Shown here: in pieces, positions 1-64,000 of the stretch
Numbering within the stretch: the stretch's first letter is position 1
Layout: every line of letters begins with the position of its first letter
Sequence record: PZ019086.1
Direction: 5' to 3' (one strand)
Source of the DNA: a phage
Length of the DNA: 64,000 nucleotides
Translations under genes and position numbers: made by a program
The notes under the pieces: generated by a model
What the model saw: only the letters and a program-made list of their open reading frames with translations
What the model was told of the DNA's origin: nothing
Databases searched by the model: none

Positions 1-583
1 CCGCAACACATGGAATGTTTTTAATACTAAAATAAGGAGTAACAATACGGAATAATGACTTCAGTGATTTAGCACGAGTCATATCTGCCACAGATTTTTC
101 ATTCAAGGCATCTTCCGTTTCTTTCTTAGAAGCCATATTACCGATTGAGTCGATGAATACAATAACTTTTTCACCGCGCTCAATAGCTTCAAGCTGATTC
201 ACCATATCAATTTTCAGCTGTTCAACTGACTGGATTGGTGTATGAATTACTCGTTCCGGATCAACTCCCATGGATCGCAAATAAGCTGGAGTAATACCAA
301 ATTCGCTATCATAAAATAGACATACCGCGTCAGGATATTTGTTCAAATACGCCGCAACCATAGTCAAAGACATATTTGATTTAAAGTGTTTAGAAGGACC
401 TGCAAAAATGGTTAAACCAGACTGCATACCACCATCAATCGCACCAGAAATAGCGATATTAAGCATTGGAATTTTTGTACGGATTACATCCTTTTCATTA
501 AAGAATTTAGATGTAGTCAGTTCAGCAGTCATTTTAGAAGTGGAAGCTTTAATCAAACGGGATTTTAAATCTGCAATAGACAT
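1..583 (-). CDS. uvsX: UvsX RecA-like recombinase, N-terminal part (gene runs off the window start)
   Basis: Minus-strand frame with ATG at 583..581; translation MSIADLKSRLIKASTSKMTAELTTSKFF...GPSKHFKS... matches T4 UvsX N-terminus from memory; absent from ORF track because truncated at the edge. Confidence 0.85.
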   Translation of the reverse strand, partial: MSIADLKSRLIKASTSKMTAELTTSKFFNEKDVIRTKIPMLNIAISGAIDGGMQSGLTIFAGPSKHFKSNMSLTMVAAYLNKYPDAVCLFYDSEFGITPAYLRSMGVDPERVIHTPIQSVEQLKIDMVNQLEAIERGEKVIVFIDSIGNMASKKETEDALNEKSVADMTRAKSLKSLFRIVTPYFSIKNIPCVA

Positions 584-629
584 TCATTTTTTCCATAGGC
601 ATCATTATATTTTCCTCACTGGTTAAAGA

Positions 630-660
630 TAGAGTAATTATAACACAATAAATTTAGGCA
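630..660 (-). promoter_or_regulatory. Putative middle/early promoter upstream of uvsX (extended -10 TGTTATAAT, possible MotA-box-like TGCCTAA at about -30)
   Basis: Minus-strand reading TGCCTAAATTTATTGTGTTATAAT about 45 nt upstream of uvsX ATG; approximate. Confidence 0.3.
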
Positions 661-1509
661 TTAATCGACTGCTATTGGATGAATAGCATTAAACTTATGA
701 AACGCTTCTGATTTTTCTTTGCGTGAAACACACATGCGAAGAACCTTTAATGGCTCGTCTTCTTCACCCAACGATTTTCTCTTTTCGATATTCGATGTTT
801 TCCAACGAGCTTGCTCTGGAAACTCTCTATTGATTTGCTCAAGAGCTCTATTATGTTTTGAATTACTACGAATTGAACTACATCCGCCAGGAGCTTGTGC
901 TTTTCCAGATACAACCAGATATTTGAACAAGGCCAAATGCGGATAACCTTGATTAATTAAATTGAGAAATGCATACATATCTTCGCATAAATCAATTTTT
1001 CCATACCCAATTTGTTCTGTCGTGAGTTTTCCAAGGTCATACCATGTATTCGTGAATCCATATGAATTTTCACGATAATTACCCCAAGATGAAGTAATTT
1101 TAAAAATTGGTAGACGAGCATGGCCATGATAATACCCACAATCCATGGCATCTTCAACGTATTGAATCAATTCATAGAACTGTTCACGAGTTAATTGATT
1201 AATTTTATCTACGCAGCGACGATCATCTTTCTTTCGCATTGAACTCATACGAATAGTAGTATCATCATCAATCATCCAAATTCGTTGACCTGCATACATA
1301 TCAGTAATTGCTTTACGAGTACCAGCAATTCCATTAACATCATCAGGAATAGTTATAATTTTAGCTCTAGATCCGTAAGCGTCATAATAAGCTTTTTCTT
1401 CATGTTCACGTACTACAATATGAGGTTCATAATCAGTCGGAAACATATCAAGGGCAGAAACTGCCGCTACGCGTTGATAGCTTGGAATTACGAATTGAAT
1501 CATTTCCAT
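661..1509 (-). CDS. GT-A type glycosyltransferase at the beta-gt locus (candidate hydroxymethylcytosine-glucose modifying transferase, not T4-type beta-gt)
   Basis: 282 aa; VIPSYQR start and DxD motif RIWMIDDDTTIR typical of GT-A/GT2 enzymes; sits between 42 and uvsX where T4 has beta-gt (351 aa) but does not resemble T4 BGT as I recall it. Confidence 0.6.
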   Translation of the reverse strand: MEMIQFVIPSYQRVAAVSALDMFPTDYEPHIVVREHEEKAYYDAYGSRAKIITIPDDVNGIAGTRKAITDMYAGQRIWMIDDDTTIRMSSMRKKDDRRCVDKINQLTREQFYELIQYVEDAMDCGYYHGHARLPIFKITSSWGNYRENSYGFTNTWYDLGKLTTEQIGYGKIDLCEDMYAFLNLINQGYPHLALFKYLVVSGKAQAPGGCSSIRSNSKHNRALEQINREFPEQARWKTSNIEKRKSLGEEDEPLKVLRMCVSRKEKSEAFHKFNAIHPIAVD

Positions 1510-2240
1510 TCACCATTATAATCTTTTTTCACAATATGAGTTTCGCCAGTATTCCACCAATGATCAACCAAGTAAAAATGACGAGAATATACATGAAGAC
1601 TTCCAACATTCCATATAATAGAACCTGCTTTATACTGACGAGTTGAATCACCTGCATTCAAATCAGATACTAATTTATCTAGTACGTATTTTTGCCATGC
1701 ATAATCATTACGGAATCCGAAGACTACGTCATTTGAACGCATGCTTACTACTGCATTGACTTTCTTATCACGAATCAGGTACTGTACTGTATTCGTACAC
1801 ATGAAATCTGACATACCATCTTTATTGTAGTCAAACTGCATGGATGGACGAGTATAAATCATGATACCGCGTCGAGAATCAGGATTTTGACCAAGTTCAG
1901 CTAAACACATATCATATTGGGCATAGTTATCTTCTGACCAGATGGCCCAACCATAATTCGAATTAATTTCGCCTTTAGAAGATGCTACCTGTTGCCAAAT
2001 CTTCGGTGTTTCACCTGGAATATCTTTAACAAACAAACTTTTAGATTTATACCATTCAAGTTCACGCTGAATGTATTCATCATTAAGAGCGCCAAAAATA
2101 AAAGGTTCATCTGCTACAAATGATGCACCAATAATTTCAATAGTTTTAACACCAGTTTTATCAATTACGAAATCTTTTTCCTTTAATGCAAGACCCAAAT
2201 CAAGACGGATTTCTTCAACTGTCATATAATCGTTAATCAT
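1500..2240 (-). CDS. 42: dCMP hydroxymethylase
   Basis: 246 aa, same length and position as T4 gp42; thymidylate-synthase-like fold features. Confidence 0.85.
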   Translation of the reverse strand: MINDYMTVEEIRLDLGLALKEKDFVIDKTGVKTIEIIGASFVADEPFIFGALNDEYIQRELEWYKSKSLFVKDIPGETPKIWQQVASSKGEINSNYGWAIWSEDNYAQYDMCLAELGQNPDSRRGIMIYTRPSMQFDYNKDGMSDFMCTNTVQYLIRDKKVNAVVSMRSNDVVFGFRNDYAWQKYVLDKLVSDLNAGDSTRQYKAGSIIWNVGSLHVYSRHFYLVDHWWNTGETHIVKKDYNGEWK

Positions 2241-2393
2241 TTAAACCTCAATTGATACATTCATATTTAACTTGTAACAGTAATAAACCCCAACCTATAA
2301 TAAGTGTCGGAATCATAAGAGGAACCGTTACGCTATAGTATATACTTATTATAATCATCAAGATTAAAAGCAATACTGCTAAAATTTTGCTTT

Positions 2394-2645
2394 TCATTCC
2401 TTCTCTCTGATGATAATTACTTGATTCGGTTGTGCAGATTTTTTAGTTTCACCTGCAATTGACCAAATAAATGTAATAAACCAACCAATAATTGACCAGT
2501 TAAACAGTAAAGATGTGAAAAAGATTCCTACTGTCGATTTTGACCCACGCATCAAGGCGATGAACCATGGAAGCATGTATATAATAATAGCCAACACGCC
2601 TGAAACTAAAACCATAAAAATTGAACCTGCTACTAAAGTTTCCAT
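2394..2645 (-). CDS. imm: Immunity to superinfection membrane protein
   Basis: 83 aa, two hydrophobic helices, position between 42 and 43 as in T4. Confidence 0.8.
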   Translation of the reverse strand: METLVAGSIFMVLVSGVLAIIIYMLPWFIALMRGSKSTVGIFFTSLLFNWSIIGWFITFIWSIAGETKKSAQPNQVIIIREKE

Positions 2646-2652
2646 GTTTTCC

Positions 2653-3033
2653 TCACTTAGTCAAATTTTTTACACATGAATTATAAGAATTCACTACATA
2701 CTCCATCGGAGCATTTTTACCAGTACGCCATTGATAATTATTAGCCCAATTAGCCCAAAGTCCAGCGCAATAGTTTTCAATTTTTTCTTCGCGTGTAATT
2801 ACATCCGAATTACGATATGCTTGAGCAGATTCGTCTGGACGAATAGCTTCGTCAAAATTCGCCTGCATTTGTTCTACTGTCTGCTTTGGAGCTTCTTTAT
2901 AACATTTAACATTAGGATTATAAAATTTACTTGAACAGTTTACAATTTTTCCTACATCAGACTGATTTACTACTGATCCTTGAGCTACACAACCAGTAAG
3001 ACCTAATGCAATAACCAAAATAGCAATTTTCAT
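2653..3033 (-). CDS. Small lipoprotein (imm.1 position)
   Basis: Start moved to in-frame ATG at 3033 (MKIAILVIALGLTGC lipobox) with GGAGA RBS; the ORF-track N-terminal extension overlaps the upstream promoter. Confidence 0.65.
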   Translation of the reverse strand: MKIAILVIALGLTGCVAQGSVVNQSDVGKIVNCSSKFYNPNVKCYKEAPKQTVEQMQANFDEAIRPDESAQAYRNSDVITREEKIENYCAGLWANWANNYQWRTGKNAPMEYVVNSYNSCVKNLTK

Positions 3034-3061
3034 TTCATTCTCCAAATTTGTATTGGTTGAT

Positions 3062-3100
3062 AGTTGTATAGTACCATGGAAGAACGGGGATGTAAACAGT
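3062..3100 (-). promoter_or_regulatory. T4-type early promoter (-35 GTTTACA, extended -10 TGGTACTATAC) serving imm.1/imm/42
   Basis: Member of a ~60-nt conserved element repeated 12+ times in the window, always just upstream of a minus-strand gene; approximate coordinates. Confidence 0.6.
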
Positions 3101-3185
3101 TTTGTGAAAAAATTTTTAATGAATTTACAGGACCTAGAATCATCTATTTTTCCTAAGTATAGATTTATATTACTTGTATGAAAAA

Positions 3186-3201
3186 GGGACCCGGAGGTCC
3201 C
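3186..3201 (-). terminator. Intercistronic stable hairpin downstream of gene 43
   Basis: GGGACC-loop-GGTCCC inverted repeat immediately 3' of the 43 stop; approximate. Confidence 0.5.
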
Positions 3202-3214
3202 TAGATTTATTCTA

Positions 3215-5911
3215 TCAGCCAAACAGGAAGTCTAACGAAGCTTTTTCCTCATAGTCCATACCTGCCGATTCACACATGCCCGCAAGCGGTTTAACAAACG
3301 ATTTTTGGAACAAAGTTGAGTAGTCAATCCAAGACAGTACGTCAGAACGAATTTCTTTTGGAAGTTCTGTGCCCGACGGCCAAGCAATACACTTGTCACC
3401 AAATGGATTTCCCTCACGTAATGGAAGAACCATTACCTTATTTCCATCCAAAATTGGAGCTACACCTAAACCGCTAACAGCTCGACGATAAGTTAGCACC
3501 CCACGAATGTGGAACGGGCATTTAAATCCTGGCCAACCTTTATCATCATATTTCGCTATATCGTTCGCAGTTTTTACTTCAGCAATAACTTTATAGTCAA
3601 GCTGACGATATTCTTTCTCAAAGTTCTTGTAGTATTCTTGGACAGACTCTTCGCCTTCCTGAAGAATACGACGAATACTTTCTTCGAGAGCTTCTTGTAC
3701 TGCTTTTGGTGTTGAGCTCTGCTGAGTTTCCATACCCATGATTTTTAGATGCGGTTCAGCAAATCGTTTATCTTCCATATCATAAACGTTCAGAGCATAA
3801 CGCTTTTTCGCTTTCCAAAATCCACCAACACCCTTTGAACCAAGTGGAGGGCAAGAAATAGCTTCACGGTCCATATGCATCAGATGCTCGCGGTTATTCA
3901 TATAATCGCATAACTCGCGATATGCAACATCAATCATAGGTTCCATCTTTTTCTTACCAAACTGATTCATGAATTCAACTAAATCATTTTGTTCTTTAAA
4001 GCGGTCAAGACCTACTTTTTCAATTACTTTATCTACGCAAACATATACCGAATCAGTATCACCTGCTGCGATGAAATCTTCACCATTAGTTCCACATACT
4101 TTATTCAGATATTCATTAATTTTGCGAGCAATCCACTGAATACCGACTTGACCGAAAATTGTAATAGCAGTAGCATTTCGCAAATCATAGTAGCGGAAAT
4201 GAATATTACCAAGAGCACCATAAAGACTGTTAATAAGAATTTTACGGTTCAGCTGATTTGTGTTAGCAAGTGTAGCAGCTTTTTCACATTCTTCAATCAG
4301 ACTATTAAGAACAGATTCGGTGTAATTCGATAATTCGTTTAAGAAATCATCACTGAACTTAACATATCGTTCAACTTCTGGTTTAGTTGAGCAAGACCCT
4401 GCACCTTTCATAATAATCTTTTTAATAGCTTCGGCATTCATTTCTTCCGCGAACATTTTCTTTTTCCAATCTTTACGCTGGAAAAATACTTTAGCGATTT
4501 CCTTTGGAATGATACCTTCTTGGTGCTTATCATACATCCATCCATTCGGAGAACAAGAATATTCATCACTTGGCTTAGGAGCTGTTCCTGCGATATATTC
4601 ATGAATTGGATGAACTTTAAACTGTCCACGAATAGTCTCAGGACTAATGTTAACCTGACGAATAATGCTAGGATACAGAGACGTCAAGTCAAAACTCATA
4701 ATGTATCGACGAGCAATCGGTTTAGGTTCAAACACAAATGCACCTGGAAAACTCTGTTTAACGTGCGAACCTTGTTGAGGAATAACCTTATGTTCACCTT
4801 TTAGTGAGTTAAAAATAATAGCATCCCAAGTTTTAATAGGACTCATTACACCAGAAAAAGGCATTTTAGCGTAATAAGACATACTTAAAACTAGATCGAT
4901 AAACCCGCGAATTTTATCAATTGCTTGAACTGATTCTACGTCAATGATGTTATAACTAATGTATCGTTGATGATTAGTCTCACGAAGTTTATTAATAGGA
5001 CCATCGTACGGCAATTTACCTTTTTTGGTTTCATGTTGAGCAACTGATTCCAAAGAGAACGATGGCAAATTAGTAAATGCGAATTTCTTGTACAAATCTA
5101 AATAATCAAGAATAGATACGCCATCAATAGAATAAATTTCTTTGCTACCGTACATATTTTGAATTAGTTTAGATTTTACTCGACCGATTGGAGAGAAGCG
5201 TTTCATACTACGTTCACCGAGAACCATTTTAACACGATTCATGATATACGGAACGTCAAATCCCTCAATATTCCAACCGGTAAAAATAGCAGGTCGTTTC
5301 TGTTCCCAGAGATTAATATATTCCATGAGCATATCACGCTCATTATCAAATGGCATATAAATTACTCGGTCAAGAATTTCTTGAGGAACTTCATCACCAC
5401 CTTCACAGTCAAGCTTAGCAGCTAACTTTGCGTCCCATTTTGATACTGAACCGTACATTGAATTCAACAAATCAAAGACGTAAAAACGATCATCAATTGA
5501 ATCATAATGAGTGATAGCATCAATTTCATATTCTGCTTTCATTGGGTCAGGAAATTTATCACCAGTAACCTCAATGTCACAGTTAGCTACACGAACAAAT
5601 TTTCGGTCATAAACAATTTCTGAACCATATGTATCACTGATATAAGCGAGTTTAAAATCGTTCATACCGAGAGCTTCGAGACCGATGTCTTCCATTCGCT
5701 TCATCCAGTCTCGTGCATCTTTCATTGATGGAAATTTTTGAGGAGCACAGTTTTTACCATAAATGTCTTTGTATTTTGACTCTTCCTTACAATGTCTAAA
5801 CATAGTCGGAAGATATTCTACTTCACGAGTACGTTCCTTTCCATTTTCATCAATATAACGCTCAACAATGTTATTTCCGACTGTTTCGATAGAGATATAA
5901 AATTCTTTCAT
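3215..5911 (-). CDS. 43: DNA polymerase (family B) with 3'-5' exonuclease
   Basis: 898 aa, identical length to T4 gp43; polymerase motifs e.g. YGDTDS-like AAGDTDSVYVC. Confidence 0.95.
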   Translation of the reverse strand: MKEFYISIETVGNNIVERYIDENGKERTREVEYLPTMFRHCKEESKYKDIYGKNCAPQKFPSMKDARDWMKRMEDIGLEALGMNDFKLAYISDTYGSEIVYDRKFVRVANCDIEVTGDKFPDPMKAEYEIDAITHYDSIDDRFYVFDLLNSMYGSVSKWDAKLAAKLDCEGGDEVPQEILDRVIYMPFDNERDMLMEYINLWEQKRPAIFTGWNIEGFDVPYIMNRVKMVLGERSMKRFSPIGRVKSKLIQNMYGSKEIYSIDGVSILDYLDLYKKFAFTNLPSFSLESVAQHETKKGKLPYDGPINKLRETNHQRYISYNIIDVESVQAIDKIRGFIDLVLSMSYYAKMPFSGVMSPIKTWDAIIFNSLKGEHKVIPQQGSHVKQSFPGAFVFEPKPIARRYIMSFDLTSLYPSIIRQVNISPETIRGQFKVHPIHEYIAGTAPKPSDEYSCSPNGWMYDKHQEGIIPKEIAKVFFQRKDWKKKMFAEEMNAEAIKKIIMKGAGSCSTKPEVERYVKFSDDFLNELSNYTESVLNSLIEECEKAATLANTNQLNRKILINSLYGALGNIHFRYYDLRNATAITIFGQVGIQWIARKINEYLNKVCGTNGEDFIAAGDTDSVYVCVDKVIEKVGLDRFKEQNDLVEFMNQFGKKKMEPMIDVAYRELCDYMNNREHLMHMDREAISCPPLGSKGVGGFWKAKKRYALNVYDMEDKRFAEPHLKIMGMETQQSSTPKAVQEALEESIRRILQEGEESVQEYYKNFEKEYRQLDYKVIAEVKTANDIAKYDDKGWPGFKCPFHIRGVLTYRRAVSGLGVAPILDGNKVMVLPLREGNPFGDKCIAWPSGTELPKEIRSDVLSWIDYSTLFQKSFVKPLAGMCESAGMDYEEKASLDFLFG

Positions 5912-5969
5912 AGATATTCCTTAGTTTATAGCCCGAGTTATTAGGCTCTTGATATATTATACTCCAAAT

Positions 5970-5987
5970 AAGGGGCCGAAGCCCCTT
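5970..5987 (-). terminator. UUCG-loop hairpin (GGGGC-UUCG-GCCCC on transcript) after regA
   Basis: Plus strand aggggccgaagcccct; classic T4 CUUCGG tetraloop hairpin; approximate. Confidence 0.55.
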
Positions 5988-5989
5988 GC

Positions 5990-6358
5990 TTAATTACCAA
6001 TCGTATATTTAGGAACGAGTTTCCATTCGTGTTTTTGTTTAAAAGAAATAACTCGAAAGTTATTGGTTAAATCTTTCATAAAAGTTCTTTGACCAGGAAC
6101 GATTTCAATCAGTCCCCAATCTTCTAACAGCCATGCAATTGAATCACGACGAACTTCATCTTCTTCTGTCATTTCAACCTGACGGCCATCCATACGAAGC
6201 ATTTCTTTAAAATGAACGATATAGTATAGTCCTTTTTTCTGAAGAATGTGGCAGGACTGATACAGAACTTTATCTTTATTATTAGCAATTCCCATACGAG
6301 TCAAAGTTTCTTTTACTTTCAGAAAATCTTCAGGTTTTTTAAGAGTAATTTCAATCAT
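5990..6358 (-). CDS. regA: Translational repressor RegA
   Basis: 122 aa, position and length as T4 RegA. Confidence 0.85.
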   Translation of the reverse strand: MIEITLKKPEDFLKVKETLTRMGIANNKDKVLYQSCHILQKKGLYYIVHFKEMLRMDGRQVEMTEEDEVRRDSIAWLLEDWGLIEIVPGQRTFMKDLTNNFRVISFKQKHEWKLVPKYTIGN

Positions 6359-6359
6359 T

Positions 6360-6923
6360 TTACCATTCCAATGCTAGTTTTTTGAGTTGTTTCTGTTCTT
6401 TTACGTTCTTAGTCACTTCTTTTAAAAAATCATCCGTGACTAAACCTTTTAGTTCTTTTAATACTAAAGGAAGTTTTCCATTTTTAGTAAGAATTGATTT
6501 ATAGTTAATTGCATCATTTGTATTAACTTGATACCGCTTAGCAAGTAACTTAATAATCAATACTTCGGTAGAATCTTCAACCAGTTTTGCCCATTTACCA
6601 TATCTTTTACCCCGAGGAACAGCAGCCATCAGATAATTAAAATGGGCTTCATCGCTTAAACCTGATCCAATTAAATTCATAGCATATACAGCTGGCATGC
6701 ATTCAGGAAATTGTGATAATGCATTCTCAACCATGTATTTTGAATAATCTTTTTGAGCAATAGAGCATTTAGTTTTATTATTAATAGCTCCAATTATTTC
6801 AAAAAACTCATTTTCAGCTTTTTCTTTAAAAGAATCGGCAGCAGATTGGACAGCTGTCCAATCTTTTGAATACCAAGCAACTTGATGCTCGTTTAATTGA
6901 ATATCATCTTCAAATAAGCTCAT
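6360..6923 (-). CDS. 62: Clamp loader small subunit
   Basis: 187 aa, immediately downstream of 44 as in T4. Confidence 0.85.
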
Positions 6924-6924
6924 A

Positions 6925-7884
6925 TCACTTCCACTGCATTTCGCATGCCAATTGAATGAAAAGATATGCTAAATGTAATTCCGTATTAGCTGCAATTCCA
7001 TGATACTGGTTATTTTCACCAACAATTTCATACATACGAATAATACTCTGCGGAGTTACGCGTGTATAGATTTCTTCGGCAAGTTTACCTACGAACCACG
7101 AATAATCAGCCGCATATTTTGGTGCTAAAGCTCTGAGCTGTTTAACATCTTTATTTTTGAGAGATTCAAGAACATCATCAATAGCACCACGATCGTTAGT
7201 AACCAGTGATAAAATACCAGCATCCAAAACACCTTTAGATGAATAACTATCGAGCTCACCAATAGTTTTACGAAAATCAGGAAAATTCTTTTTAACCAAA
7301 GCTGCTACAACTTTCATATCAGCTATAGCAATTCCTTCATGCTTGCAGATTTCAGTCAATCGACGAATCATCTGCTTCATCATTTCAATTTTATCTTCAT
7401 CGGTCGGTTGACCGAATGTAATAACTCGGCAGCGTGACTGAAGCGGTTTAATAATACCATCAATATTGTTAGCAGTAATAATAATACTACAGTTTGAACT
7501 ATAAGCTTCCATGAAGGAACGAAGATGTCGCTGAGACTCTGCTAACCCTGAACGGTCAAATTCATCAATAACGATTACTTTTTGACGACCATCAAATGAA
7601 GCTGCACTAGCAAAATTAGTCAAAGGACCGCGAACGAAATCAATTTTACAATCTGACCCATTCACAAACATCATATCAGCATTTACATCATGACACAATG
7701 CTTTTGCTACGGTTGTTTTACCTGTTCCTGGAGAAGGAGAATGAAGAATAATATGTGGAATCTTACCTTTACTTGTAATAGATTTAAAGGTTTCTTTATC
7801 AAAGGCGGGAAGAATACATTCATCGATAGTAGATGGACGATATTTCTGTTCAAGAATGTGTTCTTTTTCATTTACAGTAATCAT
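6925..7884 (-). CDS. 44: Clamp loader large subunit (AAA+ ATPase)
   Basis: Walker A GTGKT; start moved from track TTG (7899) to ATG at 7884 (MITVNEK..., 319 aa as T4 gp44) with GAGGAAA RBS. Confidence 0.9.
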
Positions 7885-7915
7885 AATTTCCTCATTCAAG
7901 TTTTAGTGTAAATTT

Positions 7916-7932
7916 AAGGGCCGAAGCCCTTT
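7916..7932 (-). terminator. UUCG-loop hairpin between 45 and 44
   Basis: aagggccgaagccctt; approximate. Confidence 0.5.
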
Positions 7933-7933
7933 A

Positions 7934-8620
7934 TTAAAAATCGTGGGTAGAATCAGCTTCAAGAGCTACTACATAATTCGCATGTTCACCTTCAAATTTA
8001 GCAGCGCCTTGTTTACCTTTTGCCCAGAGAAGAAGTTTATAATTTCCTGGTTGCATTTTCATATTTGCCATATTGATAATGAAATTAAATGTATTTTCAC
8101 CATCATAATCACCAAGAGTCAAAGAATATTTAACACGGGTCAAAGCAGAATCTTCCACTTTATTAAAACCGTTAATTACGATTTTACCTTCTTTTACTGT
8201 GATAGCAATTGTATCAATCTGCAGACCACGAGATACACGCAACAGCTGTTGAAGGTCTTCAGCTTTAATTTCAGTAACAACAGATGCTACTGGGAATGGA
8301 ATTGGTTTATTAGGAGCAACTACTGTACTCGGATCGGCTGCTGGCCAAAAAATTGTTGAACGGGCATCAGCAATTTTAATATTACCATCTTCTGACTGGG
8401 AAATTTCTGCATCATCATTAACTAGGGACAGAATACCGAGAAAACCGTTCAAATCGTAAATTGCTACATCAAAATCAATAGTGTCAGAAATATTTGCTTC
8501 CGCATAAGTTGTACCATTAACTGCGCGAGTCATAATAAATTGACCAGATTTAAGCATAATACCAGAGTTAATAGTAGCGAAATTTTTAAGCAGAGCAGTA
8601 GTATCTTTAGACAGTTTCAT
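7934..8620 (-). CDS. 45: Sliding clamp
   Basis: 228 aa, same as T4 gp45; position. Confidence 0.9.
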   Translation of the reverse strand: MKLSKDTTALLKNFATINSGIMLKSGQFIMTRAVNGTTYAEANISDTIDFDVAIYDLNGFLGILSLVNDDAEISQSEDGNIKIADARSTIFWPAADPSTVVAPNKPIPFPVASVVTEIKAEDLQQLLRVSRGLQIDTIAITVKEGKIVINGFNKVEDSALTRVKYSLTLGDYDGENTFNFIINMANMKMQPGNYKLLLWAKGKQGAAKFEGEHANYVVALEADSTHDF

Positions 8621-8675
8621 GTAATTTCCTTCAATTCAAATGAGATTTAATTTTATAACTAATTTAATAAAGCAA

Positions 8676-9065
8676 TTAACGATTAAAATCAGCAGCAATT
8701 GTTTCAGCAACAATTTGAGCAGCAACAATTAGACGTTCATCTGCATTACCGCAATAATCATCTTCAAGGCGCTCACCACATGAAGTCATAATAAATTTGG
8801 CACCAGCATTTAGAGATTCTGCTGTATGTTTGCGCATCAGTTCAATCCATTTATTACTTACTTCACGATCGATAGCTTCATAATACGCATGACGAGCAGG
8901 TGCAGATTTAATTTTGCTCTGAATAACTTCCATCGCATTATCAGAAAGAGACAAAACCCATGCTCGACGAATTTTATTTTGGTTTTGTGGATTTGATTCA
9001 GAACGCACGTGTTTTGGCTGAATATCTTTTACATCAACAGTATAATTCACCGTAATTTTAGTCAT
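8676..9065 (-). CDS. rpbA: RNA polymerase binding protein RpbA
   Basis: 129 aa, position after 45 as in T4. Confidence 0.75.
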
Positions 9066-9074
9066 AATACACCT

Positions 9075-9266
9075 TTAGTCATAATAATCAGTAACAGTCC
9101 AAGCTTCATTTCTGTTGGACATTATTTTCGTATATTCTGATTTAAATGCATTCTTAAGCATAGATTCAGTAACTATATGCTCTTCATTAGAAAAATTATT
9201 TCTCAGAATATATCGTTTTATTTCAGGAATAGTTAATAGATGCTGTCCAGTTGAATATTCTGCCAC
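9075..9266 (-). CDS. Hypothetical small protein (45.2 position), apparent GTG start
   Basis: 63-aa ORF with GGAGG RBS before GTG; syntenic with T4 45.2. Confidence 0.55.
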   Translation of the reverse strand: MAEYSTGQHLLTIPEIKRYILRNNFSNEEHIVTESMLKNAFKSEYTKIMSNRNEAWTVTDYYD

Positions 9267-9276
9267 AGTTCCTCCG

Positions 9277-9284
9277 TATAAATA
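9277..9284 (+). promoter_or_regulatory. T4 late promoter TATAAATA upstream of the plus-strand HNH gene
   Basis: Exact TATAAATA about 34 nt upstream of the ATG at 9318; approximate. Confidence 0.5.
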
Positions 9285-9317
9285 TGTTTATCACTCGCTG
9301 TATCAAAAGGATATGTT

Positions 9318-10034
9318 ATGAATTATAAACTAATTTATGAAAAGTTAATCTCTAATGCTAAATCTCGAAAACTTGATTGCTATACTGAATCTCATCACAT
9401 TATACCACGCTGTTTAAATGGTAGCGATGATGCTTCAAACTTAGTAGATTTAACACCAGAAGAGCACTATGTAGCTCATCAACTTTTAGTAAAAATTTAT
9501 CCTTCTGAACCAAAATTAGTCTATGCTGCTAACATGATGACAGTTTCTACGAAATACGCTAAACGTAATAATAAAACTTTCGGCTGGATTCGTCGTAAAC
9601 TCTGGGAAATAGAAAAGAATAAAGAGTTCTCCCAAGAGACACGAAAGAAAATGTCCGATGCAGTAGCTAATAAAGCAAGACTAACTTGTCCACATTGCGG
9701 TAAGTCTGGATTAAGCGGGAATATGAATCGATGGCATTTTGATAACTGCCCAAATCACCCCAATCCTAAAGTTAGACCGCCAATGTCTAAAGAACACAGA
9801 AATAATATCTCAAACGGGCTTAAAGCAATCGTTCTTGAAGAAACAACCTGCGAATTCTGCGGAATGATAGGCAAGAAATGCGTTATCGCAGCGCATAGAA
9901 ATTTCTGCAAGAAAAATCCAAATGGACGCAAGAAAACTGAAAAGACTGGTACTTGCGTCCATTGTGGTAAAGTTACCACTTTCGGAAATTTATCAAGATG
10001 GCATAATGATAATTGTAAATATAAACCTAGCTAA
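9318..10034 (+). CDS. HNH-family homing-endonuclease-like protein with C-terminal zinc-finger repeats (mob-like)
   Basis: 238 aa; HNH motif ESHHIIPRCLNGSDDASNLVDLTPEEHYVAH; three CxxCG...WH..NC repeats; encoded opposite to surrounding genes between 45.2 and 46. Confidence 0.75.
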   Translation: MNYKLIYEKLISNAKSRKLDCYTESHHIIPRCLNGSDDASNLVDLTPEEHYVAHQLLVKIYPSEPKLVYAANMMTVSTKYAKRNNKTFGWIRRKLWEIEKNKEFSQETRKKMSDAVANKARLTCPHCGKSGLSGNMNRWHFDNCPNHPNPKVRPPMSKEHRNNISNGLKAIVLEETTCEFCGMIGKKCVIAAHRNFCKKNPNGRKKTEKTGTCVHCGKVTTFGNLSRWHNDNCKYKPS

Positions 10035-11715
10035 TCTTAGCTAAACTAAATCTACCAACTTTTTCCATTTGAATGTGCTGACCATATTCCTGTGGGTCAT
10101 GGTCTTTATGCGAAATTATGAAGAAGTTGGTATCCTTCAAACCATCTAAAATTTTAGCCACATTTTTAATACCTTCAGCATCAAATGCACCGTCATATAC
10201 TTCATCAAGAAATAAACAACTTATTTTAACACCTGAAACTTTTTCAGCAATATCACGCCAAGTAAATAAAAGAGCAATATCAATTCGCGCTTTTTCACCT
10301 TGACTAAATGAAGCATAACTAAAATCTTCACGACCACGGGATTTAATTGTCTCATTAAATTCTTCATCTAATGTAAACACATAATCCGCTTCCATTATTT
10401 TAAGATAATGGTTAATCTGCTTATTAAATAATGGAATGTACTTTTTAATAATAGCACCTTTAATACCAGAATCTTTGAGCATATCAGTCAAAATTCCTCT
10501 ATGGTATTTTTCCATTACTAAATTAGTTTTTGTCTTAACAATTTTATCAAGTTCTTCTTGAAGCAGTGCTATTTCATCAGCATGATCAATAAACTCAGAT
10601 GATGCTTTTTCTATAGCCGCTTTAACCTTTTTAGCTTTATCTACCGTCGTGATTAGAGATTGCTTTTTATTGCGAATATCATTCGCCAACGTCTGCTGGG
10701 TTTTAATATTATCTCGGTATTCATCAACAAGAACTTTTAAATTATCACGATGTGTTGAAAGCTGTTCAAATGAATGCGTGCATTCAGAAACTTTATCTTT
10801 AATTTTAGAAACAACTTTATCACCGGAACTTAATTGTGACAAACAGGTTGGACATAATCCACCTTCGTGATACATATTAATGACTTTATTATACGAGTCA
10901 ATTTTTGATTTAATTAAAAATGCTTCTTGACCGATTTTATCAAATGCATCAGTCGGGTCTTCATCCAAAACAATATTAACTAATCTTTCATTAGCTTCTT
11001 CTATTTCCGATTTTAACGTTCTAGCTTCTTTTGCCAAATCATCATACATATTCTGCAGACGAGTAAGGTTATCACCAGTTAATTTTTTCTGGCGTTCAAC
11101 GTTATCATTATATATTTTAATTTGTTGGATAATACTATCTTTTTTAACATCAAGCACTTGGTTTTGTGAATTTAATTCACGTATTAGTGCTTTATTAAGC
11201 TTATCCATTTCAGCTAATGTTCCTACCTCAAGCAGGTCTTCCACAAGCTTTCTTCGCGCAGGGGTCGACAAACCCATGAAAGGGGTATACCCTGCTGTAC
11301 CAAGGACAACAATCTGCTTGAAACTGGCATATGACATTCCGATAAGCTGTTCAAATTCTGCTTGGAAATCTTTACTGCTGGCAGATTCATTAAGACGTGT
11401 ACCGTTAACGGTGATTTCGAAAACGTTTGGTTTTTGTCCTCTTTTGATATAGTACTTTTTCTCATCATATTCCATCCACAGTTCAACTAAAAGTTCTTTC
11501 TTATTTGTGCTGTTTATTAATTGGCCTTTCTTTACATCACGGAATGGCTTGCCAAAAAGCCCAAATGTGATGGCTTCTAACATAGTAGACTTACCACCAC
11601 CATTTCGCCCAGTAATAAGAGTTTTTTGAACCTTATCTAATTGAATGTCAACTCCATTTTGACCAACTGACATTATATTTTTATATTTTACTCTATTAAG
11701 TTTAAATGATTTCAT
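10027..11715 (-). CDS. 46: Recombination endonuclease subunit (Rad50/SbcC-like ATPase)
   Basis: 562 aa; Walker A GRNGGGKST, long coiled coil with CPTC zinc hook, C-terminal signature/Walker B. Confidence 0.9.
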   Translation of the reverse strand: MKSFKLNRVKYKNIMSVGQNGVDIQLDKVQKTLITGRNGGGKSTMLEAITFGLFGKPFRDVKKGQLINSTNKKELLVELWMEYDEKKYYIKRGQKPNVFEITVNGTRLNESASSKDFQAEFEQLIGMSYASFKQIVVLGTAGYTPFMGLSTPARRKLVEDLLEVGTLAEMDKLNKALIRELNSQNQVLDVKKDSIIQQIKIYNDNVERQKKLTGDNLTRLQNMYDDLAKEARTLKSEIEEANERLVNIVLDEDPTDAFDKIGQEAFLIKSKIDSYNKVINMYHEGGLCPTCLSQLSSGDKVVSKIKDKVSECTHSFEQLSTHRDNLKVLVDEYRDNIKTQQTLANDIRNKKQSLITTVDKAKKVKAAIEKASSEFIDHADEIALLQEELDKIVKTKTNLVMEKYHRGILTDMLKDSGIKGAIIKKYIPLFNKQINHYLKIMEADYVFTLDEEFNETIKSRGREDFSYASFSQGEKARIDIALLFTWRDIAEKVSGVKISCLFLDEVYDGAFDAEGIKNVAKILDGLKDTNFFIISHKDHDPQEYGQHIQMEKVGRFSLAKIS

Positions 11716-11730
11716 TTTGTATCCAATTGT

Positions 11731-12585
11731 TCACAATGAAGAAAATTCTTTAACTAAAGCCTGTAATGAAGCCTCTATTGGATATCCATTCTTAACTAAC
11801 ATTTTCCTAAACATCACATGTTTAGGACGATTATATGATATCCACAATTCATACAATTTATCTTTATTATCCCAATGATAGCCTTTTCGTCGAGATGCTA
11901 TATGAGCTTTTCTAATCTCCGGATTTTTCCAACTAGCGGCTACTGAATTTGATATAGCTATTTTATATTCAGGTTTTGATAAAGCAACACGAACAGCCTT
12001 TTGGTGTTTAATTTTATTTTCTTCGTTATTAAACCATTCCCTTGAAGCCATTGAAATTTTTTGTTTTGTTTTAAAATTATTTAATCTTTCTTTGTTATCT
12101 TTCCTATTTTTTGCTACTGAAAAGTATTTTAATGCTCTTTCTCTAGCAGCATTTCTATTTTGTGGATTTGAATAATATTGTTGAAGCCTTTTTGATATTG
12201 TGTCACTTACATCTTGTTTTATAAAACTATATTCAGCAGCTATTAAATCAACTTCGGCTAAAGATAAATTTTTATATGTTTTTCCTGACATCATTCTATT
12301 TAAAGCATTTAGCATTTTTCCATTTTTACCTTTTGCTAATAAGAAATGTGCTTTAAAATGATTAAAATGACTTAAATTAACTAAATTCCATGTAGATTTT
12401 AAATATTCAGGAAATATTGATTTAGGAAGCACATGGTGTGCTTCCGTTTTACCTGGAGTTTTAACAGTTGAATTCATAGAAATAAAATTAATGTAAGACT
12501 TGGCGTCTTCTTCACTCAACGCTAATTTTTCAACTAATTCCTTTATTAAAAATTCATCATTAATGTCAAGTTTAAAATTCTTCAC
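11731..12585 (-). CDS. HNH-family endonuclease-like protein (second mob-like gene), apparent GTG start
   Basis: 284 aa; HNH motif EAHHVLPKS...NLVNLSHFNHFKAH; basic repetitive C-terminal region; inserted immediately upstream of 46. Confidence 0.65.
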   Translation of the reverse strand: MKNFKLDINDEFLIKELVEKLALSEEDAKSYINFISMNSTVKTPGKTEAHHVLPKSIFPEYLKSTWNLVNLSHFNHFKAHFLLAKGKNGKMLNALNRMMSGKTYKNLSLAEVDLIAAEYSFIKQDVSDTISKRLQQYYSNPQNRNAARERALKYFSVAKNRKDNKERLNNFKTKQKISMASREWFNNEENKIKHQKAVRVALSKPEYKIAISNSVAASWKNPEIRKAHIASRRKGYHWDNKDKLYELWISYNRPKHVMFRKMLVKNGYPIEASLQALVKEFSSL

Positions 12586-12845
12586 AAAAGATTCCTTTTA
12601 ATGTATCTTTTAGACCATTCTATCATATCATCATAATCTAAAAAGTATTCATCAAATTCAGCCATGCAAACAACACCTTGTGCTGCTTTTGATGTGATAT
12701 AAATTATTCCAACATATCTAGAATCTTCTTCGGTGTAATCAATATTTGCTACGAATTCATCGTTAATGTCAAATGTCGAAAACTTCACAGTATGCATCCT
12801 TAATACAAGATACAGCCATATCTTGTAATGATTTAGGTGTGTCAT
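12582..12845 (-). CDS. Hypothetical protein (46.1/46.2 region); start uncertain
   Basis: 87-aa ORF overlapping the next ORF by 77 nt; real start may be internal. Confidence 0.4.
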   Translation of the reverse strand: MTHLNHYKIWLYLVLRMHTVKFSTFDINDEFVANIDYTEEDSRYVGIIYITSKAAQGVVCMAEFDEYFLDYDDMIEWSKRYIKRNLL

Positions 12846-13032
12846 TATCTAAAATGTTGAAGTTAAAAGATACAGCCCAGTCAGTGCAGACCGTGACCTT
12901 TTTAATACAATTATCTTCAACCTCTAGCGGTTCAAACCAATATTCAATAATTTCTTTATGCCCAATATCATCTTTTACTTCGCATTCAAAATGCTGACTC
13001 ATCATAACATTTTTAAATTCATCAAAAGTCAT
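12769..13032 (-). CDS. Hypothetical protein (46.2 position)
   Basis: 87-aa ORF with ATG start overlapping the stop of 47. Confidence 0.5.
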   Translation of the reverse strand: MTFDEFKNVMMSQHFECEVKDDIGHKEIIEYWFEPLEVEDNCIKKVTVCTDWAVSFNFNILDNDTPKSLQDMAVSCIKDAYCEVFDI

Positions 13033-14048
13033 TGTGTTGCCTCTACATATAACTGATTTGCATATTGAATAAGTGCTTCGCGGTCAGAATCAGTGATGTC
13101 TGGAATTGCATTAATGTATTCTTCCATCAACGTCTGAAGAGATTGAACTTCAACTTCTTCACTATCATCTGACTCGACAGAGTTATCAATCTTTGACACA
13201 ACTCGTAATGAATGCACAACTTTTTCTAGTTCAGATTCGAACTTCGTTAGATTTTTGTCTACTTCAGTTACTATAACACGCACTGATAGATTTGTAAAAT
13301 CTTTATAGTCAATTTTTCCCTTAAATGGATATTGAATTCGACGATGCCAGGTAGTGTTGTTTGGAATAAATTCCATTCGTTCTGTTTCTGTATCAAACAT
13401 CCAGAACCCGCGAGGGTCATTCTCGTCACCTGCAGTTAATGTCCATGGTGTCCCAATATATTTGACGTTAGCAGCCTCAGAGATAGTATGGAAGTGACCA
13501 GACCACACCTCTTTATAAGTCTTAAGGAAATCAGGTTCAAGACCGTGAGATTTCATTCCTTTATAAAAATAAAATCCATTCAGTTCCCAGTGACCAACAC
13601 AAAAAGAAGCAGATGAAGTTTTGATGTGTTCAAGAATTTCACCAGTATTTTCTTCACACATCCAAGGAATTAAATCAATCAAACATCCGTCAAAATCTAC
13701 TGTAGTAGGCTTATCATATACTTTAACATTAGGATATTTAGCCAGAAGCTCAGTAGAAGCATTTGGATGCATTACATTTTTGTAGTGGAGATCGTGATTT
13801 CCTACAATAGTATGTAATGTGATTCCAGCACCATCAAGCATTTGAACTATTTCACGGGCAAACTCCATAGTTTTATGCGTGATCGCTTTTCGTACATCAA
13901 AAATATCACCGTATTGAATCCATACCGTAATTCCATTTTTCTTAGAATATTCTATCGCTTGCTTAATTCCATCAATTTGAATACCGCGAATCCACTCATC
14001 ATCAGCTTTAACACCTAAATGCCAATCACCTAAATTTAAAATTTTCAT
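13029..14048 (-). CDS. 47: Recombination endonuclease subunit (Mre11/SbcD-like phosphoesterase)
   Basis: 339 aa; calcineurin-like motifs (DWHLG, GNHD, GHFH). Confidence 0.9.
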   Translation of the reverse strand: MKILNLGDWHLGVKADDEWIRGIQIDGIKQAIEYSKKNGITVWIQYGDIFDVRKAITHKTMEFAREIVQMLDGAGITLHTIVGNHDLHYKNVMHPNASTELLAKYPNVKVYDKPTTVDFDGCLIDLIPWMCEENTGEILEHIKTSSASFCVGHWELNGFYFYKGMKSHGLEPDFLKTYKEVWSGHFHTISEAANVKYIGTPWTLTAGDENDPRGFWMFDTETERMEFIPNNTTWHRRIQYPFKGKIDYKDFTNLSVRVIVTEVDKNLTKFESELEKVVHSLRVVSKIDNSVESDDSEEVEVQSLQTLMEEYINAIPDITDSDREALIQYANQLYVEATQ

Positions 14049-14185
14049 ATATCAAGAACCGTCATTGAAATGCAAAATAAAATTATTGAAATAAATCCAT
14101 CTGGAGTGCTAAAAAACCCAATCCAACATGCTCTAGTGAATAGATAAAATGCGAGAAAAAGTATCACATATCCAAGAAATATCAT
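14045..14185 (-). CDS. Small hydrophobic peptide (46 aa), not in ORF track
   Basis: ATG with GGAG RBS; stop overlaps the 47 start; translation MIFLGYVILFLAFYLF...; approximate. Confidence 0.35.
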   Translation of the reverse strand: MIFLGYVILFLAFYLFTRACWIGFFSTPDGFISIILFCISMTVLDI

Positions 14186-14208
14186 TATATCAAACTCCGT
14201 ATAAAGCT

Positions 14209-14226
14209 AAAGGGCCGAAGCCCTTT
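14209..14226 (-). terminator. UUCG-loop hairpin at the alpha-gt stop
   Basis: aaagggccgaagcccttt; approximate. Confidence 0.5.
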
Positions 14227-15427
14227 ATTTTGTAATAATGTCAAACTGTTCTTTAAAGCAGAAGCTTGAATCTTGATGCTGATACAAAAATTCATAAGCT
14301 TTTTCGCGTTCACGGTCATAAAGAGCTCGGTCAGATGACAGTTCTTTAATACGCTCAAATGTTGATTCCATGTCATTTTCATCAAACCAAACGATACCGC
14401 TATCGTGTGAAATTAACGGAGTATTATCAACACGGAATTTTAAATTTTCGCCAGTAGATTTCCAAAATACCGGAATTGTTCCACATGCACCAAGCTCGAG
14501 ATGAGTGTATTCTAAAGAACGCTGTAGATATTTTTTGTCCAACTTACTCAGCTGATAACCAAATCCGGATTTACTCATGCGTTCAAGCATTTCGCTATTT
14601 ACATAACGGTCGAGAATTTGCGTTGGCAAATTAGGAGCAATTTTAATTTGGTCTACTTGATGAAGACGATAATACTCGTATGGAATTCCTTTTTCTTTAA
14701 TAGGAATGAACGCTGGAGAACGTTCCAGACCTTCCATAATAGTACTTAGTCCTGCAGGTTTAAGATGTTTTTCGTGAAAATCAAACATCTGATAAAAACC
14801 TTTCCATGTAGTCGTACGACCAATCCAACGGTTGATATTCATGTTAATTTCAGAAACATCTTTCCAGTAGGTTGATCGAACCTTCGCAATATCCATAGGA
14901 GGCTGAAAGTTATATACGGTCGGTGCTTCTTCAATATCATCAAACAGAGAAACAGTTTCCGGATACCATTCTTTCATCAAAACTTTATTAAAGTCACCAT
15001 TATCAGAATGGCTAAAAATAACATCAGCTCGACGAACAGTTTCTTCTAATCCCAAATTTCGACGCAAAGAAAGAGAAGAATGGTCATGCTGATAAACTAC
15101 AACACGAACCGAAGGTTTAATGTTATCAATAATTTTTTTATAGTTATTAATTGTGTCTTCTTCGACTGAAGTAGCAGGAACTGAATTGATAACTAGAATA
15201 TCACAATCATTTACCAGCTTAAGCGTTTTATCGTATTCTTTTGCCAATAAAACCGGAATTGAAAATGATTTATAATCATGCGCGCAATTACGAGTAAATG
15301 ATTTATCTTTAGCATAAACCAAAGTTACTTCATGACCATTTTTAATAAACCAATCACGCTGCTCAAGAGAAAATTTAGTTACACCGCAACCTTCAAGACC
15401 TCGAGCCATAAAAATACATACTTTCAT
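14225..15427 (-). CDS. agt: DNA alpha-glucosyltransferase
   Basis: 400 aa; N-terminus MKVCIFMARGLEGCGVTKFSLEQRDWFIKNGHEVTLVYAKDKSF matches T4 AGT closely from memory. Confidence 0.9.
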   Translation of the reverse strand: MKVCIFMARGLEGCGVTKFSLEQRDWFIKNGHEVTLVYAKDKSFTRNCAHDYKSFSIPVLLAKEYDKTLKLVNDCDILVINSVPATSVEEDTINNYKKIIDNIKPSVRVVVYQHDHSSLSLRRNLGLEETVRRADVIFSHSDNGDFNKVLMKEWYPETVSLFDDIEEAPTVYNFQPPMDIAKVRSTYWKDVSEINMNINRWIGRTTTWKGFYQMFDFHEKHLKPAGLSTIMEGLERSPAFIPIKEKGIPYEYYRLHQVDQIKIAPNLPTQILDRYVNSEMLERMSKSGFGYQLSKLDKKYLQRSLEYTHLELGACGTIPVFWKSTGENLKFRVDNTPLISHDSGIVWFDENDMESTFERIKELSSDRALYDREREKAYEFLYQHQDSSFCFKEQFDIITK

Positions 15428-15476
15428 TTAATATCCTCATTGTTTTGGTTTATTTTACCAAAAATTTATAAAGCAA

Positions 15477-15498
15477 TATAGGAGCCGAAGCTCCTATC
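15477..15498 (-). terminator. UUCG-loop hairpin
   Basis: ataggagccgaagctcctat; approximate. Confidence 0.45.
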
Positions 15499-15685
15499 CG
15501 CATAATACGCCATACAAAGGCTCGTTAGAGCTTCTAAATTTTATGCGCTTATATGTTATAGTTCCTTCTGCTTTAGCTTTATCGTGAGCCTCTTTAAAGC
15601 GTCTCATCATTTCTACTTTAGAGGAACGAATTTTGTTATAATCTATTTCACAAGTCTGGCGTTCATCTTTCACAGTTGCCACCAT
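15494..15685 (-). CDS. Hypothetical small protein
   Basis: 63-aa ORF in minus-strand operon between alpha-gt and 55. Confidence 0.4.
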   Translation of the reverse strand: MVATVKDERQTCEIDYNKIRSSKVEMMRRFKEAHDKAKAEGTITYKRIKFRSSNEPLYGVLCG

Positions 15686-15876
15686 TTTTTGACTTGATAA
15701 GAATCAACCCACACTTTCATGTTAGGGTCTGCTCTTACAATAGGAGGATTAACTTCTTTAATTGAACTATCATGGTATTCTTTTTCAGAAATTTTCACAC
15801 AAAGATGACCATTCAAAGATTCAGTAAATCCTGCATTAATTTTAAGACGCTTGAATTTTACGTGTGTAAGCATCAA
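15670..15876 (-). CDS. Hypothetical small protein
   Basis: 68-aa ORF, operon context. Confidence 0.4.
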   Translation of the reverse strand: MMLTHVKFKRLKINAGFTESLNGHLCVKISEKEYHDSSIKEVNPPIVRADPNMKVWVDSYQVKKWWQL

Positions 15877-16159
15877 TCATATCCTCAATCTGCGATCTAG
15901 TAGTCTTCCAAAGAATACTAATGAGTTCATCGTTATATGGCTGTTTTAGAATATCCCGACTTTTCTTGATAGCATATTCGTATTGAGCAAAATTATTGTT
16001 TTCAGCTGCAATCTGAGCGTGCTTATAAAGACGGTTCAGTTCGCGTTTATTTTTAGACAATAACTTATTTGCTTTTCTTTCTGCTTCAAGACGGTTCTTT
16101 TCTTCAATAGAAGAAATAAGCTTTTCCACTTCATCATTAATTTCGGGTTTATCAGTCAT
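15842..16159 (-). CDS. Hypothetical coiled-coil protein
   Basis: 105-aa ORF, operon context. Confidence 0.5.
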   Translation of the reverse strand: MTDKPEINDEVEKLISSIEEKNRLEAERKANKLLSKNKRELNRLYKHAQIAAENNNFAQYEYAIKKSRDILKQPYNDELISILWKTTRSQIEDMIDAYTRKIQAS

Positions 16160-16160
16160 A

Positions 16161-16379
16161 TTATTTCTCTAATATAAAATAAAAATCATCATCTGTTAAA
16201 TGATACCGATAGTTTAATTCTACACCATTAGATTTAAAAGCGGTATCATACGGATTTTCTGGATCAATATCAATGTCAAGAGCTAAAACTTCCCTGAGAT
16301 ACATTTTAAGTAAATAGGGAATAGCTTCAACTTCAGGTATTTCTTCCAAGAATCCGGAGAGGTTAATCGTTAGCCTCAT
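16161..16379 (-). CDS. Hypothetical small protein
   Basis: 72-aa ORF abutting gene 55. Confidence 0.5.
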
Positions 16380-16920
16380 ATAAAAAATCCAAACTAGGAG
16401 AATCGTCTACAACACTTTTCTTTTCAGCCCCTGGTGTTCTATAGGTTGATTCTTCGTAATGCGTCATTTTATCATAGATGTCTTGAATAAAAGTTTCATC
16501 TACTAACGCAACCATATCGTCGTCACGACTGTCATAGACATTGTGAACGAAGTAACTATATTTCTTTGCAACTTCCTTACGTTCTTTTTTAATACGTTGG
16601 ACGAATGCATTAAAACAAGCTTGAGTTATATATGCATGTGGGTTTTTATATTTCGTTTCATCAAAATTATGAAGCCCCTTAATAGAAGCTTCTATACCAT
16701 CTGCAATCATTTCTTGTTTCCAGGATTGGGTGTATCCTGAAAAGTTGAAACGTTTAGATAAGCCTTCTGCAATAAGCATAATGGCCAATCCGATAGTATC
16801 ATTCTGACGAACTACTTTATTTGGGTCTTTATTATTTGCTAATTCTGTTTTCCAATCAATAATAGCTTGTAAAAGCTCTTTATTGTTTACGTAATTATAT
16901 TTAGGCTTAGTTTCTGACAT
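16363..16920 (-). CDS. 55: Late-transcription sigma factor gp55
   Basis: Start moved from track GTG to ATG at 16920 ([21 protein letters not shown]..., 185 aa as T4 gp55). Confidence 0.9.
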
Positions 16921-17002
16921 TTTCACCTCTTAGCTCAATTCATAGATCTATTATATCATAATATTTGAAGATCTATCTTAAAGCATAGAGGATGAATCAA
17001 TT

Positions 17003-17218
17003 TCACGCATTCATTAAGTTAGCCGCTTCAAGAGCTGCATCTAACGAATCAAACTGGTCAACGTATTCAATCAATTCGCCATAATTAGCATATAACCACC
17101 ATTGGCTAAATTCATACTCAAGGATGAATCCATTTCCTTCAATTTGAGTTAAACCAATGCCGTTTGTATTTACTTCATATCCAGCAAGACGTAAATCGTT
17201 AATAAGAGCTTCGTTCAT
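17003..17218 (-). CDS. Hypothetical small acidic protein (55.x)
   Basis: 71-aa ORF. Confidence 0.5.
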   Translation of the reverse strand: MNEALINDLRLAGYEVNTNGIGLTQIEGNGFILEYEFSQWWLYANYGELIEYVDQFDSLDAALEAANLMNA

Positions 17219-17220
17219 AA

Positions 17221-17547
17221 TTATGCCTTAGTAATTTTCAGGTCAGCAAATTTTTTCTTGCGTTGATTTTTCATACGACGAATAGTTTTATCGGAAATTT
17301 CATGCTTTTGATAAGCTTTAGATTCTACACCAAAAGCTTTAACATCAAATTCTGACAAGATATATTGAACCAACAATTCACGGACAGTATTGCGTCCAAT
17401 CTTCTGATCATTCTGTTTCATCGTCTGATGAAGCTCTTTTTCCCATTTATCCAAAATTTGAGGAGTTACAATATCGCCTTTTTCTAGCAAAGAAACTACT
17501 TTATCATATGCGTAAGAATTGATGGCGTTTTTAATTTGAATAGTCAT
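17221..17547 (-). CDS. Hypothetical protein (55.x)
   Basis: 108-aa ORF. Confidence 0.55.
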   Translation of the reverse strand: MTIQIKNAINSYAYDKVVSLLEKGDIVTPQILDKWEKELHQTMKQNDQKIGRNTVRELLVQYILSEFDVKAFGVESKAYQKHEISDKTIRRMKNQRKKKFADLKITKA

Positions 17548-17583
17548 ACATTATCCTCAATTACATTAAAATTTTATTATCCA

Positions 17584-17600
17584 AAAGGGCCGAAGCCCTT
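17584..17600 (-). terminator. UUCG-loop hairpin
   Basis: aaaagggccgaagccctt; approximate. Confidence 0.5.
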
Positions 17601-17799
17601 AGCTAAATTTTTTGGCACCCTTCCAGCCTTCGTACATCATTGCAGCTGATATTAATATTGCTCCTGCGCATTTTGAATATTTGTGATTCCAAAACCAGTT
17701 TAGAAAAACTTCGTCATCAATACCTTGGGCTATCATATTTTCAAAGAACTGACGACGAGCTTCAGCAATTCGTTGCGATAATTTAGATTCAGGATTCAT
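17599..17799 (-). CDS. Hypothetical small protein
   Basis: 66-aa ORF. Confidence 0.45.
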   Translation of the reverse strand: MNPESKLSQRIAEARRQFFENMIAQGIDDEVFLNWFWNHKYSKCAGAILISAAMMYEGWKGAKKFS

Positions 17800-18015
17800 T
17801 TAAATTTTCCAGTTACCATTTTCATCAATAAATTTAATCCAGTCATTTACTGACCACTTGGTCGTATCGCCTTTTGGAGCAACATTTAAAGTGTATAATC
17901 CTTGTTTAAAAAGCATGCGTTTGATATTCATATTTTCCTCAGCTGTAACGATAGCACTCGTTTGATTTACGCTTAGCAACTCGTTGAGAAGTATTGTAAT
18001 CAAAATCATCGTCAA
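17800..18015 (-). CDS. Hypothetical small protein
   Basis: 71-aa ORF. Confidence 0.45.
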   Translation of the reverse strand: MTMILITILLNELLSVNQTSAIVTAEENMNIKRMLFKQGLYTLNVAPKGDTTKWSVNDWIKFIDENGNWKI

Positions 18016-18232
18016 TGTAAACTGATTTTTTCAACTTTCTTACTTCACCACGCAATTGACGATTTAGCTCATCTTTAACTTCTGAATCAATGCCTTTCAT
18101 TCTACGCCATTTATCTGAACGAAAAATGTTTTCAACCATATCTTTATGACTTACACCATCAGGAGCTTTACGCTTTCCGAAATAGTCATAATCACGAACT
18201 TTCAAGTCTTTACGACGATACGTTTTACCCAT
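17939..18232 (-). CDS. Hypothetical basic protein; start set to internal ATG
   Basis: Track ORF 17939..18271; in-frame ATG (MGKTYRRK...) at 18232 reduces overlap with upstream gene. Confidence 0.45.
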   Translation of the reverse strand: MGKTYRRKDLKVRDYDYFGKRKAPDGVSHKDMVENIFRSDKWRRMKGIDSEVKDELNRQLRGEVRKLKKSVYIDDDFDYNTSQRVAKRKSNECYRYS

Positions 18233-18407
18233 GGAGTTTAATTTCCTTAGCAACTGAACTAAATACAGCACGATCGCAAATCATCTGTTTATGTAACTTG
18301 AGTATAAGATAATAAACTTCAAAACCGTTTACATAAGTAACACGAACAACATTACCATTAATAAAATAATATTGTCCCTTTTTAATTTCTTTATCAACCA
18401 CAACCAT
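18225..18407 (-). CDS. Hypothetical small protein
   Basis: 60-aa ORF immediately downstream of an early promoter. Confidence 0.5.
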   Translation of the reverse strand: MVVVDKEIKKGQYYFINGNVVRVTYVNGFEVYYLILKLHKQMICDRAVFSSVAKEIKLHG

Positions 18408-18433
18408 ATCAAATCCTCAAAGGCAATTCATGT

Positions 18434-18470
18434 GTTAATAATACCACAGTTTGAACTTCTTGTAAACAAC
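18434..18470 (-). promoter_or_regulatory. T4-type early promoter
   Basis: Plus strand taataataccaca...tgtaaacaactttgtgaaaa; same conserved element as the others; approximate. Confidence 0.55.
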
Positions 18471-18548
18471 TTTGTGAAAATTATTTTAGGGAACGATAAG
18501 AAGGGAACGATAGCTTAGAATGGTAATATACAGAATGCGAGAAAGAAA

Positions 18549-18565
18549 GGCCCAGAGGGCCCGTC
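18549..18565 (-). terminator. Hairpin after nrdH
   Basis: aggcccagagggccc inverted repeat; approximate. Confidence 0.45.
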
Positions 18566-18889
18566 TTAGTCTTCTATGATATCTCTATCATATCCAAGTG
18601 AAATGAGAGTTTCTTTGAAGTGTTTAATGTTCTTTTGTCTAGAATCATTAATGAAAATGACTGGATAACGAATGTTAAGAGATGTGAATCCAGCGCGTTT
18701 AGCAAGAGATACAATCAGTGGGCGATCATACTCAATCTTACCATTATTTGTAAGAACTTTATAGAAAGTAAAAGGAGCATTGAGCTCCTTTAGAAGTTTT
18801 GTAACTGATTGACATCCAGGACAACGACCTACTTCATCTGGAATTCCATAGACTTCAATCTTATTCTTTAAGTTCGAGTTTTGTTCCAC
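18566..18889 (-). CDS. nrdH: Glutaredoxin-like NrdH
   Basis: CPGCQ redox motif; no in-frame ATG after the upstream ORF stop, so start tentatively placed at GTG (18889) with AAGGA RBS; the track ORF extends to 19018. Confidence 0.6.
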   Translation of the reverse strand: MEQNSNLKNKIEVYGIPDEVGRCPGCQSVTKLLKELNAPFTFYKVLTNNGKIEYDRPLIVSLAKRAGFTSLNIRYPVIFINDSRQKNIKHFKETLISLGYDRDIIED

Positions 18890-19172
18890 GAGAAATAATT
18901 CCTTGATAAGCCCAGTATGGCGGGTTAACAGAATCATCGCCAGAATTTTCTTCAGGAAAATAAACCTGGATAACAAATCCAGATGCATCAAAGGTAAAAT
19001 AAACCGTAGGTAATTCACCTAACAATTCAGCGCGGTTATTAATTTCTTCAAGTTCTCGTTCTCGTCCAGCCCAAAAACTAGGATTTAGACTACATTCATA
19101 GAAATAATAGTCATTACCGAACATATCAAAACCCTTCCAACTCTCTACCACATACCGCTCAAAACTAATCAT
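18861..19172 (-). CDS. Hypothetical protein
   Basis: 103-aa ORF with ATG start between nrdG and nrdH. Confidence 0.5.
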   Translation of the reverse strand: MISFERYVVESWKGFDMFGNDYYFYECSLNPSFWAGRERELEEINNRAELLGELPTVYFTFDASGFVIQVYFPEENSGDDSVNPPYWAYQGIISRGTKLELKE

Positions 19173-19174
19173 AA

Positions 19175-19390
19175 TTAAGCCTTTTTATCAAGAACAGCAT
19201 TCAGTTTGTTAGTAATTTTATCCAGACGCTCATTGAACTCGCTAGAAGATAGTCCTTTTTCTGGAGAAATTAAGCTAATCACGAAAAATATAGCAATAAA
19301 AGGAATAAGAAAAATAGCTCCAACTGCCATAAACAGAAAGAATGTTACAGTTGTAAGAAAATCAGCTAAACCTTTACGAAATTTATACAT
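19175..19390 (-). CDS. Small membrane protein
   Basis: 71 aa with one long hydrophobic helix. Confidence 0.5.
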   Translation of the reverse strand: MYKFRKGLADFLTTVTFFLFMAVGAIFLIPFIAIFFVISLISPEKGLSSSEFNERLDKITNKLNAVLDKKA

Positions 19391-19505
19391 ATTTTACCCT
19401 TAATTGATTAACCAAGCATTGATAAGCACTAAACTATATTGCGAATAAAATTCTGGACCAAAATGAAAAATCATATCATTTATAGTGTCCATAATATAAT
19501 TCAAT

Positions 19506-19976
19506 TTAATCATGTTTCCACACCCCATCGGTATTTGACCAAAGTCGCTGATTATCTGATCCTCGCCACAGCTTTTTGGTCGGAAGATTTTTCTCATACT
19601 TCCCATCAATAATAACATCAACATATTTAAGCATTTCTAGTTGTTTAATATCTTCAAACTTATATCCTGTCCACAACCAAATGCTTTTATTTGGATAAAG
19701 ATTTTTTACTGTTTGAACAATGCAATGAATAACATCTCGGTTATCAGGATAAAGAGGGTCACCTCCAGTTATAGTTAATCCTTCTATATAATCATTATTC
19801 AAACATTCAATTAATTGTTCTAGTGTTTCACCAGTAAATGGAACGCCATTTCTAGCATTCCATGTTGATTTATTATAACACCCTTCACATTTATGCAAAC
19901 AACCTGTAACGAAAAGAACGACCCTGCAACCAGGGCCATTCACAAAATCGCAAGGATAAAATCTATCATAATTCAT
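19506..19976 (-). CDS. nrdG: Anaerobic ribonucleotide reductase activating protein (radical SAM)
   Basis: 156 aa; CLHKCEGC radical-SAM cysteine cluster; overlaps nrdD stop. Confidence 0.9.
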   Translation of the reverse strand: MNYDRFYPCDFVNGPGCRVVLFVTGCLHKCEGCYNKSTWNARNGVPFTGETLEQLIECLNNDYIEGLTITGGDPLYPDNRDVIHCIVQTVKNLYPNKSIWLWTGYKFEDIKQLEMLKYVDVIIDGKYEKNLPTKKLWRGSDNQRLWSNTDGVWKHD

Positions 19977-21790
19977 TGGTGTTTAACCCTATGCATGATT
20001 TCTTTATTTTTGCCGAGATTAAATCCACGTTCGTTCGGATTTCCCAAATAACCGCAAGTTCTTCTTATTGTGTTCATCTTTTTAGGATCAGTTTCTCCAC
20101 AAATAGAACAAACAAATCCGTTTTCAGTAGGAGTCATTTCATGGGTACTTCCACACGTAAAACATTTATCTACTGGCATATTAACACCAAAATAATCTAA
20201 ATGTTGTGCAGCATAATCCCATACAGCCTCAAGACCTTTTAGGTTATTTTTCATATCAGGAAGTTCAACATAAGAAATGTGACCACCTGTCGCAATGAAA
20301 TGATATGGTGCTTCACGAGAAATCTTTTCAAACGGAGTAATATTTTCTTCTACTGAAACATGGAAACTATTAGTGTACCAGCCTTTATCAGTAACATCTT
20401 TTACACTTCCATATTTTTCGGTATCAAGTTTACAGAAGCGATAACAAAGGTTTTCAGCAGGTGTAGAATACAAGCTAAAAGCAAAACCAGTTCTTTCAGT
20501 CCACTGCTTAAGACGAGCATTCATTTTAGTTAAAATTTCTTGCCCAATATCACGTCCGACAAGAATATTCAATTCGTGAATACCAATGTATCCTAAGGAC
20601 ACTGAACTTCTACCGTTTTTAAATAACTCAATTATGTCGTCATCAGGTTTAAGACGAACCCCGAATGCACCTTCTTGGTAAAGAATAGGAGCAACAGTCG
20701 CTTTAACTCCTTTTAAGGAACTAATTCTACACATCAAAGCTTCAAAACACAAATCCATTCGTTCATTGAACAATTCGGCAAATTTCTGTTCATTGAATTG
20801 TGTTCCAATATAAGAATCTAACGCAATGCGAGGAAGATTCAGCGTTACAACGCCAAGATTATTACGTCCATCAAGAATTTCATTACCAGTCGAATCTTTC
20901 CATACGCTTAAGAAACTACGGCAACCCATTGGAGAAACAGGAATAGATGAACCGGTGATAGCTTTATTGTTCTTAGCTGAAATAATATCAGGATACATTC
21001 TTTTGCTTGCACACTCTAGAGCAAGCTGCTTAATATCATAGTTCGGATCGTCTTTATAAAGATTAACACCTTCTTCAACAAACATAACAAGTTTAGGGAA
21101 AATAGGAGTTATCCCATCACGACCAAGACCTTTAATACGATTTTTCAGAATTGCTTTCTGAATCATTCGTTCAGTCCAGTCAGTTCCCGTACCAAATGTA
21201 ATTGTTACAAAAGGCGTTTGTCCGTTTGAACTAAAGAGAGTATTTACTTCATATTCATAAGCTTGGAATGCATCGTATACATCTTTTTCTGTTTTAGATT
21301 GGGCATAATTCAACGCATCAGCGATTTGCCATTTTTCTGCATCCTCAATATGTTTTGCGTATGTGCGTTTAACATAAGGAGAAAGTACTTTATCTACATT
21401 AGCAAAAGTCGTTCCGCCGTACTGATGTGAAGCAACCTGTGCGGTAATTTGTGCCATAATTGCAGTAGCAACGCCGATTGATTTAGGAGTTTCAATCTGT
21501 GCATTACCGAGCTTAAATCCGTTTTCAAGCATTCCTTTTAAATCTACTAAACAGCAATTAGTAAATGGAAGAGCAGGGGAATAATCAATATCGTGGAAAT
21601 GGATAATTCCGCTTTCATGCGCTTTCATAATAAAAGACGGGACCATATTTTTGGCAATGTGTTTAGACACAATACCAGCCATAAGGTCCCGTTGAGTTGG
21701 AAAAACACGAGAATCTTTATTAGCATTCTCGTTCAAAAGGTCTTTATTAGTTTTATGAATCAATCCTTCAATTTCTTTTTCAATTGTCAT
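19973..21790 (-). CDS. nrdD: Anaerobic ribonucleoside-triphosphate reductase (class III), uninterrupted
   Basis: 605 aa; C-terminal glycyl radical motif RRTCGYLG and zinc ribbon CFTCG...CSICG; a single continuous ORF with no intron. Confidence 0.9.
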   Translation of the reverse strand: MTIEKEIEGLIHKTNKDLLNENANKDSRVFPTQRDLMAGIVSKHIAKNMVPSFIMKAHESGIIHFHDIDYSPALPFTNCCLVDLKGMLENGFKLGNAQIETPKSIGVATAIMAQITAQVASHQYGGTTFANVDKVLSPYVKRTYAKHIEDAEKWQIADALNYAQSKTEKDVYDAFQAYEYEVNTLFSSNGQTPFVTITFGTGTDWTERMIQKAILKNRIKGLGRDGITPIFPKLVMFVEEGVNLYKDDPNYDIKQLALECASKRMYPDIISAKNNKAITGSSIPVSPMGCRSFLSVWKDSTGNEILDGRNNLGVVTLNLPRIALDSYIGTQFNEQKFAELFNERMDLCFEALMCRISSLKGVKATVAPILYQEGAFGVRLKPDDDIIELFKNGRSSVSLGYIGIHELNILVGRDIGQEILTKMNARLKQWTERTGFAFSLYSTPAENLCYRFCKLDTEKYGSVKDVTDKGWYTNSFHVSVEENITPFEKISREAPYHFIATGGHISYVELPDMKNNLKGLEAVWDYAAQHLDYFGVNMPVDKCFTCGSTHEMTPTENGFVCSICGETDPKKMNTIRRTCGYLGNPNERGFNLGKNKEIMHRVKHQ

Positions 21791-22260
21791 TTTAAACTCT
21801 TTCTAAGCTGCTTCTTAAATGAAGCTATTAATTGTGTTTTAGTGTCAGATTCATTATATTCAAATCCTCTTTGAAGCATCTCAGCCATCATTTCCTCTTT
21901 TCCTAAACGAGAAAATTCCTTTGATTTATCTCCAACGAAGTTAGGGTGAATATTATTTTGGGTGTAATCGGATTTTAAATAAGTAAGTAAATTTTCTAAC
22001 CATTCAAGATAATCAACACCTTGTCCCTTTAAGCCAGAACGATTAAATTTATGCTTCATTTGACCTTCTGCAGCATTACAGAGATTACATAGCAACCCAC
22101 GTACCTTTCCTGCTTTTGGTCCATTTAATTCATGGTCATGGTCAAGGTGATTAGCTTGAACATCAGGATTTAGTTCTCGTTGGCAAATTAAGCATTTACC
22201 GTTTTGTGCATCATAAAATTTCTGTTTTTCTTCTTTGTATAATTTGCCAGTCAATAACAT
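21787..22260 (-). CDS. 49: Endonuclease VII (Holliday junction resolvase)
   Basis: 157 aa as T4 gp49; zinc-binding CLICQ...CNLCN motif and HN(H)-like core. Confidence 0.9.
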   Translation of the reverse strand: MLLTGKLYKEEKQKFYDAQNGKCLICQRELNPDVQANHLDHDHELNGPKAGKVRGLLCNLCNAAEGQMKHKFNRSGLKGQGVDYLEWLENLLTYLKSDYTQNNIHPNFVGDKSKEFSRLGKEEMMAEMLQRGFEYNESDTKTQLIASFKKQLRKSLK

Positions 22261-22309
22261 AATAAAACCCTTACCTTGAATAGATAAGGGTATTTATTAT
22301 TTTCAAGTA

Positions 22310-22756
22310 TTAAAACGCTCGGTCAGAAAAAGAAATTTGAGTTTCAAGCCATTCAATATATTCTGCCGCAGCTTGCATCAAATTTCCTTCATAACCATCG
22401 TTATTTTCTTGTGCAGCTAATTTAGCTAATGCATATGAAATACGTTCACCTTGAAAAGCGGCTTTAGGTTTATGAATAGCTTGATCAATTCGTTCTACGA
22501 CTTCTTCAATTTCGCCATTTTCTGCGGATTCAGTATTCCACAAGCACCAATACGTAATTGGCTTATCATAGATGTTAATAATCTTTCCATCAGAAAGTTC
22601 AATTTCAATAATTCCAGTATCAGGTTCTATATCATCTTCGCATTCTTTTGCAAGTTCACGAACTTTAAAGACAGTACCTGCACTAAGTTCCGGCCAGTAA
22701 TTACACAGCCCTTTATCAGCACGATTAATTCTAAACCACTTATCTACTGCAATCAT
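22310..22756 (-). CDS. Hypothetical acidic protein (49.1/pin region); identity uncertain
   Basis: Track ORF begins at TTG; first ATG at 22756. Confidence 0.45.
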   Translation of the reverse strand: MIAVDKWFRINRADKGLCNYWPELSAGTVFKVRELAKECEDDIEPDTGIIEIELSDGKIINIYDKPITYWCLWNTESAENGEIEEVVERIDQAIHKPKAAFQGERISYALAKLAAQENNDGYEGNLMQAAAEYIEWLETQISFSDRAF

Positions 22757-22879
22757 ATCCCATCTCCATATCAATTAAGTCATTTATCGTTGGTTCATTA
22801 TATACTGTTTCTTCATCAGTGTAAACCGGTTCTTCCGGCTCTGGCTCTACTGTTTCCCATCTAGCCGCCCACCAAGGTT

Positions 22880-23200
22880 TTATAGCGTAATCCATTCTCG
22901 TACTGTCTGAGTTACTACACGTTCACGGGGCTCGACTAGTTCAACAGTCGGAACTGCATAATACCAGTCAGAATGGTAAGAACCTGAGCGAGATTCATTT
23001 ACAGACACATGAACGTTATGTTTTGGACTAAAATAAACGCACTGCCGATATTGGCATTTGCCATCTTGTACCCAATCTTCTATTTCGACAGGTTTAAGAT
23101 AGTCTGAAAAATCAAAATCATAATTTTCTGAAAATGCATCATGGTCTTCGATGATTTCGCTCAGAACTGCATCAACATCTAATTTATTTTCAATAGTCAT
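22880..23200 (-). CDS. Hypothetical protein
   Basis: 106-aa ORF. Confidence 0.5.
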   Translation of the reverse strand: MTIENKLDVDAVLSEIIEDHDAFSENYDFDFSDYLKPVEIEDWVQDGKCQYRQCVYFSPKHNVHVSVNESRSGSYHSDWYYAVPTVELVEPRERVVTQTVREWITL

Positions 23201-23211
23201 TTTTCACCACT

Positions 23212-23421
23212 TTAATTTCGCAATTTATTAAGTTCTTCATAATCAATCCAGGATTCTAATCCTGATGGCAAATCAGATTCAATTTCCCAAAAAAGTTCTT
23301 CAATTTTCTGAAGACGATCTAATTCTTCAGCAGGAATAGTAACCATTGACGGAGTTCTTGATACACTAATATCGTAAATCATATTTACCCCAGTTTGACC
23401 ATACAATCGCCATATTTCCAT
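23212..23421 (-). CDS. Hypothetical small protein
   Basis: 69-aa ORF. Confidence 0.45.
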   Translation of the reverse strand: MEIWRLYGQTGVNMIYDISVSRTPSMVTIPAEELDRLQKIEELFWEIESDLPSGLESWIDYEELNKLRN

Positions 23422-23600
23422 TTAGAAATAGACTTTTCGCCATTAGAATAATAAACTTCGAGTTTAGCACGATTATTTTTAATTTGAATAACCTTAGCTG
23501 TCATCAAAGTTCCATACCCATAGTAAACTGCAACTTCATCACCTACATATACCGCGCTTCCGCGGTAGTCATGGATATAATCAGTTCCTTTGAGCATCAT
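23385..23600 (-). CDS. Hypothetical small protein
   Basis: 71-aa ORF overlapping the nrdC stop. Confidence 0.45.
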   Translation of the reverse strand: MMLKGTDYIHDYRGSAVYVGDEVAVYYGYGTLMTAKVIQIKNNRAKLEVYYSNGEKSISKWKYGDCMVKLG

Positions 23601-23860
23601 TTAAAGTATTCCCGCAATTGGTCAAATCCGCCAATATGACTTCCATCAGGAGCAAATACTTGTGGCATTGTCAAACCAATTTGAGTATCACGACCCAGTT
23701 TAGTTAGAAGCTCAGCGATTTTCTCATCATCAAAAACACCTTTTTCCGGCATAATGTTGATAAATTCAAACGGCTGTTTCTTCACAGTCAAAAGACGTTT
23801 TGCATTATCGCAATACACACATTTATGGATGCTGCTATCATAACCATATACTTTAAACAT
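23597..23860 (-). CDS. nrdC: Thioredoxin/glutaredoxin NrdC
   Basis: 87 aa; CVYC active site; MFKVYGYDSSIHKCVYCDNAKRLL matches T4 NrdC from memory. Confidence 0.9.
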   Translation of the reverse strand: MFKVYGYDSSIHKCVYCDNAKRLLTVKKQPFEFINIMPEKGVFDDEKIAELLTKLGRDTQIGLTMPQVFAPDGSHIGGFDQLREYFK

Positions 23861-23861
23861 A

Positions 23862-24104
23862 TTATTCCTTAATTCCTAGTACTTGTTTAAAAGTCTCGTC
23901 GTAATCAAGACTTTGACCTGTTTGTTCTTTATGTTTGTATATAATATCACTTACTTCTGATAGCATATTTTTATATGAACGAGTTAAAGCAGATTTAAGC
24001 ACGCTATATCTATCAGGAAATTTACCATGTTCATTATAATACGCTATTGCTAATTCACGGACTGCTTTTTCAGCAGTCTCCATATATTCTTTACGCTTTG
24101 TCAT
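23862..24104 (-). CDS. Hypothetical protein (nrdC.1 position)
   Basis: Track ORF starts at TTG; first in-frame ATG at 24104. Confidence 0.45.
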
Positions 24105-24408
24105 TTTCTTCTCGGTCAAATCGGTGTTTGCAATGACGACATTTATAGCGAAGATTACTAGTCTGCCAATGGACTAATTGAACCTGTTCAGTACCGCATT
24201 CAGGACAATTAGGAACGTTTTTAGAAGCCCTTTCGCGACGTTCAACCATAGCCATAATGGCATCCCAAGCTGGAGGTATAAAGTCTAAATCATCGCAACC
24301 ATGAATCTTTCCACGCATTTCCAGATCGTCTTCTTCACCAGCCATAATAATTTTAATTAGACTGGAATTACTTGAAGCTGCAATATCTTCTAATAAACGC
24401 TTTTTCAT
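24091..24408 (-). CDS. Zinc-ribbon protein
   Basis: 105 aa; CPECG...CRHCKH. Confidence 0.5.
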
Positions 24409-25334
24409 TTCAATACCTCAATAGCATTACGTAAACCATTTGCTTTTGCATTAAGAGCTTTTAACAATTTGGTGTGTTCGGCAATCTGGGCTTCAACTTC
24501 AACTAGTCGAGATTTGAGGTATTCACGTTCTTCACTCATGTTATCAATCTTTTCTACTTTAGGCTCTTTTACAACTGTCTTATATGTATTAGGATTCTTC
24601 AGTTTAATTAGAATACGTGAACTGTATAACATTGAACCATTATCTTCGATTTCGTCATACATTTCTACTACGTCCATGATTTTTAACATCATGCGGAGTT
24701 TATAAGACAACGAACGAATAGTTTTGTTGTGCTTATTAATTTCTCTAGATGTCATGGTGCCGAGATTACGTGAGTAATAATAAGGAACTTGGATATTAAT
24801 TAACACTGATGAACCACCTGGCTTGTGTGTTACTTCATCAGCAATAACCCAATCCTTAACATGAACTGTATTTGTACGGTCATCGCCTGCGGTAAATAGT
24901 TTACGAGCATGCTTAAAAAGCATATTCACTTGGTCATTAAATTGACAGGCAAATTTATCAGCAAATTTAGTTTCAGGAATGGTAGATAGCCAATCAGCCA
25001 AATGGGTCTTTTTAACATCGTTAACAATAGTAAATTCAACCAAATCGGTTATAGATGTTGCAGATTTAATGAAGCTTGGCTTCATAAAGTTTTTAATGTT
25101 ATCACGAGCTACAGTAGAAGATAACATACGAGAACGTTTAAACCATTCAAGCAAATTGCCTAATGAATGAGAATAGGCGTTCTGAGTATCTTTACAGATA
25201 TGATTTTCCTGGCCAATATATTGAAGGAAATCACGAAGAATATTATTGATTACTGCTCTGTGTCCGATCTGATAATTACGGTGTTTAGCAATAAGACTGT
25301 CAAAATAATCAATATAATGTTTACGAGTTTTCAT
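24405..25334 (-). CDS. Hypothetical protein with C-terminal coiled coil (nrdC.x block)
   Basis: 309 aa; ATG start. Confidence 0.6.
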   Translation of the reverse strand: MKTRKHYIDYFDSLIAKHRNYQIGHRAVINNILRDFLQYIGQENHICKDTQNAYSHSLGNLLEWFKRSRMLSSTVARDNIKNFMKPSFIKSATSITDLVEFTIVNDVKKTHLADWLSTIPETKFADKFACQFNDQVNMLFKHARKLFTAGDDRTNTVHVKDWVIADEVTHKPGGSSVLINIQVPYYYSRNLGTMTSREINKHNKTIRSLSYKLRMMLKIMDVVEMYDEIEDNGSMLYSSRILIKLKNPNTYKTVVKEPKVEKIDNMSEEREYLKSRLVEVEAQIAEHTKLLKALNAKANGLRNAIEVLK

Positions 25335-25386
25335 GTTCTTCTCACTTGGTTAATGATTTATACTCCGAGCCATCCTTGGCTTTAAA

Positions 25387-26388
25387 TTACTTAATTAACT
25401 GTAAAGCTTGTTCAAGACGATCCAGGCGATTAACAGATTCTTCCCAAATCCTTTTAGCTTGCTCATATTCTTTCTGCGCTTTATTAGAAATTTCTAGAGC
25501 TTCTTTATAAGCTTTTTCTAATGCAATAACTTCTGGACGAATTTCTACCGGTTCAGGTGAATCGTCAAGACATTCCATTAGTTCCTCAAGGGTAGTTTCT
25601 TCTTTAGGAGTATTCACAATTTCTTCACATTTTTGTTGGTAAATTTCTTTATCAGTCGGTGAGTACGCACACTTTACTTCACGAAGACTAACTACAATTT
25701 TATATCCTTCCCAACCGCATATATTCTTAAAAGGATACGTATGAATATTTTCTACTGTTTCCATACAAAGTAGTGCAGTCTCTAATTGACGAGTTATAGT
25801 GCTAGCAATTGAGAAAAATTTATTAATATTCCTTTGGTTAGTTTCTGGTGTAAAAAATCCATAATTCACAAAAATAGATACTTTATTTTTATCAAGTTCA
25901 TATTCTTTTATGATAATCATATCAGAAGCCAAAGGATGAATTTGACGATAATCGCCATAACATAATTTAGAAGCTGATTTTAGAATCTGTCCTTTGAAAA
26001 GCCTGAAATTACTAATCCAACGACGAGTAAAAATATTCTCAGGGTCTTCTTTATTATTAAGATGATAAGAATTAACATCACCGAACCAATTATATCCTAC
26101 TACATCTTTGGTTCGTTTAATTTCTTTCCCAAAATTACCAAGAATATCTCGATTAACCAAATATGAAAGAAGACGAGACTCTTTAAAGGTTTTCTTGATA
26201 ACATCTTTATCTACACGGCTAGAAATTTTACGAATTTCATGAATAAATTTAACAGAAGAAACAATACTTGCATCAACACTATTGAGCCATTGATTGATAA
26301 TAGAAATAACGCTATTTTGGCCAAACATCGGTATAGCTTTATCATCAATAACGCTATTGAATGATTTGATATATTCGTTACGAGTCAT
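25387..26388 (-). CDS. Hypothetical protein with C-terminal coiled coil
   Basis: Start moved from track GTG to ATG at 26388 with GAGGAG RBS. Confidence 0.6.
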   Translation of the reverse strand: MTRNEYIKSFNSVIDDKAIPMFGQNSVISIINQWLNSVDASIVSSVKFIHEIRKISSRVDKDVIKKTFKESRLLSYLVNRDILGNFGKEIKRTKDVVGYNWFGDVNSYHLNNKEDPENIFTRRWISNFRLFKGQILKSASKLCYGDYRQIHPLASDMIIIKEYELDKNKVSIFVNYGFFTPETNQRNINKFFSIASTITRQLETALLCMETVENIHTYPFKNICGWEGYKIVVSLREVKCAYSPTDKEIYQQKCEEIVNTPKEETTLEELMECLDDSPEPVEIRPEVIALEKAYKEALEISNKAQKEYEQAKRIWEESVNRLDRLEQALQLIK

Positions 26389-26428
26389 ATTAATCTCCTC
26401 AGATACCACATCCTTGTGGCAAAGTAAA

Positions 26429-27451
26429 CTAGTTCAGTGCATTTAGTGCATTGTTCAGTTTAGAACGTTGCTTTGTCAGATTTTGAACCCTTGACTGAGC
26501 TTGTTCTAACACCTTTTCAGCTTCTAGCACTTCATTGGTCGCTTTAACTAATTCAGCATCTACTGCTTTAAGAGACTTCTCAATCGCGTCAGCGTGCCAT
26601 TTTTCTACAGGTTTAAAATTTGAATTTTCAGTAGGAAGAAAACTCACTTTATTAAGTTTACATGCATCTATATTGCTTGAGCTATACATCCAAAATTTAG
26701 GATCGTTTGATAAGTAATTGGATAAATTTAAGTTATCTTGCACTTCCTGCTTTTTCTCTTGCGGGACTTCGTCCTTTCTCAAAAAATCGTATTTAAATGA
26801 AACGATCATATCAAGTTCATACGTTGTTGTGTCTAATTTAAATCGTTCAAAACGAGGTAAAATCTTAGATTGAACAGCAGCAACAACATCCATATACTTA
26901 AATGCTTCTGTCAACTGTGATTTAAGGCATTCACAAATTGAAAGAGAATTTTTTGTATTAGGTTTAAAGCTAATTCGTGCAGTTCTGTTATTTTCTTTTA
27001 ATGGTCTTACTTCCATCTGAAGAGTATAACCATCAAATTTCAGGTTCTTTAAGTTAATATCAGAACCTTTCAATCGACTCGCAGTTGATAAAATTTGCTT
27101 TAATTGTCTACGGAACAGAGCAATAAATCTCCATTCAATACGATAATGATTTGGATTGAAAAATCCAGATGATAAATCGACCTTACTTTGACCAACGCCT
27201 TGAACAAATAGAGGATTTTTATAATCAATAGTTTTACAGAAATCTGTGAGCTGCTCACGAGCCGTCATTTGTGTAATATACCCCGCTTTACTAAAATTAC
27301 TCACCCATTCACTGCTATTTAGATATTTAAAGTGATGAATAGCACGATTAACTTTATCAGGGTCTAAATTATTTTCACACAAAAATGTCATAACATCACG
27401 AGTATCGCTGGCATTACGAACCATATCTTCAATTTGAGAACGAGTTTTCAT
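26429..27451 (-). CDS. Hypothetical protein with C-terminal coiled coil
   Basis: 340 aa; ATG start. Confidence 0.6.
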   Translation of the reverse strand: MKTRSQIEDMVRNASDTRDVMTFLCENNLDPDKVNRAIHHFKYLNSSEWVSNFSKAGYITQMTAREQLTDFCKTIDYKNPLFVQGVGQSKVDLSSGFFNPNHYRIEWRFIALFRRQLKQILSTASRLKGSDINLKNLKFDGYTLQMEVRPLKENNRTARISFKPNTKNSLSICECLKSQLTEAFKYMDVVAAVQSKILPRFERFKLDTTTYELDMIVSFKYDFLRKDEVPQEKKQEVQDNLNLSNYLSNDPKFWMYSSSNIDACKLNKVSFLPTENSNFKPVEKWHADAIEKSLKAVDAELVKATNEVLEAEKVLEQAQSRVQNLTKQRSKLNNALNALN

Positions 27452-27459
27452 GGTGTTCC

Positions 27460-28350
27460 TTAAGATTTAAGTAAATCAACAATTTTAATTAACTTTTCAC
27501 GCTCAGATTTAGCTTTACTACTCAATCCAGATAGTCTGAAAATTTCATCGTCATACTGTTGAATAGAAATATTCAGCTCTTCAATCTGCTTATTAAAATA
27601 ATCAATTTGTTCAGAATGTTTTTCGTTACTGCGAACTGGTACAGGTTTTGTAGGCAATGTAGTTGAACTGGATTCATTCGGGCGATAAATCAAAATGCAA
27701 TTTGAACCAATCGGGCATTTAGCACCAGACGTATATTCTAATGTTCCAGCTTCTTTTAAAACTTCAAAAGCTAAACAGAGATGATGCCCCATATTAACAT
27801 AATCTGTAGAGTGAGCTCTGATGTAATAATCATCTCCACGAATACTAAATTTAAAGCATTTAAGGTCTTCTGTATTATTGGTCTTAAAAATCATTTGTTT
27901 ATCTAGACCTTTAGCTAATCGAGCGCCTAATGCTAATAATCGTCGTTGATTTTTCCACAAATCCGCAATCATTTGATCGAATGATAATTTTGGCATTAGT
28001 CGACCATAAAGGTCATATCCTTTATTATAATTACGAAGGATTTCACTCGCGTTAATACGAGACAATGCTCCAATTTTATTAAGGGCTTTCATAATGCGAT
28101 TAGATAAACTCATTCCAGATCCGTTTGTTCGCTGTAAATGTTTTTCTAATCCAAATCCAATATCAACTTTAAACTTATCTAAAATTTCAGCATGAACATC
28201 TCTGTCGATAACATTCAAATCCAAAGTTGGGTTAAATCTATGAAAAAATTTATCTGGCTCTCCACGACGAAATACAGTCCATTCATTCATCATTTTTTTA
28301 TTAACTAATGATTTAATTACTGCATTGACATTATTAATTACTACTGACAT
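27460..28350 (-). CDS. Hypothetical protein with C-terminal coiled coil
   Basis: Start moved from track TTG to ATG at 28350 with GAGGAAA RBS. Confidence 0.6.
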   Translation of the reverse strand: MSVVINNVNAVIKSLVNKKMMNEWTVFRRGEPDKFFHRFNPTLDLNVIDRDVHAEILDKFKVDIGFGLEKHLQRTNGSGMSLSNRIMKALNKIGALSRINASEILRNYNKGYDLYGRLMPKLSFDQMIADLWKNQRRLLALGARLAKGLDKQMIFKTNNTEDLKCFKFSIRGDDYYIRAHSTDYVNMGHHLCLAFEVLKEAGTLEYTSGAKCPIGSNCILIYRPNESSSTTLPTKPVPVRSNEKHSEQIDYFNKQIEELNISIQQYDDEIFRLSGLSSKAKSEREKLIKIVDLLKS

Positions 28351-28357
28351 ATTTTCC

Positions 28358-28759
28358 TCACTCAATTTTACTAATTACACGAAATAAGATTGAACAGACT
28401 ATATAAGTACCACATATAGACTGAACTAATGCCATTCCAAAGAACCAAACAATATTATCAAACCATGTCTGTTTTACGTCGAAAGGACGTAAACTTACAG
28501 TAATATTATCACCTTTTTCTATTGAAGAATACATCTCTGGGGAAATATATTCACTAAATCTATAACCATCTTTGAGTTCATATACGGCAATAAACGATAA
28601 ACTAGACCCTTTTCCTTGTGTTCCTGTAATGGTATTAACTACAGTAACATCATAATCTTTATAGTGCATATAATCATTAATTGCGTAATAACCATATGCA
28701 ACTACTACACATAAACAACATATCAATAAATTCAATCTTTTAATTATCGACTGTTTCAT
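28358..28759 (-). CDS. Membrane protein
   Basis: 133 aa, N- and C-terminal hydrophobic helices. Confidence 0.55.
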   Translation of the reverse strand: MKQSIIKRLNLLICCLCVVVAYGYYAINDYMHYKDYDVTVVNTITGTQGKGSSLSFIAVYELKDGYRFSEYISPEMYSSIEKGDNITVSLRPFDVKQTWFDNIVWFFGMALVQSICGTYIVCSILFRVISKIE

Positions 28760-28814
28760 AATAATCTCAATTAAAAGGGCTTAGAACCATTATACCATCC
28801 TTGGTATAAAGCGG

Positions 28815-29342
28815 TTATGCGAGTACCGTCTTTAACCGTTCTTCAAACTTCCGAAGAGTATTTTGGCGTTCAGCTCTTTGCTTTTTGTAAGTTTCAATAC
28901 GCTCTGAAATGAGAGTGTATCGTTCATTTACTGATTCTTTCATAAAATCAGGAATTTCACGAGAAGCTTTAATCTCGTCAAATTTATCAATAACAGCTTG
29001 CTCTTCAGCAATTAAGTTATCATACATTAAAATATCTTTCTTGATGAACTCAATATCTTCTTGAGTTACACTAGATAATTTAGATGCTTTATCCTTTTTG
29101 TACTGTTCGTTAGTATCACGAGACCAATGTAATGTACGATTTTTATTCGTATTTTTGTAAATTTCTACAATACCGATCTCATCAATAATAACGATCCAAT
29201 TCCAACGGGATTTGTAAATTTGTCCTCCATCAACAGTGATTTCACCTCCGATTGAGATGTCGTTAAAGAACTTGCTTTGCGCTTCAGATTTAAATTTACC
29301 ATCGTTGTAATTTACCAAGTTGAAAATATCTTTAGCGTTCAT
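28815..29342 (-). CDS. Hypothetical protein
   Basis: 175 aa; GGAGG RBS; directly downstream of an early promoter. Confidence 0.6.
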   Translation of the reverse strand: MNAKDIFNLVNYNDGKFKSEAQSKFFNDISIGGEITVDGGQIYKSRWNWIVIIDEIGIVEIYKNTNKNRTLHWSRDTNEQYKKDKASKLSSVTQEDIEFIKKDILMYDNLIAEEQAVIDKFDEIKASREIPDFMKESVNERYTLISERIETYKKQRAERQNTLRKFEERLKTVLA

Positions 29343-29365
29343 TTTCTGTTCCTCCGTAGTTGATA

Positions 29366-29402
29366 GTTGTATAGTACCACAGAGGAACAGTCTTGTAAAC
29401 CA
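29366..29402 (-). promoter_or_regulatory. T4-type early promoter
   Basis: Plus strand tgtatagtaccac...tgtaaac; approximate. Confidence 0.6.
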
Positions 29403-29717
29403 CTAAAAGAAACTTCTTTCACAATTTTTTCCACTGAACCAGGCGCTCACTGCTTTCTTAGTCTCAGGAGCAGTGTTATCCATAAACCATTCAAAGGCAG
29501 CCTTTTTATGATTCTGGAGGGCTTCTCGGGCTTTAATCTGCTCACGGTCTATTAACACTAACATATGAGCCTTTCTTGTCACCATGGGCTTCTTATGATT
29601 TTTTGAATACTCCCAGTCATTTGTCCATCGCATTGTCGTTGCGAACTGAAATACTGCTTCTTTAATTTTAGTTTCGTAAATTTCACGAGCCTTTGAGTAT
29701 AACATCATTACCTCCAT
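29403..29717 (-). CDS. Hypothetical protein
   Basis: 104-aa ORF. Confidence 0.5.
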   Translation of the reverse strand: MEVMMLYSKAREIYETKIKEAVFQFATTMRWTNDWEYSKNHKKPMVTRKAHMLVLIDREQIKAREALQNHKKAAFEWFMDNTAPETKKAVSAWFSGKNCERSFF

Positions 29718-29806
29718 TCACCAGTTTAATTCTAGTCATCTTTTTAATGGCAGTCCATATAATCTATTTCTGAACTGCCTTTTTGTTATAGAAGTCCTCT
29801 TATGAA

Positions 29807-30775
29807 TTATTTCAGAAGAGTAACCTCAGCAATTTCTTCCCAACCGTTTTTGTCGGTCATAATAAAGTCAGCAAGATAAAGAGCAGTACGCAGTGAAACA
29901 TTGCGTAAACGGTTAACATTAACTTTCATCCATGATAATGCTTTATAAGTTTCTTCATCAGAAAGACCGCGCTTTTGCATCATATCAGTTGAAAGAATAA
30001 CATCTTCAACCCTGACCATAATTTCTTCATTAGTGTGAACACCCAAATCTAAATAAACTGAGCGGGACACTAATGCTTGTAAATGTGGAGCAAGTTTAGT
30101 ACCACGGTCTAATTCGCGGTCAATGTCAACGTTTGTGATAAAAACAATCGTTCCTTTAAATTCAAACTCACGGTCAATGCCTTTTTCTTCTAAGTAAGAA
30201 GATGCAGTGCTCCAGCAGACTTTACGGGTCTCTCCAGTGTCCAGAGCAGCTTTTAGAAGATTAAGAATGTCCATATCAGAGAAAACATCCACATCATCAA
30301 TCAAAAGGACAGAATTCTCTTCACGATTATTCCAAAGCTGTTCATAAAGACCAATACCAGAGATTTTACCGTTAATGCTTTTATATTCAATGTATCCATT
30401 ATCATTTGCTTTATTTAAAGCTTTATCTAAAGAATACGTTTTACCAATACCTGCTGCGCCAGAGATAATCAATGAACGAATATTTCCATTAATAATACCA
30501 TTCGTCATCATTCCCATAACATTAAATCTTTTATTAATGCGGGTTTTCATATCTTCATATGATTCTTTAACTTCTTCAACTTTTACACCATCATATGAAA
30601 TATCTGATTTGTAAACCCAAACACCGCGACGTTTACCGTCAATTTCAACAAAAACTTTACCATCTCCTTGTGCATCTACCGGAGCATTATCTGGGAACCA
30701 TTCGCCTAAGAGCTCAAAAGTTCCAGAGATTTCTTTACCGAAGTAGATACCCTTATTGATAGTTACAGTTTTCAT
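29807..30775 (-). CDS. AAA+ ATPase
   Basis: Walker A GAAGIGKT, Walker B VLLIDDVD; start moved from track GTG to ATG at 30775 with GGAGA RBS. Confidence 0.7.
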   Translation of the reverse strand: MKTVTINKGIYFGKEISGTFELLGEWFPDNAPVDAQGDGKVFVEIDGKRRGVWVYKSDISYDGVKVEEVKESYEDMKTRINKRFNVMGMMTNGIINGNIRSLIISGAAGIGKTYSLDKALNKANDNGYIEYKSINGKISGIGLYEQLWNNREENSVLLIDDVDVFSDMDILNLLKAALDTGETRKVCWSTASSYLEEKGIDREFEFKGTIVFITNVDIDRELDRGTKLAPHLQALVSRSVYLDLGVHTNEEIMVRVEDVILSTDMMQKRGLSDEETYKALSWMKVNVNRLRNVSLRTALYLADFIMTDKNGWEEIAEVTLLK

Positions 30776-30806
30776 TTTATTCTCCAATTTCACATTTGTT
30801 TTGATA

Positions 30807-30843
30807 GGGTAATAGTATCACACTACTACCCTACTGTAAACAA
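30807..30843 (-). promoter_or_regulatory. T4-type early promoter
   Basis: Plus strand gtaatagtatcaca...tgtaaac; approximate. Confidence 0.6.
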
Positions 30844-30844
30844 T

Positions 30845-31108
30845 TTATTTTAATGTTCGCCAAATTTTTACTGCTTCGCGACGAGATACTTCTACAGCTC
30901 CAAGTTCTACGGCTTTTTGGCGGCGGCGCGCGTGTAAGTCATAATGTTTAATGCGTTTATCTTGAAACCAAGAGCGTTTCATTCCTATTGCTTCTGCCAT
31001 TTCATGAAGCTCTTCAATATCTCCATCAGTGAACATATGACAATTTTTAGTTGGATGACCGCGAAGTTTCCATCCATGATTCATTAAAACATCTACGTAA
31101 ACTGTCAT
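30845..31108 (-). CDS. Small conserved protein (DUF4031-like, nrdC.11 position)
   Basis: 87 aa, MTVYVDVLMNHGWKLRGHP...; family assignment from memory. Confidence 0.55.
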   Translation of the reverse strand: MTVYVDVLMNHGWKLRGHPTKNCHMFTDGDIEELHEMAEAIGMKRSWFQDKRIKHYDLHARRRQKAVELGAVEVSRREAVKIWRTLK

Positions 31109-31254
31109 TGATTCTGCTCCAAATATGTTTCTATAATTTTCTGAGCGAGATAAACTGCGTTATCTTCAGTTGCATCTTCTAAGAAATTTTCAAAACAAGC
31201 TGAAATCTCTTCTGTGTCAATCAACTTTTTTACTTCAATTAACGTAGTTTTCAT
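31105..31254 (-). CDS. Small acidic protein (49 aa), not in ORF track
   Basis: ATG with GGGGAATAAA RBS right after an early promoter; stop overlaps next start (ATGA); approximate. Confidence 0.4.
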   Translation of the reverse strand: MKTTLIEVKKLIDTEEISACFENFLEDATEDNAVYLAQKIIETYLEQNQ

Positions 31255-31283
31255 TTTATTCCCCAAATCCACATCAGTTGATA

Positions 31284-31320
31284 GTTGTATAGTACCATAA
31301 AGCTTTATGCTTGTAAACCG
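31284..31320 (-). promoter_or_regulatory. T4-type early promoter
   Basis: Plus strand tgtatagtacca...tgtaaac; approximate. Confidence 0.6.
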
Positions 31321-31347
31321 TTTTGTGAAAAAATTTTGAAATAAAAA

Positions 31348-31367
31348 AGGGAGCCCGAAGGCTCCCT
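31348..31367 (-). terminator. UUCG-loop hairpin closing the accessory island operon
   Basis: agggagcccgaaggctccct directly 3' of the nucleotidyltransferase stop; approximate. Confidence 0.55.
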
Positions 31368-31368
31368 A

Positions 31369-32379
31369 TCATTTATAATAACTTCGATGGTTTTCAAGAT
31401 AGACCTTCTCAAGGAAGTCATCCCAGAAACTCATGTCTACTTTTTGCTGCATACCGTTCTTAGAAGCTTCAGTAGATGCTGCTTCTACTTGATCGACCAC
31501 ATCTTCCAAAAACTCTTGAACAATTTTAAATGGATGTTTACCCAACTTCACGTCGAGAATAAATGGAGCGTCTTGAAGTGGATAGACTAAGTCACCAGTT
31601 TTGTAAATTTCCAATAGTTGAAGTCCACCACGACAAGCATGGCTCAGAGCTTTCCAGTCAATACCTTCGTTGGCTTCGGCCTTACGGGCACGTTCACCAT
31701 ATTCAGCATCTAATTTGTTCAGTGACTGCTTAAGCTCAATAAGAGAAAGCGTTGTCTGATATTTACGACCCAACACAGTGTAAAACGTTTGTGGACCTGT
31801 TTTCTCATGATTATGGAACACCCATTCACAGAATTCGTTTTCTGGAAGACGATGCTTAATATCTTCAACTTTAGTACGACGCTGCTTAATGGAACCGTCT
31901 TCTTGGTAATCAACCCATTGCTCAGGGATTTGATTAACTACTTTCAATACATCGCGTAATGCAGCCAAACGAGAACCCTTGACACCGTATTTAGAAGCTT
32001 GCTTGCGGACATATCCTAAATAGGATTTCATGTTAGTCGTATAAAAACGAGAACGATTGTCTTGAATAAACTTCCATACATCAGGCAAATCAGATTTAAC
32101 CACTAGCTCGGGTGGAGTGTGGAGCATATCCAATGCTACAGTTTCACCATCTGCTGCTAATTTAAAGAAATACTTAAGACTGTATAGTTCATGGTCAATA
32201 TCATCTTTAGTGTTTTTAGATGATGTGTTGTTAGTGTTTTTACTCATATGCTCTTTAACATTTCCGATAAGAATATCGCGAGCAGGAGGAACAAAGATTT
32301 CTTTAAAATCTACATCAGATTCTGGAGTAGAAGTTCCATAAAGATGACTACCAAAATAAGACTTAACTACAGTTTTCAT
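31369..32379 (-). CDS. Polymerase-beta superfamily nucleotidyltransferase-like protein with C-terminal helical domain
   Basis: 336 aa; N-terminal GS-x9-DVD motif (YFGSHLYGTSTPESDVDF) and a third acidic residue about 60 aa later (ETVALDML); ATG overlaps upstream stop (TAATG); AAGGA RBS. Confidence 0.65.
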   Translation of the reverse strand: MKTVVKSYFGSHLYGTSTPESDVDFKEIFVPPARDILIGNVKEHMSKNTNNTSSKNTKDDIDHELYSLKYFFKLAADGETVALDMLHTPPELVVKSDLPDVWKFIQDNRSRFYTTNMKSYLGYVRKQASKYGVKGSRLAALRDVLKVVNQIPEQWVDYQEDGSIKQRRTKVEDIKHRLPENEFCEWVFHNHEKTGPQTFYTVLGRKYQTTLSLIELKQSLNKLDAEYGERARKAEANEGIDWKALSHACRGGLQLLEIYKTGDLVYPLQDAPFILDVKLGKHPFKIVQEFLEDVVDQVEAASTEASKNGMQQKVDMSFWDDFLEKVYLENHRSYYK

Positions 32380-32840
32380 TATTTATCCTTATATTCAATA
32401 ACAGGACATACTTTAGCTTTACTCGCTTTTAAAAATTCGACGATAATAGATTTCTTGGGTTGAATAGGAGGTAAACCTTTATACGCCCTATCAATATTTT
32501 CTACATGTAAAGCATAATCCTTTTTCCATTTATAATCTTTATATTTTTCACGCAGTTGTACAGGAATAACAAATGAACCAATAATAAGTAAAACAAGCAA
32601 AATGACAAGTACAAATGCTGATGGAATAAGAGTCCATAAACTACCAAAAATAAGCCATTTCTGTATGATTTCTGCACAGATGATAGTTAGACCTGCGAGT
32701 ACAGTACATCCGAAAAAAGAAACGAAAAATGTAGGGATAACAATAGACCAAAAGTATGCACATAGTGTCTTAGGTCGTTTCCATTCATCATTAAACATTT
32801 TGAATAATTTATAATGCCAAGAGTTTTCATTAATAATCAT
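32379..32840 (-). CDS. Small membrane protein (2-3 predicted TM helices) translationally coupled to the nucleotidyltransferase
   Basis: 153 aa; hydrophobic segments FWSIVIPTFFVSFFGCTVLAGLTIICAEII and LIPSAFVLVILLVLLIIGSFVI; basic C-terminal tail. Confidence 0.6.
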   Translation of the reverse strand: MIINENSWHYKLFKMFNDEWKRPKTLCAYFWSIVIPTFFVSFFGCTVLAGLTIICAEIIQKWLIFGSLWTLIPSAFVLVILLVLLIIGSFVIPVQLREKYKDYKWKKDYALHVENIDRAYKGLPPIQPKKSIIVEFLKASKAKVCPVIEYKDK

Positions 32841-32842
32841 AA

Positions 32843-33364
32843 TTATCCTTTCATTGAAGGTGTAACAGTTGTTAAATACTTAATCATAGCTTCAGCTTCT
32901 GATTTTGATAATGAAATTTCTCCATTGTTTTGACGAATAGAAATAAAATCCGGATGACGGTCACCACCAGCTTTTAAAACACACATGTAAGTATCAACTT
33001 CGCCTTCAATATTTGAAATGATTGAAGCAGTTCCACATGAATGTGGTTGTTGATAAACTAATACAGCTTTTCTTCCACCGTTTGACTGTTCATAAACTTT
33101 TAACACATCAAACAAATCACTTCTTTTATCAATAGCTAAGATGTTGTTTTCATCTTCAATGTTAAATCCTTCGGATATTTCATAAAGTGTCACCCATAAA
33201 TCGCCAATATCAATGACAGCATTCACCTTTCCATGATTTTCAAGAGCATTACAAATTTTCTTAATTTCATCATAACTCATTTTAATAATATCATCTCCTT
33301 GAATAAAGAAGATGTCATTTTTAAATTCAACGCGAATTAAACCACTTTCACTTGAAATAAACAT
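32843..33364 (-). CDS. Hypothetical protein, paralog A of a tandem pair
   Basis: 173 aa; shares GFNIE-E and C-terminal IRQ...L-K-EA--L-KYL--V-P-M pattern with the adjacent 183-aa protein. Confidence 0.6.
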   Translation of the reverse strand: MFISSESGLIRVEFKNDIFFIQGDDIIKMSYDEIKKICNALENHGKVNAVIDIGDLWVTLYEISEGFNIEDENNILAIDKRSDLFDVLKVYEQSNGGRKAVLVYQQPHSCGTASIISNIEGEVDTYMCVLKAGGDRHPDFISIRQNNGEISLSKSEAEAMIKYLTTVTPSMKG

Positions 33365-33370
33365 ATTTCC

Positions 33371-33922
33371 TCACTTTGAAATCATAGTTGGAATGACAGA
33401 ATCAAGATAAGTCTTTAATAAAACAGCTTCTTCTTTGTTTAATACAACAACATTAACATCATTTACCGATTGACGAATAGTTAAGACATCTCCCTCTTCA
33501 TAGCATTTTGATACATTTAAAACAGTTTCATAATTTTGATTACAAGCGTTAGTAATAATAGCATTGCAATTTTTAAACCATTTTAAACCATGTTTTCTTT
33601 CATTAGAATAATAGAAATATTTAATCTTAGCTATAAAATTATCCCAATTATTAATTGATAAGCATATTGACTCGCTTTCAATATTAAATCCTGGGCATAA
33701 AGAATAAAAATGAATTTTATGCTCATCATTAATGCTTACAATTTTATCAGTGTATGGTTTTTCAATTTGGGTTAAATGAATAATTTCGCTAGGCGTAAAA
33801 TATAGCATATCGTCTTCTTGCGTCAAACGATACATATTATTTACTTTTTCTATAGCCAATTCACCAAAAAGTGAACTAACTTCTAGTACTAATCGTTTCA
33901 TATTAATCCTTTTTATTGGCAT
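33371..33922 (-). CDS. Hypothetical protein, paralog B of a tandem pair
   Basis: 183 aa; see paralog A. Confidence 0.6.
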   Translation of the reverse strand: MPIKRINMKRLVLEVSSLFGELAIEKVNNMYRLTQEDDMLYFTPSEIIHLTQIEKPYTDKIVSINDEHKIHFYSLCPGFNIESESICLSINNWDNFIAKIKYFYYSNERKHGLKWFKNCNAIITNACNQNYETVLNVSKCYEEGDVLTIRQSVNDVNVVVLNKEEAVLLKTYLDSVIPTMISK

Positions 33923-34169
33923 GAATTTGTTCTAAAATTTTAGAGTATTCCTTTGTATCAGATTTACGTACAATCGATACACTATAAGGCATACTATCGG
34001 TGTCTTTTATAAAGCGTTCCAAATGACACTCTAACAAAATTTCTGGGTTATAAATCGTGTACATCAAATTACCTGTTGCTCCACGATATTGACAGATTTC
34101 TACTGATTGAGCATCATTCCACAATTTTGTTAAGACTAAATCGCCTACTTCTAATTTAGGAAAGCTCAT
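33903..34169 (-). CDS. Hypothetical small protein
   Basis: Start moved from track TTG to ATG at 34169 (MSFPKLEVGDL...). Confidence 0.5.
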   Translation of the reverse strand: MSFPKLEVGDLVLTKLWNDAQSVEICQYRGATGNLMYTIYNPEILLECHLERFIKDTDSMPYSVSIVRKSDTKEYSKILEQIHANKKD

Positions 34170-34170
34170 G

Positions 34171-34356
34171 TTATTCACCAATTAAAGTTTCAATATAAGA
34201 ATCAAGATTTACTTTAGCTTCTTCCATAAGAGTTTTGTATTTAATCTTATTAGCATGTCCGGAGAAAGCTGATTCATCAATAACTGTTGATGCATGAACA
34301 GCTTTACTATACATCTCAATTAATTCTCTTAATTTAAAAGCCTGCTCACTTGTCAT
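34171..34356 (-). CDS. Hypothetical small helical protein
   Basis: 61 aa; ATG start overlapping upstream small-ORF stop. Confidence 0.5.
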   Translation of the reverse strand: MTSEQAFKLRELIEMYSKAVHASTVIDESAFSGHANKIKYKTLMEEAKVNLDSYIETLIGE

Positions 34357-34460
34357 TACATGCTCCTTTGAATAATATCAATAATGTTGTTCACCAGATT
34401 ATAAGTAAACATTGGGTAATTATATTGAATCATCACATACACAACAAACAAAACTTTCAT
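34356..34460 (-). CDS. Small hydrophobic peptide (34 aa), not in ORF track
   Basis: ATG with AGGAGAAGAGA RBS just downstream of an early promoter; TAATG overlap with next gene; approximate. Confidence 0.35.
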   Translation of the reverse strand: MKVLFVVYVMIQYNYPMFTYNLVNNIIDIIQRSM

Positions 34461-34484
34461 TCTCTTCTCCTTGGCAGTTGGCAA

Positions 34485-34520
34485 GATTACTATATCATAA
34501 CCTTGCCAACTTGTAAACCA
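34485..34520 (-). promoter_or_regulatory. T4-type early promoter (internal to the island)
   Basis: Minus-strand GGTTTACAAGTTGGCAAGGTTATGATATAGTAAT; approximate. Confidence 0.5.
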
Positions 34521-34676
34521 TTAAATGACGTTTTCAATAAAATTCTGGAGTTTTGTGTGAGCATCAACCATGATTTTCATTTCTTCCTTTGCAAAAGCTA
34601 TGCCTCTTTCCCTAGAAGAACACTCATAGTCAGAAACTGCATTAGCATATTCTTCAATTAGCTTCATTAAAAACAT
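34521..34676 (-). CDS. Small protein (about 51 aa), not in ORF track
   Basis: Minus-strand ORF MFLMKLIEEYANAVSDYEC...; approximate. Confidence 0.3.
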   Translation of the reverse strand: MFLMKLIEEYANAVSDYECSSRERGIAFAKEEMKIMVDAHTKLQNFIENVI

Positions 34677-34683
34677 CTGCTTT

Positions 34684-34878
34684 TCAGTTTTCATTATTCC
34701 ACCTAATCATTTCAAGATATTGAACTAACTTAGCTTTAGATTTATCCAAATCTCTTTTAGCTGCTTCTATACCATCGTATGAGTATCCTTCACAATGCTC
34801 AACTGCTAATTGGTATGAATCTATTTCAACATCACGTGCTAATTTAATGATTTTTTCAAACTGTTCACGCGTTAGCAT
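34684..34878 (-). CDS. Hypothetical small helical protein
   Basis: 64 aa; ATG start. Confidence 0.5.
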   Translation of the reverse strand: MLTREQFEKIIKLARDVEIDSYQLAVEHCEGYSYDGIEAAKRDLDKSKAKLVQYLEMIRWNNEN

Positions 34879-34880
34879 AC

Positions 34881-35084
34881 TTAAACTCTCGTATTATGAT
34901 CGATAATTTCATCAAGAAACATATCTAAAGCTTCTACAGCATTATCAACTTTAGCTTCAAGTTCTTCAGCATCTTTATTTGCAATGCCTGACGAAAACCA
35001 AGCAAAGTCACTAAGTTCCTCATCTGCTTTGCGAATTAAAGCTACCAATTCTTTAATTTTATCTGCTTGTTCAATGCTAATCAT
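34881..35084 (-). CDS. Hypothetical small acidic helical protein
   Basis: Start set to in-frame ATG at 35084 ([13 protein letters not shown]...), TAATG-coupled to upstream gene. Confidence 0.5.
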   Translation of the reverse strand: MISIEQADKIKELVALIRKADEELSDFAWFSSGIANKDAEELEAKVDNAVEALDMFLDEIIDHNTRV

Positions 35085-35272
35085 TATTCCACCACATATG
35101 AAAGAGAGAATATTGCACACGCCATGTGAGTTGCAGCTTCATCACACATATCATAACGTTTCTTAAGAAGTTCTACAAGTTCTTCACTAGTAACGTCATC
35201 CACGTTGACGAAAAAATCACCATTAATGATGACGTAGATATTTCCTTCTTGATTGAGTGCTTCAATTTTCAT
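35084..35272 (-). CDS. Hypothetical small protein, first gene of the island operon
   Basis: Start set to ATG at 35272 with AAAGAGGAG RBS; the track N-terminal extension overlaps the promoter. Confidence 0.5.
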
Positions 35273-35295
35273 GATGTTCTCCTCTTTATCCGATG

Positions 35296-35332
35296 GTTGT
35301 ATAGTATCACAGCTCAAATGGAAAGTAAACCG
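35296..35332 (-). promoter_or_regulatory. T4-type early promoter driving the accessory island
   Basis: Plus strand tgtatagtatcac...agtaaac; approximate. Confidence 0.6.
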
Positions 35333-35345
35333 GTAAAATGAAAAA

Positions 35346-35363
35346 AGTCTCCCGAAGGAGACT
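35346..35363 (-). terminator. UUCG-loop hairpin after rI.-1
   Basis: agtctcccgaaggagact; approximate. Confidence 0.5.
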
Positions 35364-35367
35364 AATG

Positions 35368-35754
35368 TTATTCGAGGGAAAGAAGATATTTGCTCTGGTA
35401 AAACATCCCAGTAATATCATCTATCGTGCTTTGAATGGCCGGAGGCATTTCTTTATAAATGCTGTTAGATTGGTCTAGTATGCGATCAATCATTTTAATT
35501 GTGTCGGTAGGAAGTTTACTGGCATCTGGAATAGAAGGCGTGTATTTTCTACCAGAATACCCCAAATATTGCTCACCAAATTTATCAATCAAATCTGGCA
35601 ACTCAGAGAAAATAAAATCGTATGCTTTGTGTCTAGCATAACTTTTAGTTTCAAAATGCGCAGAATGAAAATAAGCTTGTGCAGCCATTAATAAACCTAA
35701 GTATTCATCTGCCTTTGAAGGTTTTCCACTTTGTGAAAAGTCGCTGAATTTCAT
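35368..35754 (-). CDS. Hypothetical protein (rI.-1 position)
   Basis: 128 aa; overlaps rI stop. Confidence 0.65.
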
Positions 35755-36044
35755 TCAGTCTCCAATTTAATGTTCATAATTCTAGCGTATGATTGTGCCA
35801 TCTCCGCGCCTCGCTCTATACATTCAAAATCGGAAGAACACGGGTCATTTTTATAAGTCGTTCGCATAAAACTATAGAACTGTTCAGATGATTCTACGCT
35901 TTTATTTTCAAAAAGCGTATAAACATGTCTAATACCAGATTCCATAAATTTATCAAAATGAGGATCGACATTCGCTTCAATCGGCGGAGATAAAACAAAC
36001 GCTAATCCTAGCATGGCGAATAATGCCGCTGCTTTTAAGGCCAT
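35751..36044 (-). CDS. rI: Lysis inhibition regulator rI
   Basis: 97 aa; signal-anchor MALKAAALFAMLGLAFVLSPPIEA; matches T4 rI closely from memory. Confidence 0.9.
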   Translation of the reverse strand: MALKAAALFAMLGLAFVLSPPIEANVDPHFDKFMESGIRHVYTLFENKSVESSEQFYSFMRTTYKNDPCSSDFECIERGAEMAQSYARIMNIKLETE

Positions 36045-36056
36045 AAAGGCCTCCTA

Positions 36057-36269
36057 TCATTTTTGTCCTGTATTTACTTTATGCCGATGCACGGCCTTAA
36101 CTTTATCAAGGTATTTTTCAAAATTTCGCAATCTAGTATAGTCTGCCGGAGATTGGTTGAGTGATACTTCTCGACGCAAAGCTGAAATGATATTTCCAAC
36201 TTCCCTACGAATTTCATCTAATTGAAGAACAGTAAGATTGCGAAGTTGCTTTTCAGTTAATTGTAGCAT
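36057..36269 (-). CDS. Hypothetical protein (rI.1 position)
   Basis: 70-aa ORF. Confidence 0.55.
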
Positions 36270-36311
36270 ATATACCCCTTTAGTTAGATAAACCTATTTA
36301 TAACTTTTGCA

Positions 36312-36893
36312 CTAACCGAGCTTTTTAGTTAATTCATTCCAATGTTTTCTACACAAAGAAACATAAATTTCATCACCAATACAGATTTGATTACCTTCTT
36401 TAACTGGTGTTCCATCTTCCATTAATCGAGCTGTCATAATAGCTTTTTTACCACAATGACAAACTGCTTTTAGTTCAATAAGTTTATCTGCAATCGCCAA
36501 AAGTTCTTTAGAACCTTCAAATAATTTTCCAGCGAAATCAGTCCTTAGCCCATAAGCCATAACAGGAACATTATATGTATCAACAATTCGGCTTAATTGA
36601 TGCACCTGTTCAGTTTTTAAAAACTGGGCTTCATCTACAAATACACAATGAATATCTTTTTGTGCTTCAGCCCATTTATAGAACTCAAAAATATCCATAT
36701 CATCCGTAATAATATTCGCTTCCTGCTTAATTCCAATGCGAGAAACGACTTCACAGACAGAATCACGAGTATCAATAGCAGGCTTAAGAACTAATACGCC
36801 CATTCCGCGTTCTTTATAATTATGTGCAGCAGTCAAAAGAGAAGCAGATTTTCCAGCATTCATTGCTGCATAAGTAAAAATTAAACTCGCCAT
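36312..36893 (-). CDS. tk: Thymidine kinase
   Basis: 193 aa; P-loop AAMNAGKS and C-terminal zinc ribbon cysteines. Confidence 0.9.
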   Translation of the reverse strand: MASLIFTYAAMNAGKSASLLTAAHNYKERGMGVLVLKPAIDTRDSVCEVVSRIGIKQEANIITDDMDIFEFYKWAEAQKDIHCVFVDEAQFLKTEQVHQLSRIVDTYNVPVMAYGLRTDFAGKLFEGSKELLAIADKLIELKAVCHCGKKAIMTARLMEDGTPVKEGNQICIGDEIYVSLCRKHWNELTKKLG

Positions 36894-36902
36894 ATCACCT
36901 TC

Positions 36903-37088
36903 TTAAAGCGTATTCACATAAGCTATTAATTCGTTTTCTTTCTTATCAAACCGGTCAGCAAATTCTTCCTGTTGTTCGGGAGATAGCGGGCCATATTCAT
37001 CATAAAAGGTGTTTGCTTCTGTATGCTCATCTAGAAGTTCATGGATAAGCTCAAACAATTTATCTTTTTGTTCTTTACTCAGACTCAT
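36903..37088 (-). CDS. Hypothetical small acidic protein (tk.1)
   Basis: 61-aa ORF. Confidence 0.5.
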   Translation of the reverse strand: MSLSKEQKDKLFELIHELLDEHTEANTFYDEYGPLSPEQQEEFADRFDKKENELIAYVNTL

Positions 37089-37258
37089 ATATTAATTTCC
37101 AGAAGTTTTAAAATAATTCGCTTTTGCTTAAATATTTCCATAGTTAAATGATCAGTATCTTTTTGACCAATTCCGATGGCAAAACCTTTATTAACAGCGA
37201 GTTCAATTAAATTATCAAGCTCGCGTAACACCTCATATTGTAACTCAGAACTATTCAT
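37085..37258 (-). CDS. Small protein (57 aa), not in ORF track
   Basis: ATG/TGA overlaps with both neighbours; approximate. Confidence 0.4.
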   Translation of the reverse strand: MNSSELQYEVLRELDNLIELAVNKGFAIGIGQKDTDHLTMEIFKQKRIILKLLEINI

Positions 37259-37467
37259 TTTGGTTTACCTTCTTTAACAAAATCGGGATAAGGATAAAAT
37301 CCTGAATAAAATCCTTCACCTTTATGATTAATGCATCCTTTATTAGAGCAATAGCACCAATAATCGAAATCACAAGCCATTTCATCATTGCATAAAGCAA
37401 AAACAACTGGCCATTTACACTTTTCACAATGTGCATTTTTAAGAATGCTAGTTTGGCTCATAACCAT
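37255..37467 (-). CDS. Cys-rich small protein (tk.2 position)
   Basis: Start set to ATG at 37467; CEKCKW...CYCSNKGC. Confidence 0.5.
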   Translation of the reverse strand: MVMSQTSILKNAHCEKCKWPVVFALCNDEMACDFDYWCYCSNKGCINHKGEGFYSGFYPYPDFVKEGKPK

Positions 37468-37670
37468 GTAACCTTTAAGCAATATTCTTCTACATGCTGT
37501 TTACGACCTTTCTTATCAATAAAGGTATATTCAACGAATGTTCCAATATAGTCTTTATCTACATCATGTGGACTATTAATTGGGCATTTAGTACGGCAAA
37601 TGCGTTCCCATTGACGAATAATTTCTGCTTTGTTTTTAGGATCAAACGGATGCGGGTAATGTACTTTCAT
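37458..37670 (-). CDS. Hypothetical small protein (tk.3 position)
   Basis: 70-aa ORF. Confidence 0.5.
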   Translation of the reverse strand: MKVHYPHPFDPKNKAEIIRQWERICRTKCPINSPHDVDKDYIGTFVEYTFIDKKGRKQHVEEYCLKVTWL

Positions 37671-38121
37671 AATCCACCACTATTAAATCAATATCAGGAG
37701 TAAACATGTCGATTAATTTAGAAACCTTATCCCAATCACCGCCAGCAATACCACAACCTATGCGTGGAATGTAAATTACTGGTTTAAACAAAAGGGTCTC
37801 TGCCTGTAGATTTAATTCTATCATGCAGTTTACTAAAGCACCATAATCAAGATTAGGACCCGGTTCGTATTGCGTATACAGGTTATAGCATATACCAAAT
37901 CCTGTAGGATTATGTTTAAAAACAATAGACATATCGCCTAATTTATCACGAGAACCGTACTCAGTAGTGGTTTTATCTATTTCTAAAATTTTGGGATAGG
38001 CTCTTGCTAATTGACCTGCTACGCCAGAGCCCATTGTGTGAAAACAGTTGCACCCGTGCGCAATAATATTACCTTGAAGAAATAGGGCGACAATATCGCC
38101 CTTGATATATTTTACAATCAT
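37642..38121 (-). CDS. Macro-domain protein (ADP-ribose binding/processing)
   Basis: 159 aa; motifs IAHGCNCFHTMGSGVAGQLARAYP and PRIGCGIAGGDWDKV resemble macro-domain glycine-rich loops. Confidence 0.65.
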   Translation of the reverse strand: MIVKYIKGDIVALFLQGNIIAHGCNCFHTMGSGVAGQLARAYPKILEIDKTTTEYGSRDKLGDMSIVFKHNPTGFGICYNLYTQYEPGPNLDYGALVNCMIELNLQAETLLFKPVIYIPRIGCGIAGGDWDKVSKLIDMFTPDIDLIVVDYESTLPASV

Positions 38122-38465
38122 CTAGTACTCAATCCTCGATTATAAGAATCTACCAAACGGTCAACCATTGAATGACAAGCGGCTTTATCTTTCTCCTCCG
38201 CAACTGAACATTCTAAGGTATTCCACTTTTTAGCATATCGTTTTAATAATGTATCGTTTTTGTATCTGCTTGATTTATCTCTTTCTCCGTCTTTATATGC
38301 ATATATTAATTTCTGCGCAAATTCAGCTTGGCATGCTTTATTTTTCCCACAATAATCCGCGGCAGTACGGTTTACATATTCTCTAATTTCAGTATATGAT
38401 GTATCTGCTGACGCAGAAGCAGAAAATGAAATTAATCCTACACATAAAACCAAAATTTTAGTCAT
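38118..38465 (-). CDS. vs: Valyl-tRNA synthetase modifier (secreted small protein)
   Basis: 115 aa with signal peptide; length and position as T4 vs. Confidence 0.65.
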   Translation of the reverse strand: MTKILVLCVGLISFSASASADTSYTEIREYVNRTAADYCGKNKACQAEFAQKLIYAYKDGERDKSSRYKNDTLLKRYAKKWNTLECSVAEEKDKAACHSMVDRLVDSYNRGLSTR

Positions 38466-39003
38466 TTACTATTTCCAACAGTTTATTATTTTTAAGGTAG
38501 TTAGCCTTTTCTAGGACTTCAGAAGCATATTTAGAACCTGCTTTAACATTCCATCCCGAATTATAAGAGGATATTGCTTTTCTTATATCGCCCTTATGTA
38601 TATTTAACCAATAAGAAAGTTCAATGTATGCCCAGGAAGCTGAATTGGACCGTTTATTCAACATTCTTTTTATTTCAGCATCAGTCATATTATAACCAAG
38701 TTCCTTAACTCTTGCTCGCATGGTTGGCAAATAATTTTGGAACATTCCGTAGGCGTGATGCTTTGGTTTAGATTTTAAATTAACTCCGGCAGAGCTTTCT
38801 TGCCATAAAATAGCAGCCATTATATGACCCAATCCGCTCTTGTGGATATTTTTGTGTGTTTTATATTTTCCATCCTTAGAAAATTGTTCCCCGAATTGAT
38901 ATGCGTAGCGCATGTTATCGAGTTGGACATTACTGAAAGTATGCTCGGAGCTATGTGCCATCATTGAAATGGCCAATAGACCAGCGAGTAGTGCTTTTCT
39001 CAT
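38458..39003 (-). CDS. Soluble lytic transglycosylase-like protein (vs.1)
   Basis: 181 aa; signal peptide; SLT motif ILWQESSAG...YGMFQ. Confidence 0.7.
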   Translation of the reverse strand: MRKALLAGLLAISMMAHSSEHTFSNVQLDNMRYAYQFGEQFSKDGKYKTHKNIHKSGLGHIMAAILWQESSAGVNLKSKPKHHAYGMFQNYLPTMRARVKELGYNMTDAEIKRMLNKRSNSASWAYIELSYWLNIHKGDIRKAISSYNSGWNVKAGSKYASEVLEKANYLKNNKLLEIVND

Positions 39004-39010
39004 GCTTACC

Positions 39011-39472
39011 TCATTGAGTTTTAATTACTGCTTTAGAAGCCTTTCCTGGTAAACGACGACTGTTGATAATTGCCATCCTGCACTGAAGTGACGGGTCTTT
39101 GAACTTCGCATTAGGTTTACAAACTGTAAATCCAAGCCAAAGATTTCCATCTGTGATTTCTAAACGTCCAGGACGGTATTCAACTCCATCAATAAAATCC
39201 TCGTCAATGTCAGGACGCGGAGGCATACTCAGGAATTCATTAACTTCTAAAACATGGTCTTTTATTTTATGGAATAATTCAAAAACATATGTCTCATCAA
39301 TCTCCCGTTGAATTGCGCGATCAAGAAGATGTTGAGAATATTTTAGATGAAACGATGAGACCCCTGCTGCTTTTGATGCCTCACGAATCTCATTGTTAAT
39401 TTGACGAAACTCCGACTCAAAGTGACGACGGAGCTTATTTCGACGGATAAAAACTTCTGTGTTGATAGTCAT
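39011..39472 (-). CDS. regB: Endoribonuclease RegB
   Basis: 153 aa, same as T4 RegB; position after vs.1. Confidence 0.8.
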   Translation of the reverse strand: MTINTEVFIRRNKLRRHFESEFRQINNEIREASKAAGVSSFHLKYSQHLLDRAIQREIDETYVFELFHKIKDHVLEVNEFLSMPPRPDIDEDFIDGVEYRPGRLEITDGNLWLGFTVCKPNAKFKDPSLQCRMAIINSRRLPGKASKAVIKTQ

Positions 39473-39531
39473 GTTATTCTCCTCTTAACTGATAGAAAAA
39501 TTATACCACAGTCAAGAGGAAAAGTAAACAG

Positions 39532-39810
39532 TTATTCTTTAAATCTAATCAATTTATTCATAGACTTTGTAACTTCTGCACGAACCTCATGTAGGTTTTT
39601 AAGCTGTTCAAGACGCTGCTCATAGTAAGCAATTTCATCTTCTTCGAGACAGTCCTGCGAATCTTCTTTAAGATAACGTGCATAGTCCTGGAAAGCTTTA
39701 CGGACTACTTCCCGGAAGTCATCAAGACTTTGAATTTTCTTAGGAGCAACAGATACACGACGAGGGGCAGTATAATACTCATAACCAAACCCTGCGCTTA
39801 ATTGAGCCAT
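39532..39810 (-). CDS. Hypothetical protein (vs.3 position)
   Basis: Start set to ATG at 39810 ([13 protein letters not shown]...). Confidence 0.5.
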
Positions 39811-40076
39811 TAATATTTTTCCTCTGGTTGGAACACAGCACGACAAGCCCACATACTGGCTTCTTTGAGTTTCGTTTTAGCAATAGTTAACTGATCAAGA
39901 CTTTCAGCATAATTCTTCGCGAATTCACAGTCTTCACAATTATCTAGTGCTTCCCAGAATTCATCGTATAAAGCGTCAAAGATAAGTCCTAAACGAACTT
40001 CAGCGTCTTTGATAGCATTCACTTTACCGATTTTCTCTTCAGTATGTGGTTTATAACCCTTAATATCTTCAATCAT
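39810..40076 (-). CDS. Small acidic protein at the vs.4 position (candidate Acb2-like cyclic-oligonucleotide sponge)
   Basis: Start set to ATG at 40076 ([18 protein letters not shown]..., 88 aa); Acb2 assignment by synteny with T4 vs.4 only. Confidence 0.45.
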
Positions 40077-40290
40077 ATTTGACTTCCTCGCCAGTACCCA
40101 AATCATATTCAACTAAACGAATAGGTTCATGAATGCCATATCCCTGAACAGAAATTTCTGTCGTAGGATAAATTCCATCAATATCACCCATATTCCAGGC
40201 TTCATTAAATTGCTGTTCGCCTGAATTACTAAACCACTCGGCGAAAGCATTTAGCACATCTTCAGAACCTTCAATAATTATCTTTGCCAT
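40069..40290 (-). CDS. Hypothetical small acidic protein (vs.5)
   Basis: 73 aa; TAATG coupling. Confidence 0.5.
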   Translation of the reverse strand: MAKIIIEGSEDVLNAFAEWFSNSGEQQFNEAWNMGDIDGIYPTTEISVQGYGIHEPIRLVEYDLGTGEEVKYD

Positions 40291-40652
40291 TACAAACTTT
40301 CAGTAAAGGTACGAGCGATAACGTCGCGCTGCTGTTCCGGAGTCAGAGAGTTAAAGCGAACTGCATAACCGGATACACGGATGGTCAGCTGCGGATATTT
40401 TTCCGGATGCTTAACTGCATCTTCCAGAGTTTCACGACGCAGAACGTTAACGTTCAGGTGTTGACCACCTTCAATTTTAACTGTAGGTTGTGTTTCAATT
40501 TCAATTTCGCGGGCATGCAAACCGTAGAAAATTTCCGGGTCTACAAAAGAGTCCTCTTTAAAGGTTTTAGAAACGATAATTCGTGCTTGAATACCATCTT
40601 CAAAATAAATAGTACCTTTATGTGTGCCTTCAAGAATTTGATATGCTTTCAT
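40290..40652 (-). CDS. Glycyl-radical spare-part protein (GrcA/YfiD-like)
   Basis: 120 aa; C-terminal glycine radical signature [11 protein letters not shown]. Confidence 0.7.
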
Positions 40653-40659
40653 ATAAACC

Positions 40660-40989
40660 TCAATTAGAAAATAAATTTATCCAGGATTGTTCTTTAATTA
40701 AAAACGGCTCAGAATCATATGCCATTAAACTTTGGGTAATTAATCCTTTAAAAGGTCCATCAATAAATTCCATGGTAAAATATGGAATTTTATTCATTAG
40801 CCGTGCATTAGGAGCAGTGCACAAAACTCTGCATCCTTTGAATACACCTTTTTGTAATTTGTATTGCTTGGGATAAAATTCGCTTAAAATGTTATTATTT
40901 GCTAAAATTTCAAAATGATTCACCAATTTATTTTTAATAGTTTTTGGCGAAAAATAAAGATATTCGAAAAGCTGAGTGTCTGTCATCAT
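40660..40989 (-). CDS. Hypothetical protein (vs.7 position)
   Basis: Start set to ATG at 40989 ([10 protein letters not shown]...). Confidence 0.5.
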
Positions 40990-41525
40990 TGCATTCCGAT
41001 TACGAAAAACTGTGGACGAGTAATACCACCAATGCAACAGTTAATATTACAGCAGTGGTGTACAGTGTCAATATGGACACTATAAATCTTATCCATATCA
41101 GGAGATTTGACAGGCTCATCAATTATATATAAAATTCGCGAAAGCGATAAACCTCTGAACTTGCTTCCTTTATTACCAATAAAACTGCGCACAGAATCAG
41201 TAAATAAACGAAAACGTATATCATCATTAGAATAACGCGAAAATTCCTTTTTAATGTTATTTGCAGAAATTTTAGCGTAAGCTGAAGTATTAGAAAGAAC
41301 AATAACTGTTCCGCCATCATATAACCAATTAGCAGCAAAGTTAGTCACAGCAATTGATTTACCGGATTGACGTCCACCATCTATACGAAGTGTGCAATAC
41401 TGTTTAAGTAAGTCTTCAAATGGTGGGATATAATCGTTTTTACAAATTTCTTCTACTCTAGCATCAGAATGGTGTGTAAAAGCATTCATCAGGGATAGAT
41501 AAGGACCAGTTAAAAATGTTCTCAT
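40986..41525 (-). CDS. P-loop NTPase-like protein (vs.8 position)
   Basis: Start set to ATG at 41525; Walker A-like RIDGGRQSGKS and hydrophobic strand then DEP. Confidence 0.55.
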   Translation of the reverse strand: MRTFLTGPYLSLMNAFTHHSDARVEEICKNDYIPPFEDLLKQYCTLRIDGGRQSGKSIAVTNFAANWLYDGGTVIVLSNTSAYAKISANNIKKEFSRYSNDDIRFRLFTDSVRSFIGNKGSKFRGLSLSRILYIIDEPVKSPDMDKIYSVHIDTVHHCCNINCCIGGITRPQFFVIGMQ

Positions 41526-41684
41526 TTTGTTCTCTCTAAGTTTGGGCCATTCCGTGGCGCATGAATTGTCCATTTCTGTATTTACCCATTACCGCACTTG
41601 GGCTCGACCTTATTACAGGTTGGCGGGAATCCCTCACAGAATCATGAGGTCCAGCTTGTTCCCATTTTATTTGAATGTAAATAG

Positions 41685-41702
41685 GCCTATACTTAGGCCT
41701 TA
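41685..41702 (-). terminator. Hairpin after ipIII
   Basis: aggcctatacttaggcct; approximate. Confidence 0.4.
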
Positions 41703-42281
41703 TTAATTACCACGGGCCGCATTAGCAACGGCGTAAGCATACTGAACATTAGCGTCTTTAAATGTACCTTTAGAGGTATCTATTTCTGCCTTAAAGCCGC
41801 CTTTAGCCATAACATCGGCGAATTCTTTACGGAAAGCCATTGCATCGAGACCTTTCCATGATGATTTATGCTTGGCAAATTCAAGACCTGCGAAGTTGAC
41901 AGCTTTAGCCAATTTATTATCAATGACCCATTTACCGGCTTTAGGCACAAACTTCGGGCCTTTTTGTTTAGAGAACAGTTTTAAATTCCAGCGACGAAGA
42001 TCACTGTCGGCTTTAACAAAAGCTGCGTCTAAGTTACTAGCAACAACATCTTCAATATGAGCAAATTTAAGTCCGTCAACTTCAATATTTAAATCGGTAC
42101 GCCAGCGAAGTCCTTCCCAAGCGAAAGCTTTAAAATCGGAAGCTTTTGTAGCTAAGTATCGTTCAATAGGGGCTGTTTTAGGGTCAAAGCCGTTTCCACC
42201 ACGATAGTTCCACTCGTCCTTATTAATGCCTTTGGCCTTTACTACAGAAGCTTCAGCAATAAATTCTTGATACGTTTTCAT
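41703..42281 (-). CDS. ipIII: Internal protein III (capsid-targeted)
   Basis: 192 aa; N-terminal capsid targeting sequence MKTYQEFIAEA. Confidence 0.85.
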   Translation of the reverse strand: MKTYQEFIAEASVVKAKGINKDEWNYRGGNGFDPKTAPIERYLATKASDFKAFAWEGLRWRTDLNIEVDGLKFAHIEDVVASNLDAAFVKADSDLRRWNLKLFSKQKGPKFVPKAGKWVIDNKLAKAVNFAGLEFAKHKSSWKGLDAMAFRKEFADVMAKGGFKAEIDTSKGTFKDANVQYAYAVANAARGN

Positions 42282-42307
42282 TTTTGTTCCTATTGTTTTA
42301 ATTCATG

Positions 42308-42622
42308 TTATTCTTTAGGGAAGTTTTTAGAGTATGCGTCATAAAGTTTATTACCAATACGACGGAAGACTCTAGCTGCAAAACGGTTTTCAGGGTTTTT
42401 AATCATGATTTGCATCATGTAAGTTCCTGCATCCGAAAGAGCTTCTTCATAGTACCCATTAATTTCTTTAAGAGTCCTACGTTTACCACCAGGACCATCA
42501 ACAGTAATTTTCCATTTACCTGTAGAAGTGCGGCTCGGTGGCTCAACTTGTTCAATCCAAATATAACCACCTTCAACGCGTTGGTTGGCGGATTCTGCAA
42601 TAAATTCTTTATATGTTTTCAT
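42308..42622 (-). CDS. ipII: Internal protein II-like (capsid-targeted)
   Basis: 104 aa; N-terminal MKTYKEFIAES. Confidence 0.75.
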   Translation of the reverse strand: MKTYKEFIAESANQRVEGGYIWIEQVEPPSRTSTGKWKITVDGPGGKRRTLKEINGYYEEALSDAGTYMMQIMIKNPENRFAARVFRRIGNKLYDAYSKNFPKE

Positions 42623-42649
42623 TTTTGTTTCCTTATTTGTTTTGATAGA

Positions 42650-42684
42650 GTAATTATACCATATTAATACTTAAGCGTAAACTG
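42650..42684 (-). promoter_or_regulatory. T4-type early promoter (extended -10 TGGTATAAT)
   Basis: Plus strand agtaattatacca...cgtaaac; approximate. Confidence 0.55.
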
Positions 42685-42685
42685 T

Positions 42686-42946
42686 TTAAGCTTTACCGCC
42701 AGAAATAATTCCGAAGGTGTTAAAATCATATCCAATATCGTCAACATCTACTTTAGGGCTTGCTACAACGTAAGCAATTTCACTACGTTTTGCATAGGTG
42801 TTTATTTCTCTACCATCGCCGCCTAGGAAAGAATACCCATTACGTTTTAATGAGCCAAAATCTTCGGCATCACCAACGAAAGCTTTAACTTTAAATTTGG
42901 GGCCTTTGACATCTGCTTCAGCGATAAATTCTTGATACATTTTCAT
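42686..42946 (-). CDS. Additional internal-protein-like small protein with capsid targeting sequence
   Basis: Start at in-frame ATG 42946 (MKMYQEFIAEADVKG...) with GGAGGAAAA RBS. Confidence 0.65.
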   Translation of the reverse strand: MKMYQEFIAEADVKGPKFKVKAFVGDAEDFGSLKRNGYSFLGGDGREINTYAKRSEIAYVVASPKVDVDDIGYDFNTFGIISGGKA

Positions 42947-42967
42947 TTTTCCTCCAAGTAGTTGATG

Positions 42968-43004
42968 AATGTATAGTATCAAAGTCCTTGGAGGAAGTAA
43001 ACAC
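42968..43004 (-). promoter_or_regulatory. T4-type early promoter
   Basis: Plus strand tgtatagtatca...agtaaac; approximate. Confidence 0.55.
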
Positions 43005-43285
43005 TATTTTTCTGAAGCGCCTGAAATATATTTTTCAAGACGTTGTTTCATTAGCGAGCCGTTCTTAGCGATTTCTTCCGGTTTATCGCACATACGCAAC
43101 AAGGCTTCAAGCTTAACGATATCGCTGGTACGTTCAAATTTGCGAGTATCTATCTTACTAGCAAGTTCAGAAATACGTGCTAATAGACTTTCAGCTTCAA
43201 CCAAAGCTGCACCTAGCTTAGTTGCAAATGTGTCGGTAGCTTCGTTAAGAATAGATTCCGATAAAAATTCACTATATGTTTTCAT
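43004..43285 (-). CDS. Additional internal-protein-like small protein with capsid targeting sequence
   Basis: 93 aa; N-terminal MKTYSEFLSES. Confidence 0.65.
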   Translation of the reverse strand: MKTYSEFLSESILNEATDTFATKLGAALVEAESLLARISELASKIDTRKFERTSDIVKLEALLRMCDKPEEIAKNGSLMKQRLEKYISGASEK

Positions 43286-43295
43286 ATATACGCTT

Positions 43296-43820
<525 letters not shown>

Positions 43821-44276
43821 TTAAAAGAGGTTGTTCATTATTCGGTAAAGTGAAGGACCCATCACATATTGCCACTGAGTACGAGGAATAAGAGCAAAAG
43901 CGTCCATCTCTGGAATCATAACACCATCTTTATTTTCAAAATAAGACTCGCAATGGCAATTTCTAAACATCTCATGCTCTACTGGAATCGTATAATAAAA
44001 CAGCTGTAAGTCTTTATTACTAGAATATTTAAATACACCTAGGTCTTCTAGAAGGTCTGGATTATAATTGCTAAAACCAGTCTCTTCTAAACATTCTCTT
44101 CGTGCTGCATCTAGTGCGCTTAAATCAGAACTTTCTACACGCCCCTTTGGAATATCCCAGCGATGTGCCATCATTCCAGGCTTACGAGAACCAGTAACTC
44201 GTCCCATAAATAAATCTTTATCTTCTGTCATAAAGATAATACCAGCTGATAGTGTTTTCATTTTAATTTCCTGCAT
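43821..44276 (-). CDS. nudE: Nudix hydrolase (e.1, NudE-like)
   Basis: 151 aa; Nudix box GRVESSDLSALDAARRECLEETGF. Confidence 0.8.
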   Translation of the reverse strand: MQEIKMKTLSAGIIFMTEDKDLFMGRVTGSRKPGMMAHRWDIPKGRVESSDLSALDAARRECLEETGFSNYNPDLLEDLGVFKYSSNKDLQLFYYTIPVEHEMFRNCHCESYFENKDGVMIPEMDAFALIPRTQWQYVMGPSLYRIMNNLF

Positions 44277-44746
44277 TCAGTAATAAAGTTATTTAAATTT
44301 TGAGTATATTTCTTTTCATCAAAAATCTTTTGCTGCCTACGTAACCGCCATGGCATTTCAATGAACATGTACCATATTCCTGATAGTATTGCTGCTGTAA
44401 AAATATTAACAAGTATGGTTAAAAGAGCCCAATCTCCTATTCTGTCCATTGGATTTTTTATAAAAAAGTAAAACACAAACGATGATATAGGAAGACTAAT
44501 GATATACCACAGAATCATAATCTTATCTGTGAACCAATCAGCGTTAGTTAATTTAGCGCGACCGTTTCGAATACACACGAATTTATCATCTGTCGCAGTA
44601 GATGGCTTAACTGGTTGATATCCCATTCTAAACTCCCTAATTAATCGTTTCTTTGTATCTTCAGAACAGCCACTCCAGTCAACTCTATCGACTGAAATGC
44701 CATCGTCCCCATCATCTAAATCATACCAGCGAGTTTTTAAAATCAT
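44258..44746 (-). CDS. Membrane protein, member 1 of three tandem 2-TM paralogs
   Basis: 162 aa; two hydrophobic helices and basic tail ending CRKLK. Confidence 0.55.
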   Translation of the reverse strand: MILKTRWYDLDDGDDGISVDRVDWSGCSEDTKKRLIREFRMGYQPVKPSTATDDKFVCIRNGRAKLTNADWFTDKIMILWYIISLPISSFVFYFFIKNPMDRIGDWALLTILVNIFTAAILSGIWYMFIEMPWRLRRQQKIFDEKKYTQNLNNFITECRKLK

Positions 44747-45105
44747 TTGATTTTCCTACAATCACTCACAAACTCTTCCATTGATTCTTTTTCAATATAA
44801 GACATGTAGTTATTATATTCCTTTAATTGTATTTTGTAATCCTTTTTTCTTTGCCAATTTATTTTAAAATTATCATAATGAAAATATAACATGGTACCAA
44901 AGAATGAAAATAATGAAATCGCTATAGTATAACGAAGTTCACTCCAAACCTCTGTTATAATTACTGTGCCGTCGATGTTTAAAATAAAACAGTCAATTAG
45001 CAATCCAATAAGACTACCCGCAAGAGCTGCAAATACTGACACAGCAAGAATTAATAGCGCCTCGGGAAACGAATATTTGACTTTATTTAGTTTTGGCTTT
45101 TGCAT
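44743..45105 (-). CDS. Membrane protein, member 2 of three tandem 2-TM paralogs
   Basis: 120 aa; ends CRKIK. Confidence 0.55.
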   Translation of the reverse strand: MQKPKLNKVKYSFPEALLILAVSVFAALAGSLIGLLIDCFILNIDGTVIITEVWSELRYTIAISLFSFFGTMLYFHYDNFKINWQRKKDYKIQLKEYNNYMSYIEKESMEEFVSDCRKIK

Positions 45106-45479
45106 CGTGATTCCTTAACAAATTTCATAATTTCATTAAATTCATACATATTTAGTTTAAGCTGATGTTCCTTTTTAATCTTTTTGCATTGGGCTTTCCA
45201 TTCGCGTACGCGTTTACGATAATGTCTTCCTTGATACCAGTATCCTACCCAATTTACAGGTACTAATAAAAATGGAACTACAAATGGAAGAATTAATACG
45301 AACAGAAATATTACGCCAGATTCAATATCAGTCATAAAGTCTATAACCATTCCAGCAATCAATAGAATTACAAATGATATAGCTGTCACAGGACCTATTA
45401 ATATATCAGTAGGAATTAGCTGGCGCTTTAATTCATACTTCACAGGTTTACTTGGAAGGTATAGTGATGGCTTTGACAT
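45087..45479 (-). CDS. Membrane protein, member 3 of three tandem 2-TM paralogs
   Basis: Start set to ATG at 45479 with AGGAA RBS; C-terminal CKKIKKEH. Confidence 0.55.
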   Translation of the reverse strand: MSKPSLYLPSKPVKYELKRQLIPTDILIGPVTAISFVILLIAGMVIDFMTDIESGVIFLFVLILPFVVPFLLVPVNWVGYWYQGRHYRKRVREWKAQCKKIKKEHQLKLNMYEFNEIMKFVKESRCKSQN

Positions 45480-46056
45480 ATTCTCTACATTCCTTAACAA
45501 ATTTTTCTAATAATAAATCGCTTTCAAAATTAGGATTTTCCACGAATTTATCAAAAAGATCATCAACAATAGTCAAGATATTCTTTTTACTAAGAATACG
45601 TTTATTTTCATGTTTTGTTTCAGAATCAACTATAAGAGTAAAGAAATATTTCTTTCCCTGAAATTTTACCGTAGTATCAATATAGAACAAATTTGACTTT
45701 TGTAAATTACGTTTAAACCATGCGTCACTTAAACTATAAACGCCAAGATAATCATAATCGTCATTTAAATAACAAACTGTCCATTCAGGAGAAATGAAAT
45801 CAGTAAATTCAACATCAAAATCACATGTCAATGAATGAATTGATTCAATACTTTTAATGAGTATTCCAGGACGTATTAAAGACTTTTTACCTCTACAAAA
45901 TCTTCCAGAAAGGCTTTCATCAGTTTCATATGAAGACCCCCAATAATAATTACGTCCTTCTGCCATGCGTTTAAGAGCATTTAGTAATTGGTCTGGAACA
46001 TCAACTTGTCTTTGGAACTCTTCAAACATTGAATTGAAATCACTTTGCATTTTCAT
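45448..46056 (-). CDS. Hypothetical protein
   Basis: 202 aa; ATG start. Confidence 0.6.
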   Translation of the reverse strand: MKMQSDFNSMFEEFQRQVDVPDQLLNALKRMAEGRNYYWGSSYETDESLSGRFCRGKKSLIRPGILIKSIESIHSLTCDFDVEFTDFISPEWTVCYLNDDYDYLGVYSLSDAWFKRNLQKSNLFYIDTTVKFQGKKYFFTLIVDSETKHENKRILSKKNILTIVDDLFDKFVENPNFESDLLLEKFVKECREYVKAITIPSK

Positions 46057-46076
46057 TCCTATTTACTCCAAGTAAT

Positions 46077-46093
46077 AGGGGCCGAAGCCCCTT
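46077..46093 (-). terminator. UUCG-loop hairpin
   Basis: aggggccgaagcccct; approximate. Confidence 0.5.
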
Positions 46094-46097
46094 ATCA

Positions 46098-46691
46098 TTA
46101 TTTCAGAGAATTAATGTATTCCTGAACATCGGCAGAGGTAGTTTCAACCCCGGAAATATTACCGTTAAAGGTTTCAACTCGAGCAAGGGTATCTTCAATA
46201 TCAACCTTAGTCAGCGCTGCAATTTCAACTACATCATCTGCAGTACTAATTCCAAGGGCATTTGCTGCACGAGTTTCACGGATATATTCCAATTTAACTG
46301 CAAGTTCTTGACGAGCATCATCTAACTCAACTACTTTCTTGGCGATTTCAATTCGCATTTCAGCATAACCGTCAGCTTTAGTAGTCAACTGCTCAGCTGT
46401 TCGACGATATAGCAAGCCGAGTTTAGCGTGCATTGTTACATCTTGACCTTCAGAAAGAAGTTTACGAATTTCACGCTCTTTTGATTCGGCTTGTCGATTC
46501 TTTTCAATAACAAGTTCACGAATACGTTTTTCTTCATTAATAGATTTAACAGAAGCAGTTTTTAAGTCTTTAATCTTATCAAGTAGTTTTGCTGCTGCAG
46601 CAGTATACTGTTCTTCAACAGATAGATTTTTAGCCATAGCAGAACCAAGTTTAGTGCGAATAAACTCAACAATTTTCTTCAGTGTGTTCAT
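46098..46691 (-). CDS. Coiled-coil protein (possibly PspA/IM30-like)
   Basis: 197 aa, heptad-rich throughout; fold assignment is a guess. Confidence 0.55.
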
Positions 46692-46740
46692 AGTATTTCC
46701 TTAGGTTAATTGAGATTTAAAATCCGTGGGAGTATTATAC

Positions 46741-46911
46741 TCCAAAGAGTTTATAAACTATTTCGACATCGCCTTTTGCTGCTTTATAACCTTCAGCCCA
46801 AGATACAACCGAGTTTTTATCTGAAGATTCAAAGTCAGGCATTGGACTTTCACCAATATTCACACAATATGTTTCTTCATTTTCATCGAACCAAATAATT
46901 AAAGTAGTCAT
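46741..46911 (-). CDS. Small acidic protein (about 56 aa), not in ORF track
   Basis: ATG with GAGGAG RBS downstream of an early promoter; approximate. Confidence 0.4.
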
Positions 46912-46936
46912 TTTGTTTACTCCTCTGTGGTTGATA

Positions 46937-46972
46937 AGTCTATAGTATCACCATCCTTGGTGCTTGTACATC
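46937..46972 (-). promoter_or_regulatory. T4-type early promoter
   Basis: Minus-strand TGTACAAGCACCAAGGATGGTGATACTATAG; approximate. Confidence 0.5.
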
Positions 46973-46978
46973 ATTATT

Positions 46979-47311
46979 TTAATTTTTCCAACTTAACAAC
47001 TTGTAGTGTCCTTCATTAATACGTGGTTTATCCCAAGAAATACTAATATATGATTCACTGTCAATAGAAGTCGCCGGGTTTTTCTCTACCGTAAGACCTT
47101 CACTTTCCAGCCATTCAATAGTATTTGCGCATAAATCGGAAGAACACCTCATCGGAAACCGGCAAGATTTTTCACCTTTAGCTGCAGTGTTATACATCTT
47201 TTCCAAAATACGCTTTTGCACGTTTTTAAAAATAGTTTCAGCAGATTCTTCAGATTTTTTATTCAGTTCAGTATAAAGACTCATAACATTCTTCTCATTA
47301 ATAGGGCTCAT
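46979..47311 (-). CDS. Hypothetical protein
   Basis: 110 aa; ATG start. Confidence 0.55.
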   Translation of the reverse strand: MSPINEKNVMSLYTELNKKSEESAETIFKNVQKRILEKMYNTAAKGEKSCRFPMRCSSDLCANTIEWLESEGLTVEKNPATSIDSESYISISWDKPRINEGHYKLLSWKN

Positions 47312-47341
47312 AATATCTTAATCATGAGCCCATGTAAACAA

Positions 47342-47617
47342 TTATTTCATATTATTGAAATATTCTTCTGCAATTTCATCATTATCGTGGTAAACTTTAG
47401 AAGACAGTTTAACATAACCTTCTGCTGTGAACATGTTAATCACAACTTTTACAGTATACCACTGGCCGTCTTCATTACCCATTACTGCGTAAGTTTCAAA
47501 CATCGGATGGTCAGGACCGATAACTTTAATATCATTCACTGTACGACCGAAATCTTCTGAAACACATTTCATAAAGAAGTTGAACAGTTCGCCGTAATTA
47601 TCCATTTTATTCTCCAA
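47342..47617 (-). CDS. Hypothetical small protein
   Basis: 91 aa; first gene after an early promoter. Confidence 0.55.
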   Translation of the reverse strand: MENKMDNYGELFNFFMKCVSEDFGRTVNDIKVIGPDHPMFETYAVMGNEDGQWYTVKVVINMFTAEGYVKLSSKVYHDNDEIAEEYFNNMK

Positions 47618-47643
47618 GTTGTTTTCTGTATCAGTAGTTGATA

Positions 47644-47680
47644 GTTGTATAGTACCATAGAAGAACAGGAATGTAAACAG
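47644..47680 (-). promoter_or_regulatory. T4-type early promoter
   Basis: Plus strand tgtatagtacca...tgtaaacagttttgtgaaaaa; approximate. Confidence 0.6.
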
Positions 47681-47810
47681 TTTTGTGAAAAATTTTTTAA
47701 AAAGTTTTAGGGAATTCTAGGGCAGGGAGGGGCAATTAAAGGATAGGATAATATATTATAAATGGTAGAAACTAAATGATGCCTAGAGAGGTCCAAAAAG
47801 GCCTAGATAC

Positions 47811-47838
47811 CAAAAAGCCCCAACCTTTCGGTCGGGGC
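47811..47838 (-). terminator. Rho-independent terminator ending the tRNA/stable-RNA transcription unit
   Basis: Minus-strand GCCCCGACC-GAAA-GGTTGGGGC stem-loop followed by TTTTT; approximate. Confidence 0.65.
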
Positions 47839-47845
47839 TAAGCCT

Positions 47846-48150
47846 TGCGGCAACCTTGTCGGGGTTCCACCTGCTAAGGCAAGTGTTTGTACGAAACGCC
47901 GGGATTCGAACCCGGTTATTAAGCAGTTGACGCTACTCAATATTTTTAAAAGGCCATATCTCGACCATATCCGAACGTTCCGTCAAAAACGCTACTCGGC
48001 TTACGGCAAAGATATTTCCTCGAATCGATAATTCTGTGCGCCGTTTCTGCTGTGATGTAAGGGGATATTAACAAATCGTAAAGATTTATTAAGACCAGTC
48101 CTTACTCAGGGAACATCAGTCCGACGACTTACCGGTAGCGACCCGGCTTC
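47846..48150 (-). ncRNA. Structured tRNA-like stable RNA region (candidate counterpart of T4 RNA species C/D)
   Basis: No ORF; locally GC-richer; a tRNA-like T-arm CCGGGTTCGAATCCCGG flanked by pairing GAAACG/CGTTTC; internal duplicate GAGTAGCGT; immediately downstream of tRNA-Arg and upstream of the terminator; boundaries approximate. Confidence 0.4.
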
Positions 48151-48155
48151 TTGTC

Positions 48156-48231
48156 TGGTCGAGGCAGTAGGGATCGAACCTACGACCTAGGACTTAGAAG
48201 GTCCTTGCTCTTCCTTCTGAGCTATGCCTCG
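48156..48231 (-). tRNA. tRNA-Arg (anticodon TCT), CCA encoded
   Basis: Manual cloverleaf: acceptor CGAGGCA/TGCCTCG, anticodon stem AGGAC/GTCCT, loop CTTCTAA, T-loop TTCGATC. Confidence 0.8.
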
Positions 48232-48235
48232 GATT

Positions 48236-48310
48236 TGGCGGACGTGATAGGATTCGAACCTATAACCAATCGCTTAACAGGCGATCGCTCTGCCATTGAG
48301 CTACACATCC
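48236..48310 (-). tRNA. tRNA-Asn (anticodon GTT), CCA encoded
   Basis: Manual cloverleaf: acceptor GGATGTG/CACGTCC (one G-U), D-stem GCTC/GAGC, anticodon stem ATCGC/GCGAT, loop CTGTTAA, T-arm ATAGG-TTCGAAT-CCTAT. Confidence 0.75.
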
Positions 48311-48314
48311 AAAT

Positions 48315-48401
48315 TGGTGGGGAGTGATGGAGTCGAACCACCCGAGTCGCAATGACAATGGATTTACAGTCCACACCGCTACCTCTACGGGATAACTCCC
48401 C
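48315..48401 (-). tRNA. tRNA-Tyr (anticodon GTA), long variable arm, CCA encoded
   Basis: Manual cloverleaf: acceptor GGGGAGT/ACTCCCC, anticodon stem GTGGA/TCCAT, loop CTGTAAA, long variable arm, T-loop TTCGACT; architecture parallels E. coli tRNA-Tyr. Confidence 0.7.
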
Positions 48402-48414
48402 TTAATTCTTAATT

Positions 48415-48489
48415 TGGTGGCCCTGGGTGGAATTGAACCACCATCTGGCGATTATGAGTCGCTTGCTTGAACCTTCCAGCTACAGGGCC
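48415..48489 (-). tRNA. tRNA-Ile (anticodon CAT, presumably lysidine-modified), CCA encoded
   Basis: Acceptor GGCCCTG/CAGGGCC, anticodon loop CTCATAA; Ile assignment follows T4 precedent, Met cannot be excluded from sequence alone. Confidence 0.7.
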
Positions 48490-48490
48490 T

Positions 48491-48566
48491 TGGTGCTGAT
48501 TGACGGAATCGAACCGCCGACCTTCTCATTACAAGTGAGTTGCTCTACCTACTGAGCTAAATCAGC
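48491..48566 (-). tRNA. tRNA-Thr (anticodon TGT), CCA encoded
   Basis: Acceptor GCTGATT/AATCAGC, anticodon stem ACTCA/TGAGA, loop CTTGTAA. Confidence 0.8.
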
Positions 48567-48571
48567 AAAAC

Positions 48572-48661
48572 TGGCGGAGGCGATAGGATTCGAACCTATG
48601 AGTCGCTGGAGCGACTGCCGGTTTTCAAGACCGGTGCATTAAACCACTCTGCCACGCCTCC
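48572..48661 (-). tRNA. tRNA-Ser (anticodon TGA), long variable arm, CCA encoded
   Basis: Acceptor GGAGGCG/CGCCTCC, anticodon stem CCGGT/ACCGG, loop CTTGAAA. Confidence 0.8.
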
Positions 48662-48663
48662 AG

Positions 48664-48737
48664 TCTCCGTGGCAGGATTTGAACCTGCGACATTCTGCTC
48701 CCAAAGCAGACGCTCTACCAAACTGAGCTACACGGAG
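48664..48737 (-). tRNA. tRNA-Pro (anticodon TGG), CCA not encoded
   Basis: Acceptor CTCCGTG/CACGGAG, anticodon stem TCTGC/GCAGA, loop TTTGGGA. Confidence 0.8.
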
Positions 48738-48747
48738 TAAATTAAAT

Positions 48748-48821
<74 letters not shown>

Positions 48822-48826
48822 AAATT

Positions 48827-48913
48827 TGGTGCGAGAAGTGGGACTCGAACCCACAAGGAAATCATTCCGCAGCATTTTAAGTGCTGTGCCTTTACCAATT
48901 TGACCATTCTCGC
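48827..48913 (-). tRNA. tRNA-Leu (anticodon TAA), long variable arm, CCA encoded
   Basis: Acceptor GCGAGAA/TTCTCGC, anticodon stem CAGCA/TGCTG, loop CTTAAAA. Confidence 0.8.
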
Positions 48914-48914
48914 G

Positions 48915-48987
48915 CTGGGAATAAAGGACTCGAACCTTTGCATCTAGCAGTCAAAGTGCTATGCCTTACCAACTTGGCTAATTCCCA
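48915..48987 (-). tRNA. tRNA-Gln (anticodon TTG), CCA not encoded; abuts tRNA-Leu (dimeric precursor)
   Basis: Acceptor TGGGAAT/ATTCCCA, anticodon stem TAGCA/TGCTA, loop CTTTGAC; boundaries consistent with ORF-track coordinates in this region. Confidence 0.8.
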
Positions 48988-49075
48988 ATTATTAACAAAG
49001 GCTCTCAAACAAGAACCCTTGATGATAGAGGGGGTATTAATCAGTGCGATATAAGTTAATAATAACACATAATTC

Positions 49076-49591
49076 TTAAAGCAAATCAATCATTTTAACA
49101 GTTGGCAAAACGATTTCTTCTTCAATATAAGCGAATTCAACACATTCAACTACACGCAAGAAATCATAATCATAATATTCAGAAGCATGGCCAAGAATAT
49201 CAATGAGACCTTCTGATACCAAATATCCATTCTCACGGAACAGGTCGAATACACGCGATTCGTCTTCTTCAGATTTATTACCAAGGTCGACTTCAATATC
49301 AAAGACCTTTTTAATGAATTCTGGATAAAGCTGGTCTGAGAACAGTCCTTCAACCAAGTATTCATAGATTAAAAGCGAGCAATCACTGAATAGTGTATTA
49401 CCACAGTAACGTTCAGCTTTAGTGCTAGAATGACGACTCTTAAATTTCTTCAAGAGATATTTAAACTGTTGGAGCTCATGCTCTTCTACACCAAATAATG
49501 TTTTGGTTTTATAGTTGTCGCCGTCATTTTCCCAAGTAGTGACATCAATTACGTAACCTTTAGGAATTGTACTGCCTAAACAAATATTCAT
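49076..49591 (-). CDS. Hypothetical acidic protein upstream of the tRNA cluster
   Basis: Start set to ATG at 49591 (MNICLGSTIPKGY...) with RBS. Confidence 0.55.
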   Translation of the reverse strand: MNICLGSTIPKGYVIDVTTWENDGDNYKTKTLFGVEEHELQQFKYLLKKFKSRHSSTKAERYCGNTLFSDCSLLIYEYLVEGLFSDQLYPEFIKKVFDIEVDLGNKSEEDESRVFDLFRENGYLVSEGLIDILGHASEYYDYDFLRVVECVEFAYIEEEIVLPTVKMIDLL

Positions 49592-49595
49592 TTTC

Positions 49596-49886
49596 TCACC
49601 GTACCATATTAATGTAATTATATTCAATGCAACGTAATTTCAAAGGATTCTTGAAAATATCATATTCAAGAGGGCCTTTTTCTGTTTCAATAAAGAAATC
49701 AAAATTTACTGTATTAAATTTACGGTCTTCCTTCACTAATTTAACTTGAGAAGATGAACGGTCAATGTAAACCTTTTCAACTTCAAAACATGTTAAAATG
49801 CCATAATCATCAATCAAGGCTTTAGCTGCTTCTTGATCATATTTATATCCATTTTCAATGGATGATACTTTCGCATAAAGAATCAT
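49596..49886 (-). CDS. Hypothetical protein
   Basis: Start set to ATG at 49886 (MILYAKVSSIENGY...). Confidence 0.5.
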   Translation of the reverse strand: MILYAKVSSIENGYKYDQEAAKALIDDYGILTCFEVEKVYIDRSSSQVKLVKEDRKFNTVNFDFFIETEKGPLEYDIFKNPLKLRCIEYNYINMVR

Positions 49887-49888
49887 TA

Positions 49889-50269
49889 TCAACCTTCATC
49901 AACAATAGTATGCGTATTGGCATTTACAATTTGCCACCAATCAAAGCGATTAGAACCATAATCTGGTTTGTTTTCATTTTCTTTGATGATGTCACGGAGT
50001 TCATCTTCAGTGGCGGCTTTCGCGATTAAATCAGCATATCCACCACGAGGATAATAATTATCACCTGCAAAAAGTAAAAAGTTTGGTTTAATGTTATTGA
50101 ACTCTTCAAGAGTAATAACTTTTCCTGACGGTTGAACAATCTCTACATATTTATATCCCAATTTTTGAGCAGCATCTACTGCTTCAAGCAAAGTATCATG
50201 AGCCCATCCAATTTGACAACTTGGCTTTTCAGATGGATTAGCTTGATAATCCGCATACACTTTATACAT
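49889..50269 (-). CDS. Hypothetical protein
   Basis: Start set to ATG at 50269 (MYKVYADYQANPSEK...). Confidence 0.5.
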   Translation of the reverse strand: MYKVYADYQANPSEKPSCQIGWAHDTLLEAVDAAQKLGYKYVEIVQPSGKVITLEEFNNIKPNFLLFAGDNYYPRGGYADLIAKAATEDELRDIIKENENKPDYGSNRFDWWQIVNANTHTIVDEG

Positions 50270-50270
50270 T

Positions 50271-50456
50271 CTATTCACCTTTAGAAATTTTATCCATAAC
50301 GATAGCAATTAAACCAATTAAAAATGCTACTACAAGTGAAAACACGTTTTCTGCTGTAGTTAATAATCCGCATATAAATCCAACAAACATTGAAAAACTA
50401 AAAGCAGAAGCAGAAATTGCAATAGCAACATTTCGAATTAATTCACAACGTTTCAT
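50271..50456 (-). CDS. Small membrane protein
   Basis: 61 aa, two hydrophobic helices; directly after an early promoter. Confidence 0.5.
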   Translation of the reverse strand: MKRCELIRNVAIAISASAFSFSMFVGFICGLLTTAENVFSLVVAFLIGLIAIVMDKISKGE

Positions 50457-50479
50457 TTTATTCTCCTCAGTAGTTGATA

Positions 50480-50517
50480 GGGTAATAGTATCACAACTAA
50501 AACCCTATGTAAACAAC
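50480..50517 (-). promoter_or_regulatory. T4-type early promoter
   Basis: Plus strand gtaatagtatcaca...tgtaaacaactttgtgaaa; approximate. Confidence 0.6.
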
Positions 50518-50532
50518 TTTGTGAAATATTTA

Positions 50533-50820
50533 TTACAAAAGATTTTTAGCAATAATCTTGAGATGTGCCGCAGAAATGTGTTTAGCTTTAAACAACGCAG
50601 TTTCTTCAGCAGGAGAGATAATGATTGTAGCACCATCCTTTTTAGCAGACCACCCATCGCCTAGGTAAACAGTACCTTTGATTTCTTCGCCATCAACCAG
50701 ACTAATCATTGGTTTACCTTCTCGTCCTTTATTTGCTTTAATAACTTCAGAAGTAAGAGTAGCTTCGGTAATGGTAGAAACCGGGGTAGTTGTAGAAGTA
50801 AATTCTTTAAATGTTTTCAT
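50533..50820 (-). CDS. ipI: Internal protein I (capsid-targeted; in T4 an anti-restriction protein)
   Basis: 95 aa; MKTFKEFTSTTTPVSTITE targeting leader; matches T4 IPI closely from memory. Confidence 0.85.
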   Translation of the reverse strand: MKTFKEFTSTTTPVSTITEATLTSEVIKANKGREGKPMISLVDGEEIKGTVYLGDGWSAKKDGATIIISPAEETALFKAKHISAAHLKIIAKNLL

Positions 50821-50844
50821 TTTATTTTCCTAATTAATTTTGAT

Positions 50845-50882
50845 GAGATAATAGTATCACTACCTCATCAGCGTGTAAACAA
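50845..50882 (-). promoter_or_regulatory. T4-type early promoter for ipI
   Basis: Plus strand gataatagtatcac...tgtaaacaactttgtgaaa; approximate. Confidence 0.6.
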
Positions 50883-50892
50883 CTTTGTGAAA

Positions 50893-51589
<697 letters not shown>

Positions 51590-51590
<1 letters not shown>

Positions 51591-52303
51591 TATAGTACCT
51601 TTAGTGTATTTTTAATTTTAGAAAAAAGTTCTTCAAGAGAACCATCGTTTGTAATTACTAAATCGCCATCACGAATTGGCAATCCAGCTTCTGTAATATG
51701 AGTATCATTGGATTTTTGACCAGGACGAACTACATGAATTACTGTAGCACCCATCGCCCTAGCCGCATCCATTTCATGGTCTTGACGAGTATCAGGAACG
51801 ATATAATAATCATAACCTGAGTTAAATTTATCAAGATAATCTAAAGCAAATAATTTTACCCAATACATGCGGTCGAAGTTATTAACAATCAAATCCGTAC
51901 CTAGGGCTTGCATCAGACGACGGACTGACCATTGATCTTCAATATTATTTATAACGTCAATAATCTTGTTAAATGCTACGAAATTAACTGCGTCATCAAA
52001 AACACACACACCCTTAATTGGGCTTTTACTATTAAGATAGCAAAATGCTTGTTCCATAATCGTAATTACTTCTAATTTAGTCAGATTTAAATTAGTCTCG
52101 CGATCATAGTCAATTCCTTCAAACTCTTTACGAGTTAAACAAGGATAGTCAGTGTTTGCTACGAATACGCCCCATGCATAAGCCAATGCATCTTTAATAG
52201 GACCAGCAAGTTGATATTTAACTGCAGAATAATTATTCATGATAAAATCTGCGGTAGTATCTTTTCCACTACGCTTTACACCACTTAAAAAGATTAGTTT
52301 CAT
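51590..52303 (-). CDS. 1: Deoxynucleoside monophosphate kinase
   Basis: 237 aa; P-loop MKLIFLSGVKRSGKDT. Confidence 0.9.
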
Positions 52304-52352
52304 ATGTTTCTCCTCAAATTTAGTTAAGATTATAACACATGAAACTTAAGCA

Positions 52353-52883
52353 TTAAACTTCTGCTATAATTTTGCCATCTTTTTCTACTTGAAAATACGT
52401 ATAAGGAATCGTTGCTGTGCATACTAAGGCTGGGTCTGAATCTTCTGTGTAGCTAAATTCTACTTCAGACAGGTCAGAAACCCAGGGCTTATAAAAATTT
52501 ATTGACATCACGATTTCAGTTTTACTATTATCTAAAATGTAAAGCGTAATGTATTCAGGACCTGTTTTTTGGGCAGTATTTTCGCCTGTAAGATAGTTAC
52601 TAGTTCCTAGCATCCATTCATACATTCCTATCCACGACTTAAGCTCTTCATCAACTATAAATCTCACAATGAGTGGGTCGTACTCAAATGTAACTCCTGG
52701 ACGCTGTGCTCGGCCTAGTCCAAACGGCCCAGTCACGGTATCAGTAACAGGTATCCTAATTCCCGGAATAGGAACTGACTGAGCATTTAAAGTAAAAGCA
52801 GATGTAGTATTACTATGCGGTATTGATACTACAAAGTTAGTTGTATTTGCTTGGTTAAAAATTTGTTGTAGTGCTTGCGACAT
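52353..52883 (-). CDS. 3: Tail sheath stabilizer / tail completion protein gp3
   Basis: Start moved to ATG at 52883 (MSQALQQIFNQANTT..., 176 aa as T4 gp3) with GAGGAA RBS. Confidence 0.85.
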   Translation of the reverse strand: MSQALQQIFNQANTTNFVVSIPHSNTTSAFTLNAQSVPIPGIRIPVTDTVTGPFGLGRAQRPGVTFEYDPLIVRFIVDEELKSWIGMYEWMLGTSNYLTGENTAQKTGPEYITLYILDNSKTEIVMSINFYKPWVSDLSEVEFSYTEDSDPALVCTATIPYTYFQVEKDGKIIAEV

Positions 52884-52989
52884 ATATTCCTCATAATGCT
52901 TTATAAATGTTGGTGGTATAATGGGTCTAAGTCCCTTCCATTCAATTCCAATTAGAACAAACAATAGAAAAGAATGGAAGATAATAGAA

Positions 52990-53814
52990 TTAGATATTTG
53001 ACCAGACTTTGTTTGCAGAGAAACGTTTTCCTTTTGAAACGAACTGCTGAAGTGGCATTAACACAACGTTCGCCCAGTCTTTCGGGGCGATTTCAACAAG
53101 ACTACCCATGATATTACCAGGTATATATGCCTTAATCATTTGGTCTGCACCCCTAAATCCTTTCACTTGACTCCAATCAATTTTTAATTTCGTTTTATTA
53201 GTAATAGTAGGTGTATTCGAATATTGCTTTAAAAGCTCTTCTAGAAATTGCTGACGAGCTTTAGGTGGAATATAGTGCAAGTTCAATCCGTACATTAAAT
53301 TATGTTTACCTAAACCAAGATAAATTATCAAAGGAAATTTATCCCAGTAAGGAAGAGTTTCCTTGTGTTTAGCATCATAAGCAAAAGCATATATTCGTCC
53401 CGGCTGAGGGCGAACAACTTTATGTCCTTTTACTTGCTTAATAGTTTCAGCAAACCACTTTCTGGTTTTATTATTAATTGCTGCGCCTTCATTACGAATT
53501 TTATCACGCAATGTTTGCCTGAATGAATTTATCATAAGCAGTTGTCTTTCTTGCTTATTGAGTTTATTCATTGGTTTTGATTCAAGCTTTTGAATCTTTT
53601 CAGCTGTTTTAATTCCTGAAGCATATTTTGACATTGCCGAAGTAAACGTAGAGTATTTGATTCCTCTTACTTCGGCAAATTGCTTTCCTGTCATTCCTTT
53701 TGCTTTGGCCTTTTTGTATTCAAGACCTATCTGAATCCATTTCTTTTCGTTTAATGATTGCTTAACCTTTGGAACTTGGGGAGTGCTTTCATTAATTATT
53801 TGAAAAATAGCCAT
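52990..53814 (-). CDS. 2: DNA end protector protein gp2
   Basis: 274 aa as T4 gp2; overlaps gene 4 stop. Confidence 0.85.
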
Positions 53815-54266
53815 TATGCCCCCTTAAAGCCAAGAGCCCGTAATCCATCTTCTGTTAGAATTCTAAATTTTATTCCACGCTTTTCAGCTAAAGATTGTGC
53901 TGCTTTCCATTTGTCAGTATTAACAGAATATGTATAAATTTCATTCATAAATCTTTTCTTCGCTGCTGTTGTTAGATGTGCTGGTTTAACTGGTGGTTGT
54001 GTTTCTTTTTTAGGTTTTATTTCAATAAAAAATTCTTGTCCAGAAGAATCTTTCATCCAAATATCCATGAAGTATCTACGTTTTTTCCCTTCTGCATTAC
54101 AAAAATAAGGAATTACTGCTGTTTCACTACCCCATGCAATAATTTCTGGATTTTTATCTAACCATTCAAAAAAGAATTTTTCCCAATTTGATCTATACGT
54201 AATTTTTTTAGGGTCACCTCTATATTTTGATATATTTTTAGGAACCCATTTTCCAGAATATGCCAT
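53814..54266 (-). CDS. 4: Head completion protein gp4
   Basis: 150 aa as T4 gp4. Confidence 0.85.
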
Positions 54267-54277
54267 TGGATTCTCCT

Positions 54278-54285
54278 TATAAATA
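54278..54285 (+). promoter_or_regulatory. T4 late promoter TATAAATA for gene 53
   Basis: TATAAATA about 29 nt upstream of the 53 ATG; approximate. Confidence 0.55.
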
Positions 54286-54290
54286 GATAA

Positions 54291-54298
54291 TATATTTA
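54291..54298 (-). promoter_or_regulatory. T4 late promoter TATAAATA for gene 4 (divergent from the gene 53 promoter)
   Basis: Minus-strand TGTTTATAAATATATT about 25 nt upstream of the gene 4 ATG; approximate. Confidence 0.5.
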
Positions 54299-54313
54299 TA
54301 AACAGGAGGGCCC

Positions 54314-54904
54314 ATGCTCTTTACATTTTTTGATCCGATTGAATATGCGGCCAAAACAGTGAATAAAAACGCGCCGACTATTCCTATGACAGATATTTTT
54401 AGAAACTATAAAGACTATTTCAAACGTGCTCTTGCGGGATACCGCTTACGCACTTATTATATCAAAGGTTCACCACGCCCGGAAGAATTAGCAAATGCTA
54501 TATATGGAAATCCACAGTTGTATTGGGTTTTATTGATGTGTAATGATAATTATGATCCGTATTATGGATGGATTACTTCGCAAGAAGCTGCTTATCAAGC
54601 ATCTATACAAAAATACAAAAACGTAGGTGGAGACCAAATAGTATATCATGTGAATGAGAACGGTGAAAAATTTTATAATTTAATATCATACGATGATAAT
54701 CCATATGTTTGGTATGACAAAGGCGATAAAGCTAGAAAATATCCTCAATATGAAGGAGCACTTGCTGCGGTCGATACGTATGAAGCTGCTGTTCTTGAAA
54801 ATGAAAAACTTCGTCAAATAAAAATAATAGCAAAATCAGACATCAATTCATTTATGAACGACCTTATACGTATAATGGAGAAATCTTATGGAAATGATAA
54901 GTAA
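54314..54904 (+). CDS. 53: Baseplate wedge protein gp53
   Basis: 196 aa as T4 gp53; ATG preceded by GGAGGG. Confidence 0.9.
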   Translation: MLFTFFDPIEYAAKTVNKNAPTIPMTDIFRNYKDYFKRALAGYRLRTYYIKGSPRPEELANAIYGNPQLYWVLLMCNDNYDPYYGWITSQEAAYQASIQKYKNVGGDQIVYHVNENGEKFYNLISYDDNPYVWYDKGDKARKYPQYEGALAAVDTYEAAVLENEKLRQIKIIAKSDINSFMNDLIRIMEKSYGNDK

Positions 54905-56660
54905 TAACCTTAATTGGTTTGTTGGTGTTGTTGAAGATAGAATGGACCCATTAAAATTAGGTCGCGTTCGTGTTCGTGTTGTTGGTCTGCATCCACCACA
55001 AAGAGCACAAGGTGATGTAATGGGTATTCCAACTGAAAAATTACCATGGATGTCAGTTATTCAACCTATAACTTCTGCAGCAATGTCTGGAATTGGAGGC
55101 TCCGTTACTGGTCCGGTAGAAGGAACTAGAGTTTATGGTCATTTTTTAGACAAATGGAAAACTAACGGAATTGTTCTTGGCACGTATGGTGGAATAGTTC
55201 GCGAAAAGCCTAATAGGCTTGAAGGATTTTCTGACCCAACTGGACAGTATCCTAGACGTCTAGGAAATGATACTAACGTATTAAACCAAGGCGGAGAAGT
55301 AGGATATGATTCGTCTTCTAATATTATCCAAGATAGCAATCTAGACACTGCGATAAATCCCGATGATAGACCACTATCAGAAATTCCAACTGATGATAAT
55401 CCAAATATGTCAATGGCTGAAATGCTTCGCCGTGATGAAGGATTAAGACTAAAAGTTTATTGGGATACTGAAGGATATCCGACAATTGGTATTGGTCATC
55501 TTATCATGAAGCAGCCAGTTCGTGATATGACTCAAATTAATAAAGTTTTATCAAAACAAGTTGGTCGTGAAATTACCGGAAATCCAGGTTCTATTACAAT
55601 GGAAGAGGCGACAGCTTTATTTGAACGCGATTTGGCTGATATGCAACGTGACATTAAATCACATTCTAAAGTTGGCCCAGTTTGGCAGGCAGTTAATCGT
55701 TCTCGTCAAATGGCATTAGAAAACATGGCATTTCAGATGGGTGTTGGTGGTGTAGCTAAATTTAACACAATGTTAACTGCTATGTTAGCAGGAGATTGGG
55801 AAAAAGCATATAAAGCTGGTCGTGATTCATTGTGGTATCAACAAACAAAAGGCCGTGCATCCCGTGTTACCATGATTATTCTTACGGGAAATTTGGAATC
55901 ATATGGTGTTGAAGTGAAAACACCGGCTAGGTCTTTGTCAGCAATGGCTGCTGCTGTAGCGAAGTCTTCTGATCCAGCTGACCCTCCTATTCCTAATGAT
56001 TCGAGAATTTTATTTAAAGAACCTGTTTCTTCATATAAAGGTGAATATCCATATGTTCACACAATGGAAACTGAAAGCGGTCATATTCAGGAATTTGATG
56101 ATACCCCTGGGCAAGAACGATACAGATTAGTTCATCCGACTGGAACATATGAGGAAGTATCACCGTCAGGAAGAAGAACAAGAAAAACTGTCGATAATTT
56201 GTATGATATAACAAATGCTGATGGTAATTTTTTGGTAGCCGGTGATAAAAAGACTAACGTCGGTGGATCAGAAATTTATTACAACATGGATAATCGTCTT
56301 CACCAAATAGATGGAAGCAATACAATATTTGTGCGTGGCGACGAAACGAAAACTGTTGAAGGTAATGGAACTATCCTAGTTAAAGGTAATGTTAAAGTAG
56401 TTATTCAAGGAACAGCAGATATAACTGTTGAACAGGAAGCATACATAACTGTTGAAAAAGACACGACTGTTAATGTTAACCAAAACGCAGACATAAGTGT
56501 TAAAAATAAAGCAACTGTTAATGCTGAAAATATGGATGTCAACGTTGAGCAAGATTTAAATTTTTCAGCGACAAATATTAATTTAAGTGCATCTAATACT
56601 GTTCATATGGATGGCGGGGTTCTTTCTAAAGTATCAGGTGGAAACGTACAGGTTGGTTAA
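54888..56660 (+). CDS. 5: Baseplate central spike with tail lysozyme domain gp5
   Basis: 590 aa; OB-fold N-terminus, lysozyme domain MAEMLRRDEGLRLKVYWDTEGYPTIGIGHLI, C-terminal beta-helix repeats (VKGNVKVVIQG...). Confidence 0.9.
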   Translation: MEMISNNLNWFVGVVEDRMDPLKLGRVRVRVVGLHPPQRAQGDVMGIPTEKLPWMSVIQPITSAAMSGIGGSVTGPVEGTRVYGHFLDKWKTNGIVLGTYGGIVREKPNRLEGFSDPTGQYPRRLGNDTNVLNQGGEVGYDSSSNIIQDSNLDTAINPDDRPLSEIPTDDNPNMSMAEMLRRDEGLRLKVYWDTEGYPTIGIGHLIMKQPVRDMTQINKVLSKQVGREITGNPGSITMEEATALFERDLADMQRDIKSHSKVGPVWQAVNRSRQMALENMAFQMGVGGVAKFNTMLTAMLAGDWEKAYKAGRDSLWYQQTKGRASRVTMIILTGNLESYGVEVKTPARSLSAMAAAVAKSSDPADPPIPNDSRILFKEPVSSYKGEYPYVHTMETESGHIQEFDDTPGQERYRLVHPTGTYEEVSPSGRRTRKTVDNLYDITNADGNFLVAGDKKTNVGGSEIYYNMDNRLHQIDGSNTIFVRGDETKTVEGNGTILVKGNVKVVIQGTADITVEQEAYITVEKDTTVNVNQNADISVKNKATVNAENMDVNVEQDLNFSATNINLSASNTVHMDGGVLSKVSGGNVQVG

Positions 56661-56661
56661 T

Positions 56662-58698
56662 ATGAATTATAACGAAATTGTTGATGAATTAGTTGATACC
56701 ATACAATCAGCTTGTTCAATTATTCCCGAAGGTTATTATAGACGAGTTAAATGGGAATTATACAATCCCAATAAAGAAATGATTCAACCCGATAATGGGG
56801 TTGAATGGGACACTGAAATTATTAAATTAGATACCCATCTTTACACCGAAAATCCATTTGGTCATTCTTCTGATACATTTACTGAATCATCTGATGGAGA
56901 AACCCAAACTGGTGTTTTTTGTCATAAAATCGGCGTGTATTTTCCAACTCAAACTGCGTTAGAAGATTACGTTGAACAAATTGGTGCAACTTTACTTCCA
57001 GGTAATACTTGGTATGGTGCTGATTTATCGAAACGTGAATTTTTTAAAACTGAAATTGAATATGATATGTATCGCATTGAAAATCGCGGAGGTACATGGC
57101 ATCATACGGGTCCTAGAATAGATGCTAGGACAATGATCGGTGTTAACAATGACTATACAATGTATGTTAACTTTAACGGTTTAGGAGATTATCGAAGAGC
57201 ATATTTAAAATATTATGAAGATAAACCATGCACATATGTCGGTTTAACACTAAATTTAAATATAGATACATCAATTCCCGGTATTCCTTATTCACCTCCA
57301 TCAATTATTGGAGAGCTTCCACTTAATGCAATTTCATGCGTTAATTTTACTGCCCAATTTCCATACAATGGCTTAACAACTGCAATTATTGAGGCTTGGA
57401 ACACCTCAAGAGATTCATTTAAACTATATTGGGATATGTTGCCTGGTATGCCGGCAATTAGCGGAAGTGATTTTGAAAAATATTTTAATTCGGCATATAC
57501 ACATTTATCTGTAGCAATGGAAGAGCTTGGAAATTCGGCAATTGCCATGTGTCAATATGTTCAGCAACAAGCCTTTATGGTTTTTAAAAATTCTGTTTCA
57601 CAAGTTCTAAATATTGTCGGTGGCGGATGGGATTTATTAAAAAGTTTTTTACCTAAAATAACAATAATGGGCATATCTATTGATATTGAAGATTTATGTA
57701 CATCAACAGATGGTGTTCAAAAATTGAAGGAAACCTTTGAAAATTTTAATCTGGAAGATACTATTAGTTCAATTTATTCTGCAATGGGTTCTGCATATGA
57801 CTATTCTATAGAACGCGTTAAAATGTATTCGCGGGATTTAATTGATGCAATAACAGATTTATATGATTGGGCCTGGTCAAAATTAATGATGGCCGGTGTC
57901 GCTTTATCAAAATTATGTGTTGATTTAGCACAAATCTGGAGCATGCCACCAATTATTCCAAATCCAGTGTGGTCTGTTATCACTTTAGTGAAGGAAATGA
58001 TGAAACAAATTCCTCCATTAGATATGATTATGTCAGGTAATTTTCCTGGATTTACTGCTTCTGATGTATATCAGATGGTTATGTCTATCGTATCTGAAAA
58101 AATTAAACAAGTTTATACTGAAATAGAATCATTAAAAACCCAAGCATTGGATGTATGGAATGAAATTAAACTAAAAACACAGGAATATAAAAAGCAAACG
58201 ATTGAATTTAAACAATATTTATCAGGAATGGCTGAAAAGGTTGAAGATGAAATAACTATAGCAAAAAAGAAAGCGTTACAAGAAGCTGAATCCGCTTTAA
58301 ATGTTTTAAAGGATAAATATAACAGTATTAAAGACTTGATAAAAAATAAACAGATTTCTGTGTCTGATGTATTAGATTTAGCTTTGACTGAATTTCGAAA
58401 AATTCCATTAATTTCACAAATGGAATCATTATTATCTTTAGCTGGAGCATCTATCGATGATATAATGAAAGTATATGAAAATAGCGTTACTAAAGCAAAA
58501 TCATTATATCACGAATTCACCGATGGCGCTCGGTCAATGAAAGATCTATGCAAATCATTATACAATCAAATTTCGACTTTATGTTTGAGTAAGGTTGTGC
58601 AATGGATTAATAAAATGCTTGGAATATTTGGATTAAGTATTACATTTCCAACAGTATCAATATGCATTCCATGCTTAAAAACTCCTATGAGGAATTAA
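56662..58698 (+). CDS. Large uncharacterized protein between baseplate genes 5 and 6
   Basis: 678 aa from ATG 56662 (MNYNEIVDELV...), directly after the gene 5 stop; C-terminal half helical/coiled-coil with hydrophobic stretches; no motif I can recognise; the track's upstream extension overlaps gene 5. Confidence 0.7.
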   Translation: MNYNEIVDELVDTIQSACSIIPEGYYRRVKWELYNPNKEMIQPDNGVEWDTEIIKLDTHLYTENPFGHSSDTFTESSDGETQTGVFCHKIGVYFPTQTALEDYVEQIGATLLPGNTWYGADLSKREFFKTEIEYDMYRIENRGGTWHHTGPRIDARTMIGVNNDYTMYVNFNGLGDYRRAYLKYYEDKPCTYVGLTLNLNIDTSIPGIPYSPPSIIGELPLNAISCVNFTAQFPYNGLTTAIIEAWNTSRDSFKLYWDMLPGMPAISGSDFEKYFNSAYTHLSVAMEELGNSAIAMCQYVQQQAFMVFKNSVSQVLNIVGGGWDLLKSFLPKITIMGISIDIEDLCTSTDGVQKLKETFENFNLEDTISSIYSAMGSAYDYSIERVKMYSRDLIDAITDLYDWAWSKLMMAGVALSKLCVDLAQIWSMPPIIPNPVWSVITLVKEMMKQIPPLDMIMSGNFPGFTASDVYQMVMSIVSEKIKQVYTEIESLKTQALDVWNEIKLKTQEYKKQTIEFKQYLSGMAEKVEDEITIAKKKALQEAESALNVLKDKYNSIKDLIKNKQISVSDVLDLALTEFRKIPLISQMESLLSLAGASIDDIMKVYENSVTKAKSLYHEFTDGARSMKDLCKSLYNQISTLCLSKVVQWINKMLGIFGLSITFPTVSICIPCLKTPMRN

Positions 58699-58699
58699 A

Positions 58700-60679
58700 A
58701 TGACAACTCCTGTAAATTATCAATTAACAAGAACAGCAAATGCTATTCCCGAGATATTCGTCGGGGGTACATTTGCTGAAATAAAACAAAACCTCATTGA
58801 ATGGCTTAATGGTCAAAATGAATTTTTGGATTATGATTTTGAAGGCTCAAGATTAAACGTTCTGTGCGACCTTTTGGCTTATAATACATTATACATTCAG
58901 CAGTTTGGTAATGCTGCCGTGTATGAAAGCTTTATGCGTACTGCTAATTTGCGTAGTTCAGTAGTTCAAGCGGCACAAGATAATGGATATTTACCTACTT
59001 CAAAATCAGCTGCTCAAACTGAAATTATGCTAACTTGTACAGATGCATTGAATAGAAATTACATTACTATTCCTCGTGGTACTCGCTTTTTAGCATATGC
59101 AAAGGATACTTCCGTTAATCCTTACAACTTTGTATCTACCGAAGATGTTATTGCTATTCGCGATAAAAATAACCAATATTTTCCGCGTTTAAAATTGGCC
59201 CAGGGACGTATAGTAAGAACTGAAATCATTTATGATAAATTAACGCCTATTATCATTTATGATAAAAATATTGATAGAAACCAGGTTAAATTATATGTTG
59301 ATGGAGCGGAATGGATTAACTGGACGAGAAAGTCAATGGTTCATGCTGGTTCAACATCAACGATTTACTATATGCGTGAAACTATTGATGGAAACACTGA
59401 ATTCTATTTTGGTGAAGGTGAAATTTCTGTTAATGCGGCAGAAGGAGCATTGACTGCTAATTATATTGGGGGTCTTAAACCTACCCAGAACTCTACGATT
59501 GTTATTGAGTACATCAGTACTAACGGTGCAGATGCGAATGGCGCAGTCGGATTTTCATATGCAGATACATTAACAAATATAACTGTCATCAACATTAATG
59601 AAAATCCAAACGATGACCCAGATTTTGTTGGGGCAGATGGCGGCGGTGATCCAGAAGATATTGAACGTATTCGCGAATTGGGTACTATTAAACGCGAAAC
59701 CCAGCAACGCTGTGTAACTGCGACTGACTATGATACATTCGTTTCAGAGAGATTTGGTTCTATTATTCAAGCAGTTCAGACTTTCACTGATTCTACTAAA
59801 CCTGGTTATGCATTTATTGCTGCTAAACCTAAATCAGGGTTGTATTTAACTACTGTACAGCGCGAAGATATTAAAAATTATCTCAAAGACTATAATTTAG
59901 CTCCTATTACACCGTCAATTATTTCTCCTAATTATCTTTTTATTAAGACTAATTTAAAAGTCACATATGCTTTAAATAAGCTGCAAGAATCCGAACAGTG
60001 GCTCGAAGGTCAAATAATTGATAAAATTGATCGTTATTATACCGAAGATGTAGAAATTTTTAACTCATCTTTCGCTAAATCTAAGATGTTGACATATGTA
60101 GATGATGCAGATCATTCTATCATTGGTTCATCAGCGACAATTCAAATTGTTCGTGAAGTACAAAACTTCTATAAAACGCCTGAAGCAGGTATTAAATACA
60201 ATAATCAAATAAAAGATCGTTCTATGGAATCTAATACGTTTTCATTTAATTCTGGACGAAAGGTTGTAAATCCTGATACTGGTTTAGAAGAAGATGTATT
60301 ATATGACGTTCGCATAGTATCAACAGACCGAGATTCTAAAGGAATTGGTAAAGTTATTATTGGTCCATTTGCTTCTGGCGATGTTACAGAAAATGAAAAC
60401 ATTCAGCCGTATACAGGCAACGATTTTAACAAATTAGCAAATTCTGATGGACGCGACAAATACTATGTTATCGGTGAAATAAATTATCCAGCTGATGTGA
60501 TTTATTGGAATATCGCTAAAATTAATTTAACATCTGAAAAATTTGAAGTTCAGACTATTGAATTATATTCTGACCCAACCGATGATGTTATCTTTACTCG
60601 CGATGGTTCGCTGATTGTATTTGAAAATGACTTACGTCCACAATACTTAACTATCGATTTGGAGCCTATATCACAATGA
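58700..60679 (+). CDS. 6: Baseplate wedge protein gp6
   Basis: 659 aa (T4 gp6 660 aa); position. Confidence 0.85.
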   Translation: MTTPVNYQLTRTANAIPEIFVGGTFAEIKQNLIEWLNGQNEFLDYDFEGSRLNVLCDLLAYNTLYIQQFGNAAVYESFMRTANLRSSVVQAAQDNGYLPTSKSAAQTEIMLTCTDALNRNYITIPRGTRFLAYAKDTSVNPYNFVSTEDVIAIRDKNNQYFPRLKLAQGRIVRTEIIYDKLTPIIIYDKNIDRNQVKLYVDGAEWINWTRKSMVHAGSTSTIYYMRETIDGNTEFYFGEGEISVNAAEGALTANYIGGLKPTQNSTIVIEYISTNGADANGAVGFSYADTLTNITVININENPNDDPDFVGADGGGDPEDIERIRELGTIKRETQQRCVTATDYDTFVSERFGSIIQAVQTFTDSTKPGYAFIAAKPKSGLYLTTVQREDIKNYLKDYNLAPITPSIISPNYLFIKTNLKVTYALNKLQESEQWLEGQIIDKIDRYYTEDVEIFNSSFAKSKMLTYVDDADHSIIGSSATIQIVREVQNFYKTPEAGIKYNNQIKDRSMESNTFSFNSGRKVVNPDTGLEEDVLYDVRIVSTDRDSKGIGKVIIGPFASGDVTENENIQPYTGNDFNKLANSDGRDKYYVIGEINYPADVIYWNIAKINLTSEKFEVQTIELYSDPTDDVIFTRDGSLIVFENDLRPQYLTIDLEPISQ

Positions 60680-63600
60680 CAGTAAAAGCACCTTCAGTCA
60701 CTAGTCTCAGAATTTCCAAGTTATCCGCAAATCAGGTGCAAGTACGCTGGGATGACGTTGGTGCTAATTTCTACTATTTTGTAGAAATCGCTGAGACAAA
60801 AACAAACTCGGGGGAAAATCTCCCGAGTAATCAATACAGATGGATTAACTTAGGATATACTGCAAATAACAGCTTCTTTTTTGATGATGCTGACCCATTG
60901 ACATCATACGTTATTAGAGTAGCTACAGCTGCACAAGATTTTGAGCAGTCTGATTGGATTTATACCGAAGAGTTTGAAACTTTTGCTACAAATGCTTATA
61001 CATTTCAAAACATGATTGAAATGCAATTAGCCAATAAATTCATTCAGGAAAAATTTACTCTTAATAATTCTGATTATGTCAATTTTAATAATGACACCAT
61101 AATGGCTGCATTGATGAATGAATCGTTCCAATTCAGCCCGTCATATGTTGATGTTTCATCAATAAGTAATTTTATTATTGGTGAAAATGAGTATCATGAA
61201 ATACAAGGTTCTATTCAGCAAGTATGTAAGGATATTAACCGAGTTTATTTGATGGAATCAGAAGGGATTCTATACCTTTTTGAGCGTTATCAACCTGTAG
61301 TTAAAGTATCCAATGATAAAGGACAAACTTGGAAAGCTGTAAAGCTCTTCAATGACCGCGTAGGATATCCTTTATCTAAGACAGTATATTACCAATCTGC
61401 GAACACAACATACGTTCTAGGATACGACAAGATTTTCTATGGCCGCAAATCTACTGATGTTAGATGGTCAGCTGACGATGTCAGATTTAGTTCTCAGGAT
61501 ATAACATTCGCTAAACTTGGCGACCAATTACATTTAGGATTTGATGTAGAAATTTTTGCCACTTACGCAACTTTGCCAGCGAATGTATATCGCATTGCAG
61601 AAGCTATTACTTGCAACGATGATTACATTTACGTTGTCGCCAGAGACAAAGTTAGATACATAAAAACGAGCAATGCACCTATAGATTCTGATCCATTATC
61701 TCCAACATATTCGGAAAGGCTTTTTGAACCTGATACAATGACTATAACCGGAAATCCTAAAGCAGTATGCTATAAAATGGATTCTATCGGTGATAAAGTT
61801 TTTGCTCTTATTATTGGTGAAGTTGAAACACTAAATGCTAATCCTAGAACATCAAAAATAATTGATTCTGCTGATAAAGGAATATATGTTTTAAATCATG
61901 ACACAAAAACATGGAAAAGAGTTTTTGGCAACACTGAAGAAGAAAGAAGACGTATTCAACCAGGGTATGCGAATATGTCAACTGATGGTAAATTAGTTTC
62001 TCTATCATCGAGTAATTTTAAATTTTTAAGTGATAATGTTGTTAATGACCCTGAAACTGCCGCAAAATATCAGTTAATCGGTGCCGTTAAATATGAATTT
62101 CCTCGTGAATGGTTAGCTGATAAGCATTATCATATGATGGCATTTATAGCAGATGAAAAGTCTGATTGGGAAACTTTTACTCCTCAGCCGATGAAATACT
62201 ACGCTGAACCATTCTTTAACTGGTCTAAAAAATCTAACACACGTTGTTGGATAAACAACTCTGATAGGGTTGTAGTAGTTTATGCTGATTTAAAATACAC
62301 TAAAGTTATAGAAAATATTCCTGAAACATCACCAGATAGATTAGTTCATGAATACTGGGATGATGGCGATTGCACTATAGTAATGCCAAATGTTAAATTC
62401 ACTGGATTTAAAAAATATGCATCTGGGATGCTTTTCTATAAAGCCTCTGGCGAAATAATTTCTTACTATGATTTTAACTATCGTGTTAGAGACACTGTCG
62501 AAATTATTTGGAAGCCAACTGAAGTATTTTTAAAAGCATTTTTACAAAACCAAGAGCATGAAACTCCTTGGTCGCCTGAAGAAGAGCGTGGATTAGCTGA
62601 CCCTGATTTAAGACCGTTGATTGGCACAATGATGCCTGATTCTTATTTGTTACAGGATTCGAATTTTGAGGCATTTTGCGAAGCATATATTCAATATCTT
62701 TCTGATGGATATGGAACCCAGTATAACAATTTACGAAATTTAATTCGTAACAAATATCCACGAGAAGAGCATGCATGGGAATATTTGTGGTCAGAGATAT
62801 ATAAAAGAAACATTTATTTAAATGCTGACAAACGTGATGCTGTTACAAGATTTTTCGAATCACGTAGCTATGATTTTTATTCTACTAAAGGAATTGAAGC
62901 ATCATACAAATTTCTTTTTAAAGTTCTTTATAATGAAGAGGTTGAAATTGAAATTGAATCTGGGGCTGGTACTGAATATGATATAATCGTTCAATCTGAT
63001 TCTTTGACCGAAGACTTAGTAGGACAAACGATTTATACAGCTACAGGAAGATGTAATGTTACTTATATAGAAAGAAGCTATTCTAATGGTAAATTGCAAT
63101 GGACCGTAACTATTCATAATCTTTTGGGAAGATTGATTGCCGGTCAAGAAGTTAAAGCAGAAAGACTTCCTAGTTTTGAAGGCGAAATTATTCGTGGGGT
63201 TAAAGGAAAGGATTTGCTTCAAAATAATATAGACTATATTAATAGAAGTCGATCATATTATGTAATGAAAATTAAATCCAATTTGCCTTCTTCCCGCTGG
63301 AAATCTGACGTTATTCGTTTTGTTCATCCAGTAGGATTTGGATTTATAGCAATTACTCTTTTAACAATGTTTATTAATGTTGGTTTAACTCTTAAACACA
63401 CAGAGACTATAATTAATAAATACAAAAACTACAAATGGGATTCTGGATTGCCTACTGAATATGCTGATAGAGTAGCTAAATTAACTCCAACCGGTGAAAT
63501 TGAGCATGATTCGGTAACAGGCGAGGCAATTTATGAGCCTGGCCCAATGGCTGGTGTAAAATATCCTCTTCCTGATGACTATAATGCTGAAAATAATAAT

Positions 63601-63774
63601 TCAATATTTCAAGGTCAATTGCCATCTGAACGACGTAAATTAATGAGTCCTCTATTTGATGCATCTGGAACAACATTTGCACAATTTAGAGATTTAGTTA
63701 ATAAACGTCTAAAAGATAATATAGGAAATCCAAGAGACCCTGAAAATCCAACACAGGTTAAAATAGATGAATGA
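60676..63774 (+). CDS. 7: Baseplate wedge protein gp7
   Basis: 1032 aa, identical length to T4 gp7. Confidence 0.9.
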   Translation: MTVKAPSVTSLRISKLSANQVQVRWDDVGANFYYFVEIAETKTNSGENLPSNQYRWINLGYTANNSFFFDDADPLTSYVIRVATAAQDFEQSDWIYTEEFETFATNAYTFQNMIEMQLANKFIQEKFTLNNSDYVNFNNDTIMAALMNESFQFSPSYVDVSSISNFIIGENEYHEIQGSIQQVCKDINRVYLMESEGILYLFERYQPVVKVSNDKGQTWKAVKLFNDRVGYPLSKTVYYQSANTTYVLGYDKIFYGRKSTDVRWSADDVRFSSQDITFAKLGDQLHLGFDVEIFATYATLPANVYRIAEAITCNDDYIYVVARDKVRYIKTSNAPIDSDPLSPTYSERLFEPDTMTITGNPKAVCYKMDSIGDKVFALIIGEVETLNANPRTSKIIDSADKGIYVLNHDTKTWKRVFGNTEEERRRIQPGYANMSTDGKLVSLSSSNFKFLSDNVVNDPETAAKYQLIGAVKYEFPREWLADKHYHMMAFIADEKSDWETFTPQPMKYYAEPFFNWSKKSNTRCWINNSDRVVVVYADLKYTKVIENIPETSPDRLVHEYWDDGDCTIVMPNVKFTGFKKYASGMLFYKASGEIISYYDFNYRVRDTVEIIWKPTEVFLKAFLQNQEHETPWSPEEERGLADPDLRPLIGTMMPDSYLLQDSNFEAFCEAYIQYLSDGYGTQYNNLRNLIRNKYPREEHAWEYLWSEIYKRNIYLNADKRDAVTRFFESRSYDFYSTKGIEASYKFLFKVLYNEEVEIEIESGAGTEYDIIVQSDSLTEDLVGQTIYTATGRCNVTYIERSYSNGKLQWTVTIHNLLGRLIAGQEVKAERLPSFEGEIIRGVKGKDLLQNNIDYINRSRSYYVMKIKSNLPSSRWKSDVIRFVHPVGFGFIAITLLTMFINVGLTLKHTETIINKYKNYKWDSGLPTEYADRVAKLTPTGEIEHDSVTGEAIYEPGPMAGVKYPLPDDYNAENNNSIFQGQLPSERRKLMSPLFDASGTTFAQFRDLVNKRLKDNIGNPRDPENPTQVKIDE

Positions 63775-64000
63775 TTCAAGTGTTATCTATCGTGCGATAG
63801 TTACTTCAAAATTTAGAACAGAAAAAATGTTGAATTTTTATAATTCAATTGGAAGTGGTCCGGATAAAAACACTATCTTTATCACATTTGGAAGATCAGA
63901 ACCATGGTCATCAAATGAAAATGAGGTGGGCTTTGCCCCACCTTATCCCACCGATTCTGTATTAGGTGTAACTGACATGTGGACTCATATGATGGGAACT
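63767..64000 (+). CDS. 8: Baseplate wedge protein gp8, N-terminal part (runs off window end)
   Basis: ATG overlapping gene 7 end; translation MNDSSVIYRAIVTSKFRTEKMLNFYNSIGSGPDK...; not in ORF track because truncated. Confidence 0.8.
   Translation, partial: MNDSSVIYRAIVTSKFRTEKMLNFYNSIGSGPDKNTIFITFGRSEPWSSNENEVGFAPPYPTDSVLGVTDMWTHMMGT

What the first reader, a model, noticed from the sequence alone, without database searches (positions are those of the whole stretch)
31109..35367. Early-transcribed ~4.3 kb accessory island replacing the T4 mobD position
Between the conserved nrdC.11-position gene (30845..31108) and rI.-1 (35368..35754), where I recall T4 carrying only the homing-endonuclease gene mobD, this phage carries about 11 tightly coupled minus-strand genes. 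They are bracketed by an early promoter (about 35296..35332, with a second internal one at about 34485..34520) and a UUCG hairpin terminator (about 31348..31367). Content: a nucleotidyltransferase, a small membrane protein, a diverged tandem paralog pair and seven small mostly helical proteins. Early expression and small-protein content are typical of phage host-takeover or anti-defence cassettes, and the position is a known hyperplastic region. None of the products carries a motif I can assign to a described anti-defence family.
Basis: partly seen in the sequence, partly recalled or inferred. Interest (0 to 1): 0.8.

Follow-up and report, generated by a model that had tools for sequence, protein, structure and literature searches.

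The report
Ordinary T-even early accessory gene block
This stretch is the normal nrdC.11-to-mobD.5 block of small early accessory genes shared by hundreds of T4-like phages; T4 is the odd one out, lacking four of these genes, two of them where it carries a selfish homing-endonuclease gene instead.

Summary
The sequence features are real: eleven tightly coupled minus-strand genes (31369-35272), early promoters and a UUCG terminator. The 336-aa nucleotidyltransferase is T4 NrdC.11 itself (98.8% identical). Six more genes are orthologs of T4 mobD.1, .2, .2a, .3, .4 and .5 in the same order.

Only four genes lack a T4 ortholog: a membrane protein plus a MobD.1 paralog (where T4 has mobD), and a Tudor-domain protein plus a DUF7438 protein. 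This arrangement covers at least 80% of the query in 362 sequenced phage records. mobD occurs in 47 records, all at least 99% identical. T4 still carries the ribosome-binding site and first 16 nt of the missing paralog. So T4 is the derived state, not this phage.

The block is bounded by published PeSL terminator-promoter cassettes of T4-type hyperplastic regions. T4 orthologs are expressed early. Most of the orthologous block has been deleted from T4, and its orthologs tolerate transposon insertions in Bas37, with no defence phenotype so far.

The parts
35346..35363 (-). Stem-loop terminator (UUCG loop plus U-run) after rI.-1. It is the stem-loop half of a PeSL-type cassette.
   Evidence: -10.8 kcal/mol, z -4.5.
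35301..35329 (-). Early promoter TTTACT-N17-TACTAT. It is the promoter half of the PeSL and drives mobD.5 through mobD.2a.
   Evidence: It is one of four copies of a 44-nt conserved motif.
35084..35272 (-). MobD.5 ortholog (62 aa), phrog_3024, function unknown.
   Evidence: 92% identical to T4 MobD.5.
34881..35084 (-). MobD.4 ortholog (67 aa), a DUF7438 family member.
   Evidence: 81% identical to T4 MobD.4. PF24219 E 2e-15.
34684..34878 (-). MobD.3 ortholog (64 aa), a DUF7438 family member.
   Evidence: 97% identical to T4. PF24219 E 3e-17.
34521..34694 (-). Full-length MobD.2a (57 aa), a DUF7438 family member. The T4 copy is frameshifted and truncated to 38 aa.
   Evidence: tblastn splits the T4 match into aa 1-38 and aa 33-57 in another frame. 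PF24219 E 7e-14.
34489..34517 (-). Internal early-type promoter TTTACA-N17-TATAGT with TG. It drives mobD.2 through nrdC.11.
34356..34460 (-). MobD.2 ortholog (34 aa, hydrophobic).
   Evidence: 91% identical to T4 and 100% to ACG-C40.
34171..34356 (-). 61-aa DUF7438 protein with no T4 ortholog. It is mis-annotated as 'helicase loader' in some records.
   Evidence: PF24219 E 5e-15. No direct T4 match. phrog_4859.
33903..34169 (-). 88-aa phage Tudor-domain protein with no T4 homolog.
   Evidence: PF24144 E 3e-40. No hit in T4 six-frame ORFs.
33371..33901 (-). MobD.1 ortholog (176 aa), y05I family, PUR/Whirly-like.
   Evidence: 81% identical to T4 MobD.1. PF24449 plus PF24448.
32843..33364 (-). 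173-aa tandem paralog of MobD.1 (y05I family). It is absent from T4 except for a 22-nt relic of its RBS and start.
32379..32840 (-). 153-aa two-TM-helix membrane protein with no T4 homolog. It belongs to a large phage family with no Pfam model. Its stop codon overlaps the nrdC.11 start.
31369..32379 (-). NrdC.11 (336 aa), an RlaP-family Pol-beta nucleotidyltransferase with G10-S11, D22-x-D24 and D84.
   Evidence: 98.8% identical to T4 NrdC.11. PF10127 scores 43.7 bits against a cut-off of 23. Literature.
31348..31367 (-). Stem-loop terminator (UUCG loop plus U-run) after nrdC.11. It is the stem-loop half of a second PeSL.
   Evidence: -17.7 kcal/mol, z -4.4.
31289..31317 (-). Early promoter TTTACA-N17-TACTAT. 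It is the promoter half of the second PeSL and drives the 49-aa ORF and DUF4031.
31105..31254 (-). 49-aa ORF with no T4 homolog. It is the first gene of a 479-bp cassette.
   Evidence: dN/dS 0.12.
30845..31108 (-). DUF4031 protein (87 aa) with no T4 homolog.
   Evidence: PF13223 E 8e-22.
30767..30842 (-). Early promoter (30812..30840) plus 5'UTR and start of nrdC.10. It is a direct repeat of 31246..31319 and flanks the 49-aa/DUF4031 cassette.
   Evidence: Repeat families D1 and D7, 479-nt spacing.

Best explanation
IDENTITY. The interval is the nrdC.11-mobD.5 segment of the nrdC-tk hyperplastic region that Tequatrovirus (T4-like) phages share. It has two early transcription units. One runs from the promoter at 35329 through mobD.5, mobD.4, mobD.3 and mobD.2a. 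The other runs from the promoter at 34517 through mobD.2, a 61-aa DUF7438 gene, a Tudor-domain gene, mobD.1, its paralog, a membrane-protein gene and nrdC.11, to the terminator at 31367..31348. Terminator-plus-early-promoter (PeSL-type) cassettes frame the whole block.

EVOLUTION. Seven of the eleven genes are T4 orthologs. The four extra genes represent the common and, for at least one pair, ancestral state. In the T4 lineage the free-standing HNH homing-endonuclease gene mobD replaced the membrane-protein/paralog pair. The Tudor/DUF7438 pair appears to have been deleted there. Modules here are gained and lost by recombination at repeated promoter/5'UTR sequences and at gene junctions.

FUNCTION (inferred, not shown). 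These are non-essential early accessory genes.
- NrdC.11 is an RlaP-type RNA 3'-nucleotidyltransferase. It most likely adds one or two nucleotides to damaged RNA 3' ends, so that the phage's Pnk and RNA ligase can restore tRNAs cut and trimmed by host anticodon nucleases such as RloC (about 0.35 likely).
- The MobD.1 paralog pair are PUR-alpha/Whirly-like proteins that probably bind single-stranded nucleic acid (about 0.4).
- The four DUF7438 proteins, MobD.2, MobD.5, the Tudor protein and the membrane protein probably modulate host or phage components. Their targets are unknown.
For: ORTHOLOGY AND SYNTENY.
- tblastn and blastn against T4 give NrdC.11 98.8%, MobD.1 81%, MobD.2 91%, MobD.2a 87% (the T4 copy is frameshifted), MobD.3 97%, MobD.4 81% and MobD.5 92% identity. 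The flanks nrdC.10, rI.-1, rI and tk are collinear.

HOW COMMON THE ARRANGEMENT IS.
- The 5-kb query matches 730 phage records, 362 of them over at least 80% of its length at about 90-96% identity. These include ACG-C40 and BASEL phage Bas35.
- The membrane/paralog cassette is in 446 records.
- The Tudor/DUF7438 cassette is in 209 records, 117 of them in full.
- mobD is in only 47 records, all at least 99% identical.

POLARITY.
- T4 keeps GGAAATATGTTTATTTCAAGTG, the RBS plus first 16 nt of the paralog gene, between mobD.1 and mobD.
- The T4 MobD.1 N-terminus MMSEA-KRLVLEV looks like the start of the 61-aa gene (MTSEQ) fused to mobD.1.
- In T4-like phages whose membrane protein is only 28-50% identical, that gene still sits at most one gene upstream of the RlaP gene.

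REGULATORY FRAME.
- Hairpins and promoters. They match the published PST/T4 PeSL consensus.
- A 479-bp cassette holding the 49-aa ORF and DUF4031 is flanked by direct repeats of about 75 nt covering promoter, 5'UTR and start.
- ACG-C40 carries a ModB-like gene inserted at the same PeSL.

EXPRESSION AND DISPENSABILITY.
- T4 orthologs are early at RNA and protein level.
- T4 tolerates loss of nrdC.11-mobD.3.
- Bas37 orthologs bas37_0206-0214 are non-essential.
- dN/dS is 0.03-0.4 for most genes.

FUNCTION.
- PF10127 RlaP scores above its gathering cut-off. The motif G10-S11 / D22-x-D24 / D84 is conserved in a 52%-identical ortholog.
- T4 NrdC.11 is placed in the RlaP family, and RlaP enzymes add 1-2 NMP to damaged RNA 3' ends. 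Restoring RloC-excised nucleotides is the predicted role.
Against: - None of the functional inferences is tested for these phage proteins.
- NrdC.11 falls in its own RlaP cluster, cluster 5, and the authors call it 'of unknown function'. No RNA ligase gene is adjacent here.
- The evidence that T4 lost the Tudor/DUF7438 pair is a short match of 9 of 12 nt plus continuous upstream homology. It is only suggestive.
- PeSL or promoter repeats mark just one of the three indel boundaries against T4. The other two lie at plain gene junctions.
Confidence: 0.8

Rival explanations
1. This is a phage-specific accessory island acquired at the T4 mobD position, and it acts as an early anti-defence or host-takeover cassette.
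For: - The genes are early-transcribed, small and non-essential, and lie in a hyperplastic region.
- Two other genes of the same nrdC-tk region are reported as bona fide anti-defence genes. These are T4 nrdC.1 against Septu and bas37_0203 against Druantia III. By position and length bas37_0203 is the NrdC.8 ortholog, whose window copy lies about 1.8 kb from the interval.
- Four genes are missing from T4.
Against: - Seven of the eleven genes are T4 orthologs.
- The arrangement is the majority state, and T4 is the derived one.
- There are no matches in the PADLOC or NCBIfam libraries.
- Bas37 orthologs of nine of the eleven genes showed no significant depletion in the clinical-isolate comparison I read, and they are not among that paper's hits.
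- The 'acquired island' part is essentially excluded. The idea that at least one gene is an anti-defence factor stays open at about 0.3.
Confidence: 0.1
2. The membrane protein, the PUR-like proteins and NrdC.11 form one functional module, for example membrane-anchored RNA repair. This would explain their translational coupling and conserved adjacency.
For: - The membrane-protein stop codon overlaps the nrdC.11 start.
- The membrane gene stays directly, or one gene, upstream of the RlaP gene in T4-like phages with only 28-50% identical membrane proteins.
Against: - T4 lacks the membrane protein yet keeps NrdC.11 at 98.8% identity.
- Five non-T4-like viral contigs encode a member of the membrane-protein family with no RlaP gene within 5 kb.
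- The adjacency is therefore explained by lineage synteny.
Confidence: 0.07
3. The membrane protein is a superinfection-exclusion or lysis-timing factor, in line with its position near rI and rI.-1.
For: - It is an early membrane protein with two long helices, and both termini lie on the same side of the membrane in the model.
- One distant family member weakly matches SieB (PF14163, E 1e-3, below the cut-off).
- PHROG places the family under 'moron, auxiliary metabolic gene and host takeover'.
Against: - The SieB match is sub-threshold and seen in only one member.
- The model has low confidence (pLDDT 68.7, pTM 0.34).
- There is no experimental data.
Confidence: 0.1
4. The small ORFs are non-functional filler, or decaying genes.
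For: - The block is dispensable.
- In T4 mobD.2a is frameshifted.
- In T2 and ECO4 the y05I genes are split into fragments.
Against: - dN/dS is well below 1 for most genes.
- RBS and translational coupling are intact.
- The T4 proteins MobD.1 and MobD.3 are detected by mass spectrometry.
- The genes are conserved across hundreds of genomes.
Confidence: 0.03

Closest known systems
Phage T4 nrdC.11-mobD.5 segment (NC_000866, 55,435-58,722)
   Same: The flanking genes, strand, gene order and early promoters are the same. Seven orthologous genes are 81-99% identical at protein level, and about 2.4 kb of DNA is 89-96% identical.
   Different: T4 has the HNH homing-endonuclease gene mobD where this phage has the membrane protein and the second y05I paralog. 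T4 also lacks the Tudor/DUF7438 pair and the 49-aa/DUF4031 cassette, and its mobD.2a is frameshifted.
The same locus in Escherichia phages WilhelmHis (Bas35, MZ501113) and vB_EcoM_ACG-C40 (NC_019399), plus about 360 other Tequatrovirus records
   Same: Gene content and order are identical for all eleven genes, at about 95% DNA identity.
   Different: ACG-C40 carries an extra ModB-like ADP-ribosyltransferase gene inserted at the PeSL between nrdC.11 and the 49-aa ORF. Bas37 lacks the Tudor/DUF7438 pair and the DUF4031 cassette.
PeSL (promoter-early stem-loop) cassettes of T4-type hyperplastic regions (Arbiol et al. 2010, PMC2839356; Comeau et al. 2014, PMC4122927)
   Same: A stem-loop terminator is followed directly by TTTACW-N17-TAYWAT at 35363..35301 and at 31367..31289. 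Both sites lie next to variable ORFs. One cassette is flanked by repeated promoter/5'UTR sequence.
   Different: Two of the three differences from T4 have boundaries at ordinary gene junctions with no PeSL.
RlaP nucleotidyltransferases (PF10127; PfRlaP and PaRlaP, preprint 10.64898/2025.12.29.696909)
   Same: The Pfam match is above the cut-off and the Pol-beta catalytic motif is present. The authors place T4 NrdC.11 in the family.
   Different: NrdC.11 falls in a separate sequence cluster (cluster 5). It is not next to an RNA ligase gene, its C-terminal 200 residues are not covered by the Pfam match, and its activity is untested.
PUR-alpha / Whirly / MRP1-2 / PC4-like single-strand nucleic-acid binders
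   Different: Sequence identity is only 5-14%. Foldseek gives no significant PDB hit. Nucleic-acid binding is untested. The family appears confined to T4-like phages.
Anti-defence genes reported in the same hyperplastic region (T4 nrdC.1 against Septu; bas37_0203 against Druantia III; preprint 10.1101/2025.11.20.689424)
   Same: They share the nrdC-tk early accessory region and the same class of small or uncharacterised early genes. The window carries orthologs at 23865..24104 (NrdC.1) and 28818..29342 (NrdC.8).
   Different: Those genes lie outside the flagged interval. The orthologs of the flagged genes showed no such phenotype in the data I read.

Membership tests
T4 nrdC.11-mobD.5 gene block | Collinear flanks: nrdC.10 on one side, and rI.-1, rI and tk on the other. 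| tested here: met
   Flank identities are 95-100% and the order is the same.
T4 nrdC.11-mobD.5 gene block | Orthologs of nrdC.11 and mobD.1, .2, .2a, .3, .4 and .5 are present in order. | tested here: met
   Protein identities are 81-99%.
T4 nrdC.11-mobD.5 gene block | The HNH homing-endonuclease gene mobD lies between nrdC.11 and mobD.1. | tested here: not met
   There is no MobD match at the locus. MobD-like HNH ORFs occur only at 9318..10034 and 11731..12585.
PeSL regulatory cassette | A stem-loop terminator is followed directly by the early promoter TTTACW-N17-TAYWAT. | tested here: met
   Present at 35363..35301 and at 31367..31289. The consensus comes from PMC4122927.
PeSL regulatory cassette | Indel boundaries between related phages coincide with the cassette. 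| tested here: inconclusive
   Met for the 49-aa/DUF4031 cassette and for the ACG-C40 ModB-like insertion. Not met for the other two differences from T4.
RlaP nucleotidyltransferase (PF10127) | The Pfam score is above the gathering cut-off. | tested here: met
   43.7 bits against a cut-off of 23, E 3.6e-11, residues 7-134.
RlaP nucleotidyltransferase (PF10127) | The Pol-beta motif hG[GS]...DxD is present, plus a third carboxylate. | tested here: met
   G10-S11, D22-V-D24 and D84 are read from the sequence. They are conserved in a 52%-identical ortholog.
RlaP nucleotidyltransferase (PF10127) | The gene neighbours an RNA ligase or RNA-repair gene. | tested here: not met
   No ligase lies within the locus. 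T4 encodes rnlA, rnlB and pseT far away.
RlaP nucleotidyltransferase (PF10127) | The enzyme adds 1-2 NMP to RNA 3'-OH ends. | not testable with these tools
   Shown only for the Pseudomonas enzymes.
Described anti-defence proteins | Sequence membership in a described family. | tested here: not met
   There are no hits in PADLOC or NCBIfam, and Pfam returns only DUF or structural labels. No dedicated anti-defence library was available.
Described anti-defence proteins | The gene becomes conditionally essential on a host that carries a defence system. | tested here: inconclusive
   In published Tn-seq of Bas37, orthologs bas37_0206-0213 show log2FC of +0.06 to +0.38 (q = 1) in the one comparison I read. 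bas37_0214 shows -1.20 (q = 0.29). Five other comparison tables were not read.
PUR-alpha/Whirly-like fold | Repeated beta-beta-beta-beta-alpha units with significant structural similarity. | tested here: inconclusive
DUF7438 (PF24219) | The Pfam score is above the gathering cut-off. | tested here: met
   Four genes in the interval score 52-63 bits against a cut-off of 25. A fifth copy lies at 36903..37088.
Phage Tudor domain (PF24144) | The Pfam score is above the gathering cut-off. | tested here: met
   136.5 bits against a cut-off of 27, over the full length.

The most novel reading that the evidence does not exclude
The four genes that T4 lacks are counter-defence or exclusion determinants. 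The strongest candidates are the 153-aa membrane protein and its neighbouring PUR-like paralog. The membrane protein belongs to a very large phage family (1,845 clusters at 50% identity) that has no Pfam model and no known function. On this reading, losing them, through mobD homing for one pair and probably through deletion for the other, cost the T4 lineage part of the host range that wild Tequatroviruses keep. mobD spread would then trade an adaptive accessory module for a selfish element.
Probability: 0.12. Interest if true: 0.5.

Novelty: already known. Interest (0 to 1): 0.15.

Why it matters
As posed, it matters little. The locus has been sequenced in hundreds of phages, its regulatory frame (PeSL) is published, and its protein families are already in Pfam and PHROGs.

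The useful outcomes are corrections and leads.
- T4 is not a good reference for 'what belongs here', because its mobD insertion and deletions make common genes look like an island.
- NrdC.11 is a concrete, testable candidate third component of the T4-type tRNA repair pathway.
- The membrane protein belongs to a large uncharacterised phage family with a striking conserved signature.
- Published anti-defence genes sit a few kb away in the same region. That makes a systematic deletion screen of this block reasonable, though the first Tn-seq data are negative.

Tried and rejected
- PADLOC and NCBIfam scans of ten proteins found nothing relevant.
- PDB sequence searches with the y05I paralog, NrdC.11, DUF4031 and the Tudor protein found nothing.
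- Foldseek of the y05I model against PDB gave no significant hit. BFVD returned only family members and uncharacterised Bacillus-phage proteins.
- The membrane-protein AF2 model was too weak (pLDDT 68.7, pTM 0.34) to justify a fold search.
- I tested whether the membrane protein and RlaP form an obligate module, and rejected it. Five non-T4-like contigs have the membrane gene without RlaP nearby, and T4 has RlaP without the membrane gene.
- I tested whether the 165-aa gene next to the distant membrane-protein homolog is y05I-like. It is not (hhalign probability 0.1). It is a second membrane-family paralog.
- An Rfam scan of 29000-37500 gave only a sub-threshold L20-leader match over the terminator hairpin (29 bits against 58.7), which I take as chance.
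- The generic sigma-70 scan was uninformative, with 40 sites against 35.6 expected. The published T4-type consensus was decisive instead.
- MobD.4 shows 9 non-synonymous against 1-2 synonymous differences to ACG-C40 and Bas35. The counts are too small to claim positive selection.
- A full-text literature search for the mobD.1-.5 and nrdC.11 gene names returned five papers. In the three I read for this, none assigns a function; the RlaP preprint calls NrdC.11 'of unknown function'.

Full report
WHAT IS THERE. The window is a T4-like (Tequatrovirus) genome segment. On the minus strand between rI.-1 (35368..35754) and the nrdC.10 ortholog (29807..30775) I find, in order of transcription:
- a UUCG stem-loop with U-run (35363..35346);
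- an early promoter (35329..35301);
- four small genes: 35084..35272, 34881..35084, 34684..34878 and 34521..34694;
- a second early-type promoter (34517..34489);
- seven genes: 34356..34460, 34171..34356, 33903..34169, 33371..33901, 32843..33364, 32379..32840 and 31369..32379;
- a strong UUCG terminator (31367..31348);
- a third early promoter (31317..31289);
- two genes: 31105..31254 and 30845..31108;
- a fourth promoter (30840..30812) in front of nrdC.10.

Every gene has a Shine-Dalgarno-like sequence. Gaps are -11 to +6 nt except where a promoter sits. The two hairpins fold at -17.7 and -10.8 kcal/mol, with z about -4.4. The published early-promoter consensus for the PST/T4 pair, TTTACW-N17-TAYWAT (PMC4122927), has 14 exact matches in the 64-kb window. 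All are on the minus strand, against 0.24 expected by chance.

The T4 record shows that between nrdC.11 and rI.-1 T4 carries mobD, mobD.1, mobD.2, mobD.2a, mobD.3, mobD.4 and mobD.5, not mobD alone. The 336-aa nucleotidyltransferase in the 'island' is NrdC.11 itself (98.8% identical). Six further genes are orthologs: MobD.1 (81%), MobD.2 (91%), MobD.2a (87%; the T4 copy is frameshifted), MobD.3 (97%), MobD.4 (81%) and MobD.5 (92%).

At DNA level the window aligns to T4 over 29000-30787, 31246-32383, 33346-33899 and 34345-36893 at 89-97% identity. Three segments are window-specific:
- 30788-31245: a 49-aa ORF plus DUF4031;
- 32384-33345: a 153-aa membrane protein plus a 173-aa MobD.1 paralog, where T4 has 808 bp of mobD;
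- 33900-34344: an 88-aa Tudor-domain protein plus a 61-aa DUF7438 protein.

A phmmer search of all six-frame ORFs of the complete T4 genome found no homolog of the membrane protein, the Tudor protein, the 49-aa ORF or DUF4031.

WHICH STATE IS DERIVED. The 5-kb query matches 730 phage records, 362 of them over at least 80% of its length. ACG-C40 and the BASEL phage Bas35 have exactly this gene set. The membrane/paralog cassette occurs in 446 records at 90-97% identity. T4 mobD DNA occurs in 47 records, all at least 99% identical, which is the signature of a recently spread selfish element.

T4 retains GGAAATATGTTTATTTCAAGTG immediately after the mobD.1 stop codon. That is the ribosome-binding site and first 16 nt of the 173-aa paralog gene, after which the sequences diverge into mobD. 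In T4-like phages whose membrane protein is only 28-50% identical, that gene still lies directly, or one gene, upstream of the NrdC.11 ortholog. So mobD replaced a pre-existing gene pair in the T4 lineage. mobD is a free-standing HNH endonuclease inserted between nrdC.11 and mobD.1, with unknown target (PMC2988022).

For the Tudor/DUF7438 pair the evidence is weaker. The T4 MobD.1 begins MMSEA-KRLVLEV, whereas here MobD.1 begins MKRLVLEV and the 61-aa gene begins MTSEQ. Homology with T4 runs from mobD.2 through that start codon. This suggests a deletion in T4. Intermediate states exist: the 61-aa gene without the Tudor gene in L010 and L011, and neither gene in Bas37.

HOW THE REGION CHANGES. 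The two terminator-plus-promoter units match the PeSL cassettes described for T4-type hyperplastic regions (PMC2839356, PMC4122927). The 49-aa/DUF4031 cassette is a 479-bp unit flanked by direct repeats of about 75 nt covering promoter, 5'UTR and the first codons (30767-30842 and 31246-31319). T4 has a single copy of this repeat. ACG-C40 has a ModB-like ADP-ribosyltransferase gene inserted at the same PeSL, flanked by a duplicated 50 bp. The other two differences from T4 have junctions at ordinary gene boundaries.

A natural chimera, P0011, joins the MobD.1 N-terminal part to the C-terminal part of the paralog. This shows unequal recombination between the tandem paralogs.

WHAT THE PROTEINS ARE.
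- NrdC.11 matches PF10127 (RlaP) above the gathering cut-off (43.7 bits against 23). It has the Pol-beta motif G10-S11, D22-x-D24 and D84, conserved in a 52%-identical ortholog.
- A 2025 preprint places T4 NrdC.11 in RlaP cluster 5 and calls it 'of unknown function'. It shows that two Pseudomonas RlaP enzymes add one or two NMPs to 3'-OH ends of damaged RNA, and that RlaP is needed to restore function to over-damaged tRNA. An earlier comparative study predicted that RlaP restores nucleotides removed by RloC-type nucleases before ligation (PMC7824862).
- MobD.1 and its paralog (24% identical, E 8e-9) both carry the Pfam domains T4_y05I_N and T4_y05I_C.
- An AF2 model of the paralog, built from 26 sequences, has a confident N-terminal domain (pLDDT about 90) and a weak C-terminal one (about 55). 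It contains three beta-beta-beta-beta-alpha repeats.
- Four of the small proteins (61, 57, 64 and 67 aa) belong to DUF7438. A fifth copy lies beside tk at 36903..37088. The T4 members are MobD.2a, MobD.3, MobD.4, Tk.1 and Tk.2.
- The 88-aa protein is a full-length match to the Phage_tudor family.
- The membrane protein has no Pfam family. Even so, a profile search finds 1,845 clusters at E up to 1e-3 and 179 at up to 1e-10. They share a signature: an N-terminal SWHY(K/R)L...LCxYFW, two or more hydrophobic helices, and a C-terminal KA(K/R)KxK(V/I)CPxIE(F/Y).
- No protein matched the PADLOC or NCBIfam libraries.

EXPRESSION, SELECTION AND DISPENSABILITY.
- In T4 time-course omics, mobD, mobD.1, mobD.3 and mobD.4 are early at RNA and protein level. 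nrdC.11 is early RNA and middle protein. MobD.1 and MobD.3 peptides are quantified (PMC9697503 supplement).
- dN/dS against T4, ACG-C40 and Bas35 is 0.03-0.04 for NrdC.11 and 0.05-0.4 for most others. MobD.4 and MobD.5 have too few changes to judge.
- T4 tolerates loss of nrdC.11-mobD.3 (PMC9825161).
- In Tn-seq of Bas37, which has the membrane/paralog pair, bas37_0206-0214 are all classed non-essential on K-12.
- In the one clinical-isolate comparison I read, bas37_0206-0213 have log2FC +0.06 to +0.38 (q = 1), and bas37_0214, the MobD.5 ortholog, has -1.20 (q = 0.29). None is among the hits named in that preprint.
- The same preprint reports anti-defence genes elsewhere in this hyperplastic region: T4 nrdC.1 against Septu and bas37_0203 against Druantia III. 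By position and length bas37_0203 is the NrdC.8 ortholog. The window orthologs lie at 23865..24104 and 28818..29342.

VERDICT. This is the ordinary, widely sequenced form of a T-even hyperplastic-region segment. The apparent 'island' is an artefact of comparing with T4, which is the derived genome at this locus.

The function of most products is unknown. I commit to the following:
- NrdC.11 acts as an RNA 3'-end nucleotidyltransferase in tRNA repair (about 0.35).
- The y05I pair are single-strand nucleic-acid binders (about 0.4).
- At least one gene of the block turns out to be an anti-defence or exclusion factor (about 0.3).

Novelty: already known. Interest: low (0.15).

Noticed in passing
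L001:7259-7283 (T4 NC_000866, about 57,258-57,282), aligned to window 33346-33370: T4 keeps a 22-nt relic between mobD.1 and mobD. It is the RBS plus the first 16 nt of the 173-aa y05I paralog gene. In T4 it opens a 23-codon ORF that runs into the mobD start.
   Followed up: yes
window 34521-34694; L001:7997-8166: T4 mobD.2a (38 aa) is a frameshifted, truncated copy of a 57-aa DUF7438 gene that is intact here and in ACG-C40.
   Followed up: partly
protein P0011 (metagenome): A natural 179-aa chimera joins the N-terminal two-thirds of MobD.1 to the C-terminal part of the 173-aa paralog. This is evidence of unequal recombination between the tandem paralogs.
   Followed up: partly
window 32379-32840: The 153-aa membrane protein belongs to a very large phage family (1,845 clusters at E up to 1e-3) with a sharply conserved N- and C-terminal signature and no Pfam model. 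One member weakly resembles SieB.
   Followed up: partly
window 30767-31319; L002:2055-2622: The 49-aa/DUF4031 cassette is flanked by direct repeats of about 75 nt covering promoter, 5'UTR and start. ACG-C40 has an extra ModB-like ADP-ribosyltransferase gene inserted at the adjacent terminator-promoter unit.
   Followed up: partly
window 9318-10034 (+) and 11731-12585 (-): Two ORFs resemble T4 MobD (53% over 75 aa, and 30% over 243 aa). One is on the opposite strand to all its neighbours, next to the gene 46 ortholog. They are probably free-standing HNH homing endonucleases. Neither has a Pfam hit at 1e-3.
   Followed up: partly
window 23865-24104 and 28818-29342: These are orthologs of T4 NrdC.1 (100% identical) and NrdC.8 (98%). 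A 2025 preprint reports nrdC.1 as a Septu inhibitor and bas37_0203 as a Druantia III inhibitor. By position and length bas37_0203 is the NrdC.8 ortholog.
   Followed up: partly
window 36903-37088 and 36894-37460: A fifth DUF7438 gene lies beside tk and is only 54% identical to T4 Tk.2. The tk.1-tk.3 segment is another variable slot, where DNA homology to T4 drops to 67% or is lost.
   Followed up: no
window 34881-35084: The MobD.4 ortholog differs from ACG-C40 and Bas35 by 9 non-synonymous and only 1-2 synonymous changes. The counts are too small to test, but it is the only gene here that hints at diversifying change.
   Followed up: no
annotations in public records: Several product names at this locus look like annotation artefacts. 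They are 'molybdopterin-guanine dinucleotide biosynthesis protein MobD' for MobD.1 and MobD.4, 'helicase loader' for the 61-aa DUF7438 protein, and 'virion structural protein' for the Tudor protein.
   Followed up: no
window 31333-31496 (-): A sub-threshold Rfam match to the L20 leader (29 bits against a gathering score of 58.7) overlies the nrdC.11 3' end and the terminator hairpin. I take it as chance.
   Followed up: yes

Follow-up and report, generated by a model that had tools for sequence, protein, structure and literature searches.

The RlaP nucleotidyltransferases of Pseudomonas (PfRlaP and PaRlaP) add 1-2 NMPs to the 3'-OH ends of RNA (Carruthers, Fatma and Huang, PMC12776372). They take any NTP as nucleotide donor, and dATP too, prefer Mn2+ as the metal, and act on neither DNA nor proteins (PMC12776372). 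Nicked-tRNA mimics are the preferred substrates, in which the 3' end of the 5' half is favoured over the acceptor end, and the aminoacylation of a tRNA short of one nucleotide was partly restored by RlaP (PMC12776372). RlaP was proposed as an antidote to nucleotide-excising ribotoxins such as RloC (PMC12776372), and a comparative-genomics review made the same antidote prediction for jumbo phages. Both RNA ligases of T4 require a 3'-OH, which is the type of end left by RlaP (PMC12776372). T4 NrdC.11 is explicitly listed as an RlaP member, in cluster 5 of the family (PMC12776372). The nrdC.11 gene is already known: its annotation as a nucleotidyltransferase goes back to 2006, its assignment to RlaP to 2016 and the biochemistry of the family to 2025. 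T4 deleted for nrdC.11-mobD.3 is viable, and nrdC.11 is non-essential in the laboratory.

We analysed a 64,000-nt stretch of phage DNA (sequence record PZ019086.1), which is called the window below. A 5.5-kb region of it showed 95-97% nucleotide identity to hundreds of Tequatrovirus genomes, so by its sequence the window is Tequatrovirus DNA. A preliminary description of the window had pointed out two adjacent ORFs, one for a nucleotidyltransferase whose family was left open and one for a small membrane protein. Both ORFs are real genes with many relatives, and the family can now be named, because the enzyme gene is nrdC.11 of T4. The features of the locus are as follows.

31369..32379, minus strand: nrdC.11 ortholog, 336 aa (ORF; amino acid identity to T4, PF10127, phrog_388, AF2)
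32379..32840, minus strand: predicted membrane-protein gene, 153 aa, PHROG 944 (ORF; phrog_944, hydropathy, charge, motifs, AF2)
32377..32390, minus strand: stop/start junction with AAGGA and TAATG (sequence reading)
31348..31367, minus strand: intrinsic-terminator-like hairpin, 8-bp stem with 6 GC pairs, then a T run
34489..34517, minus strand: sigma-70/T4-early-like promoter, TTTACA-17-TATAGT with an upstream TG (consensus scan only)
32843..33922, minus strand: tandem pair of MobD.1/y05I-like genes for proteins of 173 and 183 aa (each matched by PF24449 and PF24448)

Family assignment of the 336-aa protein

The 336-aa protein had 98.8% amino acid identity to T4 NrdC.11 (NP_049709, T4p095; also 336 aa), and on sequence grounds its gene is the ortholog of T4 nrdC.11 and encodes a divergent long-form RlaP-family Pol-beta nucleotidyltransferase. 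Pfam PF10127 (RlaP, "RNA repair pathway DNA polymerase beta family") matched residues 7-134 with 43.7 bits, and the curated cut-off of this model is 23 bits. PHROG 388 "nucleotidyltransferase" (phrog_388) also matched the protein, with an E value of 1e-135. The same Pfam model matched all 44 of the diverse relatives that were aligned (best E 2e-19). The enzyme family is large, with 3370 representatives at 50% clustering (E<=1e-3) and 1520 phage records.

For comparison with the canonical form, nine full-length canonical RlaPs (PF10127 E down to 6e-81) were taken from bacterial contigs, where they are encoded immediately downstream of NrdC.11-like genes. The hhalign comparison of the NrdC.11 family with these nine proteins gave a probability of 92% and an E value of 6e-7, and it covered residues 4-130 only. 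By Pfam as well as by hhalign, the alignment to canonical RlaP was confined to the N-terminal ~130 residues and there was nothing past ~134. PDB sequence searches with the 336-aa protein, with its N-terminal domain and with the family profile gave no match, and in the PDB copy searched there was no match by sequence to the PfRlaP structure. NCBIfam and PADLOC gave no usable match for the enzyme or for the membrane protein.

Active site and predicted structure

The preliminary description had read a Pol-beta superfamily active site from a GS motif, a DVD motif and a third acidic residue within ETVALDML. The first two motifs were borne out as an intact Pol-beta-type active site, and GS and both Asp of DVD were invariant in 44 sequences. 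The residues concerned are listed below.

32128..32352, minus strand: active-site region (44-sequence alignment, hhalign)
32352-32347, minus strand: G10-S11, invariant in 44 sequences
32316-32308, minus strand: D22 and D24 of D22-V-D24, both Asp invariant in 44 sequences
32196-32194, minus strand: D62, likely third catalytic Asp, invariant in 44 sequences
32130-32128, minus strand: D84, fourth conserved acidic residue, conserved at least 90% in 44 sequences

The full set of invariant residues in the 44-member alignment was G10, S11, G15, S21, D22, D24, N56, D62, Y131, R230, K243, R250 and K278, and D60 was conserved at least 90%, as was D84. In the hhalign comparison, GSHLYG was paired with GSRAWG and SD.D with SDYD of canonical RlaP, D62 fell on the invariant Asp of the canonical "LD.NGWD", and D84 fell on an invariant Glu. 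The AF2 model placed D62 on a beta-strand and D84 in a helix. So D84, the acidic residue of ETVALDML, was dropped, and D62 appears more likely to be the third catalytic carboxylate, because it is aligned to the canonical Asp and three aspartates are strictly conserved in RlaP (PMC12776372).

The AF2 model of NrdC.11, which was built on the 44-member alignment, had a pLDDT of 93.1 and contained an N-terminal alpha/beta nucleotidyltransferase domain (~residues 1-115). The C-terminal ~220 aa were helical, as had been described, but they did not form an uninterrupted helical domain, since a beta-rich insert was modelled at ~154-208. Among the structural matches listed, the nearest solved folds were template-independent or KNTase-type nucleotidyltransferases. 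Since only the N-terminal ~130 residues align to canonical RlaP, the specificity could differ, through the substrate-binding C-terminal domain and the beta insert in it. Long-form and canonical RlaP genes often stand in tandem in bacteria, which implies that the two forms are not redundant.

Gene layout and transcription unit

The stop codon TAA of the 153-aa ORF (32381-32379) and the ATG of the 336-aa ORF (32379-32377) share one base, 32379, and the Shine-Dalgarno sequence AAGGA at 32390-32386 lies six bases 5' of the nrdC.11 ATG. The terminator-like hairpin (31367-31348) is found directly 3' of the nrdC.11 stop, with a T4-early-like promoter beyond it, and this hairpin marks the end of the nrdC.11 transcription unit. 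In the consensus scan, the closest upstream promoter-like site with a TG was at 34517-34489, and it is the probable start of a ~3-kb unit that ends in the membrane gene and nrdC.11. A second terminator-like hairpin is present at 35363-35346. From the hairpins and promoter-like sites, the membrane gene and nrdC.11 would thus be the last two genes of a tightly packed ~3-kb unit. The two MobD.1/y05I-like genes lie upstream within this unit; they are context only and no part of the enzyme. The scan of the locus found no Rfam family and no notable repeat.

Of the rI lysis-inhibition genes, which had been mentioned as neighbours of this locus, rI lies ~2.9 kb upstream, and one terminator-like and one promoter-like site lie between it and the nrdC.11 unit. 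We dropped a link to lysis inhibition: rI is transcribed as part of another unit, and that it occurs together with the enzyme reflects only collinearity.

Conservation of the two-gene arrangement

To determine how often the two genes are found together, the ORFs of 91 enzyme-carrying phage loci were searched by profile within a range of 7 kb. The membrane gene was found within 7 kb of the enzyme at 46 loci. It abutted the enzyme at about 14 of the 91, which are Tequatro-, Mosig- and Dhaka-like phages, and at about 32 it lay 300-2600 bp upstream with other genes between. This search did not find it at the other 45 of the 91 loci, and nearly all loci with an enzyme of <=50% identity fall among these. 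Where present, the membrane gene was always upstream and co-oriented, across Tevenvirinae and Acinetobacter phages, and one phage locus had an additional, downstream copy. In distant metagenomic homologs, a 94-aa gene stood between the membrane gene and the enzyme. None of 79 bacterial and archaeal loci carrying NrdC.11-like genes had the membrane gene.

T4 itself has the enzyme, but the whole T4 genome (168,903 bp) contained no membrane homolog, and the best profile match (E 0.038) was on an antisense ORF. T4 diverges from the window exactly at 32384-33345, starting four bases beyond the enzyme ATG, and in this interval T4 has mobD where the window has the membrane gene and one MobD.1-like paralog. 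The reverse case was Aeromonas phage Asswx_1, which has the membrane gene and no enzyme within 20 kb. We also counted how often several genes occur with the enzyme at 90 loci (membrane gene 45, rI 52, rI.-1 43, NrdC.10 36), and this showed that the membrane gene co-occurs with the enzyme no oftener than unrelated neighbours such as rI.

The start/stop overlap had been taken as translational coupling. The overlap exists, as TAATG at 32379, but it is not distinctive, because 17 of 34 junctions in the homologous region of T4 (45-62 kb) have overlapping stop and start codons; so with half of the neighbouring T4 junctions like it, the overlap was dropped as a sign of functional coupling. Together, the survey, the absence from T4, the Asswx_1 locus and the junction counts indicated that the adjacency comes from collinearity and tight packing and not from an obligate two-gene system. 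Thus NrdC.11 has no conserved partner in the membrane gene, which is dispensable, being absent from T4. A loose functional link to the enzyme is possible, because the membrane gene keeps its upstream, co-oriented placement at the loci that have it.

The 153-aa membrane protein

The 153-aa protein matched phrog_944 with an E value of 4e-49, and its family is present in 939 phage records. It had been described as membrane-embedded, and hydropathy and the AF2 model agreed with this, with two predicted helices. The two long hydrophobic stretches span residues 26-56 and 63-95, and the termini on either side are rich in lysine and arginine, a pattern that suggests a two-helix hairpin in the inner membrane (N-in/C-in) with both termini cytoplasmic. 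The AF2 model likewise had two long transmembrane helices, at low confidence (pLDDT 64). The conserved motifs of the PHROG 944 protein were SWHYK..PKTLCxYFW at the N-terminus and KxKVCPxIEY at the C-terminus, and H9, C27 and C145 were invariant in the family. Pfam, NCBIfam and PADLOC had no family for the protein, its profile gave only noise-level matches against PDB chains, and the fold search with the low-confidence model (pLDDT 64) gave nothing meaningful, HalA included; at this model confidence the fold search carries little information.

RNA-repair neighbourhood and proposed role of NrdC.11

The genes around NrdC.11-like genes were surveyed at the 79 bacterial and archaeal loci, approximately three genes either way. 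A second RlaP was nearby at 10 of the 79 cellular loci and Hen1 at 4; a Pnkp ligase domain, RtcA and RtcB were each found at 2, and a T4-type Rnl1 and TROVE at 1 each. A viral contig (L090) had a contiguous series of an HD-phosphohydrolase/kinase gene, Rnl1 and the NrdC.11-like gene, in this order. Two short clusters stood on other distant viral or metagenomic contigs, one with Rnl1 and a kinase directly preceding the NrdC.11-like enzyme (L069), and the other with the NrdC.11-like enzyme followed by a T4-type Pnkp and then Rnl1 (L095). T4 carries pseT, rnlA and rnlB; nrdC.11 adjoins neither pseT nor rnlA in the window or in T4, and both lie elsewhere in T4. The neighbourhood of the clade fits the repair of tRNA cut by host nucleases, and the Pnkp-Rnl1-NrdC.11 clusters of distant phages support the published RNA-repair hypothesis and make it easy to test.

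So we consider it probable that NrdC.11 is an RlaP RNA-repair nucleotidyltransferase in Pnkp/Rnl1 tRNA repair and that the membrane gene is independent of it. In this pathway, Pnkp (PseT) would heal the ends and leave a 3'-OH. NrdC.11, with G10-S11, D22, D24 and probably D62 as its catalytic residues, would act after Pnkp and before Rnl1 and put back the nucleotides excised by host anticodon nucleases, for example RloC. Rnl1 would then seal the ends, and the repaired tRNA would be functional again. We infer the order Pnkp, NrdC.11, Rnl1 because ligases need a 3'-OH and RlaP leaves a 3'-OH. The 153-aa gene would be an independent, dispensable early membrane-protein gene, which stands beside nrdC.11 through collinearity and T4-like packing of the early region, and the one-base overlap would come from this tight packing and not from a two-component module.

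The enzyme could also work on the 3' acceptor end of tRNA or on other RNA 3' ends, by restoring CCA or by tailing, independently of ligation. RlaP does label full-length tRNAs and rRNAs and extends the 3'-OH of single-stranded RNA with any NTP (PMC12776372), and T4-like phages have tRNA genes of their own. However, the preference of RlaP for the 3' end of the 5' half in nicked-tRNA mimics (PMC12776372) goes against it, and ligases and end-healing enzymes recur beside the gene, which points to a step before ligation, so we regard a role at the acceptor end as unlikely.

It is very unlikely that NrdC.11 nucleotidylylates a protein or a small molecule, for instance by AMPylating a host factor or by modifying an antibiotic-like compound as KNTases do. 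Its closest folds included the aminoglycoside nucleotidyltransferases, that for kanamycin among them, and the AMPylating DrrA, and HEPN domains matched the helical part, including a HEPN toxin that is AMPylated by its MNT antitoxin. Kanamycin nucleotidyltransferase and the MNT-HEPN enzymes have 9-15% sequence identity to NrdC.11 and different substrates, which is a likeness at the superfamily level only.

Signalling and defence readings

Tandem occurrence with canonical RlaP in bacteria, a C-terminal domain of its own with a beta insert, and HalB as the nearest solved fold would also allow the long-form NrdC.11 clade to be an oligonucleotide synthase. Its product would be a short, possibly protein-primed oligonucleotide, which is sensed by or gates the co-transcribed membrane protein in Tequatro-, Mosig- and Dhaka-type phages, or the enzyme would be an anti-Hailong decoy that keeps HalA closed. 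We hold this to be highly improbable.

The narrower form, in which NrdC.11 is a HalB-like protein-primed oligodeoxyadenylate synthase whose product gates the adjacent membrane protein or keeps HalA closed, is extremely doubtful. Hailong HalB was indeed the best solved-structure match of NrdC.11 among the matches listed, but this match was weak (Foldseek TM 0.23-0.38) and covered part of the protein. The PDB searches found no sequence similarity between NrdC.11 and HalB, and the membrane protein, in its low-confidence model (pLDDT 64), had neither a sequence nor a fold match to HalA, which a review describes as a channel of four subunits that has a crown-like extension on the cytoplasmic side. 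An effector that is toxic without its synthase would be expected to co-occur with it obligately, but the two genes are not co-inherited: T4 has the enzyme alone, and in Asswx_1 no enzyme gene lies within 20 kb of the membrane gene. In addition, characterised RlaPs do not extend DNA (PMC12776372), and the clade is found in an RNA-repair context.

The suggestion of a CBASS-like minimal pair, in which a cyclic or linear nucleotide signal from the enzyme activates the membrane effector, is largely refuted and now close to nil, because only the arrangement itself speaks for it (a Pol-beta nucleotidyltransferase gene whose start codon overlaps the stop of a neighbouring membrane-protein gene), whereas the Pfam family is RlaP and not CD-NTase, the PADLOC models gave no CBASS or other defence match for either protein, the pairing is unconserved (no membrane gene in T4, at 45 of 91 phage loci or at the 79 cellular loci), overlapping junctions are the norm in T4-type genomes, and no CD-NTase was found by sequence or among the structural matches listed, which also upholds the earlier remark that the enzyme is not cGAS/DncV-like.

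Comparison with known systems

CBASS resembles the locus in the catalytic motif of the Pol-beta superfamily and in the membrane-protein neighbour, but NrdC.11 differs in having its GS motif at residue 10, no match to a defence HMM and no conserved operon. HalB of Hailong has 217 aa, compared with 336 aa for NrdC.11.

T4 NrdC.11 is the ortholog, and it is alike in length (336 aa), in strand and in its place, with nrdC.10 on one side and the mobD.1 block on the other. The differences lie around the gene: T4 has the HNH homing endonuclease gene mobD upstream of nrdC.11 in place of the membrane gene of the window, and between nrdC.10 and nrdC.11 the window has two additional small genes, one for a DUF4031 protein and one a 55-aa ORF.

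Compared with the RlaPs of P. fluorescens and P. aeruginosa, NrdC.11 belongs to cluster 5 and not to cluster 1a (PMC12776372) and is ~80 residues longer, and the alignment to canonical RlaP does not extend into its C-terminal domain, where the beta-rich insert lies. What NrdC.11 shares with canonical RlaP is the two-domain build of a nucleotidyltransferase domain and a helical domain, with GS, DxD and the third Asp aligned in the N-terminal part, and NrdC.11-like relatives also adjoin RNA ligases and end-healing enzymes.

NrdC.11-like genes in bacteria and in repair clusters

At least nine bacterial loci (contigs L094, L111, L122, L127, L144, L145, L146, L160 and L161) had, directly downstream of the gene for the NrdC.11-like long form of RlaP, a second gene that encodes a full-length canonical RlaP (about 255-275 aa). 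This tandem arrangement in bacteria suggests that the two RlaP forms have different, complementary specificities. The NrdC.11-like enzyme was also found joined to polynucleotide kinase/phosphatase and a T4-type Rnl1 ligase in short clusters on distant viral or metagenomic contigs, which are listed below.

Repair clusters with an NrdC.11-like gene
L090, 4372-7930: the three genes contiguous
L095, 62-3803
L069, 991-6311

Mosaic structure and beta-rich insert of nrdC.11

The nrdC.11 gene was 96.5% identical to that of T4. Its 3' half (31400-31900) is a mosaic patch: compared with phage vB_EcoM_P8, it had 59-83% nucleotide identity and most of the flanking 100-bp windows had 90-100%. The AF2 model of the enzyme placed a beta-rich insert of five strands and a short helix in the helical domain (residues about 154-208, window 31756-31920), and the 249-position Pfam RlaP model contained no counterpart of it. 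This insert may be an extra RNA-binding element.

Conserved residues of the membrane protein

In the family of the membrane protein encoded at 32379-32840 (minus strand), H9, C27 and C145 were invariant. These residues lie within conserved segments at both predicted cytoplasmic ends of the protein, a placement that hints at a common metal or redox site. Some homologs carried an additional 85-aa N-terminal domain (Proteus phage, 242 aa).

Differences from T4 around nrdC.11

The neighboring genes were as follows.

29807-30793: NrdC.10 ortholog, P-loop ATPase
30845..31108: DUF4031 gene, between nrdC.10 and nrdC.11
31105..31272: gene for a 55-aa product, between nrdC.10 and nrdC.11
32843-33922: two tandem MobD.1/y05I-like paralogs from a family of putative transcription factors, with matches to PF24449 and PF24448

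Against the STAND-type NTPase models nSTAND3 and AAA_16 the NrdC.10 ortholog scored weakly, below threshold, and it had no hit among the defence-system models. The DUF4031 and 55-aa genes had an early-like promoter of their own in front, and their segment (30788-31245) had no counterpart in T4. On the other side of nrdC.11, sequence comparison identified a divergent segment (window 32384-33345, T4 locus L002 11430-12258): homology with T4 broke precisely 4 bases upstream of the nrdC.11 ATG and was back from 33346 on. The HNH homing endonuclease gene mobD of T4 stands where the window has the membrane gene and one MobD.1/y05I-like paralog, so the window looks like a mobD-less allele of the mobD site, and it carries two MobD.1/y05I-like paralogs whereas T4 has only one.

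Follow-up and report, generated by a model that had tools for sequence, protein, structure and literature searches.

The window analysed here is a stretch of phage DNA of 64,000 nucleotides (PZ019086.1), of which the region under study is the tk-rI-mobD-nrdC segment of a T4-like phage (Tequatrovirus), carried on the minus strand. The segment encodes thymidine kinase, the RI antiholin, RI.-1, a run of small ORFs, a pair of adjacent related genes, a membrane protein, NrdC.11 and NrdC.10. A megablast search with positions 32300-34300 matched 504 phage records, the best of which is 97.5% identical; nearly all belong to Tequatrovirus, and their hosts are Escherichia, Shigella and Yersinia. Both ORFs of the pair were located on the minus strand, both are intact and both have good ribosome-binding sites. 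The features of the locus are as follows.

32843..33364, minus strand: downstream paralogue, 173 aa (“RB32ORF097c” type, Y05I family; hereafter ORF097c), with an N-domain at residues ~1-98 (predicted PUR/Whirly-like) and a C-terminal domain at ~99-173
33371..33901, minus strand: upstream paralogue, orthologue of T4 mobD.1 (Y05I_BPT4), 176 aa from its likely start
33902..33922, minus strand: seven-codon 5' extension of the 183-aa ORF, overlapping the 3' end of the upstream Tudor-domain gene and probably untranslated as part of MobD.1
32379..32840, minus strand: 153-aa predicted membrane protein (“RB32ORF096c”, PHROG 944; hereafter ORF096c), the conserved downstream neighbour
31348..35363, minus strand: probable transcription unit mobD.5 ... 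mobD.1, ORF097c, ORF096c, nrdC.11, with two flanking terminators

The upstream gene is orthologous to T4 mobD.1 (P39240, Y05I_BPT4), with which it shares 81% amino acid identity and an equivalent position. The downstream gene corresponds to RB32ORF097c/RB14ORF98 (NC_012638), with 92.5% amino acid identity and the same neighbours, and there is no difference of substance between them, only allelic variation. Relative to T4 MobD.1, the downstream copy has the same two-domain architecture but is only 24-26% identical, and it is absent from T4 itself. The pair is already catalogued, the family being listed in Pfam and PHROGs and the similarity being recorded in the RB14 GenBank entry, which annotates RB32ORF097c as “similar to mobD.1”. 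Other records name the products [quoted passage not shown], “helicase loader” or “putative SSB protein”; these labels are annotation noise, and the first clearly derives from the T4 gene name.

The initial annotation gave the two products as 173 and 183 aa. The former length stands; the latter, counted from ATG 33922, was rejected on account of the missing Shine-Dalgarno sequence upstream of that codon and the poor conservation of the extension, which reads MSESKRIN or MPIKRIN among homologues and is missing in RB18, Mosigvirus and JS98. ATG 33901 is preceded by an AAGGA Shine-Dalgarno sequence and lies two bases after the stop of the preceding gene (TAATATG). Additionally, most records annotate the equivalent start, and similarity to the Mosigvirus and Dhakavirus orthologues begins there. 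A protein of 176 aa is therefore most likely, and the 183-aa ORF is probably over-extended.

The genes of the probable transcription unit are tightly packed, with overlaps or gaps of 2-8 nt, and the unit is bounded by strong hairpin and T-run terminators at 35363-35346 and 31367-31348. The terminator scan found nine such sites against 1.9 expected, and terminators are annotated at matching places in the record of phage G50. The promoter scan returned 26 sites against 25.1 expected, which is no excess over chance, and therefore no promoter is claimed. ORF096c and the 173-aa gene fill the slot held in T4 by mobD, an HNH homing-endonuclease gene situated between nrdC.11 and mobD.1, and T4 lacks both ORF096c and ORF097c; the RB14 record notes of RB32ORF096c that it “replaces mobD”. 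A homologous membrane protein comes after MobD.1 in Mosigvirus and Dhakavirus, followed by NrdC.11, a protein that matches the Pfam family RlaP. The order around mobD.1, from the mobD.2/Tudor side to the nrdC.11 side, is the same in T4, RB14, RB18, G50, Mosigvirus and Dhakavirus.

Paralogy, distribution and age of the pair

The two neighbouring genes are true paralogues of one phage-only family, T4 MobD.1/Y05I, as confirmed by the significant similarity of the pair together with their common Pfam and PHROG matches. BLASTP aligns the two proteins end to end, with 24% identity and 47% positives over 174 aligned residues (E=9e-9). Their Smith-Waterman score of 114 compares with 31.2 +/- 5.0 (maximum 56) over 2000 shuffles (z=16.6), none of which equalled the observed score, and the N- and C-terminal halves are separately significant (z=9.6 and z=7.1, respectively). 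Both proteins contain PF24449 (T4_y05I_N) followed by PF24448 (T4_y05I_C) in N-to-C order. The former scores 113.6 bits in the 173-aa protein and 136.7 bits in MobD.1 (gathering cut-off 24.9 bits), and the latter 78.5 and 63.8 bits (cut-off 27 bits). Likewise, both match PHROG 1502 over their full length, with E=1.6e-64 for the 173-aa protein and 6.3e-75 for MobD.1. The initial annotation had described the ORFs as a diverged paralogous pair that shares a central GFNIE-E block and a C-terminal IRQ pattern, and its claim of paralogy is upheld by these statistics; the GFNIExE block and the IRQ...LxKxEA...YLxxVxPxM pattern are both present in the alignment. A search of all six-frame ORFs of the window with the family HMM did not find a third copy.

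More than 400 sequenced T4-like phages carry the pair. In ~430 phage records from many hosts, ORF097c is at least 90% identical (90-96%); below this level come only a fragmented T2 version of 52% identity and then matches of 23-27% to the mobD.1 genes of other genera. MobD.1 occurs in 727 records and falls into several discrete identity classes, with ~400 records at 80-100% and ~300 at 41-44% (Mosigvirus and some Tequatrovirus, e.g. RB18), and with the proteins of Dhakavirus and its relatives at 31-34%. Mosigvirus and Dhakavirus have a single copy (MobD.1), and the uncultured T4-like phage L017 has one gene only at this position, of the ORF097c type (P0043). Beyond these phages, a phmmer search of 1.84 billion cluster representatives with the 173-aa protein gave its own cluster, fragments and three repetitive matches due to chance, and nothing else. 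Word-indexed searches, including a profile search, gave nothing beyond T-even-phage proteins, a scan of IMG/VR returned four Tequatrovirus loci and none outside T-even-type phages, and NCBIfam gave no matches. As far as these searches reach, the family appears narrow and limited to T-even-type phages of enterobacteria, with no annotated relative that reveals a function.

ORF097c is roughly equidistant, at 23-32% identity, from each of the MobD.1 clades of three phage genera, which among themselves are 34-40% identical in the N-domain and 28-66% in the C-domain. The split between the paralogues is therefore at least as old as the divergence of the phage genera. In this respect the “old duplication” of the initial annotation holds for age and for paralogy, but an in situ tandem duplication is not proven. 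Given the single ORF097c-type copy of L017, recombination could instead have brought two old alleles together in tandem.

Selection and mosaicism at the locus

Selection was gauged by Nei-Gojobori dN/dS between pairwise orthologues of closely related phages, with values that are whole-gene or whole-domain averages over few sequences. The 173-aa gene gives 0.12-0.33 and mobD.1 gives 0.30-0.54, within an overall orthologue range of 0.05-0.54, and no domain-wise value exceeds 0.55 (at most 0.53). Values below 0.55 in gene and domain indicate purifying selection and hence that both copies are functional. The flanking genes tk, rI.-1 and nrdC.11 lie at 0-0.13, such that the pair is under purifying selection more relaxed than that on its neighbours. 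The diversifying selection proposed in the initial annotation thus finds no support at the level of gene or domain (dN/dS of at most 0.55), a level at which individual positively selected sites could remain. The same gradient is seen in protein identity to seven other Tequatrovirus loci: mostly 98.5-100% for tk, rI.-1 and nrdC.11, 90-95% for ORF097c and 81-88% for MobD.1, the last falling to 44% in RB18.

Allele swaps, fusions and losses make the locus clearly mosaic and mark a recombination-prone accessory region. RB18 carries a Mosigvirus-type MobD.1, 44% identical to that of the window, beside a 173-aa gene of 95% identity. From the Tudor gene through most of mobD.1 its nucleotide sequence does not align to the window; alignment resumes within the mobD.1 C-terminus, and the adjoining ORF097c is 90-99% identical. 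The MobD.1 of the window itself has a variant C-domain segment common to only a few phages. Two chimeras were found in metagenomes. One (P0021), known from six contigs of which the three shown come from three samples, joins the N part of MobD.1 to the C part of ORF097c and is the sole copy present; the other (P0033), a single metagenomic case, joins the MobD.1 N-terminus to the C-terminus of NrdC.11. Signs of loss include an in-frame stop in ORF097c of phage P8 and a truncated mobD.1 in RB14, each in a single record where a sequencing error is possible. In T2, both genes are fragmented in one record and a second record matches mobD.1 in three pieces, again with sequencing error possible. Together with the faster divergence of the N-domain, this mosaic pattern is consistent with, but no proof of, a role that is accessory and possibly directed at the host.

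When allele classes are compared, the N-domain has changed more quickly than the C-domain. ORF097c and its L017 counterpart (P0043) are 41% identical in the former and 78% in the latter, and Tequatrovirus-type and Mosigvirus-type MobD.1 are 35-40% and 49-66% identical, respectively. The faster divergence and the MobD.1-ORF097c chimera were counted as support for domain modularity.

Predicted fold and possible roles

AlphaFold2 models of the two proteins, built from a 20-sequence alignment, have mean pLDDT values of 73 and 75. Confidence is concentrated in the N-terminal ~100 residues (~83-95, about 90), and the C-terminal ~75 residues reach only ~46-74, mostly about 50-60. In both models the N-domain runs β4-α, β4-α, and it is predicted to consist of two β-β-β-β-α repeats packed as a PUR/Whirly (“PC4-like type I”) domain; as in the PUR family, the two modelled repeats form one intramolecular domain. 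The C-domain is modelled, with low confidence, as five strands rather than four and a long helix. Comparison of repeat I with the C-domain by hhalign scored 22.4 (E=2.9e-4), against 8.9 +/- 1.8 (maximum 14.8) for 150 column shuffles, and paired LTQEDD..(F)TPSE of repeat I with IRQxxD..(F)TKDE of the C-domain. The corresponding comparisons of repeat I with repeat II (E 0.1) and of repeat II with the C-domain (E 0.16) were not significant. The C-domain is accordingly predicted to be a third, more degenerate sheet-plus-helix unit resembling repeat I, and its low confidence as a monomer would be in keeping with folding that requires a dimer. Two units in one domain with one left over would give the arrangement of Pur-alpha, in which repeats I-II make up the intramolecular domain and dimerisation between chains is left to repeat III (PMC7549692).

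The resemblance to PUR and Whirly proteins is, as modelled, at the level of the fold only, without a sequence signature. A Pfam scan of the pair gave no PurA, Whirly or PC4 match even at E<=1, and sequence and profile searches of the PDB matched no Pur protein. The best profile hit in the PDB, the anti-CRISPR AcrIIC5 (E=0.098), was treated as chance. Foldseek with the model of the 173-aa protein gave no significant match and left the fold likeness undetected; the strongest fold matches are single-stranded nucleic-acid binders. The N-domains are acidic, with pI values of 4.4 and 5.3 and net charges of -9 and -4. Their family-conserved residues (E18, Q28, D30, D31, N73, E75 and E77) are acidic or polar and not basic or aromatic. 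Acidic N-domains without conserved basic residues would argue, albeit uncertainly, against a canonical nucleic-acid-binding face.

What is known of expression comes from T4, where MobD.1 (P39240) has an early mRNA and is an early protein with mass spectrometric intensities that rise from the first minutes (PMC9697503). The T4 nrdC.11-mobD.3 fragment can be lost in a viable genome-reduced phage (PMC9825161); dispensability in the laboratory is thus shown for T4 and, for the pair, implied by natural losses. The literature held no functional study of y05I or mobD.1, the latter appearing only in a table of homing-endonuclease insertion sites.

These observations suggest diverged Y05I copies with a PUR/Whirly-type N-domain that dimerise through the third unit and serve as early, dispensable binders, a reading that as a whole has about an even chance of being right. 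That the pair comprises functional, early and dispensable Y05I paralogues with a predicted PUR/Whirly-type N-domain is held with high confidence; dimerisation through the C-terminal unit, which is argued by analogy, merits moderate-to-low confidence. By that analogy, the third unit would pair with its counterpart on a second chain to give homodimers and possibly, where both genes occur, MobD.1/ORF097c heterodimers, as Pur-alpha/Pur-beta heterodimers through repeat III are possible (PMC7549692). Heterodimerisation cannot be obligatory, since T4, Mosigvirus and Dhakavirus have MobD.1 only and L017 the ORF097c type only. The two N-domains, which diverge faster, would then form the ligand-binding faces of the dimer and are its likely specificity determinants. 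The ligand may be single-stranded RNA or DNA, as for Pur-alpha, MRP1/2, Whirly and ChmC, or a protein, as for SsgA/SsgB.

If the ligand were a host protein, such as a target of defence or takeover, and the N-domain were used as in SsgA/SsgB or in Whirly-like immunity and chaperone proteins, the paralogues would be accessory factors whose copies and alleles recognise variants of that target, which is the mechanistic form of the host-factor idea in the initial annotation. The acidic N-domains, with conserved residues that are acidic or polar, point this way, as do the mosaic accessory region with its inter-genus allele replacement, faster N-domain divergence and frequent loss, and early expression with dispensability is typical of host-takeover and counter-defence genes. 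However, dN/dS is below 0.55 wherever measured and the strongest fold matches are nucleic-acid binders. Moreover, ORF097c is 90-96% identical in ~430 genomes of the common Tequatrovirus allele class, and such identity across many hosts does not reflect change as fast as an arms race predicts; a protein-binding role of this kind is possible, if doubtful. DNA-binding regulators of phage or host promoters are implied by the Pfam description of PF24449 and PF24448 (“y05I-like putative transcription factor”), in keeping with early synthesis and with a fold class two members of which, plant Whirly p24/PBF-2 and Pur-alpha, were originally reported as regulators of transcription. The Pfam name nevertheless appears to rest on fold analogy, with no paper found on it, and the proteins are acidic, have no helix-turn-helix or other dsDNA-binding motif and are encoded by dispensable genes. 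Transcription control in T4 is also already explained by MotA, AsiA, gp33 and gp55, which counts further against a role as transcription factors that seems quite improbable.

The RlaP match of NrdC.11 raises a role in RNA repair, in which the PUR-like proteins would bind the ends of damaged tRNA or RNA and act together with this RlaP-family nucleotidyltransferase. Bacterial RlaP extends damaged RNA at its 3'-OH ends by 1-2 nucleotides, and the T4 member is described as uncharacterised (PMC12776372). The fold is typical of ssRNA binders, and Tequatrovirus, Mosigvirus and Dhakavirus all retain the order MobD.1 - membrane protein - NrdC.11, within one terminator-bounded unit. Such synteny is weak evidence because T4-like gene order is broadly collinear whatever the function, and the proteins are again acidic. 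Nor is there a pattern of co-loss, as ORF097c is missing from T4, which retains NrdC.11 and MobD.1; the deletion seen in P0033 takes out both, yet it is a single metagenomic case. A helper function in RNA repair is accordingly held very improbable. Finally, the interrupted genes of P8, RB14 and T2, the absence of ORF097c from T4 and the deletable T4 region would be expected if one or both copies were decaying, functionless remnants. Against this stand the intact ORFs of the window with their ribosome-binding sites, detection of the T4 protein by mass spectrometry, an ORF097c that is intact and at least 90% identical in ~430 genomes, and dN/dS well below 1 in both genes and both domains. The dN/dS values by themselves already largely refute decay, which is left with hardly any probability. 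A toxin-antitoxin or other two-component cassette was also considered and rejected, since the two proteins share one architecture and each occurs alone in some phages.

Building on the reading of early, dispensable binders that dimerise, a bolder version can be formulated. In a 2020 review, the combination of an intramolecular PC4-like domain of two repeats (type I) with a dimerising unit of one repeat (type II) was described as unique to Pur-alpha (PMC7549692). Y05I might be a prokaryotic-virus protein with this Pur-alpha-like layout, and in phages with both copies the heterodimer, joined through the conserved C-terminal repeat, might act as a two-headed adaptor that presents two different, fast-diverging N-domains, with specificity reshuffled by swaps and fusions. 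Its ligand would be damaged RNA handled by the RlaP neighbour, or a host protein. This version is considered unlikely.

The pair is real, old and functional, and as a sequence feature it adds little to what is catalogued. The only mildly new element is a prediction, the Pur-alpha-like three-repeat reading. This structural reading may be useful in that it offers a predicted build for a well-expressed, uncharacterised early T4 protein and its paralogue. The locus, with its MobD.1-ORF097c fusion and its allele replacement between genera, also constitutes a small natural domain-swapping experiment. Should the proteins bind RNA or a host defence factor, they would represent one more T4 accessory function, which even then would not alter any general principle.

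Relation to known PUR- and Whirly-type proteins

Pur-alpha (PURA; 3k44, 5fgo/5fgp, 8chw) is the protein whose layout the models recall, but the structural alignment is only 4-11% identical and no sequence similarity is detectable. The phage N-domains also differ from it in being acidic, and the third unit of the phage proteins has five predicted strands at low model confidence. Among the Whirly-type proteins, the MRP1/MRP2 paralogues form heterotetramers and the phage protein ChmC is an RNA binder of the Whirly fold. Whirly, MRP1/MRP2 and ChmC are basic-surfaced tetramers, whereas the phage N-domains are without conserved basic residues; the phage pair adds a C-terminal domain and has no sequence relationship to any of them. 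SsgA and SsgB (3cm1, 6slc), which have a Whirly-like fold and function in actinomycete cell division, likewise show no sequence similarity, belong to another taxon and setting, and are without the C-terminal third unit. Nonetheless, it is these protein-binding members of the fold that the acidic and polar profile of the phage N-domains fits better.

Chimeric and probably exchanged alleles of mobD.1

The gene mobD.1, an orthologue of T4 mobD.1, and its diverged paralogue ORF097c occur in several variant forms among the compared phages and metagenomic contigs, as listed here.

L014 3001-3540, and also on L015 and L016: P0021, a single 179-aa gene, natural chimera of MobD.1 and ORF097c
L006 2998-3540: mobD.1 of phage RB18, counterpart of window 33371-33901
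L004 (NC_054931) 3052-4019: mobD.1 and the ORF097c-type gene of T2, both split into short ORFs

The metagenomic protein P0021 is composed of MobD.1 residues ~1-125 followed by the C-terminal ~55 residues of ORF097c, and stands in place of both genes. It is found on six contigs, the three displayed being from three different sequencing runs, and looks like the product of unequal recombination between the two paralogues. In a second metagenomic protein, P0033 (210 aa), the N-terminal ~50 residues of MobD.1 run directly into the C-terminal portion of NrdC.11, the result of a deletion that takes out the remainder of mobD.1, along with ORF097c and ORF096c, which encodes a predicted membrane protein.

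The N-domain of MobD.1 from RB18, a Tequatrovirus, is 74-75% identical to that of Mosigvirus MobD.1 and only ~40% identical to other Tequatrovirus alleles, while its C-domain is 65-76% identical to the Mosigvirus protein. The genes flanking it are 95-99% identical. This pattern suggests an inter-genus allele exchange with a breakpoint within the C-terminus of mobD.1. The ORF097c-type sequence of T2 shares only ~52% identity with ORF097c of the window, and in a second T2 record (PV648363) the mobD.1 match falls in three pieces. The broken T2 genes could be the result of decay, or could represent a divergent allele with frameshifts.

Genes upstream of the pair

33903-34169, minus strand: 88-aa "phage Tudor domain" protein (PF24144, E=3.5e-40)
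34171-35084, minus strand: four consecutive small ORFs (61, 57, 64 and 67 aa; mobD.2a-mobD.4 region), Pfam DUF7438
36903-37088, minus strand: further 61-aa ORF, beyond tk, Pfam DUF7438

The Tudor-domain gene adjoins mobD.1 on its upstream side. The window, G50, RB14 and pSs-1 all have this gene, whereas T4 and RB18 do not, which makes it a presence/absence polymorphism. The DUF7438 ORFs, all five of which match the Pfam family with E values of 1e-14 to 1e-19, are tiny helical proteins in a tandem array, and constitute a second paralogue family close upstream of the MobD.1/ORF097c pair.

nrdC.11, its neighbouring slot and terminator-like hairpins

31369-32379, minus strand (L002/L003 2070-3080): NrdC.11, Pfam RlaP match
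30845-31272, minus strand (L004 5619-6104; L014 5160-5645): variable slot flanked by nrdC.10 and nrdC.11
31348-31367 and 35346-35363: GC-rich, perfectly paired hairpins with minus-strand T-runs, the first located past nrdC.11 and the second past rI.-1

The hairpins, with stems of 8 and 7 bp and TTCG/GAAG-type loops, are terminator-like when read from either strand. Elsewhere in the window, GC skew passes from negative to positive over ~52000-56000, and its crossing near 54 kb fits a change of coding strand, where the early region on the minus strand gives way to genes on the plus strand.

Phages P8 and ZCEC14 are the closest relatives of the window in this region, apart from the 3′ half of nrdC.11, where nucleotide identity falls to 69-86% (the whole protein is 87.5% identical in amino acids); this drop is another mosaic junction. 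The adjacent slot holds a DUF4031 protein (87 aa) and a 55-aa ORF in the window, a different ORF (66 aa) in G50, and a Mod-like ADP-ribosyltransferase (161 aa; PF26816) in T2 and L014. The RlaP family, to which NrdC.11 is matched, comprises Pol-beta nucleotidyltransferases associated with RNA repair.

Follow-up and report, generated by a model that had tools for sequence, protein, structure and literature searches.

The window analysed here, a 64,000-nucleotide stretch of phage DNA (PZ019086.1), carries on its minus strand, at 34171-35272, six tightly packed small genes, followed by a seventh just outside this range. They comprise orthologues of T4 mobD.5, mobD.4, mobD.3, mobD.2a and mobD.2, together with a 61-aa gene, F, and a gene for a phage Tudor-domain protein; this is the mobD.5-mobD.2 cluster of small genes in a T6-like Tequatrovirus. 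Judged by the expression of their T4 orthologues, these are genuine early genes, and in T4 they had been annotated before as mobD.5 to mobD.2. The genes and the signals that accompany them are as follows.

36903..37088, minus strand: DUF7438 copy adjoining tk, the fifth copy in the window (PF24219, 69.6 bits)
35346..35363, minus strand: intrinsic terminator of the tk-rI.1-rI-rI.-1 unit, AGTCTCC-TTCG-GGAGACT then TTTTTT (terminator scan)
35301..35330, minus strand: T4-type early promoter of mobD.5, GTTTAC, 18-nt gap, TACTAT (read from the sequence)
35084-35272, minus strand: mobD.5 orthologue, 62 aa, GAGGAG before ATG
34881-35084, minus strand: mobD.4 orthologue, 67 aa, GGTGGA before ATG
34684-34878, minus strand: mobD.3 orthologue, 64 aa, GAGAG before ATG
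34521-34694, minus strand: mobD.2a orthologue, 57 aa, AGGTGGA before ATG
34489..34517, minus strand: second early promoter, before mobD.2, TTTACA, 17 nt, TATAGT, with TG before the -10 element
34476..34511, minus strand: 15-bp RNA hairpin enclosing the spacer and -10 element of the mobD.2 promoter
34356-34460, minus strand: mobD.2 orthologue, 34 aa from ATG (42 from TTG), AAGGAG before ATG
34171-34356, minus strand: gene F, 61 aa, AAAGGAG before ATG
33903-34169, minus strand: Tudor gene, 88 aa, GGTGA before ATG

A preliminary description of this DNA had counted at least six small open reading frames of 34-88 aa here; six do lie within the range, but the 88-aa Tudor gene falls 2 nt outside it. 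The overlapping stop and start codons that it reported are borne out for TAATG, a one-base overlap that occurs twice (at the mobD.5/mobD.4 and mobD.2/F junctions), but not for ATGA, of which there is no true case. The remaining junctions are a 2-nt spacer (mobD.4/mobD.3), an 11-nt overlap (mobD.3/mobD.2a), a 60-nt gap with a promoter inside (mobD.2a/mobD.2) and a 1-nt spacer (F/Tudor). Good ribosome-binding sites had been noted with reason, and the frames said to be missed at a 60-aa cut-off number two, mobD.2a and mobD.2, rather than three.

Substitution patterns relative to 5-15 T-even orthologues, from which pN/pS was derived, support the coding status of the cluster frames. The ratio is lowest in mobD.2a (0.08) and mobD.3 (0.09), followed by the Tudor gene (0.12), mobD.2 (0.16, with substitutions distributed 15/2/34 by codon position) and mobD.4 (0.24), and is higher in mobD.5 (0.45) and in F (0.46, resting on few substitutions). 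Three of the seven genes lack a match to the Pfam family DUF7438 (PF24219). These are mobD.5, which belongs to phrog_3024 (E = 4e-42), occurs in 535 phage records, has a net charge of -8 and an invariant ten-residue C-terminus, and is predicted to form three strands and two helices (AlphaFold2, pLDDT 85.7); mobD.2, a hydrophobic peptide (GRAVY +0.68) that matches phrog_3515 at E = 6.5e-22; and the Tudor gene, with a PF24144 score of 136.5 bits.

The other four share one ancestry. The small-protein family suspected in the preliminary description is real: mobD.4 (57.3 bits), mobD.3 (63.2), the intact mobD.2a (52.4) and F (55.9; phrog_4859, 193 phage records) all match DUF7438 over the whole length of its model, at 52-63 bits against a gathering cut-off of 25 bits. 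With four copies in the cluster and a fifth by tk, the family corresponds to Pfam DUF7438 and to PHROGs 653, 2758 and 4859, and the copies in this phage are ordinary members of it, with no difference from the family at large. The N-terminal pattern E-Q-[AF]-x-K-[IL], likewise proposed as a common trait of several of these frames, is indeed found in three cluster proteins and is a hallmark of DUF7438. It occurs exactly three times in the six-frame open reading frames of the 64-kb window, against 0.14 expected from composition, each time inside the cluster and at protein residues 5-10 or 4-9; in mobD.2a the motif has diverged to E-K-Q-M-F-L.

Family members are cytoplasmic and acidic proteins devoid of a Cys-rich site, with net charges ranging from -2 to -10; mobD.4 and the tk.2-type copy reach -10, mobD.3, mobD.2a and F only -2 to -3. 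The AlphaFold2 model of mobD.3 consists of two helices, at residues 4-29 and 34-63 (pLDDT 88.7), and the predicted fold of the family is accordingly an antiparallel two-helix hairpin of about 60 aa, onto which the other copies were placed by alignment. DUF7438 is confined to T4-like phages; a search of 1.84 billion proteins gave only 22 cluster representatives at E <= 1e-3. Its paralogues fall into six groups, 18-35% identical between groups and 76-99% within, and each locus surveyed holds 3-6 copies. The copy beside tk groups with T4 Tk.2; T4 Tk.1, Tk.2, MobD.3 and MobD.4 were already together in phrog_653. These comparisons show the four cluster genes and the tk-side copy to be ancient paralogues of one family, each group of which is kept by purifying selection (pN/pS 0.08-0.24 for mobD.2a, mobD.3 and mobD.4; 0.46 for F).

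The corresponding T4 region (NC_000866, 57828-58722) shares gene order, strand and flanks with the present phage, rI.-1 lying upstream in both, and its terminator and both early promoters match those described here. Nucleotide identity to T4 is 97% for mobD.5, 82% for mobD.4, 95% for mobD.3, 94% for mobD.2a and 93% for mobD.2. Two of these genes differ in structure. The inter-helix loop of mobD.4 is 7 residues longer here than in T4; among phages it varies in length through in-frame 12- and 21-nt indels, its alleles are mosaic, and by eye no link was apparent between them and the tk.2 allele types. mobD.2a encodes 57 intact residues here, whereas the T4 reference copy is cut to 38 aa by a frameshift: the aligned T4 and KMB42 sequences each have a 1-nt gap, and the family-model match of the T4 gene is split over two reading frames.

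Homology with phages of the T4 type stops at about 34345-34355, and a variable segment begins exactly after the mobD.2 stop codon. Beyond this point T4 carries mobD.1 and then the HNH endonuclease MobD, whereas this phage and T6 carry F, the Tudor gene, two y05I-like genes and a 153-aa open reading frame. The preliminary description's placement of the whole group in an island is largely mistaken: mobD.5 to mobD.2 are backbone genes found in more than 500 phage records, and only F, which T4 lacks, lies in the variable segment, as its first gene. Tequatrovirus, Gaprivervirus and Mosigvirus all keep DUF7438 genes linked with tk-rI and y05I-like genes; a locus search anchored on rI.-1 returned 5 viral contigs only.

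The placement of these genes at the head of an operon holds for transcription, as mobD.5 is preceded by a terminator and, after it, an early promoter of the T4 type. The terminator is conserved in T4 and T6, and in Gaprivervirus RZ a hairpin of different sequence occupies its position. T4, T6 and RZ all have the promoter elements GTTTAC and TACTAT unchanged; the mobD.5 ATG follows the -10 element at a distance of about 28 nt, and the T4 counterpart of this promoter has been mapped by primer extension (PMC1702504). A generic sigma-70 scan did not list this promoter because only 8/12 positions match. The promoter before mobD.2 matches at 10/12 positions in the promoter scan, is conserved in T4, T6 and Mosigvirus JS09, and corresponds by position to T4 Pe57954, which is named together with Pe57.9 in a study reporting a DksA response of the T4 early promoters at 57.9 kb (PMC6024815). 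The cluster is predicted from these signals, conserved with the terminator across genera, to be driven by two host-sigma-70 promoters of the T4 early type, located ahead of mobD.5 and of mobD.2 respectively. A single early transcription unit includes F together with the Tudor and y05I genes.

The second promoter coincides with a conserved RNA structure. The hairpin at 34476..34511 can form only in read-through RNA from the mobD.5 promoter, and has a minimum free energy of -24.3 kcal/mol (z = -5.18). Across 12 sequences, 98.9% of its cells are paired; three pairs carry changes in both partners, and two pairs alternate between G-C, G-U and A-U. An Rfam search of 33300-37300, hairpin included, matched no family.

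Published T4 data bear directly on when these genes are used and whether they are needed. All T4 cluster transcripts are early (PMC9697503, Table S2). The mass spectrometry of early infection proposed as a check on the frames is available in the same dataset and answers it in part, with MobD.3 and MobD.4 recorded as early proteins and MobD.5, MobD.2 and MobD.2a not detected; Tk.1 and Tk.2 appear there as middle proteins. The T4 mobD.2a copy, absent from the proteomics, is the frameshifted one. In CRISPRi-ART knock-down, all guides quoted from the supplement for mobD.2 to mobD.5, tk.1 and tk.2 are scored 'Not Fit' (PMC11879866), and a phage deleted from nrdC.11 to mobD.3 is viable (PMC9825161). 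These experiments show every DUF7438 member tested to be dispensable on laboratory E. coli. Phage Bas43 has its mobD.5 joined to the C-terminal portion of a y05I-type (MobD.1-like) protein, implying that the genes between them were lost by natural deletion.

Small early T-even proteins are frequent inhibitors of host enzymes, as the preliminary description pointed out, and those of this cluster may be so too; searches for a relative of established function gave no lead to any particular target, whether from homology, fold match or published phenotype. The family profile met chance matches only among PDB sequences (best PCNA, E = 0.12), and the cluster proteins had no match in NCBIfam. Foldseek comparison of the mobD.3 model with the PDB returned none at E <= 0.001, the best being generic hairpins at E of about 0.4-0.5; against BFVD it returned uncharacterised phage proteins only, the best from T4-like enterobacterial phages. 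The mobD.5 model likewise had no PDB match at E <= 0.001, and a literature search on the gene names, DUF7438 and the PHROG identifiers found no functional study. The two-helix fold, as modelled, is generic and not indicative of function. Several apparent leads were set aside. A PF24448 match on P0106 had hinted that mobD.5 resembles the C-terminal domain of y05I/MobD.1, but P0106 is a deletion fusion and BLASTP gives E = 2.6 and 0.14. Further domain fusions that might have served as functional clues (P0017, P0061, P0066 and P0081) arise by read-through, deletion or chimerism and carry no such information.

We propose, with a probability of roughly 0.5, that the DUF7438 proteins are early two-helix paralogues that act non-catalytically, each binding a partner one-to-one, as accessory factors of host takeover or counter-defence. 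The proteins would be too small for catalysis, the hydrophobic positions on their predicted helices are more numerous than a lone hairpin could bury, they would be made in the first minutes of infection, and several neighbours have stop and start codons that overlap or lie almost side by side, which would permit coupled translation; taken together, these features make one-to-one partner binding the most likely mode. Binding may take the form of homo- or heterodimeric helical bundles, or of a clamp on a helix of the partner protein. The N-terminal T-x-E-Q-x-x-K-(I/L) would then serve mainly as a helix cap and first core turn, and the variable inter-helix loop, clearest in mobD.4, would set specificity. 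The target would be a host factor or a defence protein, modulated or blocked by the hairpins and relevant only in some hosts or conditions. Counting against the proposal, mobD.3 and mobD.2a are nearly invariant across hundreds of phages (of the 589 phage records with mobD.3, 452 have it at 95-99% amino-acid identity), which suits a conserved partner better than an arms race. The failure to detect MobD.5, MobD.2 and MobD.2a in T4 proteomics also counts against it, although T4 mobD.2a is frameshifted.

AsiA, Arn, Dmd and Stp are characterised small early T-even effectors, and offer a parallel. DUF7438 proteins share with them early expression, small size and laboratory dispensability, as judged through the T4 orthologues; the known effectors act by binding rather than catalysis, a mode that DUF7438 may share, but they are single genes, whereas DUF7438 is multi-copy. 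A more ambitious version, to which we give only a small chance, casts the six paralogue groups as modular decoys, each neutralising a different host protein, with the loop conferring specificity and the presence or absence of individual copies (F, tk.1, the frameshifted mobD.2a) tuning T-even host range. Should a target be found, the best-studied phage would gain one more host-takeover or counter-defence module.

A different role, which we judge unlikely, is that the hairpins serve the phage's own programme instead of acting on the host, for instance as adaptors or regulators. Their partners might be nearby proteins that putatively bind nucleic acid, namely the Tudor protein and the pair of y05I/MobD.1-like putative transcription factors, or the adjacent lysis-inhibition genes. 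The strong conservation of orthologues, the linkage to tk-rI and y05I-like genes maintained in three genera, and the early transcription unit common to F, the Tudor gene and the y05I genes would all suit such a role; however, T4-like synteny is generally kept regardless of function, knock-down has no fitness effect, and phages with lost or frameshifted copies are viable. Kinship with the cytoplasmic antiholin RIII, itself a hairpin, would have tied the family to lysis inhibition, but the family profile aligns with T4 RIII at an hhalign probability of 0.2%, and the link was rejected.

T7 Gp5.9, Ocr and T4 Arn work by filling the site at which a host nuclease or restriction enzyme binds DNA. By analogy, the hairpins might dimerise as ROP-like four-helix bundles or act as acidic DNA mimics, binding RNA or DNA or blocking the DNA site of such an enzyme. 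The net charge of -10 within some 60-67 residues (mobD.4 and the tk.2-type copy) invites this comparison, as do size and fold, since SSV1 D-63 and ROP are hairpin dimers of about 60 aa with the same antiparallel two-helix arrangement. Yet strong acidity does not appear to be a family trait, given the charges of mobD.3, mobD.2a and F. SSV1 D-63, although among the best Foldseek matches, is not a significant one (E about 0.5, TM 0.5) and lacks sequence similarity; neither structural nor sequence matches reach significance, and Ocr, Arn and ROP are absent among the matches listed. We regard this possibility as less probable still. Least probable is that some or all of the frames are decaying or non-functional filler, held by linkage and compact genome organisation. 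Laboratory dispensability, the frameshift of mobD.2a in T4 and KMB42, the block missing from Bas43, the failure of mass spectrometry to see MobD.5, MobD.2 and MobD.2a, and the pN/pS of mobD.5 and F are all compatible with decay. They are outweighed by pN/pS of 0.08-0.24 and a third-position excess in mobD.2a, mobD.3, mobD.2 and mobD.4, by frames intact in more than 500 phages and in three genera, by detection of the MobD.3 and MobD.4 proteins and by good ribosome-binding sites.

Both the genes and the family have entries in GenBank, Pfam and PHROGs, and the T4 orthologues have been covered by published transcriptomic and proteomic work and by knock-down screens, so the present analysis adds no new object. 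What it contributes is the recognition that T4 Tk.1, Tk.2 and MobD.2a and the T6-type F share a family with MobD.3 and MobD.4, that mobD.2a of the T4 reference carries a frameshift, that a conserved RNA hairpin overlaps an internal early promoter, and that several widespread product names are wrong. The 'Helicase loader' label, attached to F in many records through phrog_4859, finds no echo in Pfam, which gives only DUF7438, or in NCBIfam, which gives nothing. In many records mobD.3, mobD.4 and mobD.5 bear the name 'Molybdopterin-guanine dinucleotide biosynthesis protein MobD', and neither Pfam nor NCBIfam detects a MobA/MobB-type domain to justify it; the name appears to have arisen when T4 mobD (mobile endonuclease D) was mistaken for one of the molybdenum-cofactor mob genes.

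The packed small open reading frames at 34171-35272 form an ordinary T-even accessory cluster in which no departure from the known pattern is seen. The preliminary description was correct about the cluster and right in its family guess; the genes, the DUF7438 family and early expression are already on record. Altogether 502 T-even phage records match the 1.45 kb around the cluster at 90-98% identity (207 of them covering at least 80%), and, set against the annotations of T4 and T6, it falls between rI.-1 and nrdC.11. By sequence, the locus corresponds to the mobD.5-mobD.1 region of T4, arranged as in T6. The six cluster genes, defined by sequence reading and the ORF list, and the neighboring elements are as follows.

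Genes and signals in and around the cluster
36903-37088, minus strand: fifth DUF7438 copy, beside tk (69.6 bits)
35363-35346, minus strand: terminator (hairpin and T-run) after the rI.-1 stop
35084-35272, minus strand: mobD.5, 62 aa
34881-35084, minus strand: mobD.4, 67 aa
34684-34878, minus strand: mobD.3, 64 aa
34521-34694, minus strand: mobD.2a, 57 aa
34517-34489, minus strand: second promoter (TTTACA, 17 nt, TATAGT, upstream TG), in the 60-nt gap 5' of mobD.2
34356-34460, minus strand: mobD.2, 34 aa
34171-34356, minus strand: F, 61 aa
33903-34169, minus strand: phage Tudor-domain gene (PF24144), 88 aa, just below the cluster range
32843-33922, minus strand: two tandem y05I/MobD.1-like genes, 183 and 173 aa, each with T4_y05I_N and T4_y05I_C domains

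In place of the one mobD.1 gene and the HNH endonuclease MobD of T4, two y05I/MobD.1-like genes, putative transcription factors by sequence, here follow the Tudor gene. A purine-rich Shine-Dalgarno-like stretch lies 5-9 nt 5' of the ATG in all seven genes from mobD.5 to the Tudor gene, and the junctions comprise two TAATG overlaps, a 1-nt and a 2-nt spacer, one 11-nt overlap and one 60-nt gap. Of the two kinds of stop/start overlap originally described, TAATG thus holds at two junctions and ATGA occurs at none; likewise, two reading frames rather than three escape a 60-aa cut-off, since only mobD.2a and mobD.2 fall below it. Compared with 5-15 distinct orthologous sequences per gene, substitutions pile up at third codon positions, and pN/pS is 0.08 for mobD.2a, 0.09 for mobD.3, 0.12 for the Tudor gene, 0.16 for mobD.2 and 0.24 for mobD.4; mobD.5 reaches 0.45 and F 0.46, the latter on few substitutions. 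The small packed frames are therefore genuine genes and not chance occurrences.

Four of them, mobD.4, mobD.3, mobD.2a and F, match Pfam DUF7438 over its full length at 52-63 bits (cut-off 25) and are placed in phrog_653, phrog_2758 and phrog_4859, which bears out the proposal that a shared N-terminal motif marks a small-protein family. The six-frame ORFs of the whole window contain E-Q-[AF]-x-K-[IL] three times against 0.14 expected, each time inside the cluster and near an N-terminus. Pairwise identity among the window's copies is just 19-39%, and BLASTP detects mobD.4/F as the sole pair; the motif had thus correctly sighted a family that is provable by profile. The genes mobD.5 (phrog_3024) and mobD.2 (phrog_3515) belong to small families separate from DUF7438 and have no match in the Pfam copy searched. 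T4 Tk.1 and Tk.2 (8350-8756 in the T4 locus) are also DUF7438 members; the copy beside tk is a divergent allele of the tk.2 group, and a tk.1-type gene is absent from the window. For the genes in 34171-35272, Pfam and NCBIfam return DUF7438 alone or nothing, and give no support to labels carried by many GenBank/RefSeq records, among them [quoted passage not shown], "helicase loader", "kilA anti-repressor", "XRE family transcriptional regulator", "cell wall hydrolase" and "virion structural protein".

Searched exhaustively with a profile, 1.84 billion cluster representatives yielded just 22 proteins at E <= 1e-3, so DUF7438 is confined to this phage lineage; family sequences labeled E. coli or Shigella sit on ~165-170 kb contigs, which are taken to be whole phage genomes. 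Scanning the family model across 17 related loci gave 3-6 copies per locus in six paralogue groups (mobD.4, mobD.3, mobD.2a, F, tk.1-type and tk.2-type), with 18-35% identity between groups and 76-99% within them. Members are present in Tequatrovirus, Gaprivervirus and Mosigvirus, and the duplications are therefore old. Phage records number 589 for mobD.3 (with 95-99% amino-acid identity in 452), 535 for mobD.5 and only 193 for F. Homology to T4-type phages runs through the mobD.2 stop codon and ends exactly past it (window ~34345-34355); in another set it ends past the F stop codon (window ~34166). Within the mobD.5-F cluster, then, F alone lies in the variable segment, and mobD.5-mobD.2, initially assigned to an island, are backbone genes. 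Such breaks at gene boundaries, drawn from four related loci (L004 and L015-L017), point to cassette-like shuffling of whole small genes. In Salmonella phage Manna, nrdC.11 directly follows F, and in HY01, OES_C-3 and ESCO58 a y05I-like gene follows mobD.2 without F or the Tudor gene.

Variation within genes takes several forms. In the mobD.4 loop there are in-frame indels of 12 and 21 nt as well as mosaic alleles, and mobD.2a has a 1-nt indel in T4 and a different one in KMB42. Because the two halves of T4 mobD.2a (5997-6178 in the T4 locus, from NC_000866) align to the family model in two separate frames, the gene is annotated at 38 aa in the reference; it is a frameshifted copy of the 57-aa DUF7438 gene that is intact in the window and in most relatives. 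The C-terminal 10 residues of MobD.5 and the preceding C-x-E-x-A-T-H (window 35084-35130) are invariant even in Gaprivervirus despite 49% overall identity; the ribosome-binding site and start of mobD.4, which overlap this end, can account for only the last few codons. In phage TadeuszReichstein (Bas43), the 96-aa protein P0106 joins the first ~50 residues of MobD.5 to a C-terminal y05I-type (MobD.1-like) part, implying that this viable phage has lost the genes in between, among them the DUF7438 block, by natural deletion.

In T4, all orthologue transcripts are classed as early; at the protein level MobD.3 and MobD.4 fall in the early class, Tk.1 and Tk.2 in the middle class, and MobD.5, MobD.2 and MobD.2a are entered as undetected (PMC9697503 Table S2). 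Mass spectrometry of early infection, a check suggested at the outset, is thus positive for MobD.3 and MobD.4 and holds no data either way for the other three. A spontaneous nrdC.11-mobD.3 deletion is viable (PMC9825161), and the CRISPRi-ART guides quoted in the supplement for mobD.2, mobD.2a, mobD.3, mobD.4, mobD.5, tk.1 and tk.2 are all "Not Fit", that is, knock-down without a fitness effect (PMC11879866). Modeled by AlphaFold2 from an alignment of 39 sequences, mobD.3 forms two helices (residues 4-29 and 34-63, pLDDT 88.7); the prediction for mobD.5 combines three short strands with two helices (pLDDT 85.7). A profile search of the PDB yielded no functional relative (best E 0.12), and Foldseek with both models no PDB match at E <= 0.001. 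The BFVD hits were all uncharacterised phage proteins, headed by entries from phages including Merlin, EcS1 and PM2, and no paper in the literature searched gives a function to the mobD.5-mobD.2 genes or DUF7438.

DUF7438 proteins are small, acidic (net charge -2 to -10), cytoplasmic helical hairpins, made early, conserved, and dispensable in the laboratory. A 60-residue hairpin would be too small to be an enzyme, its hydrophobic positions probably exceed what two helices can bury, and in several adjacent genes the stop and start codons overlap or almost touch, which makes coupled translation possible. On these grounds the likeliest general mode, at roughly even odds (about 0.5), is one-to-one binding, whereby hairpins would form dimeric or mixed helical bundles or dock onto a partner protein, with a benefit visible perhaps only in particular hosts or conditions; any particular target class is far less probable. 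Since the modeled helix begins at residue 4, the conserved T-x-E-Q-x-x-K-(I/L) may mainly serve to cap that helix and build its first core turn, and not as an active site.

Other readings remain. The hairpins could serve the phage's own programme, together with the Tudor and y05I neighbors or in lysis inhibition, but the link to the T4 antiholin RIII failed when similarity was tested. ROP-like or DNA-mimic behavior is a second such reading, with strong acidity seen in only two copies. Decay of the reading frames is contradicted both by selection and by mass-spectrometric detection.

Downstream of the terminator, the mobD.5 promoter (GTTTAC, 18-nt gap, TACTAT; ~28 nt 5' of the ATG) has both elements invariant across T4, T6 and Gaprivervirus RZ; in T4 it was mapped by primer extension, and RegB does not affect its transcript (PMC1702504). 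According to a review, the T4 replication origin oriC lies near rI.-1 (PMC3016281), which in the window (~35270-35760) is close to the terminator and this promoter. The second promoter, conserved as far as Mosigvirus, corresponds by position to T4 Pe57954, which belongs to a set of early promoters with downstream genes at least 2-fold up when DksA is absent (PMC6024815). Around its spacer and -10 element lies a 15-bp RNA hairpin (34476-34511, minus strand; outer pairs 34472-34475 with 34517-34520) that matches no Rfam family and could arise only in RNA reading through from the mobD.5 promoter. The hairpin has a minimum free energy of -24.3 kcal/mol (z = -5.18), and 98.9% of cells pair across 12 phages. 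Both sides have changed at three pairs in Mosigvirus JS09, and two pairs alternate among G-C, G-U and A-U, a pattern that favors RNA over DNA.
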